Of a stretch of 64,000 nucleotides of DNA, positions 1 through 64,000 are shown piece after piece. The stretch comes from Rhizaria sp. SCN 62-66. Its lineage: Eukaryota. The stretch's first letter is position 1. Each line of letters begins with the position of its first letter. Under the pieces are notes generated by a model that ran no database searches, had not been told where the DNA came from, and saw only the letters and a list, made by a program, of their open reading frames with translations. The stretch covers positions 62,001 through 126,000 of the forward strand of contig MEDY01000104.1 of NCBI GenBank assembly GCA_001724265.1, in the 5' to 3' direction. The position numbers and the translations under genes were made by a program.

Positions 1-1
1 G

Positions 2-238
2 GCGGGGCCGCCCGCGCGGGAGCTGCACATCTCCCTCTCGCGTCTCCTCAACACGACAGCCCAACGCCCGAACAACAGCGCCAGCAGCAGCACCAGCGGC
101 GGCAACAACGCTGCTGAGGGCGCTGGCGCTAGCGGTGGCGGCGCGGGGCTGCCGCTGATGCAGTTGCTGGGGGTGCTCACGACGCGCCCGCTCGAGGACC
201 TGGTCGCCATCATCAGGGACGAGCTCTGGAGGAGGTGA
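2..238 (+). CDS. 3' end of an unidentified protein-coding gene (partial)
   Basis: Open GC-rich frame from window start (AGPPARELHISLSRLL...LEDLVAIIRDELWRR) ending at TGA 236-238, followed by an abrupt shift to AT-rich DNA. Confidence 0.6.
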   Translation, partial: AGPPARELHISLSRLLNTTAQRPNNSASSSTSGGNNAAEGAGASGGGAGLPLMQLLGVLTTRPLEDLVAIIRDELWRR

Positions 239-1206
239 GGTGCGGCAAACTCAACAGCCGCCATTCTGCATATGGAGCAGATTACGACTCTGTTGTGAGA
301 TAATTATTGAATTTTTAATATCTAACTCGAATATTATTGCAATCGACGTTTATTTAGACATTGAACTTCACCAGCGTCGCTCTGGTGCTGTTATACATAC
401 ACTCATACTTTATTAACGCACTAAGCATCTCTTCTTATGCAAACGTTGCGACACAGATACGCTCAATCGAGTGTTGGCCAGTGGTACATTTGACATGCTG
501 TATAGATCTATCTGTGTGACGCCAGCACCAAAGTCGTGCACGCACATAATGCAGTGAGAGAGCACACATGACGGACTTTAATGTTTTTGCTCTGGGGACT
601 TGCCACTGCTGGGTGGCGGCTTGTCTGGGTTCTGCAGAATCCATATTGAGCCGTGTGCCAGTTTCTCCGTCAAGAGACATGTAAGCCACAAATCACACCA
701 TTTTGGTAACGTTTTTATATAATTCTCTTTTAATGTCTCTTGGCTTGGCGTTTATAAGGCTGTGGGCTATGCCTGCACAACGTGGTAGTGAGTCCCACAA
801 AACCTCTCTAAGATCAGTCCTGTCGTGTCCATGTTAACGTCATCTCGGCATTGAACAAGACTAAGTGGCAGTTCTAGTGTAAAAAAACGTCATTCACCCA
901 TCATTTTATTGTCAGCTTCTGGCCTGCTTAGAACCAGCTCTTTCCCGCAAGCGCCTTGACAACTAACTGCGGCGGAAGTTGAACTGTTTTAGCGGAATAC
1001 CTACCGTCATCCACATCTATAGGACGTGTTAGCTCACACATCTTTGTTTGTACTGTATTAATATTCTGTAGTCGTAACAAACCCCCTTCTGGCCACACAT
1101 AACACATCTACGAGTTGCCTACAAACTTCGGTCTCAGTCACAGTTGCACTTGCACTCGCACGGTCGCACTCGCACGGTCGCAGTCGCGCGTTTGCAGTCG
1201 CCACCC

Positions 1207-3300
1207 ATGTCCCAGTCGTTGTCGCGCCTGAACGCCTCTGCGGCGGCGGCGCTGTCCCTCGTGCGTCCTTTCCTGTCGCCGTGGGCGCACGAGCAGCTGC
1301 TGCTGGAGCGCGTGGTATATCGCTACAACAACCAGCACAAGCGCAGCGACTTTTTCCGCGCCGCGCAGGTCGTCGCGCGCCGCAACCACCACGCGAACCT
1401 GCCCGCCGCCGCTCGCGCACTCCACGCACTTGCGAATGCCGCCGCCACTGCCACTGCCACTGCCACTGCGACAGTGGATGCGGCTGATGACGCGGCGGCG
1501 GCGCGGGCGGCGCGGCGTGCGGCGGCGGTGGCAGTGCTGCGCGCGCTCGACGCGTGCCGGGCCGCGCTGGTGTCCTTGGCGGCGGCGACGGGGCCCGTGC
1601 TGCGCCAGACGGGCATGACGTACTTCCTCCCGCTCATGCTTGCGCTGCACGGCTCATTCGCGCGCCTGTACGCAGTGTACCGCGCCGTGCTCGCGGCCCT
1701 GCTCCCACTCGCGCCGCTGCTGGCCGCATACGACCCCGATCGCCACAGCAACAGCAGCAGTCACAACGGCAGTCAGAGTGGCAGCGGCAGCAGTAGTAGT
1801 CAGAACAATGCTGGCATCAGTGCGAGTAATAGTGCTGCTGCGCCAGCAACGGCGGCGGCGGCAACGATGGCGGCAACGACAACGACGATGACGACGTTGG
1901 AGCTGCTGGGGACACTGCTGGAGCGGAAGCTTGACGTCGCCTTTCTTGTCCGCCCGAATCTCGCTAACAACAGCAGCAACCATAACAATAACAGCCACTG
2001 CAGCACTAACTCTGTGACTGCTAGCGCCAACGGCACTGAAGGTGACTCGCGAGCGACGGCGGAAGCTTTCCTTGCGCCGCTGCATGCGCCCGCCCCCGCT
2101 GCCGCTCAGGCCGCGCTTGCGGCGCTGCTCGCCGCCACGGCTAAGCCCGCTGCGACAGGCGCTGCCGCCGCAGGTGGTGGTGGTGATTCCACCTCTGCGG
2201 GCTCGGCCGCCGCCGCCGCCGTCGCCGCACTGGCCCGCGCCCGCGCCGCCGCGGCCAAGACGCAGACGCAGACGCAGGCGAAGACAGTGACGAAGACGGC
2301 GACAGCGCTGCCGGCGGCGTCTGTGTCCGTGTCGGAGCTGGCGGCGTCGGGCGCGCTGAGGGCGGCGGCGGCGGCGTTGCGGCAGAGCTCGGTCGCCGCG
2401 GGACCCGCCGGCGCCGAGCGCGCGCGCGCGGCAGTCGCAGCCGTCACGGCGCGGCTTGGGCCCGCCGCGCTCCAACAGCAGCAGCAGCAGCGGCAGCAGC
2501 AATATAACGCTGATAGCGCTCGTGTTGCTCAGTCTCGCAAGAGCGAAAACTCGGGCAAGGTCTCCGCGGCGACCGCAACTTACATTGCACGTATGAACGA
2601 TGGCGGTGACGACGGTGAAGGTGACGGCGAGAGCGAGACTGAGACTGAGACAGCGGCAACTGCAACTGCGATGGGAACGGCGACCCCGCGGTGGATGCGG
2701 CTTGACGCGGCGCCCGCCGCTGCGGCAGACTCGTCCTCCTCCGACTCTGACGCTGAGGCTGAAGCTGAGGTTGAGGCAGACTCGGACTCTGGCGCTGGAG
2801 ATGAGGCTGCGGACCAGGACTCTGATGACGAGGATGAGACTCACGCTCGTATCGCACCGTCCAAGGTGTCTGCCTTCTCAGCCAGCAGTAAGAACAACAG
2901 CAGCAGCAACAACTTCATGTCACTGCTGCAGCCCAAGAAGCCACAATCAATTCACAAGAAGGCAAAGCAAGATGAGAGTGATGATGACGATGACGACAGT
3001 GATGCTGACATGGAGTCAGCGTTGTCGCTGCCGAAGGTTAGCAAGGCGACAAAAGCGTCGCTGTCGTCAGCTGCAGCGATGTTCGCTTCGATCACGGTTG
3101 CTGCTGTAGGAGTCGACTCCAACAAGGCCAACAAGGGCGACAAGCGAAAGCTTAAGCGGCCCGCTGACAGCAACAATGTGCCGCTGTCTGTGGCTGCTGC
3201 CGTCGAAAACCCAGTGAGTGCTGGTGGTGGTAACGCTAAGAAGGCAAAGAAAAAGAAGGCAGCCTCATCCATTGACGACTTGTTTTCGCGATTTGCTTGA
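1207..3300 (+). CDS. NEPRO/Rmp1-like (DUF4477-type) nucleolar protein, putative RNase MRP subunit; single exon
   Basis: ATG 1207, TGA 3298-3300. N-terminal LLLERVVYRYNNQHKRSDFF and TYFLPLMLALHGSFARL motifs resemble the NEPRO/Rmp1 domain; acidic tracts and a KKAKKKK..IDDLF C-terminus are typical of nucleolar proteins. Confidence 0.65.
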   Translation: MSQSLSRLNASAAAALSLVRPFLSPWAHEQLLLERVVYRYNNQHKRSDFFRAAQVVARRNHHANLPAAARALHALANAAATATATATATVDAADDAAAARAARRAAAVAVLRALDACRAALVSLAAATGPVLRQTGMTYFLPLMLALHGSFARLYAVYRAVLAALLPLAPLLAAYDPDRHSNSSSHNGSQSGSGSSSSQNNAGISASNSAAAPATAAAATMAATTTTMTTLELLGTLLERKLDVAFLVRPNLANNSSNHNNNSHCSTNSVTASANGTEGDSRATAEAFLAPLHAPAPAAAQAALAALLAATAKPAATGAAAAGGGGDSTSAGSAAAAAVAALARARAAAAKTQTQTQAKTVTKTATALPAASVSVSELAASGALRAAAAALRQSSVAAGPAGAERARAAVAAVTARLGPAALQQQQQQRQQQYNADSARVAQSRKSENSGKVSAATATYIARMNDGGDDGEGDGESETETETAATATAMGTATPRWMRLDAAPAAAADSSSSDSDAEAEAEVEADSDSGAGDEAADQDSDDEDETHARIAPSKVSAFSASSKNNSSSNNFMSLLQPKKPQSIHKKAKQDESDDDDDDSDADMESALSLPKVSKATKASLSSAAAMFASITVAAVGVDSNKANKGDKRKLKRPADSNNVPLSVAAAVENPVSAGGGNAKKAKKKKAASSIDDLFSRFA

Positions 3301-3960
3301 GACTTTCTATCAGCACATATCGACGCATTACCAAAGTACGAAACTACATCCCCGACTGAATGCATGATGTGGTGTTGTTTCTCCGATTGTCGTATCGGTC
3401 AAATACATGAAGTCAATGTTTTAGAAATAAATACCCTGACGCTAATACAACGCGCGCCAGGAGAAAATAACCAGACTTAAGTCACAAGCTTAATGACTTG
3501 ATCGATGTCTTGATTATTCTTTCCACAGTGCTCGCGCTTATTAAGACGGTTTGGACAATTCACAGGAAAAAAGCCTCCAATTGTGTATGTATTAATGTTA
3601 CTAATCTCTAATTCAACAACTCACCACAGCGATCACAGTGTAGCCATCATGTGTTAAACTCTTTAAAACAATGCGTTACAGATTTGCAATTGGCGTTAGT
3701 ATAACAAATACATATAAACCAAAATTAGAATATGTTAATTAACTCAACAAATTGTTTAATACGTACAAATATGTTTTCTGCAAAAAAACCATTCAAATAT
3801 TTTATTTGCTGTTTTAAAATTATTTCTGCATTTTTTTATGACCTACGTTTGACAACAAGGTTATTACACGAGAGATTAACATTTAATACTTCCACCTGGG
3901 AATTAATATAAAGTGAAGTTAACCTTGAAAAACGCCAAAATTAAATTTATAATATGTAAT

Positions 3961-4058
3961 TATAATTGTTACATAATTCAACATCATTTTAAAACATGGA
4001 ACTTATAGCATATCCAAAAAAACATGTTTTCTTCATAAAAAATTATGTAACAATTATA
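3961..4058. repeat. 18-bp perfect inverted repeat in AT-rich spacer (fold-back/MITE-like)
   Basis: TATAATTGTTACATAATT at 3961-3978 is the reverse complement of AATTATGTAACAATTATA at 4041-4058; nested AAAACATG (3991) / CATGTTTT (4023). Confidence 0.7.
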
Positions 4059-4769
4059 TAATAATAACAAATAATTTTTCTATTATCATCAAATTTAGAA
4101 ATGAACATATAGTCTATTTTCATGAGTTTGCACGATAAAGTCTTACGAATTTGAGACACAACACCGTGATTTGTGGGAATACTTCAGGTTTTGTTTACTA
4201 AATACGTGAAATATATCACATCTATTTGTTTTTGACACCGTCATTGAAAATCTATTTGATTCTATCGAGTTATGCGTTGTTTTGGGTTGTAGAGGCCACC
4301 AGATGGGTGCTACTTACCCGAGCATTCCAATCTGCGTCAGTGTTCGCATTGTTCGCATCGTCGCATGTTTGTGAACATTCGCCTGGACGCGCGACTGCCT
4401 GCTGCGGATGCTTTCGGAGATGTTCGACTTTTCGTAAGGCAAGCTTCGCACATCATTTTGGCTCGCACGAATTTCTTCCATGAATTTCTTCATATTTTTG
4501 GTCGAGTTGACAAACATACCTGGCTTAAGTTTAGATCGATATGAAATACTAACACCACGTAAGTTTTCCAGAATGCATGCACACATGTACGTTATACAGT
4601 AAGCTTACAGTACAATACATTATCATGGTTATCACGCGACGAACGGCTAAAGTGATTTAGAAGTAAATTGTGTATTTGCAACTTGCTCTTGGCTTACAGC
4701 ATTTAAAAAAGAAGTAATATTCGGTAATGTAAGATAATATTTCATGTAATCTTTCGCTGGTTTCGTGGT

Positions 4770-7700
4770 TTAGTCATCGCGCTGCGAGATGAGCGCGACG
4801 CCGCGGCGAATCCATTTGTCCTCGGGCTCGCGCGTGGGCACCTTGATGGGCATGACGAAGTTGGTCGAATGGCCCGTCGTCATGAGCGTGCCCCAGCGGC
4901 TCGATACGCGGTACAGTGGGCACTCGTACGACTGCAGCGGCGCCTGCCCCGCCTGGCCCTGCTGCTGCTGCTGCTCCTGCTCCTTGGACTCCTCCTCGGC
5001 CAGCACGGCCGCGGGCGCGGGCCGGAGCCAGACGACGGGGAAGGGCGTGAGGAGCGCGCGCGGCGGCGCGTCGACGAGGCAGCCCTGACCCCACGCCCAG
5101 GTCGCGCCGTCGCAGTAGAGGCCCGAGATGTAGGCGCCATCGCTGGGCCGCGCGAGCCCCAGTGCGGTGGCGAGCGCGCGCGAATCGTCCATGGCGACGC
5201 CGCTGCCGCTGCTGAAGGGGTCCTTGTCGACGAAGTGGAAGCCGAAGGTGACCTGGTCGATGGCGAGGCGGTGCTTGCGCACGTAGTTCTGCAGCAGCCC
5301 CGTGAGGAAGGACTGCGGGAAGAAGAGCCCCGAGAACCAGGTGACGGTGGGCTGGCCGTGGTCGACCCACGCGGCCAGCGCGCGCAGCCGCGCCAGCAAA
5401 TCCGCGAAGAAGGCGCCCAGCGGCTTGAGCGTGGGGTAGCACATCGGGCGCCACAGCCGCGGCAGCGTGCCGGCGAACATGTCCGCGCCCAGCTCGTCCA
5501 TGGCAAGCGAGGTGACGGTCTCGCCGCGCAGCGAGCGCAGCAGCTGCTCCAGGCTCTCGCGCATGCGGTCCACGAGCCGGTTGAAGCGCACGCACTCCTG
5601 CGCCAGCACCGTGTTCATGCTGTCCTCGTAGCGCGACGGGTGCCGCGCCGAGACGTGCGCCAGGTCGAAGCGCTGCGGCAGGCGCGCCAGGATCGACGAC
5701 GCCATCTCGGTCAGCGCCGCGTTGCGCTTCGCCTGCTGCTGGCCGGCCGACGACGACTCCGCGGAGCCCGCGGAGGCGGCGGCGGCAGCGGCGGCGGCGG
5801 CGGCGCTGCTGGCAGACGCGGCCGTCGCGGTCGCGGCCGCGGCGGCGGTGGCCGCGCTGGCGGTGGCCGTGGCCGTGGCCGTGGCGGCGGCGTGCGCCGT
5901 GGCGCCCGCGGTGGCGACGAGCGCGGCGAGCAGCGCCGAGGACTCGTTGAGGTCCTTGGCGATCTCGGCGTTGTCGTGGAGGCCGAAGACCTCGGGCGGG
6001 ACCGAGGCCGGGAGCGCCTCGACGTGCGCCGCCAGCGCGTGCAGCGGCAGATCGGGCTCAGGCAGCACGAAGCGCCCACTCTCGCTCAGCGCGAAGAGCT
6101 CGCCCGCGGAGCCAGAGCGCGCGGCGCGCGCGCTGTAGAAGTGACTCAGCAGCGAGTTGAGCGTGCGGCGGTCCCAGTTGTCCGTGACGCGGCCGCCGTA
6201 GTTGCACTCGCCGATGAGGTAACGCAGCGCGCGCAGCGGCAGCGTCTTCTCCGCCTCGGCGTCTGCGGCTTCCTGTAGGCCCGCCGCAGCGGTCGCGGCA
6301 GCGGCGGCGCCCGCGTCGGCGCCCTCGGCGGTGGCCGCAGCCGCGGTAGCGCCGGCGCCGGTCTCCGAAAGCAGCATGTGGAGCTGACGCAGCGAGATGC
6401 TGAGGTCGGAGGCGTTGAAGTTGTAGTGGAGGTTCCAGCCCAGCGGCCCGAAGGCGCGGCGCTCCTGCACGAGGCAGTGGAACCAGGCGAGCGCGAACGA
6501 GAGGTTGCGCAGCTCCTGGCGGCGCGGAAACGGGCAGCGGTCATACCACGCCTGCTCGTTGAGCGGCTCCTGCGCGTAGCACGCCACCAGGTTCGCCTTG
6601 AGGCCCATCGGCGGCTGCTGCACCAGCTTCACGGCGCGCTCCAGCACCGAGACCGGGAACGCGGGCGTGGGGTACGACGTGAGAAAGAGGCGGAAGTCGG
6701 GGTGAGCGAGGCGCGGCGAGGCGGCGATCTCGGCGCAGATCTTGGCCAGCTCGGGCAGCCACGACGCCGCCAGGTGGCAGTTCTGCAGCAGCACCCAGCC
6801 GCCCTGCTTGACAGCGCGCGCGATGGCGGCCGCCGCGACAGGGCCCTGGCCCTGGCCCAGCGAGATGGACGTCACGGCGTCGTGCGCAGCCGCGCCCGCG
6901 CCGCCCGAGCCCGCGCCCGCGCCGCCGCCGCCGCCGCCGCCGATGCCGCCGCCGCGAACCTCCTTGGCGAAAGCCAGGAAGGCCGCCAGCGGGTCCGAGC
7001 CCTGAGAAAGCACAAAGAGCACAGGGACCTCTGGCGCCGTCTCGGCGAAGGGCTCAGCCAGGTCGAAAGGCTGCGGCGTCACAAAGCGCGCGTCGAGCGC
7101 TTGCTCCACGTAGTCGCGCAGCGCCAGCCGCAGCTTGTCGGGCCGTAGGCAGCGCAGGATGGCGATCTTGCCCAGCGCGCCGCACACTGTGGCGCCGCCG
7201 GCGACGGCCGCGCCGCCGGGGCCGCCCGCGCCGGCGCCGCCAGAGGAGTGTGAGGCGACGGTGGACTTGTCGACGCGCTCCTGCCAAGGCTCAGGCAGGC
7301 GCGCGCGGTGCGGCTCGGGGCACTCGAAGAGCGCACGCCACGCGGGCGCCAGCGGCGACGTCGGCGCGAAAGACTTGTCAATGTCGGTGAAGCCTGGGAG
7401 CTGTGCGAGGCGCACCAGCTCGGCCCAGGCCTTGTCTGGCAGCCACTCCTTGGCGGGGTTCAGGCTGCCCACCACCACCGCGCTGCTGCTGCCGCCGCCC
7501 TCCTTGGAGTTGGCGTCGCCGCTGCTGGAGGCGCTGGCGACGGGGCCGCCGAGCGCGCCGCCGCCCGCGCCGCCGTTGCTGCCGGTGGTGACGAAGGCCC
7601 AGAGCGCGGGCGAGACGTGGCGCGCGGCGACGCCCAGGTTGACGGCCATGCTCGCCGCGAAGACGAGCTTGTCCTTGGCGAAGAGCGAGCGCGCCACGTT

Positions 7701-10700
7701 GCTGTAGAGCGTGTGCGCCAGGTTGTTCATCAGCGCCTGCGTGCGCGCCACGAGCGCGCCGCCCAGCCCGCCCTGGCTGCCGGCGCCGAGCTCGCCGCTG
7801 CCGGCGCCCAGCGGGCCCGCACCGGTCGCGTCTGCTCTGCCGTCGCCGCCCTGGCCGCCGCCACCCGCGCCCGTGGTGGCGATAGCGCGCGAGAAGAGGC
7901 GGATGTACCAGGCGAGCGAGAACTGGTACATGGACTCGATGTGGGCCAGCTCCGAGACGCAGAAGAAGAGCACGGTGGCGTGCGCGGCGACAGGCCGGTA
8001 CGCCGAGCGCGAGACCTCGATCTCGCGCTCCGTCTTGACGCCCGCGGCCTGCTTCTCCTCGACGTCGTTGGCGATGGCCTTGGACACGGAGAGCACCTCG
8101 ATGGCCTGCTCGTCGTCGAGGATGTTGCCCTTGCTGTGGCGCAGCACCTCGAGAATCTGGTCCTCTATCTCAGCCAGCTTGCGCTGGTTGCGCGCCGAGG
8201 CGACAACGAGCAGCGAGCGCTCGTGCTCGAGCGCGGGCCGCTCCTTGGCCACGACGAGCCCCAGCAGCTGGTCCTCCAGCCCCTCGGGCGTGATGGTGAA
8301 GTTGAGCAGCGTGACGCGCGTGCACACCTCGGGAAGGTAGTGCGGGTTGCGCAGCTGCGTCGTCATGTACAGCCGGAACGAGTCGTTGTACTCGAGCTCC
8401 TGGTCGCCCAGCCGCAGCACGCGCACGCCGCCCTTGCGCACGACCTGCCGCAGCAGCAGCGGCTCCAGCGACGGGTCGAGCTCCTCGCCCACGTCCTCGA
8501 GCAAACATGCCGCGCCCGTCTGGATCGCCAGCTCCAGCTTGCGGTGCCAGTCGTCCGCTCCCAGCGTCGTCACAATCAGCCCGCCGCCGTGGCCTGCGGC
8601 GCCGGAGGAGCTGGTGGGCGAAGGGGAGCGCGCGGTGCCGGCGCTGCGGTCGGCGTCGGAGTCGCTCTCCAGCCCGCCGTCCTCGCCGTCGCCGTAGCCG
8701 CTGCCCTTGCCAGCGGCGCTGTTACTGTTGCTGTTGCCAACGACGGGCGCGCCGCCCTCGAAGCGCTTGACCCACTGGTTGGCCTGGCCCTGCGGATCAA
8801 TCATGAGTGGCCAGCGGCGCGTCTTGTCGACGATGATGGCGTTGTCAACCGAGAACGAGTCGTTGGGCAGCCCCGCGAGCTGCCACTGGCGGATCTTGAC
8901 CGGGTCGCCAAGCACCTTGGCCAGCGAGAAGACCTCGGAGGCGGGCACGGCCAGCGCGCGGCATTGCTGCCCCCACGCCAGCAGCAGAGCGTCGCGGTAC
9001 TGCTGCGTCAGCGGGCCCAGGTACGCCAGGAAACCCGCCGAGAGCAGCACGTCGCCCGTGAGGTCGCGATAGCGCGCCGCCAGGTCGTCGGCCGAGGCCG
9101 TCCAGCGGCCGCGCTCGCCACCGAGCCCCGTGAGGAGCTTCTCGGCGCGCTGCAGCCGCGTGGCGCAAGTCGCGATCTTGTCCTCCAGCTCGGTCTTGTT
9201 GCGCTGCATGGCCTGCAGTTGCGCCGTGAGCCCGGCCACACGGTCCTCGACCGAGGCCAGCTGCGCACGCGCCTCGAGCAGGCGACCCTCGACGACAGCG
9301 AAGTCGGCCTGCGCGCGCGCGAGCTTCTCGCGCTTGGGCTGCACGTGCTTGACGACGCGGTCGTAGGCCTCGACGGCGTAGACCCAGCTCGCGAGCGAGT
9401 GAACGGCGCGCGAGGTGTTCTTGATCTTGCCCAACTCGAAGTCAGGCATGGCCATGAACTCGCGGATCTGCTTGATCACCTTGGGCGGGATGTTGTCCTT
9501 GTCGTAGTTGCGCAGCGACTGCAGCAGCTTCGGGTCAGACAGGATGCGCTTCTTCGACGGCTCCCAATAGTCGACGATCATCTTACCCGAGCCGGAGGGG
9601 TCGGGCACGCGCGCGGGCGGGATCTGCTTCATGTGGCACAGGCACTCCATGACGAGCCGCACCGGCCGCACGGGGTTGCGCATCGAGCGCACCTCGGCGA
9701 TCTCCTGCTGCGAGAGCGTGTCGAGCGCCGCCAGCGCGGCCTCGAGCACAGGCATCGCCTCGGCCAGGTCGCTCGCGCAGTCCAGCTCGATCGCCTTCGA
9801 CGCCGCGGCGGCGGCCTCGGCCACGGCCTCCTCCTTAGCGACGGCCTCGCGGATCACCATGGCGGCGTCCGTCTCCTGCTGCACTGTCAGCAGCATGGCC
9901 TGCGTCTCGGCGCTCGTCTGCACTAGCACGGGCTGCAGCTGGCCCAGCTCCTCCTGCATCTCCTCCACGCGCGCCTGCGTCGACTCAAGCTTGCCCAGCC
10001 CGCCCAGGTAGCGATCGCGCACGCGCGAGACGTCCTCGCGCCGCGCCGCCAGCAACGCCTTGAACGTCTCCAGCAGCTCCAGGAAGGACGTGGGCGTGAC
10101 GTAGACGTGGCGGCGCTGCTGTTGGTAGAAGTCGAGGCATGCGCGCGAGGCGTCGACGTGGAACTGCAGACACATGGTCACGCAGGCGTCACGCGTGGCG
10201 GCCGTGTCCATGGGCACCTCGGCCAGCACCGACGCCGCGACGCCCGCCAGCGCGTCCGCGGGCCAATTGTGGAACCAGTCGATAGTGCAGCAGTTGACGA
10301 GCGAGGGGAACATGCGCAGCCGGTCGCGGAAGGCGTCGCCGACGGGCGACATGCACAGCACCACGTGCAGGTTGGCGCGCACGCGCTCGGTGAAAAAGGC
10401 CATGAGCTGGGCGGGCGTGCCCTCGGGCGCCTTCTTGAGCCGGCGCGCGTCGGCGCGGACGAGGTCGCAGATCTCGCCGACTTGCTCGGGCGCCCACAGG
10501 TTGGGCACCTCGCCCAGGTTGAGCAGCGCGTTGACGTCCTCCAGGAAGGCCTCCTGCTTGATCTGCGCGTCGTTGAGCAGGAACACCGTCGGCTTGCCCT
10601 GCCCGCCGACGCGCTTGAGTAGCGTGCGGAGATCGCTCTTCCACGCCTCGCTGTCGTAACTCTTGCTCAGCTCGATCGAGAAGACGTCCAGGTCCGACAC

Positions 10701-13700
10701 AGCCGCGGCGAGGCGCGTCAACGACTGCTTGCCCGAGCCGCCGAGCCCGACGAGCAGCGCGTTGCCACCCGGCATGCGGAGCACGCGCGCAATGCGCGAG
10801 AGGTGCTCGACGGCGTAGCGGAACATCACCAGCCGCATCGGCTTGGGCGCGAGCTGGTTGAACTCGTCCAGATACGAGGCCCAGAGCGCCTCGGCAGCGG
10901 CAGGCTCGCGTAGCTCCTTGTGGTAGCGCGGGTGGCGCTTCGACACATAGTCGCCCCACATCAGCGAGCGAGCGCCCGCCACCGAGAGGTAGCCGCCGGC
11001 CGTGGCCGCTCTCGCCGTCACGACGGAGGCCGAGGCCGCGCCCGCCGCGGAGTCGCTCACGCTGTTGGAGTTGCTGTTGCCGCCACCGCCGGTGACGGAG
11101 TGGGAGACCGCGGCGTTGGTGATGTGGGGGAAGAGCAGGGGCACCTCGGCGCCGAGCTTCTTCTCGAGCGTCTCCTGCGCCCAGCCCAGGAAGAGCGCCG
11201 AGTCGTCGTCCGACACAAGGCGGTCGCCGAAGACGCGCAGCGCCTCGTGCAGCCAGAGCCGGCTCATGTCGGCGCGCGACTCGACCTCTGCGGGCCGCGA
11301 GAGCAGCACGCCCTGCACCAGACGCGAGAGGTCGCGCAGGTTGAACGTGTAGTGGTCGCGGCCCGGCGTCGGCAGCAGGCGCGCGCGCACAGTGACGTAG
11401 AGCGTCTTGCTGGCGGCCACCAGCGCGTCGGTCATCGCGCGCACGGGCTCAGAGAACTTGAACAGGTCCAGGTGCCAGCCGATGATCTTGGTGAAGATGT
11501 GCGTCAGCGTCGCGTCGCTGAAAGGCGCCACCGACACCTGCGACCAGTGGCGCAGGAAGCGGTCCGACATGGCGTTGCGGCCGCCGCCGGGCGGGCCCAT
11601 CGCGGCCACGAGCTGCACGTCGGCGAGCGTGCGGAACGAGTGCGCGGAGTCGGCCAGGTCGTACCAGCCGCCGTGGTCCAGCAGCTGGCGCAGCAGCTCC
11701 GCGGGCGCCTGCACGCCGTTGGAGTCAGGACGAGGCATGTTGACGTCGTCCAGGAAGATTGGCATGCGGCGCCCGCCCGCGGGGCCGAACACGCCCTTGC
11801 GGCGGCGATCCAGCCGCTGGTCAATCAGGTTCTGCACCTACAGCGGGAGAAAAACAGAGTGAAAACAAAAAGGTGGAGAAAACAGGGGTTTAGAGTTGTT
11901 TGTCGGAAATTAAATAAACAATAAACTATTTCAGGTTAGTAAAACGATGCGATATATCAAACGTAAGACGTACTTGGTTCTGCGAGGTCTGCGCGGAGAA
12001 GTTGGCGATGAGGGGCGCGTAGCGGTCCTTGTCGAGCTTGTTGATGAGCATGTCGAGCACGTACACGGACTTGCCCGTGCCGGTGGGGCCGACAAAGAGA
12101 AGCGGGTGAGCCGAGGCGATGAACATCTTGAGCAGGAAGGAGTAGCGCACGGTGTCGACGGTGGGCACAATGATCTCCTGGAACTTGGCGTCGGCCGGGA
12201 TGGCGAACGGCGCGGCCTCCAACTCCTCGGCCCAGGGCACCCAGCGCGCGCGGTCAACGTCGAAGCCGACGTCAAACACGGAGCCCTTCTTGGGGAAGTT
12301 GACCACAAGCTTGTGCGCGCTGACTTCGCGGAGCAGCTCACGCAGGAAGGCGTCGAACTTGCGGCGCCCGTCCTCGTCCACGCTTGCGCCCACGGACCAT
12401 GTCAGCGCGAACAGGAACGCGCCCTCCACCTTGGCCACCATGTTCGGGTCGTCATCCAGGCCCAGCTCGGCGGGCGCGGACGCGGCGGCAGCGGCGGCGG
12501 CGGCCGCAGCGGCGGCGGCGTTTTCATCGCCACCGGCGGCGGCCGCGGCTGCAGCAGCCGCGGCCGCGGCGGCCGCAGCGGCGTTGGTGCCGGGGTTGAT
12601 GGACACGCGGCGGCTGAGGTTGCCGCTGCTATTCGCGCCGCCGACGCCGGAGCCCGCGGCGAGGGAGCGGCGGCGGCCAAGCGCAGGCCCGTCGGCGGCC
12701 AGCGAGGAGCGGCGGCGCAGCTGGCGCTGGTCTAGCCCCGCGGCGTCGGAACGCTCCTCCTCGCGCTGCACGCGTGCCTGACGCGCGGCTGCGGCCGCGG
12801 GGTCGCGCACGCGCGCGTAGAGCGGCGCCATGACCGAGTCGAAGACGCGAGTGAGCGACGTCACCAGGTTGGCCGCGCACTGCGGCGAATACTGTGCGCA
12901 CCGCTCGCCCGCGGCCGCGCCCGACGACGCGTGCGCGGCAGCGGCGTCGCCCGCGGCGCCCACGGCCCCGCCGGCCGCGCCCGACGAGGCCGTCGAGACA
13001 GAGACAGGGACATCCTTGGCGGTGGAGGTGACGACGCGGAGACACGAGGGCAGCAGCCAGTTGACGAGCGCCTCGACGACCTCGAGCAGTTCGGGCGCGA
13101 ACGGCAGGCGGCGCAGCCAGGACGTCAGCAGCGGGCGCCAGCCCAGCGCCGCGGGCTCGAAGTAGACCATGCCGCAGCGGGAGACAGTGGCGGGCGAGGC
13201 GACGGCGAGGTCGCGGACCTCGAAGAGCACGTTCATGAGCGGGGACATCTGCACGATCTGGCCGGACATGAGGCAGAGCTTCTTGTTGTCGTCGAGCACC
13301 GTGTTCATGTTCTCGATCCACAGCGCGTCGACCGGCCCGTCGAAGAGCAGCCACTGGCGCTTAGCGGCGTCCTCGGCCGTGGCCAGCGCCTTGAACTTGG
13401 TTGCCAGCACACCATCGGACCACTCGTGCGTGGCGGGCGAGAAGGAACCGTAGAGCTGGTCGATGGTCACCGCCTTCGGCGAGATCACGCAGACCTCGGC
13501 GCCGGCCTCTTTCTCGAAGCCCGCAGTGTTGGTCGCACCGCCCGCGGGACCGGCGCCGGAGCGGCGGGAGCCGCCGTGGGCGGCGTTCGCGGCGTTCGCG
13601 GCGTTCGCGGCGTTCGCGGCGCCGAGCGCGTTGAGCGCCGTCTGCAGCGTGCGCCAGGTGGTGCTCTTGCCGGCGAAGGGCAGGCCGACGAGCATGAGGC

Positions 13701-16700
13701 CGTGGCGGTTCAGCACCGTCTCGTAGAGCTGCACGGCCTTGCCCAGCAGCGCGGCCTCGGGCTGCAGCCCCGCGTCCGTGACGGCGCCCACGAGCGCCGA
13801 GAGCAGCGGGCCGTACTCGGGCTCCGCCTGCGCGAGCCCCGGGAAGAGGTCTTTAAGAATGCCCTGGAAGAGCGGCACGTCGTGCTCGAGGAACTTGGGC
13901 AGGTTCACCTCGACGATGGCACGCAAGATGAGCTGGTCCTCGCGCGCGTCGGGCTCCAGCCGCTTGAGGCGCTGCGCCGCCGTGAGCACCGTCTTGACGG
14001 CGCGCATGCCGTAGTCGTAGTGGTCCTGCGAGGAGAGCTGCTCCGAGCAGAGCTTGTACGTGGCGACGATCTTGGTCGCCAGCGGCGCGGCGTCAGAGAA
14101 GCCGAAGGAGAAGAGCGACATCTGCGCGATGAGCGCGTAGTCGGGCACCATCATCGCCACGGGGCGGAACAGCACCTTAAGGTTGTCGGGCAGCTCGGCG
14201 CGACCCGCGTAGCCGGGGTTCATCGTCACGAACACGGCCGCCGAGGGGCAGAGCTTGATCTCGGCGTCCTCGAAGAAGAAGGTCTCAGCCATGCGCTCCT
14301 TGGCAAGCTGGATGGTCAGAATCTGTTGCGCGACGACGGAAAGCACTTCAAGCTGCAGGCGGTTGAACTCGTCGAAACACACCCACGCGCCGCACGACGC
14401 GATGCCCTTGAAGAACTTGCCCATCTGGCGGTAGTCGAGCCCTTCGGAGGCGTTGAAGACGACGCACTGCATGCCGCACGCCTTGGCCAGGTCCTTGGTC
14501 GTCTCGGTCTTGCCCGTGCCGGCGGGGCCCTCTGGCGCGCCGCCCAGATTGAGCTGCAGTGCCATCATGAGCGTGCGGTAGCAGCGGTCCGTGAGCTGCG
14601 TGATGACGAGGCGCGACGAGTTGCCCAGGTACTCGCACCCGTAGTCGATCGTCGTAGTGATCATGCGCACCTTGACGGCCGCGGCCTCCCAGTAGTAGCG
14701 CAGCTGCGAGGCCCACTCGAACGAGCTGGGGTCCGCGGCCTGCTTGTCAATGAGGTCCTGCACCACGTCGCGGTTGTGGACGTCCAGCACCAGCAGCGCG
14801 CCCAGCGTCGTGCGCGCGTTGTCGCTCAGCGGGCCACGCACCTTGACGACGACCTGCTGCAGCTCGGCGTTGAGCCGGTGCAGCAGCGCGCGCAGCGCCT
14901 GCGCGGGCGGCTGCAGCCCCGTGCGGCCGCCCGCGAGCGCCTGCGCCACGGCCTGCGTCCAGAAGATGTTATTGACGGCGAGCACAACCTGGCCGGGCCA
15001 GTCGAGCACCCAGTCGATGCGCGGCACCTGCGAGTAGGCGCGGATGGCCTTGGAGGTCTGGTCCAGCACCGTGTCACGCATCGCTGCCTCGAAGTCGCGC
15101 AGCCAGCGCTCGACGAGCCCGCGCGACTCGGCGGGGTTGACGACCGAGGTGAGCTCGACGTGCTCGCCTTCGCTGGACCGCATCGCCGTGATGTCGAGGT
15201 TGTCGCGGAACTCGAGCCGGTCCACGCCCTCGAAGCACTTCTTCAGGTGCGGCTGCACACGCAGAGGGTCGCGCGTCTCGGACACGATCTCCAGCAGGTC
15301 CTCGTTGGACAGGAAGTAGAAACGTGGGAAGAAGCGCCGCTTGGACTCCAAGTAGGCGTTGAGCCCTGCGTGGATGACCTCGAGGTGGCCCTTGGCCTCG
15401 CGCAGCACCGAGAGTACCTGCGGGATCGCAGTCACGGCGCGCACGCGCAGGTCCGCGCCGGCGTCGGCGACGAGCTTGCGCCAGGCGGCGTCGACGAGGC
15501 GGAACAGGTGGCCCTCCTCGGGCATCGCCTTGGCGATGTCGTCCGACTCAAACACGGGCTCCAGGTAGACCCAGTCGGCCTGCACCGAGACCCAGACCGT
15601 GAGCAGCTGCTGCGTAGCCAGCAGCCACGCCTCCCACTCGGCCAGGTCCGCCGCGAAGGGCCGCGCGAAGGAGGAGCCCTTGACGGTCTGCGTCTTGACC
15701 AGGTGGTCGTCGAGCAGCGCCTGGACCTCCTCGACCGAGTCGGGGTGCAGCACCGACGAGCCCGAGTCACGGTGGCGACGCAGCGCCAGCGCCACGTCGC
15801 GCCAGTCGCTCTTCATCGTGTCGAGCAAGCGGCCGATGACGTGCTCCTTGGCGGCCGCCTCGGAGATTTCGGTCAGCTCGGTGAGGTGCTGGTCGACGCC
15901 GATGTCAAGCACCTTGGCCAGCGACAGGTGCGCCGCGCCCGCCGCGGGGCCCGCCGCGCCGCCGCGGTCCGGCCGCAGGTCGAAGCCCACCGTGTCGGAC
16001 ACGCGGTCCCAGTGCCGGTCGCGCATGCCCGGGTTGCACAGCACCTGGAGCAGCGGCACCAGCGGCTTGAACGCCACCAGGTCACGCCGCAGGTTCTCCG
16101 CGATCGTCGACGGCGTCACCTCGGCGGCGGCCGCGGGGGCCGGGGGCGCGGGGACGAGGTCCGCGAGCGTGGCCATAAGCTGCGTGGCCGTCTGCAGCAT
16201 GTCGCCCACCGTCTTCTCCACGGCCGGCGCGTCGAGGCGAAACACGTAGCCCTTGAGCCAGTGGTTGTGCTGCTTGGTGAAGTCAGCGTATAGCGTCCAC
16301 AGCGCCTCATAGGGCCGCAGGCGCTCCTTGGTCTGCTCCAGCAGCGTGAAAGAGGTCACCTGCAGGTTCAGCAGCGTCTCATGCTCCTGGATGGCGGCGG
16401 CCTCGTCCTCGGCCTGGTCCAGCGCGTCGCGCAGCAGCGCCAGGCGCGAGAGGTACTCGTGCACGCGCTTGGTGTCGACGCACGCATCGTACTGACCCGC
16501 CTGTGCGCGGTACTGTTCCAGCGCGCGGAAGAAGCCTGCGCGGCGGTCCTTGAGCTGTGCCTCCATGCGCGCGCGCTCCGAGTCGAGCAGGTTCTCGCTC
16601 TCCTGCACGAGCTGCGGCACCTGCAGCAACCAGCGCCACGTCGCGCCCGTCTCGGCCAGCAGGTCCTTGGAGACGACGAACCGCAGCGCGGGCTCGAACA

Positions 16701-19700
16701 GGAACAACACCTGCTCGCGCAGCGCAGCGCACTCGCGCTCCAGCGCGCCGCGCTCGTGGTCGTTGAACTGCTGCAGCCGGCGGTCCAGCGCGCGCAGCTC
16801 CTTGGTCGTCGCGGGCCGCCGCAGCAGCGCCGCGCGGACCTCGCCGAAGCGCTCCGTGAGCGCGGCGTTGCGGGCCATGATGCGCGCAACGAGATGCGCC
16901 AGCACCTGCGCGGCGAGATCCTCCGCGCACTGCACGAGCGCGGCGTTGACCTGGCGGCAGTCGATGGCGAACATGACGGCGCGCACGTGCGGCGGCGCCT
17001 GGCTGGCGAGCGCGTCGGCAGTGGCGCGGTGGCGCAGCACCTCGGCGCGGTACTCGTCCAGCGAGCGCGGCTGCGCCAGCCACTGCTCAAGCCGCGCGCG
17101 GTGGTCCAGCAGCGGCGCGTGCGCGTCGTAAAGAGCGAGCAGGCGCGCGCACTCGCGCGTCGACCGGCTCAGCACCAGCGCCAGGTCGCGCCGCAGCGCC
17201 GCGATGTGCGGGCCGGGCAACACCTCGCCGCGCTCGGCGCGCGTGCCCACCGACAGGCAGCGGTCGCCGTCGAGCAGCGGGAAGATCTTGCTCTCGACGC
17301 GCGGGATGTCGCGCAGCCCGCCGACGAGGGCGTCGAAGGCGCGCAGCGCCGTCTTGTCCACGTTAGCCAGCGCGACGTCGAGCGCGACGCGCGGTGAGCC
17401 CTTGACGGCGCGCACCTCGAGGCGCTGCGCAAGCGCGGGCCGCGGGTAGTTGCACAGGCGGTTGCGCGCGTCCTCGGCCGAGCAGCGCGCGTACGCCTTG
17501 CCCTGCGCCACGGCGGCGGCGCGCGACGCGGCTTCCCAGGCGGCCACGGCGGCGGGCGACGCGCCGGGCGCGGGCGGCGGCGGCGGCGCGGCGACGGGCA
17601 CCGCGGCCTCGGCGGCGGGGTCGCGGCGCACCCACATGGCGTGCGCGATGCCCGTGAGCGCCTGCTCAGGGCCCGCCATCTGGATCGCGGGGGCGTTGGC
17701 GTACTGCACAAAGAAGGCGTGAAAAGCCGCCGCCGAGCGGTGCATCACGGAGCGGAGCTGGATGGTCATGAGCGAGGCCACGGCCTCGAAGAGCCGGCCC
17801 GAGTTGGCATCGGTGAGCGCGTGCGCCTTGGCGTAGCGGCGCAGCGCCTGCTCGCATTCGTCCGCCCACTGCGTCGCGAAGACCTTGTGCACCTTGGCCA
17901 GGTGGCGGCGCTGGCGCGCCTCGAAGGCGTCGAGCGAGAGCGGCAGCTCCGAGGCCGCGGGCAGGTCGAAGAGCAGCACGTCGCGGTACTTGCCCCAGAC
18001 CTGCAGCAGCTCCAGCACGGCCGCGTTGTTGGTGTGCAGCGCGCGCGACAGTGACACGAACGAGCTCTGGATCGAGCGCCGCCACGCCAGCGGCGGCTGC
18101 GGCGGCGGCGGCGCTGAGCCCCACGCCAGCGCGCGCGCGGCGGCGGGCGGCGGGTAGGGGATGCCCAGACGCGCGCGCTCGGCCGGATTCAGCAGCACGT
18201 AGTCGAGGATGGCGCGCTTGACGGCGCGCGCGTGGTCCTCCTTGACCTCGAGCAGCAGCGCGCGGATCGCGGCCTCGACCGCGGCGGGCGGCAGCGCGCC
18301 CACGCGCGCGCACAGCAGGCGCAGCGCGTGGCGCACCAGCTCCTCCTTGATCGGTGCCACGGCGTCGGCGGGCAGCGCGCGGTCCACGTAGGCCTCGTAG
18401 CGCAGCCAGGACCGCGCAAGCACTTGCTGCTCGTCCACCAGCGGGCCCGTCGACGAGACAGCGCCGCGCGGCGACAGCATAAAGGCGGCCGCGGCGCTGC
18501 CGGACTCGACCAGCGCGCCCGCGCCAGTGCCGGTCTTGCTGCCGCTGCCGTTGCCGTTGCTGTGGAAGATGGGTCCGCCCGCGGCGGCGTTGGCGAGCGC
18601 GGTGCGCGCAAGCGCGAGCGTCTCTGCGTCGCTGCCGAGTCCCTGGCGTACGGCCGCGGACACAGCCAGCGTCTCGGCCCAGCCAGGCTGCCGCCGCAGG
18701 CCCTCCAGCCCGGCGCCGCTGCTGGCGCCGCTGCTGCTGGCGGCAGTGCCGCTGAGCGCGTTGGCCAGGAGGCCGGTCTTGGGGTCCAACGCCCAGCCGG
18801 CGGCCTCGGGGCTGTAGTTGCTGGCCACGCGGGCCGAGGGCGGCGCGAAGGCGCGTGTGCTGGAGACCGTCGCGGCGCGGGTGCGCGCAAAGCAGTCCAG
18901 CACTGGCGGCATGTTCCCGCCGCCGCCGCTGCTAGCGCTGCCACTCATCGCAGCGCCGCTGCTGTTGCCGCCGCCGGCGGCGCCGGTGGTGGAGAGGAGG
19001 CTTGCGCGGGCCTGGAGCGCGGCGAGCGAGGCGGGCGGCGGCGCGGGGCAGCCGGCGGGGTCTGCGCCGGGCCCCGGCAGCGCGCCCGCCTCGTGCAGCG
19101 TCTGCAGCGCCAGCGGTGGCAGCATCGCGCCGGGCGGCTGTTGCGCCGCCGCCGCGCCCGTGGCCGTGGCGGGGGAGAGCAGCGCGCCGTCGAGCAGCCC
19201 CGCAGCGGCCGCGGCCGAGGGCGTCGTGCCCGGCGGCAGCAGCCCCGAGCGTGCGAGCTCCAGCGTCGCGCGGATCGTGTCCAGCGGCGCCGCGCCGCGC
19301 AGCTTGCGCGCGAACTGCGCCGCCGTCGCCGTGGGCAGCGCGTCGGGCCCGCGAGGCGTGCCGTTGCCGCTGCCGGTGGCGCTGGCGTTGAAGCCGGCCG
19401 AGGACGAGGCCAGGAAGATAGGTGCGTCGGGGGCGCTGCCGCCGCCGACAGCGCCGCCGCCGACAGCGCCAGAGCGCGCGAGGCGGGCTGACACGGCGGG
19501 CAGCGAGAAGTTGCCGAGCGTGCCCGTGTGGGGGTGCGCGGCGTCCGGCTTGCGCGGCGAGAGCGCGTACTGCTTGCGCAGCGTGCGCATCGCGCTGTCC
19601 ACGGCGCCAGGGCCCGGCGCGGCGCCGGAGGCGGAGCCGGAGCCGGCGGCAGAGGCGGAGGCCGAGGCCTCGGGGTTCGCCCAGCGGCCGGGGGTGGCGG

Positions 19701-20559
19701 CAGAGGCGGACTGTGTGAGAATTACGCAAAGATAGAACACAGAATAAGAAATTAGCGAGATATAGAACGGAATATAAGATTATCATTAATATTTGACACT
19801 TTTGCTCTCAAATGAGTCGAATTGGTCGAGATATCGACAGTGACGTAAAGAGAGAGAAACGATCGTTGCAACAGCTGCTATGGCGTTAATAAGACGTACA
19901 TTGTTAGAGGCTCCGTCGCTGGCGTCACCGAAGGACTCGTAGAAGGAGAACTGCACGACGTTGTCCGCGCCGGTGAGCGCGCCAACGCCCATGTCGATGT
20001 GGACGGTCTCCCCGGCCGCGAGGACCTCGCCGAGGCGCTTGCAGAGGTGCGCCATCGCGGTGCGGAACGTCAGCGACTCGCAGCCGGCCATCTTCGACAG
20101 CGTCAGCAGGTTCATGCGCTGCGCAGAGACGTCGTGCGACACCAGCACCGGCGCGTCGGAATCCGCCTGCTGCAGCGAAAACTGTTCCAGGAAGGCCTGG
20201 TAGAAACGGAACGTAGGCACCAGCGCGCCAGAGGCAGCGTTGTTGCCAGTGGTGGCGCCAGCGCGGCCCGCGCGGCCGGGCGTCTTGATGGCAGCGCCTG
20301 AGTCGGCGGAGGCGCTAGCCTGGCGCGCAAAGGAGATGATGCCGATGGGCGCGAGGTTGCAGGAGTTGGTGGCCTTGTACTGGGACGCGATCCAGTACAC
20401 GAAAGCCTGCCAACACGCAGCGTACGTCTTGCCGTTGATCAGGTGAACCAACTGCACGGCGCCGCTAGGGGCTGTGATGTATCGGCCCACGCAGTCCGGG
20501 ATCAAAGACTCGGCTGTGTAGGCGGTGGGCGGCATGCCGCCCGCGGTCGCTGAGCTCAT
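4770..20559 (-). CDS. Axonemal dynein heavy chain, inner-arm DNAH3/7/12-like, with N-terminal CCDC81-type HU module (~5,154 aa)
   Basis: Exons 20559-19900, 19710-11974, 11837-4770; introns 19899-19711 and 11973-11838 are GTACGT..AG, phase 0. P-loops GPAGTGKTET, GLPFAGKST, GPTGTGKS, GLGGSGKQS; FPRFYFLSNEDLL linker, CFDEFNR, QDHYDYGMRAVK, WVLLQNCHLA, YGGRVTD, C-terminal TTGHSTNFV...WIRRGVAL. Confidence 0.96.
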
Positions 20560-21744
20560 GCGTCGCGGCGAAGCGAGAAGAGAGGAGCGAGACGCAGCTA
20601 AACGGGGGACTCAAGAGAGTGACAAAAAATAGCTTCGAGCGAAGGAAGAAAAGGGTTTCTTTTGCTGCGGTTTAAAAAAGTAAAGATAATATGTAAGTAA
20701 ACGTCCAAAACTTTTAAACAACATTGGAATAGCCATGCATTGATGCACACAATCACGATAAAGACCGATCTTGAGGTAGGGGCAGAAACGGTCATCCGAT
20801 GACCGTGGGAGGTGGCCGAGTTAGAATCGCCTACCAAGGTGTGCCTAGCGGCACTCCTTTGAAGGCTTATCGAAAGCAAAACAACTAGATATATCCTTCA
20901 AAGCTTTGTTTTCTCACTGAAGCAGGGCTGGTGTTAATGGAATAACTATTCAATTCTTATCTTGACTTGATTGTCACGGTTTAAACCGTCTCCCTGACGT
21001 TGCTCCAACGGCAGTTTCACCGTCCAAAGTCGTCATTTAGCTGGCTTTCAGGAATTCAATGGTCTTGATTTGAAAATTAAGCACGAGATTATGGTGCGGC
21101 AGTATGTATTATCTACGTATGCCAAGCGTGCTTTTGTATATCACTATTTATTTCAGTGAAATCCTTGCCTCAATTGCGGCATTGCACGGACACAACTCGT
21201 CGTTGTTTCTGCCGCCGCGGTCTCAGAAGGTGTGACACCGTGATGCGTAAGAGCTTTCGTTATGCCCCCATTATGGTAGAGCATGTTTTGTACATTCAGT
21301 TTAGTGATAATTTGTTACTGCTAATTGTGGCTATGAGCTAGAGCTGTCGTGATCCTTGGAGCCCCTGTAATCAGAACCAGCTCAGAGAGAAAGTTTGACG
21401 CCAATACATCATTACATCAAGTCTCGTATAATATGTACGTCTGATATAGTGCAACCCATTGTATGGCTGCACTCTTGAAAGCGTCTATTCTGACATCAAT
21501 AACTGTCTTGTCGGTCTGGCATGAGTGATTTGTCGTTTTAACCCCTCGCTGAGCGTTTTCCACTTTGGTGCTTGTGGTGGTTATCAAAACCTCATTGTAG
21601 AGACAAACTCGAACGTCATTTTGCTCTTTACGCCTTACTACCCAATATCACAAATTGTTTTATCTATTTTCTTTTTATTAAACGTTCTAACTTTTTCATT
21701 TCATCTATCTATCGTTACTTTTCGTTCGCCCAGCGCTGGTTAAC

Positions 21745-22755
21745 ATGGGTGGCGGTCCTTCTCTTCCCAAAACTACCTGGCACAAGCACGCCTACGAGGT
21801 CATCAGTCAAGAGTACGTCTTGACACTGCGCATCTTGCACTACTATATCGATATCCACTCAACTATATTGATTCACACCTCAACAGCACCTCAGAGCCAC
21901 ACTTGAACGGTGCTCTCCACTTCTGCGCTGCTTATCTCACTTCCTTTGTTTCACCCTCTTTATCCGCCCCATTTCCTTTTTGTGCCGCGCCGCAGGTCGA
22001 TGTTCACCGAGGCAGAGACTTACTCTCTGATTCGGCGCTTTTGCGCGTTCCTGGACCGCCAGCAGTGCACGCTGGAGGACTCTGTGCGCGCGGACCGGCT
22101 GCGCGAGCTTCCCGAGATCAAGAACCACCCGCTGCGCGACCGCATCCTCTACGTACGTGCGAATATCAAGGCGAAACAATGTTTATGAAGTATTTCATTT
22201 GGCAAGAGCTTTCCACGGTTTGTCTTTGTGTCGTCATAGATTGCCTAAGCACCTCACATTGTCAATCTGACTCACCTTCACTGTTACTCGCCACTGCACG
22301 CACGCGCATCGAACACTCACACACAGACATACTCTGTGCCGATCAGCGGCGACGCCAAGGCCGCGGTGCTCAAGGACCCGACGGTGCAGTCGCTGATTAG
22401 AGCGTGTCAGTCTCTGTCGACGCGCACCATCTCGTGCCACGACTACCTGCGTATGCTGGCGGCCTTCCACCGCCGCGCGACCTTCGACATGAAGGCCTCC
22501 GCCGCGTTCCGGCTCTACGACTTCACGGGCGACGACTACATCACGGCGCTGGACCTGCGCGCGCTGCTGGCCATGGCCGTGGGGCCCAGCGTGATGGCGC
22601 ACGAGCTCGACTCGGTCGCGCAGCAGATGCTCCGCGAGGCCGACGTCGACGGCAACTCGGAGCTCTCGCAGGAGGAGTTCAAGCGCATCCTCAAGCGCAT
22701 GCCCGACTTTGTGCCCAGGTTCTCCTTCGCGATCGACTTCCCCTCCTTCTCATGA
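21745..22755 (+). CDS. CIB/calcineurin-B-like EF-hand protein (217 aa), probably N-myristoylated
   Basis: Exons 21745-21812, 21996-22152, 22327-22755 (GTACGT donors, CAG acceptors, frame conserved). MG start, LPEIKNHPLRDRI motif, EF loops DFTGDDYITALD and DVDGNSELSQEE, C-terminal PDFVPRFSF like CIB proteins. Confidence 0.85.
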
Positions 22756-23672
22756 GCGAGCCGGCTGCAAATGTACCGGGGGTTGAAACCATGTTGACAC
22801 CGGCGACTCGTACGTGGTAACGACTCGTGACTCGTGACTCGTGACGAGGAGTACTGAGTGGCTGAAAACCCGCGACAGCGAGCGGACGGCACATGCTGTC
22901 GAGTGAGTGCGTGAGAAAAAGGGCCAGAGCTATAGCTTTTGAAGAAGAGCTGTTGCAACTGCTCTGTCTTCCAAACTTTAGCTCTTGTTTTCTTTGTTTC
23001 TCTGTTTCTTTACTCTCATCTTTTTGCTTCGGCGAGAGCTGTGGTGATTTCACACGTGAACTATGCGTGGCTGTGTGACTGTTTCTTTGTTTGTGCTTGT
23101 TTTGTGCTGCAATCGTGCTTGATATTTTTGCTCATAATCACCACGATAGCGTTTTGCTGCCGTCAGCTACTGTAACTGCTGTCAATCGAAGCGTGACTAT
23201 GATTATCTCGTCTCATTCTAGGATTATTGATCCATTAATTTTCGTTGATTCCACTGTTTCTTTTCTCAAATCAATCATAACTTTCATCTTCTGTGCTACA
23301 CTCGTAGCTTGTTGCGTCAACACACCGCAACAGCACGACGACAACGAAGACGATCTCAGCTCAAAACACACAAATGCAGTATCTACTCTTAAACACAGCG
23401 CATTACAGCTACTACACAAAGTTAAGGCGTTGTTTTTCTTTTGTTCTAATACATTATGTATGTATGAATACTTACTATAGTTAACTAGTAATAATATTGC
23501 CGATAATACTCCTCTGCTTGTGGTGATAAGTACTAACAAAAAGTTTGTTGTTGCTCCTATTTTTTCATTCGCTGTCAAAAATAAAAATAAAATATTTACA
23601 CAAAAAATAGACACAGAATTAACCAAAACTAAAACTCCACCCCTACTGTTCCTTGTCGGGGAAGAGGTCAAC

Positions 23673-25522
23673 TTAGAGGTCGAGCTCGAGGCCCTGCAGC
23701 AGGCTCTCGAGGTTGGCGTCGAGCGGGGCCTGGCGAGGCGCCACGGTCACGGGCGCGGCGCTGAGCGCCACGATGGGCTCAGCGACGGGCGACGCGGCGG
23801 CCGCGGGGAACAGCTCGAACAGGTTCGCCTCCATCTCGAGCTTCGGCGTCGCGGCGGCGGCCACGGCGGCGGCGGAGGCGGCGGGAGTGCTGGTGGGGCT
23901 ATTGGCAGCGGGCGTGGCGGCGGGGCTGGCGCGGAGGCCAAGGGGGGCGCTGCTCGAGAGCGCGCCGATGCCGACGCCGGAGGAGAAGTCCATGAGGCCC
24001 GAGTCACCGAAGGCGCCCATGGAGCCGCCGAGCGAGTCGGCCGAGGCGCCGAACGCGGCGCCCAACGCGCTACCGCCTCCGAGAGCGCCGCCACGCGCAC
24101 CGCCGAGGTTGACGGCGTCGACGGTGAACTCGACGCCGGCTGGCAGTCCCGCAACGGCGCCGGCGACGGGCACGGGCACGGGCGCGGGGCCGCTGAAGGT
24201 CACGGAGCAGGACGACGAGTCGCTGCCGTTGGCGGGCATTGCGAGGGGGCCGACGGTGGTGCAGTTGGTGGGCGAGCGCGGCAGGGGGACGGGCGCAGAC
24301 GGCGCGGGGGCAGCCTTGGCCGCTGGCGGGGCCGGCGCGGGCGCGGCCTTGGTCGCGGGCGGGGCCGGCGGGGGCACGGCCTTGGTCGCGGGTGGGGCCG
24401 GCGCGGGCACGGACTTGGTCGGCGCCGCGGCCTTGGCCTTGGCGGCGGCCGCGGGGGCGGCCGCGGGGGCGGCCGCGGGGGCGGCCGCGGCGCCGCCGGT
24501 CAGGGTCTTGGCGTCGAGCACGATGCGCTCGATCTGCGGCGAGAGCGCGGCAATGCTGAGCGCCATGCCGGGCACTTGCGCGGCGATCGAGTGCTTGAGC
24601 ATGGCCTCGGAGAGCTGGCGGTACGCGTCGGAGAGCGCGCGCACCTTGGCCGCAACGTCCATCGCCGCGCCCGCACCCGCCGAGGCCTTGGTCAGCACCA
24701 CCGGCTGCTGCTGCTGATGCGGCTGCGGCTGCGGCGCCTTGCCAGCCTTGACCTTGACAGGCTTCGCATCAACCTTGTCCGTGGCGGCCCTATCCGCGGC
24801 GGCCTTATCCGCGGCGGCTTTGTCCGCGGCGGCTTTCTCGGCGGCGGCTTTCTCGGCGGCGGCCTTCTGCGTCTGCAGCAGCTCGGGGCCGGCGGCGGCG
24901 GTGCGGCGGAACAGGTCCGCGAAGGCGCGGGCAGACTCGCCCGTCTCGAACGACAGCGCAAACTTGGTATCGGGCTCCTGGAACGTGTCGGCGCGGAAGT
25001 TCTCGTTGCGGTCCAGCGCGCGGAATGGCGCGGGGACGGTAACGACAACGTGCGAGGGCGCGGCGGGCGAGGCCGAGATGAGCTCCTCGACCGCCCACTC
25101 GGGCTGCACGCCCGCGAAGACGTCCCTGTCGCCCACGAAGCAGAGCTGGAAGAAAGGGTAGTCGGTCTTCTGGACAATAAAGCAGTTGCCATCGCGCGAG
25201 TAGGGCACGAGCGCGCCCGCGGCGTCGACCTTGGAGACGGTCACGGGCGAGTCGGAGGCGAGGATGCTGCGGACAGTCTTGCTGCACAACTTGCGCAGGG
25301 ACTCCAGCTGCTTCGGAGTCCCAGTGGTCGGGAATGTGGGCTGTATCGCGGGAGTGTAAAGATCAAGGATAGTGTGTCAGCGTCAAGTGAAGCGCGAATG
25401 TGTTGAAAAATGTGGTGAGACGCAGAGAGAGAAGTTTGGATATCACGATGGGAACGTGAGAGGTGACAAGAAAGGTCTTGTTTGCAAGCGACGTAACAGT
25501 TAATAGAACGTACCAGAGACAT
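23673..25522 (-). CDS. Dcp1-like EVH1/PH-fold protein with Ala/Pro-rich tail (558 aa)
   Basis: Micro-exon ATGTCTCTG 25522-25514, intron 25513-25341 (GTACGT..CAG), exon 25340-23673 ending TAA. LESLRK..VRSILASDSPVTV..GNCFIVQKTDYPFFQLCFV..FALSFETGESARAFADLF follows the Dcp1/EVH1 pattern but is divergent. Gene model is firmer than the family call. Confidence 0.5.
24310..24870 (-). repeat. Coding tandem repeats: (KAAA[E/D])n 15-bp units and ~33-bp KAxPxPAPPA units
   Basis: KAAAEKAAAEKAAADKAAADKAAADRAATDK at ~24775-24870 and three Pro/Ala units at ~24310-24420. Confidence 0.8.
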
Positions 25523-26109
25523 AGTATTAAGCTGTAAAAGTGTATAACACGATAGACTCAGTTGTGTCTTTGTAGCTCAAAAGACGAATTCGTTTCTTCA
25601 CGCATCTCACTTCTTTGGACGCTACCCCGAGGATGCCGCTGCCACACAGCAAATCGTTGGAGGACTTCGGCATTTAGCGGATTTGCAGTAGCCTGCTTGA
25701 TTTGCGTATGTGGTCAGATCAATAAAAACATCACTCTCAACAGTATAACAGTTTTATGTAATGATCACTTTGAAATATAATAAAGGATACATAGGGCTCC
25801 GTGATATAATATTGTTTTTTATTGTATTGACTTTCTTCTTCTCCTTCCTATTACTCACAACAGAACTTCGCACATGACTTGAACGTCGTCGCACACTTAC
25901 AAAGTACACGAGAGCCGTGTCATAATTGCGATGGTAACAACAACAAACATTCAAATACAATATCAAAACACATGTTTTCATCGTCTTTTCATAAAATAAC
26001 CCCATAATTACACCATAATATTAATAATAACGCACATCCAATAAACTCTTGAGTTAACCCACAAGCTGAGCAAAAGCAATGCAAAGCACGCGTGCTTAAT
26101 CACGCGTGC

Positions 26110-29100
26110 TTAAGCGAGCATGTCCTCTGCGTCGACGCCGGTGTCCTCGCCCGCCACAGCGCCCGCCGCGGCGCCCGCGGCCTCAGGCCCCTCCTCGAGC
26201 GCGCTGAAGCGGTGGAAGTGCGCGGGGCGGTGGGCCTCGTGGTAAAACTCCTTGGGGTTCTCGAGCCGGAGCCCGTAGCGCATGCCCGCGCTGTGTTTGA
26301 CGCCCATAAAGCTGTAGTTCCACACGCCGCCTGCGTCGGGCACCATGAAGAAGCCCAGGAAGCGGTCCGACAGCAGCGTCTGCACCTTGGCGAAATGCCC
26401 GGGCGCGTAACCGGCCGGGTTGACCATCGCGCTGCCGCCCGCGCCGGCGCCCGCGGCCGACTCGGGCTTGGCGGCGCGGCCCCACTGCACGCCCGCAGGC
26501 GTGAGCCGGTACGCCGTCAGCGAGCAGGAGCCCGGCGTGAAGGCCACCGTGAGCGTGACCGCGGACGCGACGTCCCAGCCCCAGTCCGACCCTCCGCCGG
26601 CGACGCGGCGCGCGTGGAAGGCGCAGTCCTGGGGCGCGAGCACGGGGAGCTCGTTGGGCTGCGTGTGGATCCAGCCCAGCGGCTCGAGCCCGTCCAGGTG
26701 CGGGTGCGCGGGCGCGTGCTCGGGCAGCGTCACGGTCGCGTTAGTGCCGTGCTGCGGTGGCATCACGATGCACCGGATCTCCTTGACGCGCGGGTTGTCC
26801 GCGGGCGACACGCCGTACATAAGGCCCGCGACCTGCGTGCGGAGGTCCGAGGCCGTGACGAAGCGCCGCAGCAGGTTGTTGGGCAGTACGTACGTCAGGC
26901 CGCCGTCGTCGACGTCGTCGGCCGAGACGTAGACCTGCTTGGTGCGCGCGTGCAGCGTGCTGGCGCTGATAGCCCGCACGCGCCAGTCCGTCTTGCTGCT
27001 GAAGACGCGTCGCTCGTAGTTGCTGGTGTGCGCAACTGCGACCTCGTTGCCCAGCGCGTCAACAGACTTGGTCATGACCGCCGTGAGCGCATCCGCGGCG
27101 GCCGAGGACGCGGCGCCCGCGCCCTGGCGCTCGACCTCGGCGATCTGCTCGCGCTGTTGTGACGGCGCGGAGATCTCGGCGCCGAGGATGATGTCGCGGA
27201 TCTCGGACTGCGTCAGCGCCGCGATGTTGACGTTGTTCTTCTTGCCGAAGTCGGCGAGAATGAGGTCCTCGAGCTGGCGCTCGACCTCGCGCCACTCCTC
27301 GTCGCTGAGCGTCGGCCACAGGTGCTGTTCTTGAGTCACCACGGCCTTGTGCGGGCGCAGGATCGCCTTGGCGCGCGGCGTGTTGACGTGCAGCGCGCGC
27401 AGCAGCAACAACAGGCGCGAGAAGCACGTGTAGCTCGAGTTGACGCGCGGCCAGTCGTCGTAAAGCGACCACAGACAGCTCTTGGGCCCGTCGGCGCGCG
27501 CGACCAGGTCGCCCAGCTTGTCGACCTGCAGCAGCGCCTTGAACGGGATCTGGAGCTCGGAGCCCTTGATGACGATGTTGGGGAAGTCCACGCACTGCGT
27601 CTCCATCGGGTCCAGCAACGTCTTGCGCGTCACGATCAGCTGCTTCGGCTGCTCCTCGGTCGGCGAGGACCGGATCAGCGCGCACACCTCCTCGGCCGTC
27701 TTCCAGCGCGCGAGCTGCGTGAGACGCTTCTGGCCCGCCCACACGCTCGTGTGGATGACCTTGAGGTAGAGGCGGCCCGAGCGCGGGTTCACGACGAGGA
27801 TGGCGCCGTTGACGGGCTTGGTGACGGTGTTGCCCTCGGCCGTCTTGTGGATGTTGGCCAGGTACACGACGCTGTCGTCGACGAACCACGTCGTCGTGTC
27901 CGAGAAGAGCTCCGAGTAGTTCTGTGACGACAGGTACGGCTCGGTGGGCTCGGAGGAGTAGAGCTGCAGCGCCTTGCGCAGACGCTCGCGTAGCACGTAC
28001 AGCGCCGGGTTGGCCTTCATGATCTTGGCCATGGCCTGCTGCATCAGCATCTTGACGCCCGGGATGAAGTTGCCGTAGCCCGAGTAGAGGTTGTAGGCCA
28101 GGTCGACGCCCAGCAGCAGCCCCGTGGGGGACGGGTAGAGCGAGTTGGAGGACGAGTAGTCGAGGAACTTGCCGCGCACGTGGCGCTCGATGTCGTGCGA
28201 ATCGTAGTCGCCCCAGCGCAGCTGCACGTCGAGCCAGTACTTAGTCGCCGTGAGCCCTGTGTAGGAGTCCTCGCGGTCCGTGAGCAGCGAGTAGTCCGAC
28301 ACGGGCCACTTATACGCCGCCAGAAGCAGAATGTCCGCGCATGATGCGTCCATCTTGTACGACTTGCGCGGGTGGATCGTCTCCTTCTGCACCGTCTCAA
28401 TCTGCAGCGCCTCCAGCTCCTGAGAGAATGGTGAAAGTATGGAAATAGCGAAAGACATTGTGAGTGAAGTACAGTTAAAAGATGTAAAAACGACAGTAAG
28501 ACATTAAATTCACTTCGTAGTTAAGAGAATAATTCTTAAATGCAATATTTTTAAGGGAAATTGTTTCACTATTCCGTACCTGGTCGAGGACCTGACAGAG
28601 GTCCATGACGAGCGACTCGTGGATTTTTTGCCACAGGTGCGCACGGAAGATCTGCAGCAGCGAGACCTTGAGCGTGGGCATCTTGCCGTGCATGTAAATG
28701 CCCGTGAGGTCGAGCTGGACCTGGAAGCCGACGTAAACGTTGGAGCGGTTGATCGTGGGCGACCACCAAAGCACGAAGCGACGGTTGGGGATTTGGTTCA
28801 AACCGCTGCGCTGCGCGTTGGTGAGCTTCTTGTACTGCATCGAGTCCTCGAACGAGCTCGTCTTCTCCCAGAACAGGCCCTCCCACGTGGGGAAGTACGT
28901 GGCCTTGAAGAGCGTGTGCTCGAGAATGCCCTCGACGCCGCCCAACGCCTGCATCATGTCCGAGCGGTAGTTGTTGAGCGACCAGAGCTTACCTTCGTGC
29001 TTCTGGTTCGTCCACCAGAAGGGGTTATAGCGCGTCTGCGTGTACTGGCGCCACTCGGTGCGCACGCGCCACCCGCGGTCGTACGCCAGCGTCTGCCGGT

Positions 29101-32100
29101 CCTTGGCGAAGAGCGTGTTGATGCGCGGCACACCGCGGTCCCACAGGTCCTCCAAGTCTTCCAGTGTCAGACGCCGGTTGTTGGCCTCGGCGGCGTCGTA
29201 GCGCGTCTTGTAGTCAGCCCACACGCGGCGCGACTCGAGGAACTCGGTCTCCCACGGCTGCAGGTAGCGGTACAGGTTGGGGATGTCCTCGTCCTCGCCG
29301 TGCGTCATGCCCGCGCGGAAGTGCGTCGCCGCCAGCGTCGTCTCCTTGCCGTAGCGACGGTCCGACTGCGGAATCAGCACGTGGCCCATCGACAGCATTC
29401 CCAGCCCGCCCAGCTCCTTGGGCGAGTAGAACACCGTCGGCGGGAAACGCGTCGGCATCTTGGAGTTGAGCCCGATCTTGATGCGCGTCTGCATGCGGTT
29501 CTCGCACTTGACGAGCAGATCGAGCATCTCCTCCGTCTGCGTCACCGCCTCGCGGTAGTAAGTCATGAAGCTCAGCACAGCCGTGTTCCACTTGGACGCG
29601 ATCTTGACAAAAGTCGTCGCGCCCGACGACAGCAAGATGTGCCTGATCCGGTTGTTGAACGCGGTGATGGCCTTCTGCTCGACGCGCAGGAAAGCGACAG
29701 CGGTACGCTCCTTAGTGCGCTCGTTCTGGAGCCCCCAGGTGCCGTCGCGCAGAGAGAACTCCTCGGTGTCGAGGCGCGAGCAGGGCACGATACGAACCTC
29801 GAAGCCCGCCATGGCAAAGAGCAGGTTCGGGTTGTCGCGCGAGTACACGGACACGAAGGACTCTGCCCACTCGAGCGTTGTGATGGAGCGCGGAAGGCGG
29901 TTGCGCATCTCCCAGAAGACTGCGCGGCCGAGGTTCACGTCGTGCTTGAGCAGCCGCATGCGGCAGTCGCGCGGCCAGCACTTCTTGTTGTCGTAGTCGA
30001 CCAGGTTCTCGTTGTTCGGGTCCGGGTTCTCGGTCAGGAAGCGCTGCGTGAGGTCCTTGGCCTCGTCGCCGTCGAGCTTGAGCACCATGTACACGCGGTC
30101 GTTGTAGCGGCAGTAGAGCCGAATCGGGTGCCGCGTCTCGGTCTCGGCGTCCTCGGGCGCGTAGTCGGGCGAGAAGACGCCGAAGGGGCGCGGGCGCGTC
30201 GGGGGGCCCGCCAGCTCCGAGGCGCGCACCAGCCCCAGCAGCAGCAGGTCGAGCACGAGCGCGTAGCACTGGAAAAGGAAGGACGAGAACTCGAGGCCGC
30301 GGATGAGTCCGTAGGAGTTGACGTGGTTCATGTCCTTGTACGACAGCGAAACGTCGTTCTTGCCCGTCATGTAGTCCGCCAGCGCCGGATCCACGAGGCG
30401 CCGCAGCAGGCGGTTCAGCAGCACCAGGTCGACCTTCTCGTAGACCTGCGAGAGCGAGGTCTCAAGCAACACCATCGACTGGCCCTCGGCCGTGTCCCAG
30501 GCTCCGGTGAGGTTGTTGACGGCCTGCGCAAGCTTGTACACCAGCATCGGCGGCGGCTCCGTGTCCGCAGGCTTGACCCAGCTGGGGAAGAGCGAGCGGC
30601 GCGACGCCTCGTACCACAGATACTGGTCCAGGTACGCGTCGGTGATCTTCTCCAGCGGATCGATGAGGTACACAGGCGTGAGGTGTGAGTACTGGTCGAA
30701 ATACTCGATGCCCACCTCCTTGAAGGCGCGCACCGTCAGCAGCGCCTTTTTGATGCGCGCCAGCGTGTCGTGCGGGTTGTCGAAGCCCTTCTCGATGAGG
30801 CCCAGCTCCTCGCGCTGCGCCGCGTTGAGCCGCGTCACGGACACGTACTGGTCCTTGAGCCGGTCGAGCGCGAGCGTGAGGATCTTGGTGTCGTACTTGT
30901 AGTTGGCCGGCGGGAACGGGATGGGCGCGTAGCGGCGCGACTCGAGCCAGTTAGTCATCGTCGTCAGGATCGCGGCCGCCTCCTCGGGCGTCACGTAGGG
31001 GCCGTCCTTGCGGTAGTTGTGCTGGCGCTCCTGCTCGGCCTTGAGCGCGAGCCGCGTGAGCCGGCCCAGGTTCTTGCGCGCGACCGTCTTGTCCACCGTC
31101 GCGCCGCGGCGGATGCGCTCGCGGTTGTAGTAGGCCACGTTGGTCCACCAGTCGGCCTTGGCCTTGACGTAACGCAGGATCATCGCCTCAACCGGCGCGG
31201 GCATGCCCGGGACCTTCCAGGGCAGGTTAGCGCGCCAGCAGCGCCAGGCCTCGGCCAGGTGCTGCGTGATGGCGCGCGTCTTGACGGCCTTGACGCCGTC
31301 GGGCACCATGTCCAGGATGTCCTGCATCACCGCGTGCCGCAGCTCCAAGTCGTAGGTCGACTCGATGCGCTGCTTCGACAGCGACTTGACCACGCCCTTG
31401 GTGGGGCGGCCCTCGAACTGGCGCGCAAGCAGGTTGCCCAGCCAGTGCTCCAGCAGCGGCACGATGCCGCGCAGGAAAAACATCCACACGCGCCAGAGCG
31501 GAGCCCAGAAGCCCACGCCGGGGCCCTCTCCGACGGGGCCGGAGTTGAAGCGGTGGCAGATCAGGTTGTTCAGGTCCTTGCATTGACGCACCTAGAGATA
31601 GATCACAAATAAAACAAAAATATAACAAATAGACATGTGAGACTATTGAAAATTAAAATAATGATTCATTTCATATTGATGTCATATTCAACTGATATAA
31701 TATCTCTTTGTGAAAGTAGTTCTCGAGTCTGAGACGGACCTGGCGCATGACGCGGTACTTGTAGCGGTAGATGGCGGTGAGGTGGCCGACATTTGAGAAG
31801 AGGAACTGGAGCCCGTCGGCGAGCTGGAAGGCGTCGACGTCGCCCAGGCGGTACTTAACGTGGCAGTCGACGACGAACTTGGTCAGGCGCAGGACCTCAC
31901 CCATGAGGTAGAAGGAGTTGCCGAAGCGGCTCTTCTTGCGTTCCTTGGTCGTCAGCGTGCGCGTGGGCTTGAGCACGAAGTTGTAGTTGAGGTGCAGGTA
32001 CGCGACGTTTTTGCGGTGGATGAGCAGGTTGAGCATGTTGTGGCCCTGGCGGCAGACCTGCAGCCCCGCCTCGACCCAGTCCAGCGTCGTCGACTGGAAG

Positions 32101-33835
32101 AACCCAGTGCGCGCGAGGCCAGTAAAAAGCGAGCGGCGCTGCACGGCGCGCGGGGGCTGGCGGTGCAGCTGCCCGAGCACCCAGTGCTTGAGCAGCTTCT
32201 GGTACGACACGCGCAGCTCGCGGCTCGCATCGCGCGGCAGCCGCTCCTTGTACCACTCGCCGACCAGGGCCACGTCCTGCGCGCGCCTCGTGGCGCCCGC
32301 GCGCGCGCTGAAGGGCGCGGCGGCGTGGTAGAGCCCGATGCCGTCGGCCGTGCCGTCCAGTGACAGCGACAGCGCCTCCAGGGGCGCGCCCACGCCCTCG
32401 GGCAGCAAGAAGCCCGGACTGCGACCGCTGCCGCTGTCGGCAGCGTCGAGCGCGGCGTAGGCCTCGTTGTCGGCGGCCAGCAGCGCCTCGAGCTCGCGCT
32501 CGGCGGCGGCCTCGGCGGCGGCGAGCGCGCGGTGCGTGGAGCGCAGCGAGGTGACGGGGTACACCACGGGGTCGAAGAAGAAGGCCGGCAGGTCGGGGTC
32601 GTCGGGCCGCACGTACACGGAGCAGGGCGCGTGGTAGCGGTCCAGCTCCACCTTGCGCGGCCGGCTGTTGTACACGTTGGGGAAGGCGACGCGGTACTCG
32701 GTGCGGATCGCGCGCCGGATGATGAGCTTCTTGATGTCGTTGAACTCGTCCCAGTCGGCCGCGGCGTCGGCGGCGCCGCCCTGGTCGGGAAACAGAGGCT
32801 CGAACGAGGGGCCGCCCGGGATGGCGAGCCCCAGCGCCTTGGCCGTCATGAAGGACCGCTGGTTGAACAGGTAGAAGGCGTTGGCGTCGCTGGCGTCGGG
32901 AAGGAGCACCGAGGCCAGGCGGTACAGGTTCGCCAGCACCGGCACGTCGAGTCGGTAGTTGCGATACGAGGGCCCGTTCACGACGCCCTTGGCCGTGGCG
33001 AGCGGCCGGTGATCGTAAAACCAGTCAAAGACGGGGTCGTCCTCGTCCTCGTCGAGCTCCAGCTGCACCGGCTCCAGCGGCGGCTCCACGCCCAGCAGCG
33101 AGTCCCCCCAGTCCAGCGGCGGCTCCTCGTCGTCGAACGGAGGGAAGTGCATGCGCTTGAAGTTCGTGCGGTCGTGCTTCTCGCGGCGCATAGCAACCCA
33201 CATCGTCGCCCACTGTGCCGTGTACACGGGCGCGATGACGCGCGGAACCTCGTTGACGAAGGTGATGGCGCCGGTCGCATGGTACAGCACCTTGACCTCG
33301 CGCGCCTGCTCCCAAGGCATCGGCACGTTCTCCAGCAGCTTGTATACCGCGTGCGGGACATACTTGAGCGCGCCCAGGTACACGCGCTTGTCGTGCCGGA
33401 AGCGGTTCGTCGACATGTCGCCGTGATCCTTGATCACTTTGCGCAAGTACTCCGGCGGCATCTCGGCCCGCGAGGCCGCATGCGCAGCGGCGGCGGCGCC
33501 CGAGGACGTCGAGGCCGTGCGGCGCGCGCGGGCCGCCTTGGAGACGAAGCGCTTGTGGTTCAGCTGCGCCCAGGCCTTGGCCTTGGCGTCCAGGCGGCTG
33601 AAGGAAAGCAAATAAAGTGACGGGAGAGCGAATGGAAAGAAAGTGAGCGCGTGAGAACGAATAGGCGAGATAAGTTCCAAGTTTGAACAGACAAAAGTGA
33701 AGAAAAAAACAGGATAATTTGGAATGAGCAGTCATTTAGCACAATAGTAAGCGTTTGTTGTCCATAAAATGACAGGACGTACGCTGTGTCGAGCACAATG
33801 CCGCCGATGTCCGTCATGGGCGCGGCAGCAGACAT
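26110..33835 (-). CDS. PRPF8: Pre-mRNA splicing factor Prp8 (2,410 aa)
   Basis: Exons 33835-33783, 33597-31740, 31591-28580, 28419-26110; three GT-AG introns conserve frame. Hallmarks [77 protein letters not shown]. Confidence 0.99.
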
Positions 33836-34768
33836 TGTGTGGTGTTTGTCGGATCAGAGCCAGCACAGGGCTGTACTGGGGCTGTGTGGGGACTGCGGGA
33901 AAAAGCCCAAGTCAGAGCCGACCTCGGAGAGCGAGTCTGCTGGTCTGTTCCGGCGTTGCGGGCGCGCGCGGGGGCGGGCGGGCAGTAGGCGCGGCGCGGC
34001 GGGAAAGGGGCGCTCTGCTCGCCGGCGGGGGAGAGAGACTTCGGGGGGGTTGAGAGGGGAAAAAGGAACTTTGCTGCACGAAACAGAAAAGCCCTGATGA
34101 TTTAAATGGTGAAATACACGGGGAACACAGAACAAAGCAAAATTGGTGAATATGGAGACGTGGGTGAAGCGAGGCGAATAGCCAACTGCACGGTGTGCGA
34201 GAGGGCGGTTAGAGTTCCGTTGAGATGATAGATCGTCGCCAGACAACCGTCAGGAGAAATATGGAAGACATCAGAAATAGAATAACGTCTCTACACTTTA
34301 TAAATTAAATTCAAATTTGATTATACCACACACAGCATCCCCTACACCTCAAAGACCACTGATCCTCGTTCGAACTTGTAAGGGCTGTGCGCCGAGTCGT
34401 GGTCAGCTGGCGTGGACCGAGAAATTCGGTCAGTTGCAGAGAGTGACCGTGGGCAGTGGCCAGCGGTTGACCACACACACAGCTCTAGGTCAGATCCAAG
34501 TTCAAAATGGCTCCAGATCTCTTTCCTTGCGACGTGCTTTCGCTGTGTAGTTTGCTGTGTGGTGTTTATTTGGTGTAATCTATCTATTTTTATTTGTGCA
34601 AGTTTCTTCCGACGGACTAGGCCTCGGATCTTGTTGGCTTTTTACGCCCGAAATGATCTCGTGGTGGAATTGCACTTCCATCATCTCACCCGTCTCTCAC
34701 GCCCTTGATTCTCACTCTCTCTTTCTGTATTTACTTTACTTGTGTAGGGCGCCCCTGTTTTACAACAG

Positions 34769-35845
34769 ATGTCGAACGCCAACTGTACGTACCCCGATCT
34801 ACCTTGTCTATTCCCCTCTTGTCTACCTGCTTCTTCGAAGCTTGTCTCCGACTACCCTTGTTCTTTCCTCTTTCCCTGGTCGCAGCCCACAACAATCTCA
34901 CTCACCTCCTTCATCTCTTATCTCCTAACATACTTCACAACTTTAAATGTGCGTCTATTTTACCTTTAGACTCGCTGACGACGTTCTCGCCCACGGGCAA
35001 GCTCACCCAGATTGACCACGCCCTGACGGCCGTCGGCAATGGCCTCACCGCGCTGGGCATCAAGGCCACCAACGGCGTTGTGATCGCCACCAAGAAGAGC
35101 TCCACCTCGCCGCTCGCCGACGAGTCCTCCGTGGAGAAGATCGCGCTGGCGTCGCAGAACATCGGCATGACCTACGCCGGGCTGGGCCCCGACTTCCGCG
35201 TGCTGACGGCCAAGGGCCGCAAGCAGGTGCAGCAGTACTGGCTTATGTACAAGGACCAGATCCCCGTCTCGCAGTTTGTCCAGCGCACCGCGGGCGTCGC
35301 GCAGGAGTTTACGCAGTCCGGCGGCGTGCGCCCCTTCGGCGTCTCGCTCCTCGTCGCCGGCTACGACGACGAGGGACCCCAGCTCTACCAGGTACGTCGT
35401 CGCAACGTATACATATGTTATAGCGCCGATGAACACATTTATCGGTACATCTTGTGTCTGCCTTTTTTTACTAAGTTTTACTGCACTATGTTGTCTCTGT
35501 TTCGTGTGAGTTGTACTTCACGTCGCTCACATCTTCTTCTTCAACACTCGCACTACATCATTTCTTTTATGTTCCATCTAGGTCGACCCCTCCGGCTCCT
35601 ACTGGGCGTGGAAGGCCGCCGCGATCGGCAACAAGGCCAAGAACGCGCGCGGCTTCCTGGAGAAGCGCTACGCGGCGGACATGGAGATCGAGGACGCGAT
35701 CCACACCGCGATCCTGACGCTCAAGGAGGACTTCGAAGGCGAGGTCACCGCGCACAACATCGAGGTGGGCGTCATCCGCGCCGACCGGCAGTTTAAGGTG
35801 CTCACGCCCGAGGAGATCGGCGAGTACATTGCTGAGGCCGCGTAA
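34769..35845 (+). CDS. PSMA2: 20S proteasome subunit alpha-2 (233 aa)
   Basis: Exons 34769-34784, 34970-35391, 35582-35845. YSLTTFSPTGKLTQI, GIKATNGVV, TQSGGVRPFGVSLL, LYQVDPSGSYWAWKA, FLEKRY. Confidence 0.97.
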
Positions 35846-36291
35846 GCGCCGCGGGACTCATCGCAACGCGACTCTGCGAATGTGAAGACTGCAACTGTCG
35901 ATGGCGGATGGTGACGACACACGAAACTTAGATACTTAATCATGATGAGACGCGTGACTGCGTGGTCTCTCTGTATTACTTACAAAGAATTACATACCTA
36001 ATGTATAATAACAATCCTAAAACAATCTAAAAAACAAAAACAAAAACCATTTCTAAACAAAAACCATCAATAAAAACAAAAATTACTTGACGCGGACACG
36101 AACTAGAACATGTTACTAAAGCTTAAAGTAGAATGAAATTGAATATACTGAAATTGAAGATACATTGTGTATGTCAATAAGAACTTGTTTTTGCTATATA
36201 ACATCATCACTTTCTAATTACTCTCTTTTTTTTTCGCAAATATCACAAACCTTAATCAGCAGTGACAGTTTCGACTTACTACCAACACTCT

Positions 36292-39200
36292 TTAGTCCTT
36301 AGCATCAGTGGTAGCATCGGCGTTAGCGTCAGCGTCTGCATCGGAGTCGTCAGAGTCGGAGTCTGATGACGAGGGGTCGCTTGAATCAACCCAGTCGCCC
36401 ACACTCTCACTCTCACCATCACTCTCGCGCCCGCACTCGCCAGCACTCGCGCTCGCAGCCGCAGTCGCAGCAGACAAGACTGCGGCGGCCGCGCCGGCGC
36501 CGGCGCCGAGCGTCGCGAGTGCCCTGGCCACGTCTCCGGGCGAGATCCACACGCTCTTCCTCTCTGAGTCTGACGGGGCACTCACACCAACTGCTCCCAC
36601 TCCCGCTCCCGCTGCAGCTGCTTTCTCGCGCTTGTGCCTGCGGAGCGCCGAGAGCGCGGCCTGCGTGCACAGCGCCTTGAGCTGCGCCGAGGCCCAGCCG
36701 CCCGTCACGCCGTCGGCCGCCGCCGCGCGCCACACACGCGCCCAGCCGCGCCCGCGGGCCAGCTCGAGCTCCCCGTCGCCGTAGCCCGCGCTAATCGCGT
36801 CCGCGGCGGCGAAGTCAACCGTCATTACAGAAGCAGTGCCGTTGCTCTCGGTCTCAGAATCACTTTCAGGAGTACTGTCGACAGCTTTCTTCGCGTTATC
36901 GTGCTTCTCGGCGGCGGCGCCGCGCTTCGGCGGCAGCAGCGGCAGCAGCGGCATGCTGCTGCCCAGCGCCGCGAGTACCTTAGCCCTGGCGCGCGCGTCG
37001 GGCCGCGGCGCGCGCAGGTGCAGCCCCAGGCGGCCGGGCCGCAGCAGCGCGCGCGGCAACTGCCAGGGCACGCGCGAGGTCGTCACAACCAGCACCAGCG
37101 GCGCGCGCTCGGCCACCGCCGCGCTCACGTCCAGCACGGAGCCCAGTCCAGAGCTAGAGCCTGAACCAGAGCCGGAGCCGTTGCTCGCGCTGGCAGAGCT
37201 GCGAGGATGCGGGATGGGCCTGGGGACAAGTGTGGGAGCGGGTGCGGGCTCGTTGCAGCGGTCGAGCTCGGTGAGAAACACTGTCAACAGGCGGGGCACC
37301 TTGCCACCGCCGTCGTCGTCGTCCTCGCCAAACTCGCCGTCGCCGTCGTCGCCGTCATAGGCGGCGTCGTCGTTATTGGCCGCGGCACTGCCGGCGCTCT
37401 TGTTGGTGTAGTTGCTGCGGCGGTGCGCGCCAGTAACGGTGGCCACGTCGTCGTCGTCGCCGTCGGACCCCAAGCCCGACTCACTGCCCGCCGCGCCGCT
37501 CGCACCGGCCTTGCCGCCGCTGGCGCCGGCGGCGAGCAGGCGCGCAACAGCCCTGCGCGCGCCCGCGGCGGCCGCGGCGGGGGTCTGCCTCTCGCGCCGC
37601 AGCCGCCCGCCGCCGCCACCGGCGCCGACGGCGTTGTTGCTACTGCTGCTGCTGTGGCGAGAGCCGGCGGCGTTAGTAGCGGCGGAGACTGGAGACTGCG
37701 CGGACGCGGGCGCGGGCGCGGGCGCGGGGCTGGCGAACAGACGGGCGGGCGCAGGGCCCGCACCAGACGTAGTACCGGCGCCGGAGCTCGAGCTGGAGCT
37801 AGAGCCGAAGGCGGGGATGGGAGCGGGCGTGCCGAAAGCGGGGACGGCAACAGGGGTGCCGAAGGCCGGCACTGCAGCGGGGCTGCCGAAAGAAGGAACA
37901 GGGACAGGACTGCCGAACACAGAGCCAGCGCCAATGTTGGCGTTCGCGCCGCTGCTCGTGTTTGAGTTCCGAGTGATACTGGAGATGCTCGTGGTCTTGG
38001 AGGGCGACGCAAAGGCGAAAGACGCCATCATCGGTGTCAGAGTAGTTTCGTTTGATGCAAGTGTTGCAGGCGTTGCAGCAACAGCAGTTGCGCTCGCAGT
38101 CGCAGTCAAAGCGGTGGCAGGGCCACTATCATTACTCACTGCACTTGTAGGAGCAACAACGTCACTTGCGTTGTTTCTCTCGCTCTTCTTGTCCTTCTTG
38201 TCCTTTTTCTCTTTCTTCTTCTTCTTGTCCTTCTTGCTCCTGCGCGTGTACTGCTCCGCGCCGCCGCCGCTGCCGCTACCGGTGCCGCAGAGCGCCTCGA
38301 TGTTGTCGAGCACGAGCACGCAGGGCGCGGCGGCCCTGGCAAGCGCGAACAGCTCCCGGACCGCGGCCTCCGAGCCGCCGACGCGCTTGCTAACGAGCCC
38401 CGGCGCCGAGGCCGCCAGCGCGGGCAGCCCCGCCGCACGCGCCAGCGCCAGCGCCAGCGCCGTCTTGCCGCAGCCCGAGGGCCCGTGCAGCAGCAGTCCG
38501 CGTGCGGGCGCGACGCGCAGGCGGCCCTGCAGCGGCCACAGCAGGCGCGCGTGCAGCGCGAAGACGGCGCGCGAGAGGCCCTGCAGCGGCGCGAACGCGG
38601 GGTGCAGTCGCGCGCGCAGCGCAGCAACACCGGCAACGCGAGCGAGGCCAGTAAGGCCAGCACTGCCGTTGACGCGGGGGCCGGCGCCGGCGAACGAGGC
38701 CGACTGGGCGGCGGCGAGCGCGGCGGCGTCTGCGGTGAGTGGTGGCAGCACGAGCCGGTGCGCGGAGGTGGCCGTGGCCGCGGGGCCGCCGGTGGCCGCG
38801 AAGGCCGTCTCCCAGTCACTTGCGGCGACCAGCACGCGCACGTCTAAGGGGGTATTTACACCCTTGCTAGCCGTGCAGCGCGCGACTGCTGCGAGCATGG
38901 CCTCGGAGCAGAGCCGGTGCAGGTCGGCGGGCAGGTAGCCGTGGGCGCGCTCGGCCAGCGACGCGATCGCGCGCGCGCGCTCCGCAGCGGACGCCAGAGT
39001 GCCAGCGCCAGAGCCGGAGCCAGAGCCAGAGCTCGAGGGAGAGCTAGAGCCAGTGGCAGTGGCAGGGGCAGGGGCAGCGAAAGGGAAGCGCCTGGTGAGC
39101 GTGACGAGCAGAGCGGTGCGCTGCGCCGGTGAGGGCGCGGCGAGCAGCACCGAAGCGCCGACGCGATCGCTGCGCAGCAGCGCAGGCGGCAGCGCGCGCG

Positions 39201-41724
39201 GGCGCGACGTCAGCAGCAGCACGAACACGGACGGGCGCGGAAACAGCGACGGGGGCGACGACGGTGACGCAGACGCAGAGACAGAGGCAGATAAAGTTGT
39301 ATGAGACTCATTTTTCTTATTCTCCTGCTCTTGCTGTTGCGTCTGCTGCATTTGCGTATGCGTTTGCTGCTGCAGCGCAGCGGCAAGCCGCGCCAGGAGC
39401 CTGCGCCCAAGGCGCACGTTGCGGCCCGCGCTCACGCCGTCCACGCCGCCCGCGCCCTCGGCGTCGTCGTCACCGCCGCCGCCGCCGCCGTAGGCCGCGG
39501 TGGGGGCCAGCGCGTCGACGTCGTCGATGACGAGCAGACACGCGGGGGCCGCCAGCGGCAGGGCAGAGCGCGCCCTCGCCACAGCAGCAGCATCGGCAGC
39601 AGGATTAGCGGTGATACTGTTGCTGTTGATCGCGGCTGCCGCTGTGGCGAGCGCGGCGGCGGCGGGCCAGCGCTCCACGGCAGCGGCGGCGGCGCGCGCG
39701 AAGAGGTCCGCCAGCGCGCGCTCGGCGCCACCCTCGGCCGCGCTGTCGTACAGGTCGCCGGCCGCCACGCGCAGCGACGGGAAAGGCGCCGCCGCGGCCA
39801 GAGAAGCGGCCAGATGTGACTTGCCGCTGCCGGGCGGGCCGTGCAGGAGCGCCGTCACCGTCGCCGCTAACGGGGCGGAGACAGCGACGGTGTTGGTGTT
39901 AGCAATGGCGTTAGAGTTGCTGTTGTTGTTGACGGCAAGTGCAGAGCAGAAGTAGGAAATGAGCGCTAACGCAGGGTCAACGTCGCTGCTGTCCGCGTCG
40001 GCAACGTTAGCATTGCTGCTGTTCGTGCAGTTGCTGCTTACACTTTGCGGAGGCAGAGTGCCGCGCGCGTAGAGAGTGAGGTTGCCGTACTTGACCCCGC
40101 CCGACTGCGCGTCTAAGGGAGTACTTACACCGGCCCCAGCGCAGCCCGTCGCGGCCAGAGACCACACGCGTTGCACAGCGCCCGCAAGCGCCGGAGCACT
40201 CACAGCGGCAGCTGAGGGGGTACTTACACCCGTCGGAACGTTCGCTGCAGACTCAGGCAACTGCTCTGACACCTGCGACTCATCAGACTGCCTTGACTGA
40301 GACTCGTCTGCGATCGCGAGCGGCGGCAAAAGCGAGATGTAGGGTGCGGTCGCAGCGGAATTGAACACGTACACGAGTCCGTTGCCGTTGCCATCGTCAT
40401 CGTCATCGTCATTGTCGTCGCCGTCATCGTCATCGTTACTGCTCTTGCCAACGCGAGCAGCGAGACTCGCTTTAGACTTGACGACACGCTTGCTGAAGCT
40501 GAACACAGTGCTCCTAGCAGCCCCCTTTGCAGCCGTGCCCTTAGCCGCCGCGGGCCCTTTAAGCGCTGCGGAGCCCGAAGTCAAGCCGCTGGGCTTGGCT
40601 GGGACAGGCAAACGGAACAGACTCGCCATACGCCGCTGCCAATCACTCATCCGCGACTGCGAGCAGAGCGGCTGTGATCGCAGAGGCGCCTTGGGCGGCA
40701 TCACCAGCGCGGGCCCCGCCGGCCCCAGCACGAGCTGCCCGCGCGCGGCCACAACCAGGGCTCCAATGCGCGTGCCGGCGACGGCCGCGGCAGAGCCTGC
40801 GGGGCCTGCGGCGGCGGCGGGCGCGGCGGCGGCGGGCGCAGAGCAGTGCGACAGCCACCGCGGCGGCAGCAGCAGCGCGGCCAGCGGCCGCCCCCAGCCC
40901 TGGCCTGCGCTGGAACTCGCACTTGCACAAGAGCTAGAGCTGGAGCCAGAGCCAGAGCGAGAGTAAATGAGTGCAAGGGGAGGCGGAATGGGGGCCAGCG
41001 GGAGCGGGCACGGGGCGGGGGCGGCGGGCGGCACAGAGGCAGAGCCAGGGGCAGCAGTCGAGCTGAACGGAGTGAGCCTCAGCACCAGGCGAGACAGCGA
41101 CGGCGACTGCGACAACACGGAGAGTAAGGGCGGACACAAAAGAAGAGAGGAGTGCAGATACTGCAACAAGAGCAGGATGAAGCCGCCCAGCAGCGGCGAC
41201 ATCTGCACAGCTGTGCCGTCAGTGCCAGTCGCGGGGGCAGCACTCGGACAGTTGTTTGCGCTGCTGTCGGAAGGAGACAGCGAGAGGCCATACGCAGCAA
41301 AGTCGGCAACCACTGACGGCGCAAGGCGGGAAAACAACATGTCGCACGACACCGCAGCCACGCTGCTCAGTGCACCCGCATCGGTCAAAGCAGTCAGAGC
41401 TGAGTCAGCGCCGGCGTCAGCGCTGGCGACCGAGGAGTCGGACAGGATGGGGTAGACTTGCACGGCCATGGCTGAGCCGGGGACGGCACCAGCAGAGCCG
41501 CTGTCGGGTCTCGCATCAACATCGGCCGCAGCGGTCTGCGCCGCAGCGGTGTCGAGCGGGGCGACGGCGAGGAAGGCGTGGGCCCAGCCGCCGGGGGCGA
41601 GGCGCAGAGCCGCCAGCACGGGGCGCGGGAGGAAAAGCAGGCGGCGCTCGTAGGGCTCGTTCGGGGACAGGTAGGACGGCGCGGAAACAATTTCCGCGGT
41701 AAGGATGGAAAGGGGCAGGTCCAT
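36292..41724 (-). CDS. Two-ring (Cdc48/AFG2-superfamily) AAA+ protein with large low-complexity inserts (~1,810 aa)
   Basis: Uninterrupted ORF, first ATG at 41724, TAA 36292. D1 LLHGPPGSGKS / LLVIDDVDAL / AHGYLPADL; D2 LLLHGPSGCGKT / VGGSEAAVRELFALARAAAPCVLVLD / ALLRPGRL. Subfamily not assignable by eye. Confidence 0.85.
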   Translation of the reverse strand: MDLPLSILTAEIVSAPSYLSPNEPYERRLLFLPRPVLAALRLAPGGWAHAFLAVAPLDTAAAQTAAADVDARPDSGSAGAVPGSAMAVQVYPILSDSSVASADAGADSALTALTDAGALSSVAAVSCDMLFSRLAPSVVADFAAYGLSLSPSDSSANNCPSAAPATGTDGTAVQMSPLLGGFILLLLQYLHSSLLLCPPLLSVLSQSPSLSRLVLRLTPFSSTAAPGSASVPPAAPAPCPLPLAPIPPPLALIYSRSGSGSSSSSCASASSSAGQGWGRPLAALLLPPRWLSHCSAPAAAAPAAAAGPAGSAAAVAGTRIGALVVAARGQLVLGPAGPALVMPPKAPLRSQPLCSQSRMSDWQRRMASLFRLPVPAKPSGLTSGSAALKGPAAAKGTAAKGAARSTVFSFSKRVVKSKASLAARVGKSSNDDDDGDDNDDDDDDGNGNGLVYVFNSAATAPYISLLPPLAIADESQSRQSDESQVSEQLPESAANVPTGVSTPSAAAVSAPALAGAVQRVWSLAATGCAGAGVSTPLDAQSGGVKYGNLTLYARGTLPPQSVSSNCTNSSNANVADADSSDVDPALALISYFCSALAVNNNSNSNAIANTNTVAVSAPLAATVTALLHGPPGSGKSHLAASLAAAAPFPSLRVAAGDLYDSAAEGGAERALADLFARAAAAAVERWPAAAALATAAAAINSNSITANPAADAAAVARARSALPLAAPACLLVIDDVDALAPTAAYGGGGGGDDDAEGAGGVDGVSAGRNVRLGRRLLARLAAALQQQTHTQMQQTQQQEQENKKNESHTTLSASVSASASPSSPPSLFPRPSVFVLLLTSRPRALPPALLRSDRVGASVLLAAPSPAQRTALLVTLTRRFPFAAPAPATATGSSSPSSSGSGSGSGAGTLASAAERARAIASLAERAHGYLPADLHRLCSEAMLAAVARCTASKGVNTPLDVRVLVAASDWETAFAATGGPAATATSAHRLVLPPLTADAAALAAAQSASFAGAGPRVNGSAGLTGLARVAGVAALRARLHPAFAPLQGLSRAVFALHARLLWPLQGRLRVAPARGLLLHGPSGCGKTALALALARAAGLPALAASAPGLVSKRVGGSEAAVRELFALARAAAPCVLVLDNIEALCGTGSGSGGGAEQYTRRSKKDKKKKKEKKDKKDKKSERNNASDVVAPTSAVSNDSGPATALTATASATAVAATPATLASNETTLTPMMASFAFASPSKTTSISSITRNSNTSSGANANIGAGSVFGSPVPVPSFGSPAAVPAFGTPVAVPAFGTPAPIPAFGSSSSSSSGAGTTSGAGPAPARLFASPAPAPAPASAQSPVSAATNAAGSRHSSSSSNNAVGAGGGGGRLRRERQTPAAAAAGARRAVARLLAAGASGGKAGASGAAGSESGLGSDGDDDDVATVTGAHRRSNYTNKSAGSAAANNDDAAYDGDDGDGEFGEDDDDGGGKVPRLLTVFLTELDRCNEPAPAPTLVPRPIPHPRSSASASNGSGSGSGSSSGLGSVLDVSAAVAERAPLVLVVTTSRVPWQLPRALLRPGRLGLHLRAPRPDARARAKVLAALGSSMPLLPLLPPKRGAAAEKHDNAKKAVDSTPESDSETESNGTASVMTVDFAAADAISAGYGDGELELARGRGWARVWRAAAADGVTGGWASAQLKALCTQAALSALRRHKREKAAAAGAGVGAVGVSAPSDSERKSVWISPGDVARALATLGAGAGAAAAVLSAATAAASASAGECGRESDGESESVGDWVDSSDPSSSDSDSDDSDADADANADATTDAKD

Positions 41725-43191
41725 GGGGACGCCGCGCACTCGCTTGCAGAAGGGCTGGAGAGGGGCGGGGACGAGGGAGTGAGGGAAGTAGCGGGAACTG
41801 TCCGAGGGTGAAATCGAGTGGACTGTGAAGTTCTAGAGAGACTCTGTGGAAATATAATTAAGAAAAATAACAAATAAAATGTGAGATTGTCATGATACTC
41901 CAACAACTTCGTAAATGACGGACATTTGACACCACCTCGAGATGCCTGCGCAAACTGACTCGGTCGCTTGCTTGAGCCACAGATCGCCAGCCCGAACCTG
42001 TGCCGTGATGTGTAAGCGTCATTAAAAACATGCACATCTCAGTCATATCTTGAACATTTCTAAAAATTCCAACGTTTCACATTTTTTCAAGATGTATCAT
42101 TCTAGAACTTAAAGTTATTATTGCAGTCAGCAGTAATTCTACAGTAGAAACCTTGCAGCTACATACCGGATTTGTTACACTTTGTCACTCGTGACGGCAA
42201 CAGACAGACCGCGACACAAAAGCACAAGAACAGCACGATTGCTCTGCATAACGCACATTGCCTTCAACAACGCTAAGGCTAATGACCCAGAATGCTGCAT
42301 CAGCAAAGCAATCAGAACTTGTTTCGAGGCTAACCCAGTGTTGTTGGCGAGACTGACAACGAAGTGTGTAGCTCTTGCAAAGACGCGTTCTGCCGTCTAT
42401 TGTGCTTGTTTGCAACGCAAAAAGAGAAGAATGAAACAAAGCATTGCGGAGCAAAATGAAATCCGCAACGTGACTGCGAGGGCTTGCGCGGGCGGGCAAA
42501 AAAAAGACATGCTTGCAACACGACGCATTTCCCGCGTAGTCACCTACCGCAGTACTTAGCGCGCCCAACGGTGTTTAACTTCAGAGAGCGGACGGGATCT
42601 GGTGTATCGCAAGCTGACTGCCGGCTTCTTTTTAGAGTTATCTACATTAAAAAAAATCTGAGATTGCTTTTTACTCTTTTTTTGTCCGATCTATTTCTTG
42701 GTCGTCATAACAAATTGAATGCTCTATGGCACAAAACACTATGGTAACACAATGACACACAATATGACGGGCACAAAGAGAGTGGCGCAACATTCACGCG
42801 CGGCGACTATCGCGCGCCGGCACGTTACTAGTACTAAAATAAGTACCAGGACAAATCTCCCACAACCACGACGACACGGCTGCAGTCCGTCTCACTCACA
42901 GGAGCAAAGCACAACCAAAACATTCGCGCAGTTAATGTGTTTGCGACCCAGCCCATGACCGATCAAAAGCGATGTGGCAGTCACATTCTAAACAGCCGCG
43001 TTCGCAATGCGAGCTTGCAGTCACGTGAAAAAATGCAATTTAGCAAAGAATACACTTGTGTAAAAGTGTAAGAGTTATTCAAGTTGCTGTGTATGATGTC
43101 ATCCTCAGTTCATTCGCAAAATTCAGTCGAAGCATTGATGTTATTTTTAGTCATTCTCATCGGCAAGCAAACTTTCTCAATCAGTTACAAG

Positions 43192-44427
43192 TTAGATGTC
43201 ACCGTCTTCCTCGATCTCGCTGCTCTCGTCGCCGGATGCCGTGAATTCAGGGGTTGCGTTCTCAGCCGCGGGAGCGGAGGCGTCGTTATCGTCGCTGTCG
43301 CCGCTCTTGATGTCGCGCACGAGCTCACCGGGCAGGAAGGCGCGCGACTCGACGATCGAGAGGCGGTCCATCTTGCCGTTCATGTCAAAGCGGATGCGGT
43401 AGACGAAGTCGAGGTGCTTAAAGGACGTGGTGCGCGACTTGATGTTGTGCACGCGGCACTCGCCGCCGTGGTTGTGCTCGTCGGAGAAGAGCAGGCGGCA
43501 CTGCTTCGACCGCGTCGCGTGCATTGGCAGCAGCAACGACTCGCGCGAGAGCCCGAACTCGCCGGCAAACTTCTTGATTGCGGTCAGCGCCTTGCTCACC
43601 GCCGTGGTGCCGTTGAACGAGTAGCCGCGGCGGCCTAGCAGCACGATGGCCTTGTCCGACACAAGTTCATCAATCTTGGCGCCGGGCCCGTGCGTGTAGA
43701 CGGCGCGGAACAGGTTGTGCGTGTTGGTCTCGGCGCGCGTGCGGTACGCCTGCATCATCGCATCGTAGTTGCCGCCGTCAATGAGGCGCATTCGCGTCAC
43801 GCGGCCCAGCGACCAGTCGACGGTGTTGTACAGAGTCACGTCGCGGAACTTGCCTCCAGAGCGAATGAACGTGCCCGTAATGTTGGACTTGAGCACGCAG
43901 CGCTGGAAGCCGGCGTCGGCGCTCACAACGCGGATCTTGGCGGTGACGTCTTTGACTGTGTTGCGCGCGCGCTCAGCGTAAGCCTTGAGGCCGCGCTCGC
44001 CGACCCAGTGGCCGCCGGTGGGCAGCTCGCTGTTGGCGTAGCTTAGGTGCGCGTGCTTGTGCATCATCTTAACCAGCGCGCGGTGGTCGCCCTTGCTCAG
44101 CGCCGTCGCGAGCTTCTCGCAGTTCTCCTTGATCGAGGGCTCGGCGAAGGGGCCGGTCTCGTCCTCTTCGCTGTCGGGGCCAAAGCGGCGGCCGTGGCGG
44201 TGGCGGCGGCCATGGTGAGCGAAAGCGGGCGGAGGGCCGCGCATCATCTCCATAGCGCGGGGACTCGGGCCCTCGTGGCCGCGACCGGAACCGCGGCCCT
44301 CATCAGAAAGAGGACCGTGGCGGCGGAGCATCTCGATCTCGAACGAGTCCTCAGGCGTGTACGGATACGCGAGGGCTGCGATAACAGCGCTCGCCAGAAC
44401 CGCCATGAAGAGAACTAACTTAAACAT
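43192..44427 (-). CDS. Predicted secreted protein with tandem SnoaL/NTF2-like domains (411 aa)
   Basis: ATG 44427, hydrophobic signal MFKLVLFMAVLASAVIAALA; domain ALSKGDHRAL...LPTGGHWVGERG...GRVTRMRLI fits the SnoaL-like pattern; a second, weaker copy follows. No intron in the CDS. Confidence 0.6.
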   Translation of the reverse strand: MFKLVLFMAVLASAVIAALAYPYTPEDSFEIEMLRRHGPLSDEGRGSGRGHEGPSPRAMEMMRGPPPAFAHHGRRHRHGRRFGPDSEEDETGPFAEPSIKENCEKLATALSKGDHRALVKMMHKHAHLSYANSELPTGGHWVGERGLKAYAERARNTVKDVTAKIRVVSADAGFQRCVLKSNITGTFIRSGGKFRDVTLYNTVDWSLGRVTRMRLIDGGNYDAMMQAYRTRAETNTHNLFRAVYTHGPGAKIDELVSDKAIVLLGRRGYSFNGTTAVSKALTAIKKFAGEFGLSRESLLLPMHATRSKQCRLLFSDEHNHGGECRVHNIKSRTTSFKHLDFVYRIRFDMNGKMDRLSIVESRAFLPGELVRDIKSGDSDDNDASAPAAENATPEFTASGDESSEIEEDGDI

Positions 44428-45314
44428 TAGCAATTCTGTTGAGACAAAGAGGGTAAATAGAGAGGAAATACATCAAAGCAGGAGCAAGCAGTGCAAGAAG
44501 ATAAGTGAGATCAAGAAGCTCATTTGCAAGGCACACAACTTCAAGTCGTTGCCGAAGGACTAATTCGGCAAGTGTTGCGCTGAGACATGAAAGGAATGTT
44601 TTGAGTTTGTTGCAAATACAACGTAGAATAGCGAGAACGTTCAAGCTTGTTGTTATCTTTCATAGGCAACTTGATTTGAAATCACGTCCTCAGGCTCTCT
44701 TTGGCGGAAGCCTACACTTCCACGTGGACTTCCGTTGCTGGCGCATGTCACCAGCGGTGCTTCCTTCCGTTGCTGTTGCGAATCTCACCACAAACGCATT
44801 CTCAACTAAATGAAGCTTGAAAATACATGTAACATGTGAGATATATTAATTTGAACGGCGTTGATAAATAATTTACGCTGTGCGCTGTATTTTTCAGGTT
44901 CTTATTGCATTTGAAACAGTAACAAAGTCTTGAATATTAATCTAACCAAAGATAAACACAACTAATTCGAAACATGACAAAAGCAAAACCGAATGTATTA
45001 TTTCAGAAAGTATTATACAAAAGGACGTTGCTAAGATAATCTAAATCTCACAGAAGTTGTAACTTCTTATATTTAATATGTCTCAGATACACAAATCAGA
45101 ACAGAACAGTTAAAAGAGGTACTTAACACTCAACGCTTGAGTTCATGTTGCTTCGCTGCGTGTTATATGCGCGTCACTTGAGGAACAACTTGTAGCAGTT
45201 ACAAGCTGTGATGTTTTTGCATGCGCTCGACACAGTTTTACGGCCGAAAAAATCAATTATTAAAACAACAAAAACGGATAATTTAGTAGCAAACAAATCT
45301 TAAAAGCGGATCAC

Positions 45315-48300
45315 TTAGACTGTAATCACTCCAGTCTCAGCAGCAACTGCATTAGCATTGCTGTTGCTGCCGTTCAAATCACTGCCACTAGCACGAGGAC
45401 TTGCCTTCATGTTAGCAGGGGCAACAGTTACCGGCGTCGTCGCCACGTCGCCGTTGCTGTTGAAATCGGCAACCGTGGTCGCGGCAGCGTCGCCGGCGCT
45501 GTTAGAGTCGGGGCTCGCGTTGAGGAGCGCCTCCACCATCCCGGCCGCCGTAACGCCCGCCGTCGCGGCGCCCGCCGTCGCAGCGCCAGCCACCGTGGCC
45601 TTCGCGCTCGCGTCCGGGGTCGCGGCGCCGTCTCTGCTCGTAGCAGCAGAGGCGGCGGCAGTCAGAGAAGTCACCGCGTCCGCTGGAGAGACGGCTCCGG
45701 AGGCGTCAGCAGCAGACTTCGAAGAGGAGGACAAGGGTATCGGCGTCGCAGCCTCGCTGGCGCAGTCTGCAACGCTCGCGGCGATGCTCACGGCAGAGCC
45801 GTGGGCGAAGGTGTTGGCAATGTGCGTGAGCGTGCTGTTTATGACGCCCGTCGTCAGCTTGGGCAGCGCGCGGCCAGAGAAGTTCACCTTCAGGATGGGT
45901 GAGAACGAGGACGCGCCGCGGCCCGCAGAGGCGGAGACAGGAGCCTTAGCTTCACTGTCGTTGTTGTTGATGCTACTACTGCTGCCACTATTGCTGTGCG
46001 AGTCGCACGCGCTGTCCCCAGCAACAGAGCCGGTTGCAGAGGCGCTGGCGCTGGCGCTGGCGCCGCTGTTGGTGGTGTTAACGTACTCAGCGAGCGACAT
46101 GTCGTGCAGGCGACAGAGGCCCCACGCCGCCTCCGCGACCGACTCGTACGTCACGAACACCATCCGCCGGTTCACGCAGCGTTCCACAACGGGAGGCTTG
46201 ACTTCGCGCACGCCGCGCGGCTTGACTTCAACGCCGGTGATGACAGCGGTGAGCGCGGCATCGGAGATCGAGTCAGGCACGCCGCTGATGTGCAGCTCGC
46301 GCGCCGGGGGAAAGACGTGGCGCGCGTTGCGCGTGCGCGTCTGGCCGCCGAAGCGGTGCGACTCGACCGGAGTCGACAGCCACGCGTTGCTGGGGATCGA
46401 GAGGTGCGGCGTCAGAGCGGCCGCGGGGCCGAGCGCAGCCGCGGTGACCGTGACCAGCACGGTGCCAGCGCTCAGGCCAGCGCCAGCGCCAATGATAGCG
46501 CCAGAGCCAGCACCGGAGCCGGAGCCAGAGTAGTCAGCGGCACTGCCGCTGTTATTGTTGTTTACCGCGTCGCTGGCGCTGTCATTCCCGGCGTCGCGGT
46601 TGCTGTAGCTGAAGACGACGCCCTGCGGCAGCGCGTGCGTGGCCGGGTAAGTAATGTTGCGCATCGAGGCTGCGAGCCGCGTCGCGTCGGCCGCGTTGCG
46701 CATGATAACGTACGCACCCGTGGCCGTTTCGCTCTCGTCGTAGTCGCCAGTCACGCTGCCGTTGGCGCTGTCGCCGATGCTGACCACGTCGCCGTCGACG
46801 CCGTTGGCGGTGCTTGACACGCTCTTCCGGTGCTGCTGCGGGTGCGGGTGGTGCACCTGGCGCTGGAGCGCGACGGAGAGCACGTTACCGTAGACGCTGC
46901 AGAGCAGCGTGACGCGGCGCGCGCACTGCAGCAGCGGTGGCAGCAGCGCGTGGCTGGGGGCGACCTCCTTGTCCCCGTTGACGGCGTCGAAGTAGCGCGT
47001 TGCCAGGTACACGAGGTACGGCACGTCGGCCTCGTCCGCGCCGGCAGCGCCAGCCGCGGCGCTCGCGCTGCCGGTGCTGCCGCCGTTGCTGTGGGCCGCG
47101 GCAGGGCCTAGAGCGGGGGAAACGGCCGACTGACCGCGCCCGCGCTTCGTGCTGCTGCTGGCGCCGCCAGGCTTGCTGTGTGCGTGTGCGTGGGCGTGTG
47201 CGCCTGCGTGGCCGCCGCTGGCGCTGCTGCCGCTGTGGGGCAGCGCAAAGCTGGAGACGTAGGGCCACTGGCTGTTGCCGCCGTAAAAGCTGTTGTTGCC
47301 GTGGAAGCCACCGTTGCCAGCACCGCCGCTGTTGCTGGCATTGTGATGGCTTCTGAGAGTGCCGTTGTTGAAGCGGCTGCCGTGGCCGCTGTTGTGCGCA
47401 TACGGTTTGCCGCCGCCGCTGCCCTTGCTGTTGACGTCGAACACAACTCCGTAGCCGTAGCTGTGGCCACCGTGGCCGTGGCCGTGGGTGTAAGCCGGCA
47501 CGTAGGCGTGGCCGTGCCCGTAGGCGTGGCCGCCGGGAGCAGCAGGGCTGAGCGACAACGGGCCGCCCACAGCAGCGGCGGCGGCGGCGGCGGCGGCAGC
47601 GGCGCCGTGGCCGTGGTGGTGGGGGCTGTCGCCGCCGCCAATGACGCCGTACTCGCCGGCGCCAGCGGCGTAGGGGGGGTACGCGTAGCTGTAGCCATAG
47701 GCAGCGCTACCGTGCGCGTTGCCGTGCGCGTTGCCGTGAGCGAAGTGCGACTGCGCGTATGAATGCGCGTGCGTATGTGCCGTTGGAGCGCCGCCGTTGT
47801 TGTTGCGCGTCGAAGTGGGCAGCGAGAGCTTGCGTGAGCGGCTCTGCGCGCTGCCAGGGTGACCGTGAGCGGCCATGTGACCGTGAGCGGCCACGTGACC
47901 GTGGGCAGAGGGGTGACCGTGAGCAGAAGGGGGCGCATGCACTGCGTGGGGATAAGAGATGCTCTGGACAAGGTTGAAATGCTCGTGCGCGTGCTGAAGC
48001 TGCTGCTGTTGCTGCTGCAGTTGCTGCTGCTGCTGGCGGATCGTGTTTGTCAGCTGCTGCAGCTCTTGCTTGAACTGATGATGCGGCACCTGCTGCTGCG
48101 ACGCGTTAGAGCCAGCGCTCGTCGTGGAAGGCGCGCCAGCAGCAGCATCAGCAGCAGCGCCGACGGCAGTGGCGGCGGCTGCGGCCGCGGTTGGCGCCGG
48201 CTCAGTCGTTACGACAGCGCTGGGCTCGGACTCGGGCGCGGGCACTGGAGCTGGCACCGCCAGTGCAGGGGCTGCGGCGTTGGCGGCGCTGGCGGAGGCG

Positions 48301-48388
48301 GCCGACGCGGGCGAGGCTGCGCCCGCGGCCGGGACCGCAAAGTGGCCGTGGCCGGGGCCGTGCGCAGCGTAGGCGTACGAGTAGTGCC

Positions 48389-48425
<37 letters not shown>

Positions 48426-49421
48426 TTGCTGCTGCAGGTGCTGTTGCTGCGCGTAGGCGTGCGGGGGCAAGTGCTGGAACTGCGGTAGCGGCACGGCGAC
48501 CGGCAGCGCCACGGGCAGCTGCTGCGCGTGGCCGTGCGCGTGGCCGTGGGTGTGGCCGTGAGCGTGGTTGTGCTGCGGCTGCGGGTAGTAGTAGGCATGG
48601 TGACCGTACGGGTGGGGCACCAAGGACGGCGACAGCGGCGGGGCGGCCGCGGCACCAGCAGTGGCGGCCACGTACGTGTGGGGCTGCGACTGCTGCTGCT
48701 GCTGCGGCGGCTGCTGTGCTTGGTAGTAGACTGGGTGCGCATGCGTCGCGTGAGGATGCGGGTTTGAGTGGGACTGTGCGTGGGGAAGAGGGTACGGAGC
48801 CGGAGCGGCGGCGGGAGCGGCGTACAGGGCGGTGTAGGGAGCCGCAACGTAGGCCGTGAGACCGCTAGCGGGTGCGGGGATTATTGCGGCGGCCGGCGAG
48901 GTGGAGGCTAGCGCCGGTGAAGGGGCCGAGGCCGAGGCCGGGACAGAGCCGGGAGTGGGAGCTGCGGGCTCTGTAGAGGCGGATAGCGCGGCTGAACCGG
49001 GACCGAAAGCAAGACCCAGGGAGCGAAAAGCCGCGAGAGAAGGCCTGGAATGCGAGCTGGCCGACGCGGGCATCATAGCGGTGGCGGGCGCAGTTGTCCC
49101 AGACGCCGCAGAGGCTGAGGAAAAGGAGGGGGACTTGGCTGTCGAGGCAGCGACTGAAGGGCTATTTCCACTGTTTAGATTGCCTGCTGCAGAGCTTAAA
49201 GGCAAGACAACTTTGTGAGAACAGGAATTACGTGCAGATGACGATGTCTGGTGGTGTTTCTGACGTTCTGAGGTAAGGCGTGAGACGGCGGGATTTGATG
49301 ACGGGTCGGTGGACGATCCTTCGCCGGAGAGAGAGTCGAGGTGAAGCTGGGAGAGACTGACACCTGGCTCAGATTGGGTTGGAATTTCAGTAGACAAGGA
49401 GCGAAAAGGCAACTCCGACAT
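45315..49421 (-). CDS. PTB/hnRNP L-like RRM protein with long His/Gln/Tyr-rich N-terminus (1,368 aa)
   Basis: LLCSVYGNVLSV..GAYVIMRNAADA (RRM3-like), linker SHRF..NARHVFPPARELHISGVP, MVFVTYESVAEAAWGLCRLHD..ILKVNFS (RRM4-like) match the PTB C-terminal RRM pair. Confidence 0.75.
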
Positions 49422-50435
49422 CTACATGGATAAAATTTGCAGTGAACAAGACAGAGATGTGAGAGAGCGGTCGCAAAGAGACGCGGGCGATTCAATATGG
49501 GTTGGTCCTTTCGCGATCCTTTGTTCCAGTAAATAAGGCAACATACAGCGCTTATATTAAAATATGACTAATTGAAGAATATACTACGTTTTTACTTCTT
49601 GTATAACTTCCGAAAATATTTCCAATAAACCTGTGTTAATCCCTCCGTTTCTGTCTTTCCCGAATCGCTCGCCAGACTCCTTTGGCCAACCCCCTCCTCC
49701 CTACTCCCTCGAGTAGGAGGATTACTCTCAAAACATCTTATAAGCCATTATAAGCATACACAAGCTATTAGAAGAAGGTCACTGCATTTTTTACAAAAGA
49801 ACTTGTATGATGAAATTATTTCAACCGCGTTGTACTCCATAAAAGCCTTTCTATGACCGTAAATACCGTTTTTTTCCACTTAGAAGAAGATGAAAGATGC
49901 TGCATTAGGAATCACACGTGCACGACGTTGCTGTTGTAAACTCTTGTAAAGCAAACAAAACAACATGCTAAGTTAATATAACTCTGTTTGTCTTAATAAG
50001 CCCATTTAAAGCCGCGATGGACTTGAGCCTACCCAGGAAATGACATTCACTCACACGTAAGATGGTTGCGGACCGACAACCGCCACCAACCAGCCAGCCA
50101 AGTCGAGTTTTTAGGAACCAACCTCTCGCTCGTCGCTGCTGACTGAGACGAGACGGTCTCAGTCGAAGTCGAGTGCGTCACGGCACCAAGCGTAGCTGCA
50201 TCATGGCAACATGCAACAGCTGAATTTCATTTGTATCATATTTTTGCAACATATTTTAGCTTATATTTTCCTTTACTTGGCTTCCCGTGCCCGACTTGGT
50301 CTTGTATGCGCAGGTTTCTTTCCTTCTCTCGCCCTTCCGGCCCCGCGCCCCCGTACCCCGCTTCTACGGCACCGCGCACCTTCCGCTGCGCCTTTCCCTT
50401 TCTCTCCCTCGCCTTCCCGGCTTGCTCGCTGCACG

Positions 50436-53400
50436 ATGTCCGCGCATCTGGTGCACCGTTGCCGCTTCACAGACTGGCAGCCCTCGGGCATCCGATCCCT
50501 GGCCTTCAACGTGCTGGGCACCAAGCTCGCCGTTGCCCGCCACAACGGCGACATCGAGATCTGGGCGCTCACGGGTGCCGTCTTCACCGCGCCGCCCGCC
50601 ACCGTGCCGGCCGCATACACCGCGCTTAAGTCCCAGATTGAGGCCCATCTCGCGCTGCACCCCACGCTGGCGCAGAGCGCGCACTGGTCCCACGCCACCG
50701 CCCAGGTTCGTCCAGATCTGCTCCACTTCGCTTTATGCGCTGTTGTCGACGTATTCAGCACCCTATTGCTTCTCTATGCGTCCAATATCTTTAACGCTAT
50801 GTTTTCTACATGAATTCCGTGTATTTCAATCTAACTAATCTTGTTTCGTTATGTTCTCTTGCTTTGTTCTCGTCATCTTGTAGGCCTTCTCGCTGTCGTC
50901 CAATTGGCAGTGCGAGCGCACGCTCTCGGGCTCCGGCGACGGCTCCGTCACTACCGTCTTTTGGCTCACCAACTTCGACGCCTCGGCCGCGCCCGCGGAC
51001 GCCGAGCGCTTCTTCTGCACGACCCTGCAGGGCAAGCTGGTCGAGTGGGACCTCGCGGCCGGGCTTCCCCGCCACAGCACAGACTCGTACGGCGGCGCCG
51101 TGTGGTCCGTCGCGACCTCGTCCACGGGCCGCGCCATCGCGCTGGGCTGCGAGGATGGCACGGTGCGGCTCTTCTCGGCGGGCTCCGCGCTGCTGAGCGG
51201 GCCCGTGTACGATCGCCCGCTGCAGCGGCACCGCGCGCGTGTGCTCTCGCTCGACTGGCTCCACAACGCGCATGATCCCGCCGTGCAGGCAGAGCTCGCC
51301 GCCGCCAAGCTGCGCCACCAGCAGCGCGTCAACGCCGCCGCCGCAGCCGCCGCCAAGAAGAAGAACAAGACGGGCAAGACTGGCGACAACAGCTCCAGTT
51401 CCGGCGACAGCGACAGTGGTGATGGCAGCTCCAGCGACAGCGAGGACGACTCCGAAGGAGCGCTGTTGCGCCGGCGCCTCGCGGGCCGCTCCGCGGGCGC
51501 GCTGGCGGGCGCCGCGGGCCGCGTCAACCGTGGGCTCGACGGCGGCCTGTCGTCCGGCGCGGGCGCGGGCGCGTTTGGCTCCGGCGCGGGCAGCGTGTTC
51601 GTGGCCGACAGCCCGCTGCTGGTCTCCGGCGGCGCCGACGGCAAGGTGCGCGTGTGGCACGTGGCGACGGCGCGGTGTCTGCTGACGATGCGCGTGGACG
51701 CGCTGCGCGAGACGACACGCCGCGGCAAGGGCGGCAAGAAGGGCGGCAAGAAGGGCGGCGCTGGCTACGACAGCGATGACGAGCCCTCGGAGGAGGACGA
51801 CGGCGACGGCGACGAGGACGACGAGGAGGACGAGGACGACGAGGACCTCGCCGATATCTCCTCGCTGCCCGGCTCCAAGTCCCTCTTCGGCGACGCCGCC
51901 AACAGCGACCCCTTCGCGGCCATCAAGCGTCTGCGCACGGGCCGCCGTCTGCGCCACGCGCGCGTGTGGGCGGTCCGATGGGTCGACCACCAGACGGTGG
52001 CGGCCGGCGACTCGCTGGGCCACGTGCAGCTCTTCGAGACGCGCTTCGGCTCCACGGTGGCGACCGTAGCCAAGCACCAGGGCGACGTGCTGGCGCTGGC
52101 CGTCGCGCGGCCGGGCTTCCACGCCGACCTGGGCGGCTTCTCGGGCCGCTGGGCGGGACCCTCGCTCGGGCCCGTAATCTACGCCGCCGGCGCTGACTCC
52201 AAGGTCGTCGAGCTGCGCCCCACGCCGCCCGCGCACCGCGCCGTGCCCTCGGGCCCGGGCGCGACGCCGGCGCTGGCCCACGAGTGCAAGTGGGTCGTCG
52301 GCGGTAGCCACCGCGCGCACTCGCACGACGTCCACGCGCTTGTCATCGCGCCCCAGGTCGTCGTCTACGCCGACGAGTCCGCCACCGCGGCCGCCGCGCT
52401 CGCCACCATGCGCCAGGCCGCCGGCAGCAACGCTAGTGCCAAGAAGACGGCTAAGACTGGGGCCAGTAGTGACAGCGAGTCTGGTTCCGATGACGACAAC
52501 GAGGAGGAGGCCAAGGCCCAGGTCAAGCGCTCCCGCCCCGCCACAGCTGCCCACGGTCAGTCCGGCGCGGTCGGCGCTACTATGGTGGAGGCGGGGGCGC
52601 GCGTGGTGTGCGAGGCGCTGATCGTCAGCGGCGGCGTCGACACGCAGCTCGCCTTCTACTCGGCCTCGGCCTTTTCGGCGCTGCGCCCGCGCAAGGTGCT
52701 GCCGATTCCGCCCCGCCCCGCCGTCGCAGTCTCCGCGCACACCGCCGCCGCCACTGCCACCGCGAGCAGCGCGAGCTCTGGTGTGAGTGCATTGTTGGGC
52801 TCGGCCAACACGGCCGCCGAGGGCACCGCGCGCGCGCTCGCCGCCCTGCGCTCCTCCTACCTGATGCTCCCCAGCAACAGCAACAGCAGCAGCAGCAACA
52901 ACAGCAGCAGCTCTAGCGCTGCGACGGCTGCTGCGGGCGCGGCGGGCCTGTTCCCCCGGCAGCCCGACTGGGGCCCCGCGGCCGCGGCGGCGCGCGCGTC
53001 CCCCGCGGCGCGCTTCGTGGCGCTGCCCGCGCCCGCGCGGCCGCGCCTGCTGGTGCGCAGCGCGGGCAAGGTGCTCGACGTCTACGCCGTCGGCGAGAGC
53101 GCCGGGCTGGGCGAGGCCGAGGCCGACGCCGCCGCCGCCGCCGCCGCCGAGGAGGCCGCCACCAAAGTCGTGTCCGCCGCCGACAACACCGCGGGCGCCG
53201 GCGCGGGCAAGAAGGGCGGCAAGAAGGCCTCCGCGGCCGCCGACAGCGACTCCGACAGCGACTCCGACGCGGGCGCGCTGCCGACCCTGGCGCCCGCGTC
53301 GTCCTCGCTGCGCCGTCTGTCGATGGCCGGCGGCGGCGGCGCGTCGTCCACAGCCGCCATCGCCAGCTCGCTCGCCGTCGCGGGCGCCGCGATGCACCTG

Positions 53401-55834
53401 CAGCCCGCGTCTGAGGCCGCCACAGCCTCTGCGCTCGCGGCTGTGGGCGCCGCCGCTAGCTCCACCGGGCTCGCAGCACTCTCTGCGCAGGTATGGAGAG
53501 ATAATATCGCGATAGTTTGGTATTATTTCAGAATCAAAAGTTTATATTTATGTGAATATTGTCATTTATATTTTGTTGCTTTTGTTTCAAATTTTATTTA
53601 TCTCACATCATATTATCATCCGTATCTTATTTTCTCTTTCTCCACTCTCTTAGGCGCCCACCCGCGCCCTGTCGGCCGCGGCGCTGCAGAGCGGCCTGCG
53701 CGACGGCCAGCGTGCGATGGTGGCCCGCGGGCACGCGCACCTGGCGTCGCTGCACATCGCCTCGCGGCTTAACTTGTCTGACGCGGCGCTGTCGCCCAAC
53801 GGCGCGCTCGTGGCCTGCGCCGACGCCGTCGGCGTGAAGCTTTTCGCGCTCGAGACTATCATCGAGCGCGTCGCCAACCTGAACCAGAGCAAGTCCGGCA
53901 AGAAGGCCAAGACTGCCAAGCCGGGCAAGCGCAACGACGCCTCGGACGACAGCGAGGACAGCGACGATGACGCTTTCGCGCAGGGCCAGTGGGTCGAGCG
54001 CACGCGCGTGCACCGCCTCGCGCTGCCCGCGGCGCTCGCGGGCGCGGGCGCGCAGTCGCTGGCCTTCTCGCCCGACGGCACGCTGCTCGCCGTCGCGGCG
54101 GCGGACCGCGGCGTGGTGCTAGTGTTTGACCTCGTGCTCTACACGCTCGCGGGCGTCTTCCGCGTCAACGGGCCCGCGACCGTGGCCACCGCGCTCAAGG
54201 ACCTCGCGCTGCCGCTCTCCAAGGCCGCGCTCAACCCCAGTCTGACGAACACCAACGCTCACACCGCCGCCGGCAGCGCTGCCAAGGCCACTGGCTCCGG
54301 TAAGAAGATGAGCGCCGGCAGCGACGACGACGACGGCGACAGCGATAGCGAGGCCGAGAGCACGGTCAACGCGCTGGCGGCCGCGACAGCCGCGGTGCGC
54401 ACCGACGAGGACGCGCTGGCCGAGGCCGACGCCGAGGCGCCGCTGGTGGTCGACCTGGCCTGGGCGCACTGCGGGCGCTTCCTCGCCGCGCGCGACGCCA
54501 CCAACACCGTCGCCCTCTTCGGGCTCGCCGGCAACCCGGTCGCGGACGCCAAGTCCCAGAGCGGCGCCGCTGCCGCTGCTGCGAGCGGCAGCGCCGGCGT
54601 GGCCGCGTTCGCGCCCGCGACCGTGACGGTGCTGCCGTCAGTCGGCGTCTCGGTGACCGCGATGGCGCTGCTGCCCATCCCCGTCCTCACCGCGCCCGCC
54701 GCCGCCAAGGACGCCGACGGCAGCGGCGCGACCGCGGGCGCTAGCGCTGCTGGTGGTGCTGGTGGTGCTGCTGGTGCGAACAAGTCACGCGCGTCCGCGC
54801 TCTTCTCCCCCGCCGCGCCCGCCAAAACCGCCGCCAAGACCGCCGCCCCTGCTGCTGCCACGGCCGCTAGTGCCAGCGCCAGTGCTGCGCAGCGCGTGCT
54901 GTCGCCGCCGCTGGTGCTGGCGCTGGCGTCGGGCGCCGTGGCCGTCTACGACACGCACCACCGCCGCTTCGTGCAGCTGAACCACTCGGTGCCGGCTCCC
55001 GCGCTCTCCCAGAGCAGCGCGCGCGGCGCGTCGCTCGGCCTGGCCGTGATCCCGCTCCCGTTCCCGCTCGTGCAGGCGACCTCGTCGGCCACGGCGGCGC
55101 ACGCCAGCAATGGCAAGGCGCTGGGCAGCGGCGGGCGCGCGCGCGCGGGCACGGCGGTGGGCCACGAGCGCATCACACACATCTCCGTGGCGTCGATGTT
55201 CCGCCCCGTCGTCTACACGCGCAACGCCATGGCGCACGTGCCCTGCTTCTCCGCCATCCTCTCGGCCACCACCGTCGCCTTCTACCTCGACATCCCCATC
55301 GCGGCCTTCTTCCCTGAGTCCAAGCTGGGCCGCATCCCCTCGCACACCGCCGCCGCCGCCGCCGCCGCTGCCGCCGCCGCCGCTGCCGCCGCCGCCGCCG
55401 CCGCGGTCAAGCCCGCGGCCGCCGGCTCCGCTGTGGGCGGCGCGGCCGCGGGCAAGAAGGGCGGCGCCTTCGCTGCCTCTGCCTCTGCTTCCTCTGCGGC
55501 GAGCGCGGGTGCTGCGCCGGCCGCGGCCGCTGCCGCCGCGGCCGCGGCCGCCGCGGCCGGGACGGTGCTGCCGAACCTGCACATCAAGCCGCTGACGCGC
55601 TACCGCCCCATGCTCTGCTGCGCCTTCTCCCCCGCCGCCGTCCCGGCGACCGAGAGCAAGGCTGCGGCCGACAGCAAGGCCGCTGCGGCCAAGGGGGCCA
55701 AGCCCGCCGCTGCGAGTGCGGGCGCTGAGAACGGGCACCCGATGCCGAGCATCGTCGTGGTCGAGACGCCCTGGCTCAACGTGATCAAGCGCCTGCCCGC
55801 CGCCATCGCGCGCAAGCGCTACGGCCGCACGTAA
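50436..55834 (+). CDS. UTP4: Utp4/cirhin WD40 SSU-processome subunit (1,685 aa with inserts)
   Basis: Exons 50436-50705, 50884-53490, 53654-55834. VHRCRFTDWQPSGI, LAVARHNGDIEIW, DSYGGAVWS, HQGDVLAL, HSHDVHAL, SGGVDTQL, C-terminal VVVETPW..LPAAIARKRYG. Confidence 0.93.
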
Positions 55835-56997
55835 GCGAACAAGCATCTCATGTCACAACGCAAATGTATGCAGCAGCAGAAGAAGTGTGCATGTTGTGCT
55901 ACGCTATTTGTGCTGTTTCTTACTGGTATCATTGACAGAGTTGATATATTATGTATTCTATTCTATTTTATGTTTTGTTTTCGAAGAAGTATGAGTTCGG
56001 GACGAGATAAGTTGTCGTAGTTCCTTAGCTCATAGGGAAGTTTAGATTGTGAAACCATTTAGTATTATTCTTTGTTATGAGAAGGACGTATGTATTTAAT
56101 ACAATAACAAGACGTTTTGTTCCTGCGATTAGTTCTTATTATACGTGAATGTCAAACAATTGTTTCATTAAGAGTTGTTTGTAGACGTCGTCTTTTGTTT
56201 TGTGTCTTCTAGGACTCACGCGTTGCTGCGATTATATTGTTTTGCGCAGGCAGCGAGCAGACAGACAAAGGTTTGAACACAGTCCCTGTGAACACAAAAC
56301 AGGAACAACATCAACAATCTCAGGAAGCGTAGGTAATCACAGCGCGTCAACACACAGATTACGGGCTTCGAGTTGGTTGAGATTGTACGAGTTGCGTGCA
56401 CAAAGAGTGGCAAGGGAAGAAGAGCGAGCAAGTGACGATGGGAAGAGAAGAGCAAACAAGACAATAGAAAAGACGAGGACAAGTATGGGGGGATACTATG
56501 TAAACAGGAATATATAGGAGGATAAATATATTCACGAGAGGATCAAGAAAGAAAAGCAAGCGAAGCAAAGAAAATATGTTGTGTTGTAATTGATACAAAC
56601 ACTGACACTGGAACGAAAAAAAGGGACTACGATAGAGCAATTTGCAGGACGAAAAGCACAAAAAAGACAGAAAGAAAGATGAAAACAAGAATCTATCGCA
56701 GATGCCATCTTTCGAGCAGTGCACGTGGGCGTACACCGCAGTCAGAGTACGCGTGGAGAGTGGAGAGTGCAAACAAAATGCAAACAAAGAGACAAAAGGA
56801 CAAATTGACGGACATACTAATGGAGAAATATACACAGTTGAAACGGTTATATAGAAAAAAACACATCGACATGAAAAGTCGATCGAGAGTTATCTTACTA
56901 ATTCAACATTACGACTATGATATCGTAAGGAGCGTTAGGTAGCAGAAATGTAAACAAAGACGACGTAAGTTCGAATAGCGACATAGTATCGCTAATA

Positions 56998-57173
56998 CCT
57001 GCGCGTTTTGAGATGGGCACCCTAAGGCTTATGACTGGATAGACACCGCGTTAGCTTTTTTTCAAGTTACTTCAGATATCTAATAAATTAACTTTGAAAT
57101 GACTTTGAACTCTCAATAAAGTTCGAAAAAAAGCTTCCGGTGCCCTCGGGGTGCCCATCTCACAACGCTCAGG
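56998..57173. mobile_element. 176-bp MITE-like element, 30-bp terminal inverted repeats, TA flanks
   Basis: Left CCTGCGCGTTTTGAGATGGGCACCCTAAGG (56998-57027) vs reverse complement of 57144-57173 CCTGAGCGTTGTGAGATGGGCACCCCGAGG (26/30 identical); TA at 56996-56997 and 57174-57175; AT-rich non-coding interior. Confidence 0.8.
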
Positions 57174-57208
57174 TAAGTAGCATACATGATATCGCCCACG
57201 GCTTAACT

Positions 57209-59493
57209 TCAGTTGACCATCCCCGAGGCCTTGAGCGAAGCCTTGACGATGATGTCCTTGACGCTGTGGAAGACATACGCAATGTTGCCGGGGTCCGTCG
57301 CGCACGTGAGGTGCGTCGTCAGCTTGTGGCCCATCGCACCACCACCGCCGCCGCCGCCGATGCTGCCGCCGCCGCCGCCGGTGGGGCTGGAGTTGTTCGC
57401 TCCGGGACTGCCGCCGCCAACGTTGGTGCTGTTGGCGGTCGTCGACGTGGTGTTGAGGCCGAACGCGGCCGCGGCGGAGCCCTTGTTGATGAGAGCGTTG
57501 GCGTTGACGTTGTTGTTAGTTGGGTTGTTGTTGCCGAGCGACTTTGAGACAGAACCGGTGTTGTTGTTGTTGGTGTTGTAGTAGTGGGCCGGCTTGAACG
57601 CGGGCGTGCCGTCCGCAGACGCGTTGTTGGCGTTGTACGAGTTGTTCTCAGGATCGTTGCCGCTGTTGGCGAGAGCAGAGACAGCGGCAGCGCCGTTTGT
57701 GGGACTCATGTCGGCGTGGTTCACGAAGCCGGAGCCGATGACGCTGTGCGTGTTGTTCGCGTTGTTCACGCTGGTGAGCGCGCTCACGCTCGTCAGCGTC
57801 GCCGTCGTCGCCGCGTTGTGTGCGTTGGCGCTCGCACTTGGACTGCCGATGACGTCGGCGCCAGCAGCGCCAGAGCCAGCGCCAGCCGTGGCAGCGGCAG
57901 TGGCGGCCGCGGCGTTGGCTGTGGCGGAAGCGTAGTTTGTAGTGCCGCTGTACACTGCAGCGCGCTCGAACTGGAGCTGGATCCACGCCGCGACAGCTTC
58001 GTACTCATTGGGGCCCTCGTAGTCGGGGAAAAAGAGCTTGAAGAGGACTTTGTCCTGCTCGATCTTCTCCCACAGCGCGTCGCACTTGTTCAACAGCAGG
58101 ATCACAGGCACGCCGCCCAGGTCCTTGGACGCGAGGCGGCACACCTCGGCGAAAAGAGCCAGCTCCTCTGCGAGGCGGTTGACGCTGGCGTCCTCCTTGA
58201 GCGGCATATCGAAGCTGGCCAGATTAGCCACGAAGACGATGACGGTCACATTGGTGAGGCACTTGACCCACTTGCGGCGCTCGCTGCGCTGGCCGCCCAC
58301 GTCGACGACGTTCATCACGCACCCGTCGACGGAGAAGCTGATCGTGTCGATGCCCGTCGTGCGCGCGCGGCAACGCAGAATGTCCTACATAAGTGGGGCG
58401 AAAAAGAAGAAGAAGAAGAAGATGATACAACGTTGTTATGAGAGAATGAATTTGAAGATTGACCAAAAAATTAAAGTTAATATGTAAATTACAAAACGTA
58501 GTTATAAAACAGAGTTATAATATCAAACAAGCATATCTCAAAGAGACATATAATCAAAGTCAAAATGTGTTACTCTGACACATTTTTTGATTTTCTCTTC
58601 TGAAACTGAAACAGAACACGACGACGTACCTGGTCGGTGGGCACGTACTGCGGGTCCGCAAGGTCGTGCAGGCGCGCGAAGAAGTACCCCGCGCAGTCGG
58701 GCAACTGAACCGCGGCGCGCCACTGGTAGGCCCAGAGCACGCCTGGGTCGTGCCAGAGCTTCATGATGTGGTAGCCGACGTCGAAGGAGACGTCCGAGTC
58801 GGCGTCGTGCTCCAGCACGGCCTGCCACGACGCGTACGCGTCCGGCCGTAGCTCGGGGCCCGGCTGGTGGAAGAAGGTGAACTCGGGCACGATCCCGCGG
58901 TACCGCGCCAGCTACGGCGGCGTCACGAGCGCGTGCCGCGCGTACGCCAGGATCTGAGCGGAGGCGGCGCCGCGCGGGCGAAAGGCGTAGATGTCGCTCA
59001 GCGGGCCGCCGGGGCCGTCCGCGCTTACGAGCGCCGTCGAGTGCGAGTTGTAGCTGTTGTTGGTGTTGTTAAGGGATGTGAGACTGGTGTCCGTGGCGTC
59101 GTCGCCGTAGTTGTTGCTGCCGCTGCTGTTGCTGATGTTAGGATTATTGTTGGCGGCCTGGCGCTGCACGTAGACCTTGGCGGTGCTGCGGAGCTCGTTC
59201 GACAGCGTGCGGCCGTGCACGAGCGTGTTCTTGCACAGCACCTGCATGCACGCGACCGAGTTGTGGTGCACGATACGGCGGTAATGCTCGCGCTCGGCGT
59301 TGGTGAAGCCGCGCGTGTAGAGCGACTGGAACTGGCGGAACAGCGTCGACTTGCCCGAGTCGCTGGCGCCCAGCAGCACGAGCTTGCTGGCGCAGAGGTT
59401 GCTGAGGTCGATGCCGGCGAGCGCTGAGTCGGTGGAGTGCAGGCCCGGCTTGAGGGACGCGCCGGCCGCCGAGGCGGAGCCGCACTGACCCAT
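57209..59493 (-). CDS. Heterotrimeric G-protein alpha subunit, with an in-frame TAG at 58912-58914
   Basis: Exons 59493-58630 and 58384-57209, intron GTACGT..TAG. MGQC acylation start, LLGASDSGKST, DILRCRARTTGI, DVGGQRSERRKW, LLNKCD, TCATD. The two listed ORFs 58912-59493 and 58570-58890 are in the same frame, separated by one TAG. Confidence 0.9.
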
Positions 59494-60225
59494 GGCGCAA
59501 GAGATAACAGCACTGGAGGGGGCTGCAAGCTAAAGATTAAAGAGCTGGTGCAAGGCCAGTCAGGTTTTGGAGAAGGCTTCCGCTATTGAAGCTACGGTTT
59601 GTGTGGAAGCAGCGAGGAAGGGGTTGGCTGCTGCTCGTGAGTTTGTCGGGTGCGAGAGGAAGATAGGGCGTGATAGAATAGAACAATCAAGTGAGGGCAG
59701 ATTCAACGAAAACAACGCGATAAAAAACTGGTACCAACGCAAAAGATCTTCTCCGCGTGGCGCTGGAGAGCCGTGGAGAGGAGAATCGCGGAGGGTGTTC
59801 GTCGTTTCTCTCAGCGAGTACTAGGACGAGTGCAGAAGTCCAGAAACACGGTTTTCTGAAAATAGAATAAAACAATTAAAGTGTAAACGTGACAATAGCA
59901 ATGTCAACAAGGCGAAATGAGGACTGCACGACCTAAATACACCAGGAATCGTGTCGCAAAATTCGCTTCACCCTAGGCAGTTCGTCCCACGTTTGGATAG
60001 CACGCTGCAGTTGTAACTGTCGCAACACACAAAAGTAGTGTACAGTCAGCCTTAACCATGCTTTATGAACATAATCTTACTATTGTATTACAGAAACAAG
60101 TATAAAGCAACGAATCACATTGGTACTTCATAAGCACAGACATATAGATAGCTAATTAACATGACGATAGTTGCAGCGAACTTCAAGTCAAGTCCCTTGT
60201 TTACTCCCCGCAGCCAGTCCCGCGC

Positions 60226-62879
60226 TCACCACTTGTACCTATTCTGCTTGGCCTTGGCGGCCTCTTCCTTGGCGGCGGCCTTCTTCTCCGCGGCCACGGT
60301 CTGCGCGATGACGCCCTCGCTGACGGCCTTGAACCCCGGCCGCGCCTGCAGCTGTTGCCACTCGCTGTGCTGGGCACAGTTCTGCGTGAAGAACCCTGTG
60401 CGCGCGATTGCCTGGTGGATCTGCTCCTCGCTATACACGTCCGCGCGCGGTGCCGCGTACAGCACCGAGCCCTTGCCCCGGCCCGCGTTGCCGCCGTTCG
60501 CGGCCGCGGCGGCGGAGGCGGCAGACGCGAGTTTGCCGTTAGTCGCGCCGAAGCCAGCTCCCGCCCCCAGCAGCTGCTGCGGCGGCTGCTGTCCGAGCTC
60601 CTTCTCGGCGGCAACCACGGCCGCGGCCATGGCGACCGCGCGCGCGCCCTCCTTGGCCGCGGGAACGCTGTAGTACGTGACGCGCGCGGCGGCGGCCTTG
60701 GCGGCGGCCAGCGCTGGCACCGAGTCGCGCTGCTTTGCAATAGCAACGGCTTCGGCCTCGGCGGCGGCCGTGGCAGCGGCGGCGGCCGCGGCGGCAGCAG
60801 CGGCGTTGATAGCAGCCTAAGGAGAAGAGAAAACAAGAAGAAAAACCGAGATGTGACGATGCTAGTACAGTTGTTTTGAGATACACATCGAGACATAGCA
60901 ACTTGAAGTAAAAGGTATTGTTTCATGATCGATTCAGCGAAGTAGGATATATGCGTTTTAGCGTCGTCGCAACTTAAACGTACCTTCGACTTGGGCTGTT
61001 GCACCGCGGCGCCACCGCCCGCGCCGGTGCCATGCCCCTTGCCCGCGGTGACCACCGCCGCCATCGCCGCCGCGGCCGCCGCGACCACGGCCGCGGACTC
61101 CTTGTTGTTGCGCTGCCCAGGCGCGGCGCGCGCCTTGGCCTCTCTGGCGGCGCGCGCCTGGCTCTGCAGCGCGCGCTCCTGCGCCGCCTGCAGCCGCGCC
61201 TTGTGGAGAATGTCGCCCGCGCCCGCCAGCGAGGGCTTCGCCAGTGGCGCCAACGCAGGCGCGCCGCGGGATAAAAGGACTACTCGGCTCTCGGCAGGGA
61301 CCGGGCCAGTCGCGGGCGCCGCTGCTGCTGACGCGGATGCCGCTGACGCTGCTGCTGATGAGGCTGAGGAAGAGGACAAGCGCTGCGTGTTGTTGCGGGG
61401 GACGCCACCGGTGCTGCCGGCGGTGTTGGCCGACCGGGCAGTCTGGGCGCGGCTTAACTTCGATGCAGTGGCGCTGTTGTTGGCACCGCTCCAGCCACTA
61501 GCAGTCGCGCTTGAGCTCGAGCTCGAGCTCGAACTGGCAGTGACGCTGGCGCTGGCACTGGCACTGGCACTTGAAGTTGCCGTCGGGACAGCGGGGCCGG
61601 AAGCACCTGTTGTGAAAAGTTACAAGAGAACGTATAAAACACACAGGATGTGGGTGAATAAAGTTAAAGCTAGATTTTGGTATAAATAAAGCCAAATTAC
61701 AATTTTAAGAAGTCTTTTGTTTAAACAGAGAAAATGTGACGTACCAGGAAGCATCTTGGCGATGGGCTTGGGCGCGACCATGGCCATGAGGTCGTAGCGC
61801 TTGCTCGCGCGCGCGTACGACGCCACGCTGATGCCAAGCCTGTCCACGGCCGCACGGTCGGCGCCCGCGGCCAGCAGCGCCGCGGCGGCGTCCGCGTGGC
61901 CCTTCTGCACGGCGAGCATGAGTGCGGTGAGGCCGCCGCGCGCCGAGGGGGCGTCGACCGCGGCCTTTGCGGCGAGCAGCAGTGAGATGGACGGCGCGTG
62001 GCCCGAGAGAGCGGCCAGGTGAAGCGGCGTGTAGCCGCCCGTGTCGGCGCGCGTGTGCGCGGCAAGCGCGGCGGCGAGCGCGGGCGGGCTCGACGCCGCG
62101 GCCGCGGGCGTGATCGAGGCGCTCACCTCGAACTCAACACTACCACTCGCACTACCGATGTTGCTGATATTAGAGCTAGAGTTGTTGTTGTTGTTGTTGT
62201 TGTTGTGGGCAGAGAGAAGGAGGTTGAGGATGGAGGCGTGCGCGGGGCTCTTGTGCGCGTTCGCGGCCGCGACGTGCACCGCAGTGCCGCCGCCGCCGCC
62301 ACCCAGCCCCCCAGCGCCAGTGGCCGTCGCCCGCAGCGGCGCCGCGACGCTGATCCCGTCGGTGAGAAGCAGAGTGGCAACGCGGGCGCGGTCCCCGGTC
62401 TCGATGGCGCGCGCCAGGCAGTCCAGCGCGGCCGTGGCCTGCGAGGGCGCCGAGGAGAGCGACTGCGAGAGCGCGAGCGAGGGGGAAAAGAAGCGGGGCC
62501 CGCCGCGCGCGTTGGGTCCTGCGAAAGACAGCACGGAGCCTCCCGAGGCGCTGGCCAGCGGGTTGCCGCCGTTGCTGCCGGTGGAGGCGGCAAGGCGGAG
62601 CACGGGCGGCAGGCCGCGGGCGTAAGGGTGGTCGGGGCGCAGAGACGACTCGGCAGCAGTCGCAGAGCTGGAGCTGGAGCTGGAGCCAGAACTGGAGCTG
62701 CTGGAGCTGGCCGTGTTGTTGTTGATCAGGGCGTAGTACGTGCCGATGTCGGACTGCGCGGCGGCGTAGTTGTAGGCGCTGGTAAGGGCAGGCCAGGAGT
62801 CGGTGCCGCAGGAAGAAGCATGGGCGGCAGCGGGCGCGTAGGCCGTCGCCACGTCGGCCCACGAGTGGGACTGGTCCAT
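60226..62879 (-). CDS. Ankyrin-repeat protein (~782 aa)
   Basis: Exons 62879-61745, 61606-60984, 60816-60226, both donors GTACGT, frame conserved. GTAVHVAA, GYTPLHLAALSGH, GLTALMLAVQKGH repeats. Start codon uncertain (possible acceptor at 62928). Confidence 0.85.
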
Positions 62880-63215
62880 CAGCAGGTCACTTGCACAAAC
62901 GTTAGCAATACGGCGTGAATATTGGGTCTGGATAGCTATAATTACAAAGAGAAATAAAAAAACGTAGTGTAAGTAAGGTTATATTCGAGATTCCTGTAAT
63001 GACGGTCATTTGCGCTGTTTACTGGTCGTTGAAACCCCAAGCCGTTTCGTCTCTATCGGTTCGCGCTCGCTCGGCCCGGTTGTGTTGTTGCGCAACGGAT
63101 GGTCATTTCGGTCTTGCTTTCGGAGTCACTGCTTTCCGTTAATAACACTTTAGCACAACTTTTCATAAAGTTTGCGTGCTTTTCTAGAGCTTTTTGTTAA
63201 TATTACGCTCACAAG

Positions 63216-64000
63216 ATGCCGCGGCCGTGGGCGTTGGACATCATACCAGTGCTCTCACCCTACGAAGAGACCGATGGCACAAAGTACCTCAGTACGTCAT
63301 CAAAACAGAAACTCTAACGATAAAATCACTCACTTAAGAAAACATCAACTATTGATATCTAGTATATCTGAATAACACTGATCAAGCTTATGAATGTCAC
63401 TCATGGTCCCACTTTCCCGTCCGCTCACTTGACCCTTTTCCTGCTGCTTGCTTCGTTGTCTTTGCGCGCGTGCAGCCGAGGCAGTCGTGGCCGTGGTGCC
63501 CAGTCGCCAGATCAACCCGCTGTTGAAGTGGCTCGCGCAGAACCTCCCGAATGCGCCACCGCACGTGCGCCGCGTCAAGGCCGTCATCTTCGCTCCCCCG
63601 CTCTCGTCCTCTGACAGCAGCACGAACGCTGACCGCAGCAAGACTAGTAAGCGCGTGCATGCGGGTCCCGTGAGCGCCGCCGTGGCCTCCGGCGCGCTCC
63701 CGCGTCCGCTGCCACCCCGCACAGTTGACCGCGACGATATCTTGGCCAAAGCCTCCGCTTTCGCGTGGCCCGCCCCCGCCGCGGCGGCGATTGACGGCGC
63801 TTATGTCGACTGCCGCACCTCTGTGAGCGCCGCGCCTGCCTGCGCTGCCTCCGCAGAGCGTGACGGCTGCGAGGGCGCGGACGGGTACGCCGCGGTGCTT
63901 CAGCAGCGGTCGCGGCCGTCGCCGCCGCACTCCCACCTTACGGCGTCTAGTCTAAGTACCTCGTCTGAGCCCGATCTAAGTAGCAGTGCCGCAACTGCTG
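63216..64000 (+). CDS. ADAT3: ADAT3/Tad3-like tRNA adenosine-34 deaminase subunit, 5' part (partial)
   Basis: Exon 63216-63291, intron 63292-63475 (GTACGT..CAG), exon from 63476 open to window end. WALDIIPVLS...RQINPLLKWLAQNLPNAPPHVRRVK resembles the ADAT3 N-terminus (PVLS...HLKRVR). Deaminase domain is not in the window. Confidence 0.7.

Follow-up and report, generated by a model that had tools for sequence, protein, structure and literature searches.

An in-frame UAG in a G-alpha gene points to a nuclear code in which UAG is probably glutamate

Introduction

What does a TAG codon mean when it interrupts the reading frame of a gene that otherwise looks intact? The question arises in the window analysed here, i.e. 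a stretch of 64,000 nucleotides (G000:C104:62001-126000) from a metagenome bin of 34.9 Mb (roughly 35 Mb) in 714 contigs, where a gene for a G-protein alpha subunit carries a single TAG in its first exon. The ALTERNATIVES of the sequence-only reading comprised rare sense decoding of UAG, programmed readthrough, an atypical intron, and a nonsense allele or base error. As described below, sense decoding stands, whereas the other proposals do not.

The G-alpha gene and its internal TAG

The gene lies on the minus strand. Exon 1 (58630..59493) consists of 288 codons, starts with MGQCGS, contains the G1 box GASDSGKST and includes the TAG at 58912..58914. Numbered from the ATG at 59493 this is codon 194, and the minus strand around it reads CCG CCG TAG CTG GCG CGG TAC. 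The frame then continues to a genuine GT-AG intron (58385..58629, minus strand, 245 nt, 30% GC, phase 0), which is followed by exon 2 (57209..58384, minus strand) with the G2-G5 motifs, a low-complexity insertion and a TGA stop at 57211-57209. The product is identified as a heterotrimeric G-protein alpha subunit by its Pfam G-alpha match together with the G1-G5 motifs visible in the translations, to which we assign the usual motif names. The description of an intact gene with one TAG at codon 194 is confirmed.

The Pfam matches cover residues 36-112, residues 231-288 and exon 2, i.e. both sides of the TAG. The gap between them corresponds to an Asn/Ser/Ala-rich insertion of about 118 amino acids (residues 113-230, 58804..59157, minus strand) that falls between profile positions 84 and 104. 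The helical-domain location proposed earlier for the TAG is therefore correct and can be narrowed to this insertion. Since the TAG is inside it, none of the 56 representative homologue hits spans the site. The best two of these 56 are the same G-alpha, split at the TAG by a standard-code gene caller (P0247/P0248), and the public protein P0248 ends exactly at codon 194. If codon 194 is read as sense, the gene should give a full protein of 679 amino acids.

The TAG at 58914-58912 is real. A return to the reads at position 58914 had been proposed. Two runs, X2 and X4, from studies P2 and P3 that are not marked as a possible source, have Logan contigs that bridge the TAG and show no difference there; in the contigs of the weaker runs X5 and X7 it is outside their reach. 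The presence of the same TAG in contigs of two other studies means that it is not a base error.

UAG inside genes and at gene ends

In-frame TAGs are also present in other intact conserved genes of this genome, so that the list comprises eRF1, two G-alphas, five kinase domains, UBE2J1 and a ubiquitin domain. In the second G-alpha, on contig C103, the TAG occupies the switch-II Glu position. This contig (L007/L009/L095, G000:C103, from ~38150) carries a very long and divergent G-alpha-like reading frame, open over 3425 amino acids and with huge Ala/Gln-rich insertions, and there is another in-frame TAG on the same stretch. A PDB search with a fragment of this G-alpha gave no match at E 1e-7. 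Among the 142 kinase profile matches 11 contain a TAG, and inspection of all 11 classified five as coding and six as intronic or acceptor TAGs, while five matches contain TAA or TGA (four intronic, one not inspected). The TAGs of L086, L093 and the first of L094 turned out to belong to splice acceptors and do not enter the amino-acid and context counts; those of L087-L089 are intronic.

Two scans show the same tendency. A Markov scan of about 510 kb for stops with coding signal on both sides found 10 TAG, 1 TGA and 0 TAA, where two of the 10 TAGs are the pre-selected G-alpha sites and the lone TGA is probably in the wrong frame. The stricter scan of all loci found 14 inner TAGs and no TAA or TGA. 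A loose codon-bias scan (TAG 94, TGA 25, TAA 11) was swamped by antisense and shifted frames; it was not used for any tally, and a few in-frame TAG sites were hand-picked from it. In 400 kb chosen without bias (C42 and C4) the strict count is 5 in-frame TAGs in 59,222 codons and the looser, hand-curated count is 14. The resulting frequency of UAG, 1-2.4 per 10,000 codons, equals about 0.2-0.4% of the Glu codons, in accordance with the earlier statement that UAG is not a commonly used sense codon. Within the window, the dynein heavy chain, PRP8 and double-AAA ATPase regions (4770-19779, 26110-33731 and 36292-41832) contain no in-frame TAG over thousands of codons.

The gene ends complement this picture. 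In the sample of about 510 kb, which is approximately 1.5% of the genome, the terminal-like stops are TAA (35), TGA (21) and TAG (2). About 7 of the 56 terminal-like TAA and TGA codons follow splice donors, as judged by eye, and neither of the two TAGs is a gene end: one comes after a splice donor and the other is followed by at least 130 open codons. TAG is thus found at 0 of about 49 inferred gene ends, all of which are TAA or TGA. The probability of this outcome is 0.0003 if TAG had a 15% share of the stops, and 0.006 at a share of 10%. In the window itself, three of the 22 long reading frames checked end in TAG, namely the G-alpha site, a dynein exon that runs into its intron, and a shifted frame in a gene whose true end is TGA; the earlier remark that no gene ends in UAG holds for the window as well as for the larger sample. 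UAA is the main terminator, and no in-frame TAA was seen in either scan.

A tRNA with a CUA anticodon

The genome was searched for a tRNA that could read UAG, as the sequence-only reading had suggested, and one was found. A CUA anticodon-loop pattern gave six hits, of which ARAGORN called one, a single-copy gene on C84 (G000:C84). Neither the six short-arm nor the 12 long-arm pattern hits included a further CUA tRNA, and none of the 12 long-arm hits was a tRNA at all. The gene was compared with 28 other tRNA types recovered from the genome, a set that is incompletely scored (63 of 506 candidates): its identity is 64% with the tRNA-Glu(CTC) of this genome, with which it also shares the acceptor-stem start and the T-arm, and at most 55% with the other 27 types. 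Its body is a canonical Glu-type cloverleaf, a poly-T run follows directly, and the coding style of C84 is typical of the genome. The anticodon loop contains A36-A37-A38, the isopentenylation motif that helps to decode codons starting with U. Minimum free energy folding did not recover the cloverleaf (z -1.5), and a generic T-loop pattern was uninformative. ARAGORN labels the gene 'Pyl', which presumably follows from the anticodon alone. As a side observation, the tRNA-Ala genes of this genome start with GTG, where GGG is usual, and tRNA genes cluster at contig ends.

With in-frame TAGs in conserved genes, no TAG at the inferred gene ends and a CUA tRNA, the idea of rare UAG sense decoding has gained substance, and we regard it as very probable, on the basis of the genome sequence, that UAG is a sense codon. 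In the scenario that we propose, a copy of tRNA-Glu(CUC) would have changed its anticodon to CUA, as the sequence likeness suggests. Charged with Glu, this tRNA would pair with UAG and would not pair with UAA. UAG, apparently no longer used as a terminator in the sample, would now have entered genes, though very infrequently and for the most part in regions that tolerate it, and codon 194 of the G-alpha gene would be one such site. What we infer in this scheme is that the tRNA is expressed and charged, which amino acid UAG stands for, and how efficient the decoding is.

The amino acid at UAG

The amino acid was estimated from eight conserved alignment columns by summing log-odds over the sites. 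Under three pseudocount settings the sums are 6.4-7.0 for Glu, 2.9-3.4 for Asp and 0.4 to -3.1 for Gln, respectively; the values 6.7, 3.4 and 0.1 are used for comparison. The sums for Leu, Tyr, Trp and Ser are negative, and Leu is negative in six of the eight columns. We note that the test consists of these eight columns only and that two of them carry most of the Glu signal. At position 107 of eRF1, the column has 107 E, 9 D and 1 V among 117 homologues (of 120 hits, 3 that were fused or duplicated were left out). The switch-II column of the C103 G-alpha has E in 26 of the 27 representatives with the motif and in all four of the genome's own paralogues. The UBE2J1 column consists mainly of D72, H20, S11, E6 and N5 among 120 sequences.

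If one consistent residue is sought across these eight columns Glu leads, but there is a site to which Gln is clearly the better match. This site is in the ubiquitin domain, which reads TAG at a position occupied by the Gln codon CAG in the ubiquitin of this genome. The domain differs from that ubiquitin by 27 synonymous and 10 other codon differences, which indicates purifying selection. The domain is near the end of a long reading frame (L054, G000:C681, ~1455-3750), followed by a stretch which we take to resemble a tail-fibre chaperone (peptidase S74) domain; the gene is possibly mobile or virus-derived, with the host code adopted.

The main competitor is therefore a code in which UAG is sense and stands for Gln, or for a mixture of Glu and Gln, either because GlnRS mischarges the CUA tRNA of Glu origin or because a tRNA-Gln(CUA) was left unassembled. 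The ubiquitin site would fit this reading, since the domain is under selection, and so would the kinase site L085, where human NEK1 has Gln. Amber suppressors are often mischarged with Gln. The commonest reassignment of UAG is likewise to Gln, according to the accessible part of PMC11687900. On the other hand, Gln is found in 0 of 117 eRF1, 0 of 31 switch-II and 0 of 120 UBE2J1 sequences, and the body of the CUA tRNA is of the Glu type. A neighbour-context model, which has weak power, places Val, Thr and Ser above Glu, Glu in the middle and Gln last. Moreover, at position 2 of the same ubiquitin domain Gln has plainly been replaced by Glu, which suggests that this exchange is tolerated there; the step from CAG to TAG is a transition and, with Glu as its outcome, would be a mild exchange. 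Taken together, we consider Gln or a mixture improbable, and a variant nuclear code with UAG as Glu and with UAA and UGA as stops likely. On this genome-wide evidence codon 194 of the G-alpha gene would be a sense codon, most likely for Glu.

Readthrough, splicing and error at the G-alpha site

A very improbable alternative is that the standard code applies and that the G-alpha site alone is passed by programmed readthrough, favoured by a stop-C context and a 3' stem. The TAG is indeed followed by C, and a 12-bp palindrome (58896..58907, no strand assigned) begins 4 nt downstream; the positions given in the sequence-only reading for this palindrome (58907-58896 as read on the minus strand) and for the GTAAGC (59028) are correct. 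A 12-bp palindrome within 10 nt also accompanies 47 of 4313 GAG/CAG codons (~1%), and the one seen here is probably incidental. The base at +4 of 26 curated in-frame TAGs (G10, C9, T4, A3) reveals no common context and resembles that after sense GAG (G 0.42, C 0.29, T 0.12, A 0.17). The 80 nt after the G-alpha TAG fold at -25.0 kcal/mol against a background of -30.1 +/- 8.9, i.e. more weakly than in 71% of the controls. Readthrough is also at odds with the absence of TAG from the gene ends of the sample and with the existence of a cognate tRNA, and the 193-aa stop product would be without G2-G5.

We give even less credence to an atypical intron of 117 or 15 nt, GC-rich and in frame, with the TAG as its acceptor. 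GT dinucleotides do occur in frame upstream of the TAG, and as six of the 11 TAGs in kinase matches are intronic or acceptor TAGs, TAG acceptors are common in this genome. The candidate introns have a GC content of 73-76%, against 30% in the real intron, and the coding score of the longer one is positive, at 0.25 per codon. A pyrimidine tract is absent: there are 15 G in the 40 nt before the TAG as opposed to 2-8 at 10 real acceptors. In eRF1 and UBE2J1 the TAGs are located in gap-free alignments, so that intron removal is impossible there. It is similarly hard to credit that the codon was misread in sequencing, or that the gene is decaying and recently acquired a nonsense allele, for although the TAG is in a non-conserved insertion and the contig depth is only about 6, the codon is identical in the X2 and X4 contigs of two other studies and at the end of P0248, the essential eRF1 gene has a TAG as well (repeated in L197), and an error would leave the TAG-only excess, the empty TAG stop class and the tRNA unexplained.

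eRF1 and a possibly incomplete reassignment

An inspection of eRF1 had also been suggested by the sequence-only reading. A search with the eRF1_1 profile gave three matches, i.e. one eRF1 and two exons of another gene that we take, by its motifs, to be pelota-like. The only eRF1 gene found has its TAG at human position 107 (Glu107), in a gap-free alignment upstream of GGQ, and ends with TAA. Human numbering follows 1dt9; the PDB search gave nothing at E 1e-55 and was repeated at 1e-40. Exon 2 (L016) contains 15 AAG codons and 1 AAA, and this one AAA comes directly after the TAG, so that two rare codons adjoin in a gene with biased codon usage.

The TAG is also present in the JGI contig L197, which is 100% identical and possibly from the same sample. 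A metagenome scan for eRF1 returned 30 loci, one of them identical and the rest at most 69% identical, and hence no congener. The closest relative, the JGI protein P0006 (84% identity), has Val at position 107 and has T58K and L126M in common with our eRF1. The Val suggests that site 107 may be relaxed in this lineage, and the genome of P0006 is a candidate for a related altered code. K58 is common to P0006 and five ciliate-like eRF1 loci; within the stretch displayed, three of these five loci read TAA in frame at a Gln position. The metagenome paralogues L210, L211 and L218 have a strongly altered NIKS region; L210 and L211 contain an in-frame TAA at Gln-like sites and are probably from an organism in which UAR is Gln.

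The N-domain changes in our eRF1 include T32S, M34V, G57S, T58K, L126M and K130Q (human numbering), while the UAG-linked residues E55, Y125 and N129, as well as L69, are kept. According to the accessible parts of the literature, residue T32 makes contact with the G of UAG and is replaced by Gly in Iotanema (PMC5304391), and T32S is neutral in human eRF1 in vitro, where E55, Y125 and N129 are linked to UAG (PMC3632111). The residues searched for are not mentioned in the accessible part of PMC12440015.

As UAG is very rare and eRF1 keeps the residues that read it, the reassignment may be incomplete and self-regulating. An eRF1 with E55, Y125, N129 and a hydroxyl at position 32 might still recognise UAG and compete with the single-copy tRNA-Glu(CUA). 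Under such competition UAG would be absent from gene ends and almost absent from genes, which would explain its rarity. The UAG at codon 107 of eRF1 itself would then act as a negative-feedback valve. Bacterial RF2 has a valve of this kind in its own mRNA. A stop-type codon inside a release-factor gene has also been described for the class-I release factor of Mimivirus and Megavirus, which contains internal stops and for which autoregulation was proposed (accessible part of Jeudy et al. 2012, PMC3521657). That gene is viral and uses readthrough and frameshift under the standard code, whereas ours is a cellular eRF1 with a cognate tRNA and a putative feedback. By a hand estimate, the chance of a TAG in a 440-codon gene at the observed rate is about 4-10%, so chance also allows the TAG in eRF1. 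Overall we regard an incomplete, self-regulating reassignment as a tentative and rather unlikely extension of the code with UAG as Glu.

The source organism

Sequences of the assembly occur in bioreactor and wastewater metagenomes. The presence of dynein heavy chain and CCDC81 genes in the window suggests a flagellate. In a protein tree the PRP8 branch is long and falls within a clade that includes the rhizarian Amorphochlora (FastTree support 0.994); this is a tree of one gene in which 39 of 120 hits were used and from which excavates and other deep groups are absent. The best single-domain PRP8 hit is 74% identical, and there is no close relative among the named PRP8 and eRF1 hits. Based on these sequences the source is probably a cercozoan-type flagellate, and a sainouroid (Sainouroidea/Helkesida) identity is plausible.

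The ubiquitins begin with an extra Met-Ser. This extension is in line with the amino-acid insertion at rhizarian polyubiquitin junctions (accessible parts of PMC12930898 and PMC6133090), and no monomer-monomer junction was seen. The ubiquitin of this organism (L189-L196) is unusually divergent, with Gln at position 28 and many other changes in addition to the Met-Ser extension; stand-alone monomers have short tails after GG, and several copies are at contig ends. Contig C706, which is not firmly linked to the bin, carries a very divergent 18S gene (L188, G000:C706:4459-8903; 4,445 nt) in which four matches to group I introns were found. The first insertion region of this gene (~L188:2090-3000) is long and possibly contains a homing endonuclease reading frame.

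Relation to known codes

The following comparisons refer to the accessible parts of the papers cited. The closest parallel is the rhizarian exLh (Sainouroidea), in which UAG is Leu and UAA and UGA are stops (Panek et al. 2017, PMC5304391). As in exLh, UAG alone would be reassigned here, with UAA and UGA as the only terminators, and the supergroup is the same according to the PRP8 tree. The exLh code, with Leu at conserved columns and a tRNA-Leu(CUA), was not found here: Glu is favoured, Leu is negative in six of eight columns, and no long-arm CUA tRNA was found. Moreover, exLh has 384 in-frame UAGs in 71 genes as compared to 1-2.4 per 10,000 codons in our genome, its eRF1 has L69A where ours keeps L69, and its tRNA gene was not identified, while a CUA tRNA gene was found here (PMC5304391).

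UAG as Glu is known from the ciliate Oligohymenophorea sp. PL0344, where UAA is Lys (McGowan et al. 2023, PMC10553269), and there, as proposed here, it is decoded by CUA tRNAs derived from tRNA-Glu. In PL0344, however, UAA is sense, UGA is the sole stop and there are 10 CUA tRNA genes, whereas here UAA is the main stop, a single CUA gene was found, and the scans contain no in-frame TAA. UAR is Glu in peritrich ciliates and Blastocrithidia (PMC11687900, PMC5304391), which agree with our genome in the meaning of UAG and differ in that UAA and UAG are reassigned together.

Nuclear codes in which only UAG is reassigned are found in Iotanema spirale, Hartmannula sinica and Trochilia petrani (UAG = Gln), and in TARA phyllopharyngean MAGs (Leu) and Scotinosphaera (Ser) (PMC5304391, PMC11687900). 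The code proposed here is of this type and differs from all of them in the amino acid. Phyllopharyngeans use UAG in 78-91% of genes, where it makes up 6.5-32% of its codon family, in contrast to about 0.2-0.4% of Glu codons here. The UAG-only nuclear codes in PMC5304391, PMC11687900, PMC10553269, PMC4381064, PMC3632111 and PMC10770858, as well as in PMC12930898, PMC13746701, PMC6133090 and bioRxiv 10.1101/850610, stand for Leu, Gln or Ser. A code with UAG as Glu and with UAA and UGA as stops was not found in searches of the open-access literature, in which UAG appeared as Glu only where UAA is also reassigned. The code proposed here would thus be one for which we found no earlier open-access report, and its usage is unusually low.

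Changes that separate UAG from UAA are rare. At the practical level, standard gene callers split TAG-bearing genes, as is seen in P0247/P0248. If the rhizarian placement holds, this is the second UAG-only code in Rhizaria, with an amino acid different from that of exLh, which would suggest that UAG was first emptied and then captured twice. If the reassignment is indeed incomplete, the genome would be a natural snapshot of an intermediate stage of eukaryotic stop-codon capture. The usage of UAG is lower by orders of magnitude than in known cases; together with the availability of both the tRNA gene and the eRF1 gene, this makes the choice between codon capture and an ambiguous intermediate testable without culturing.
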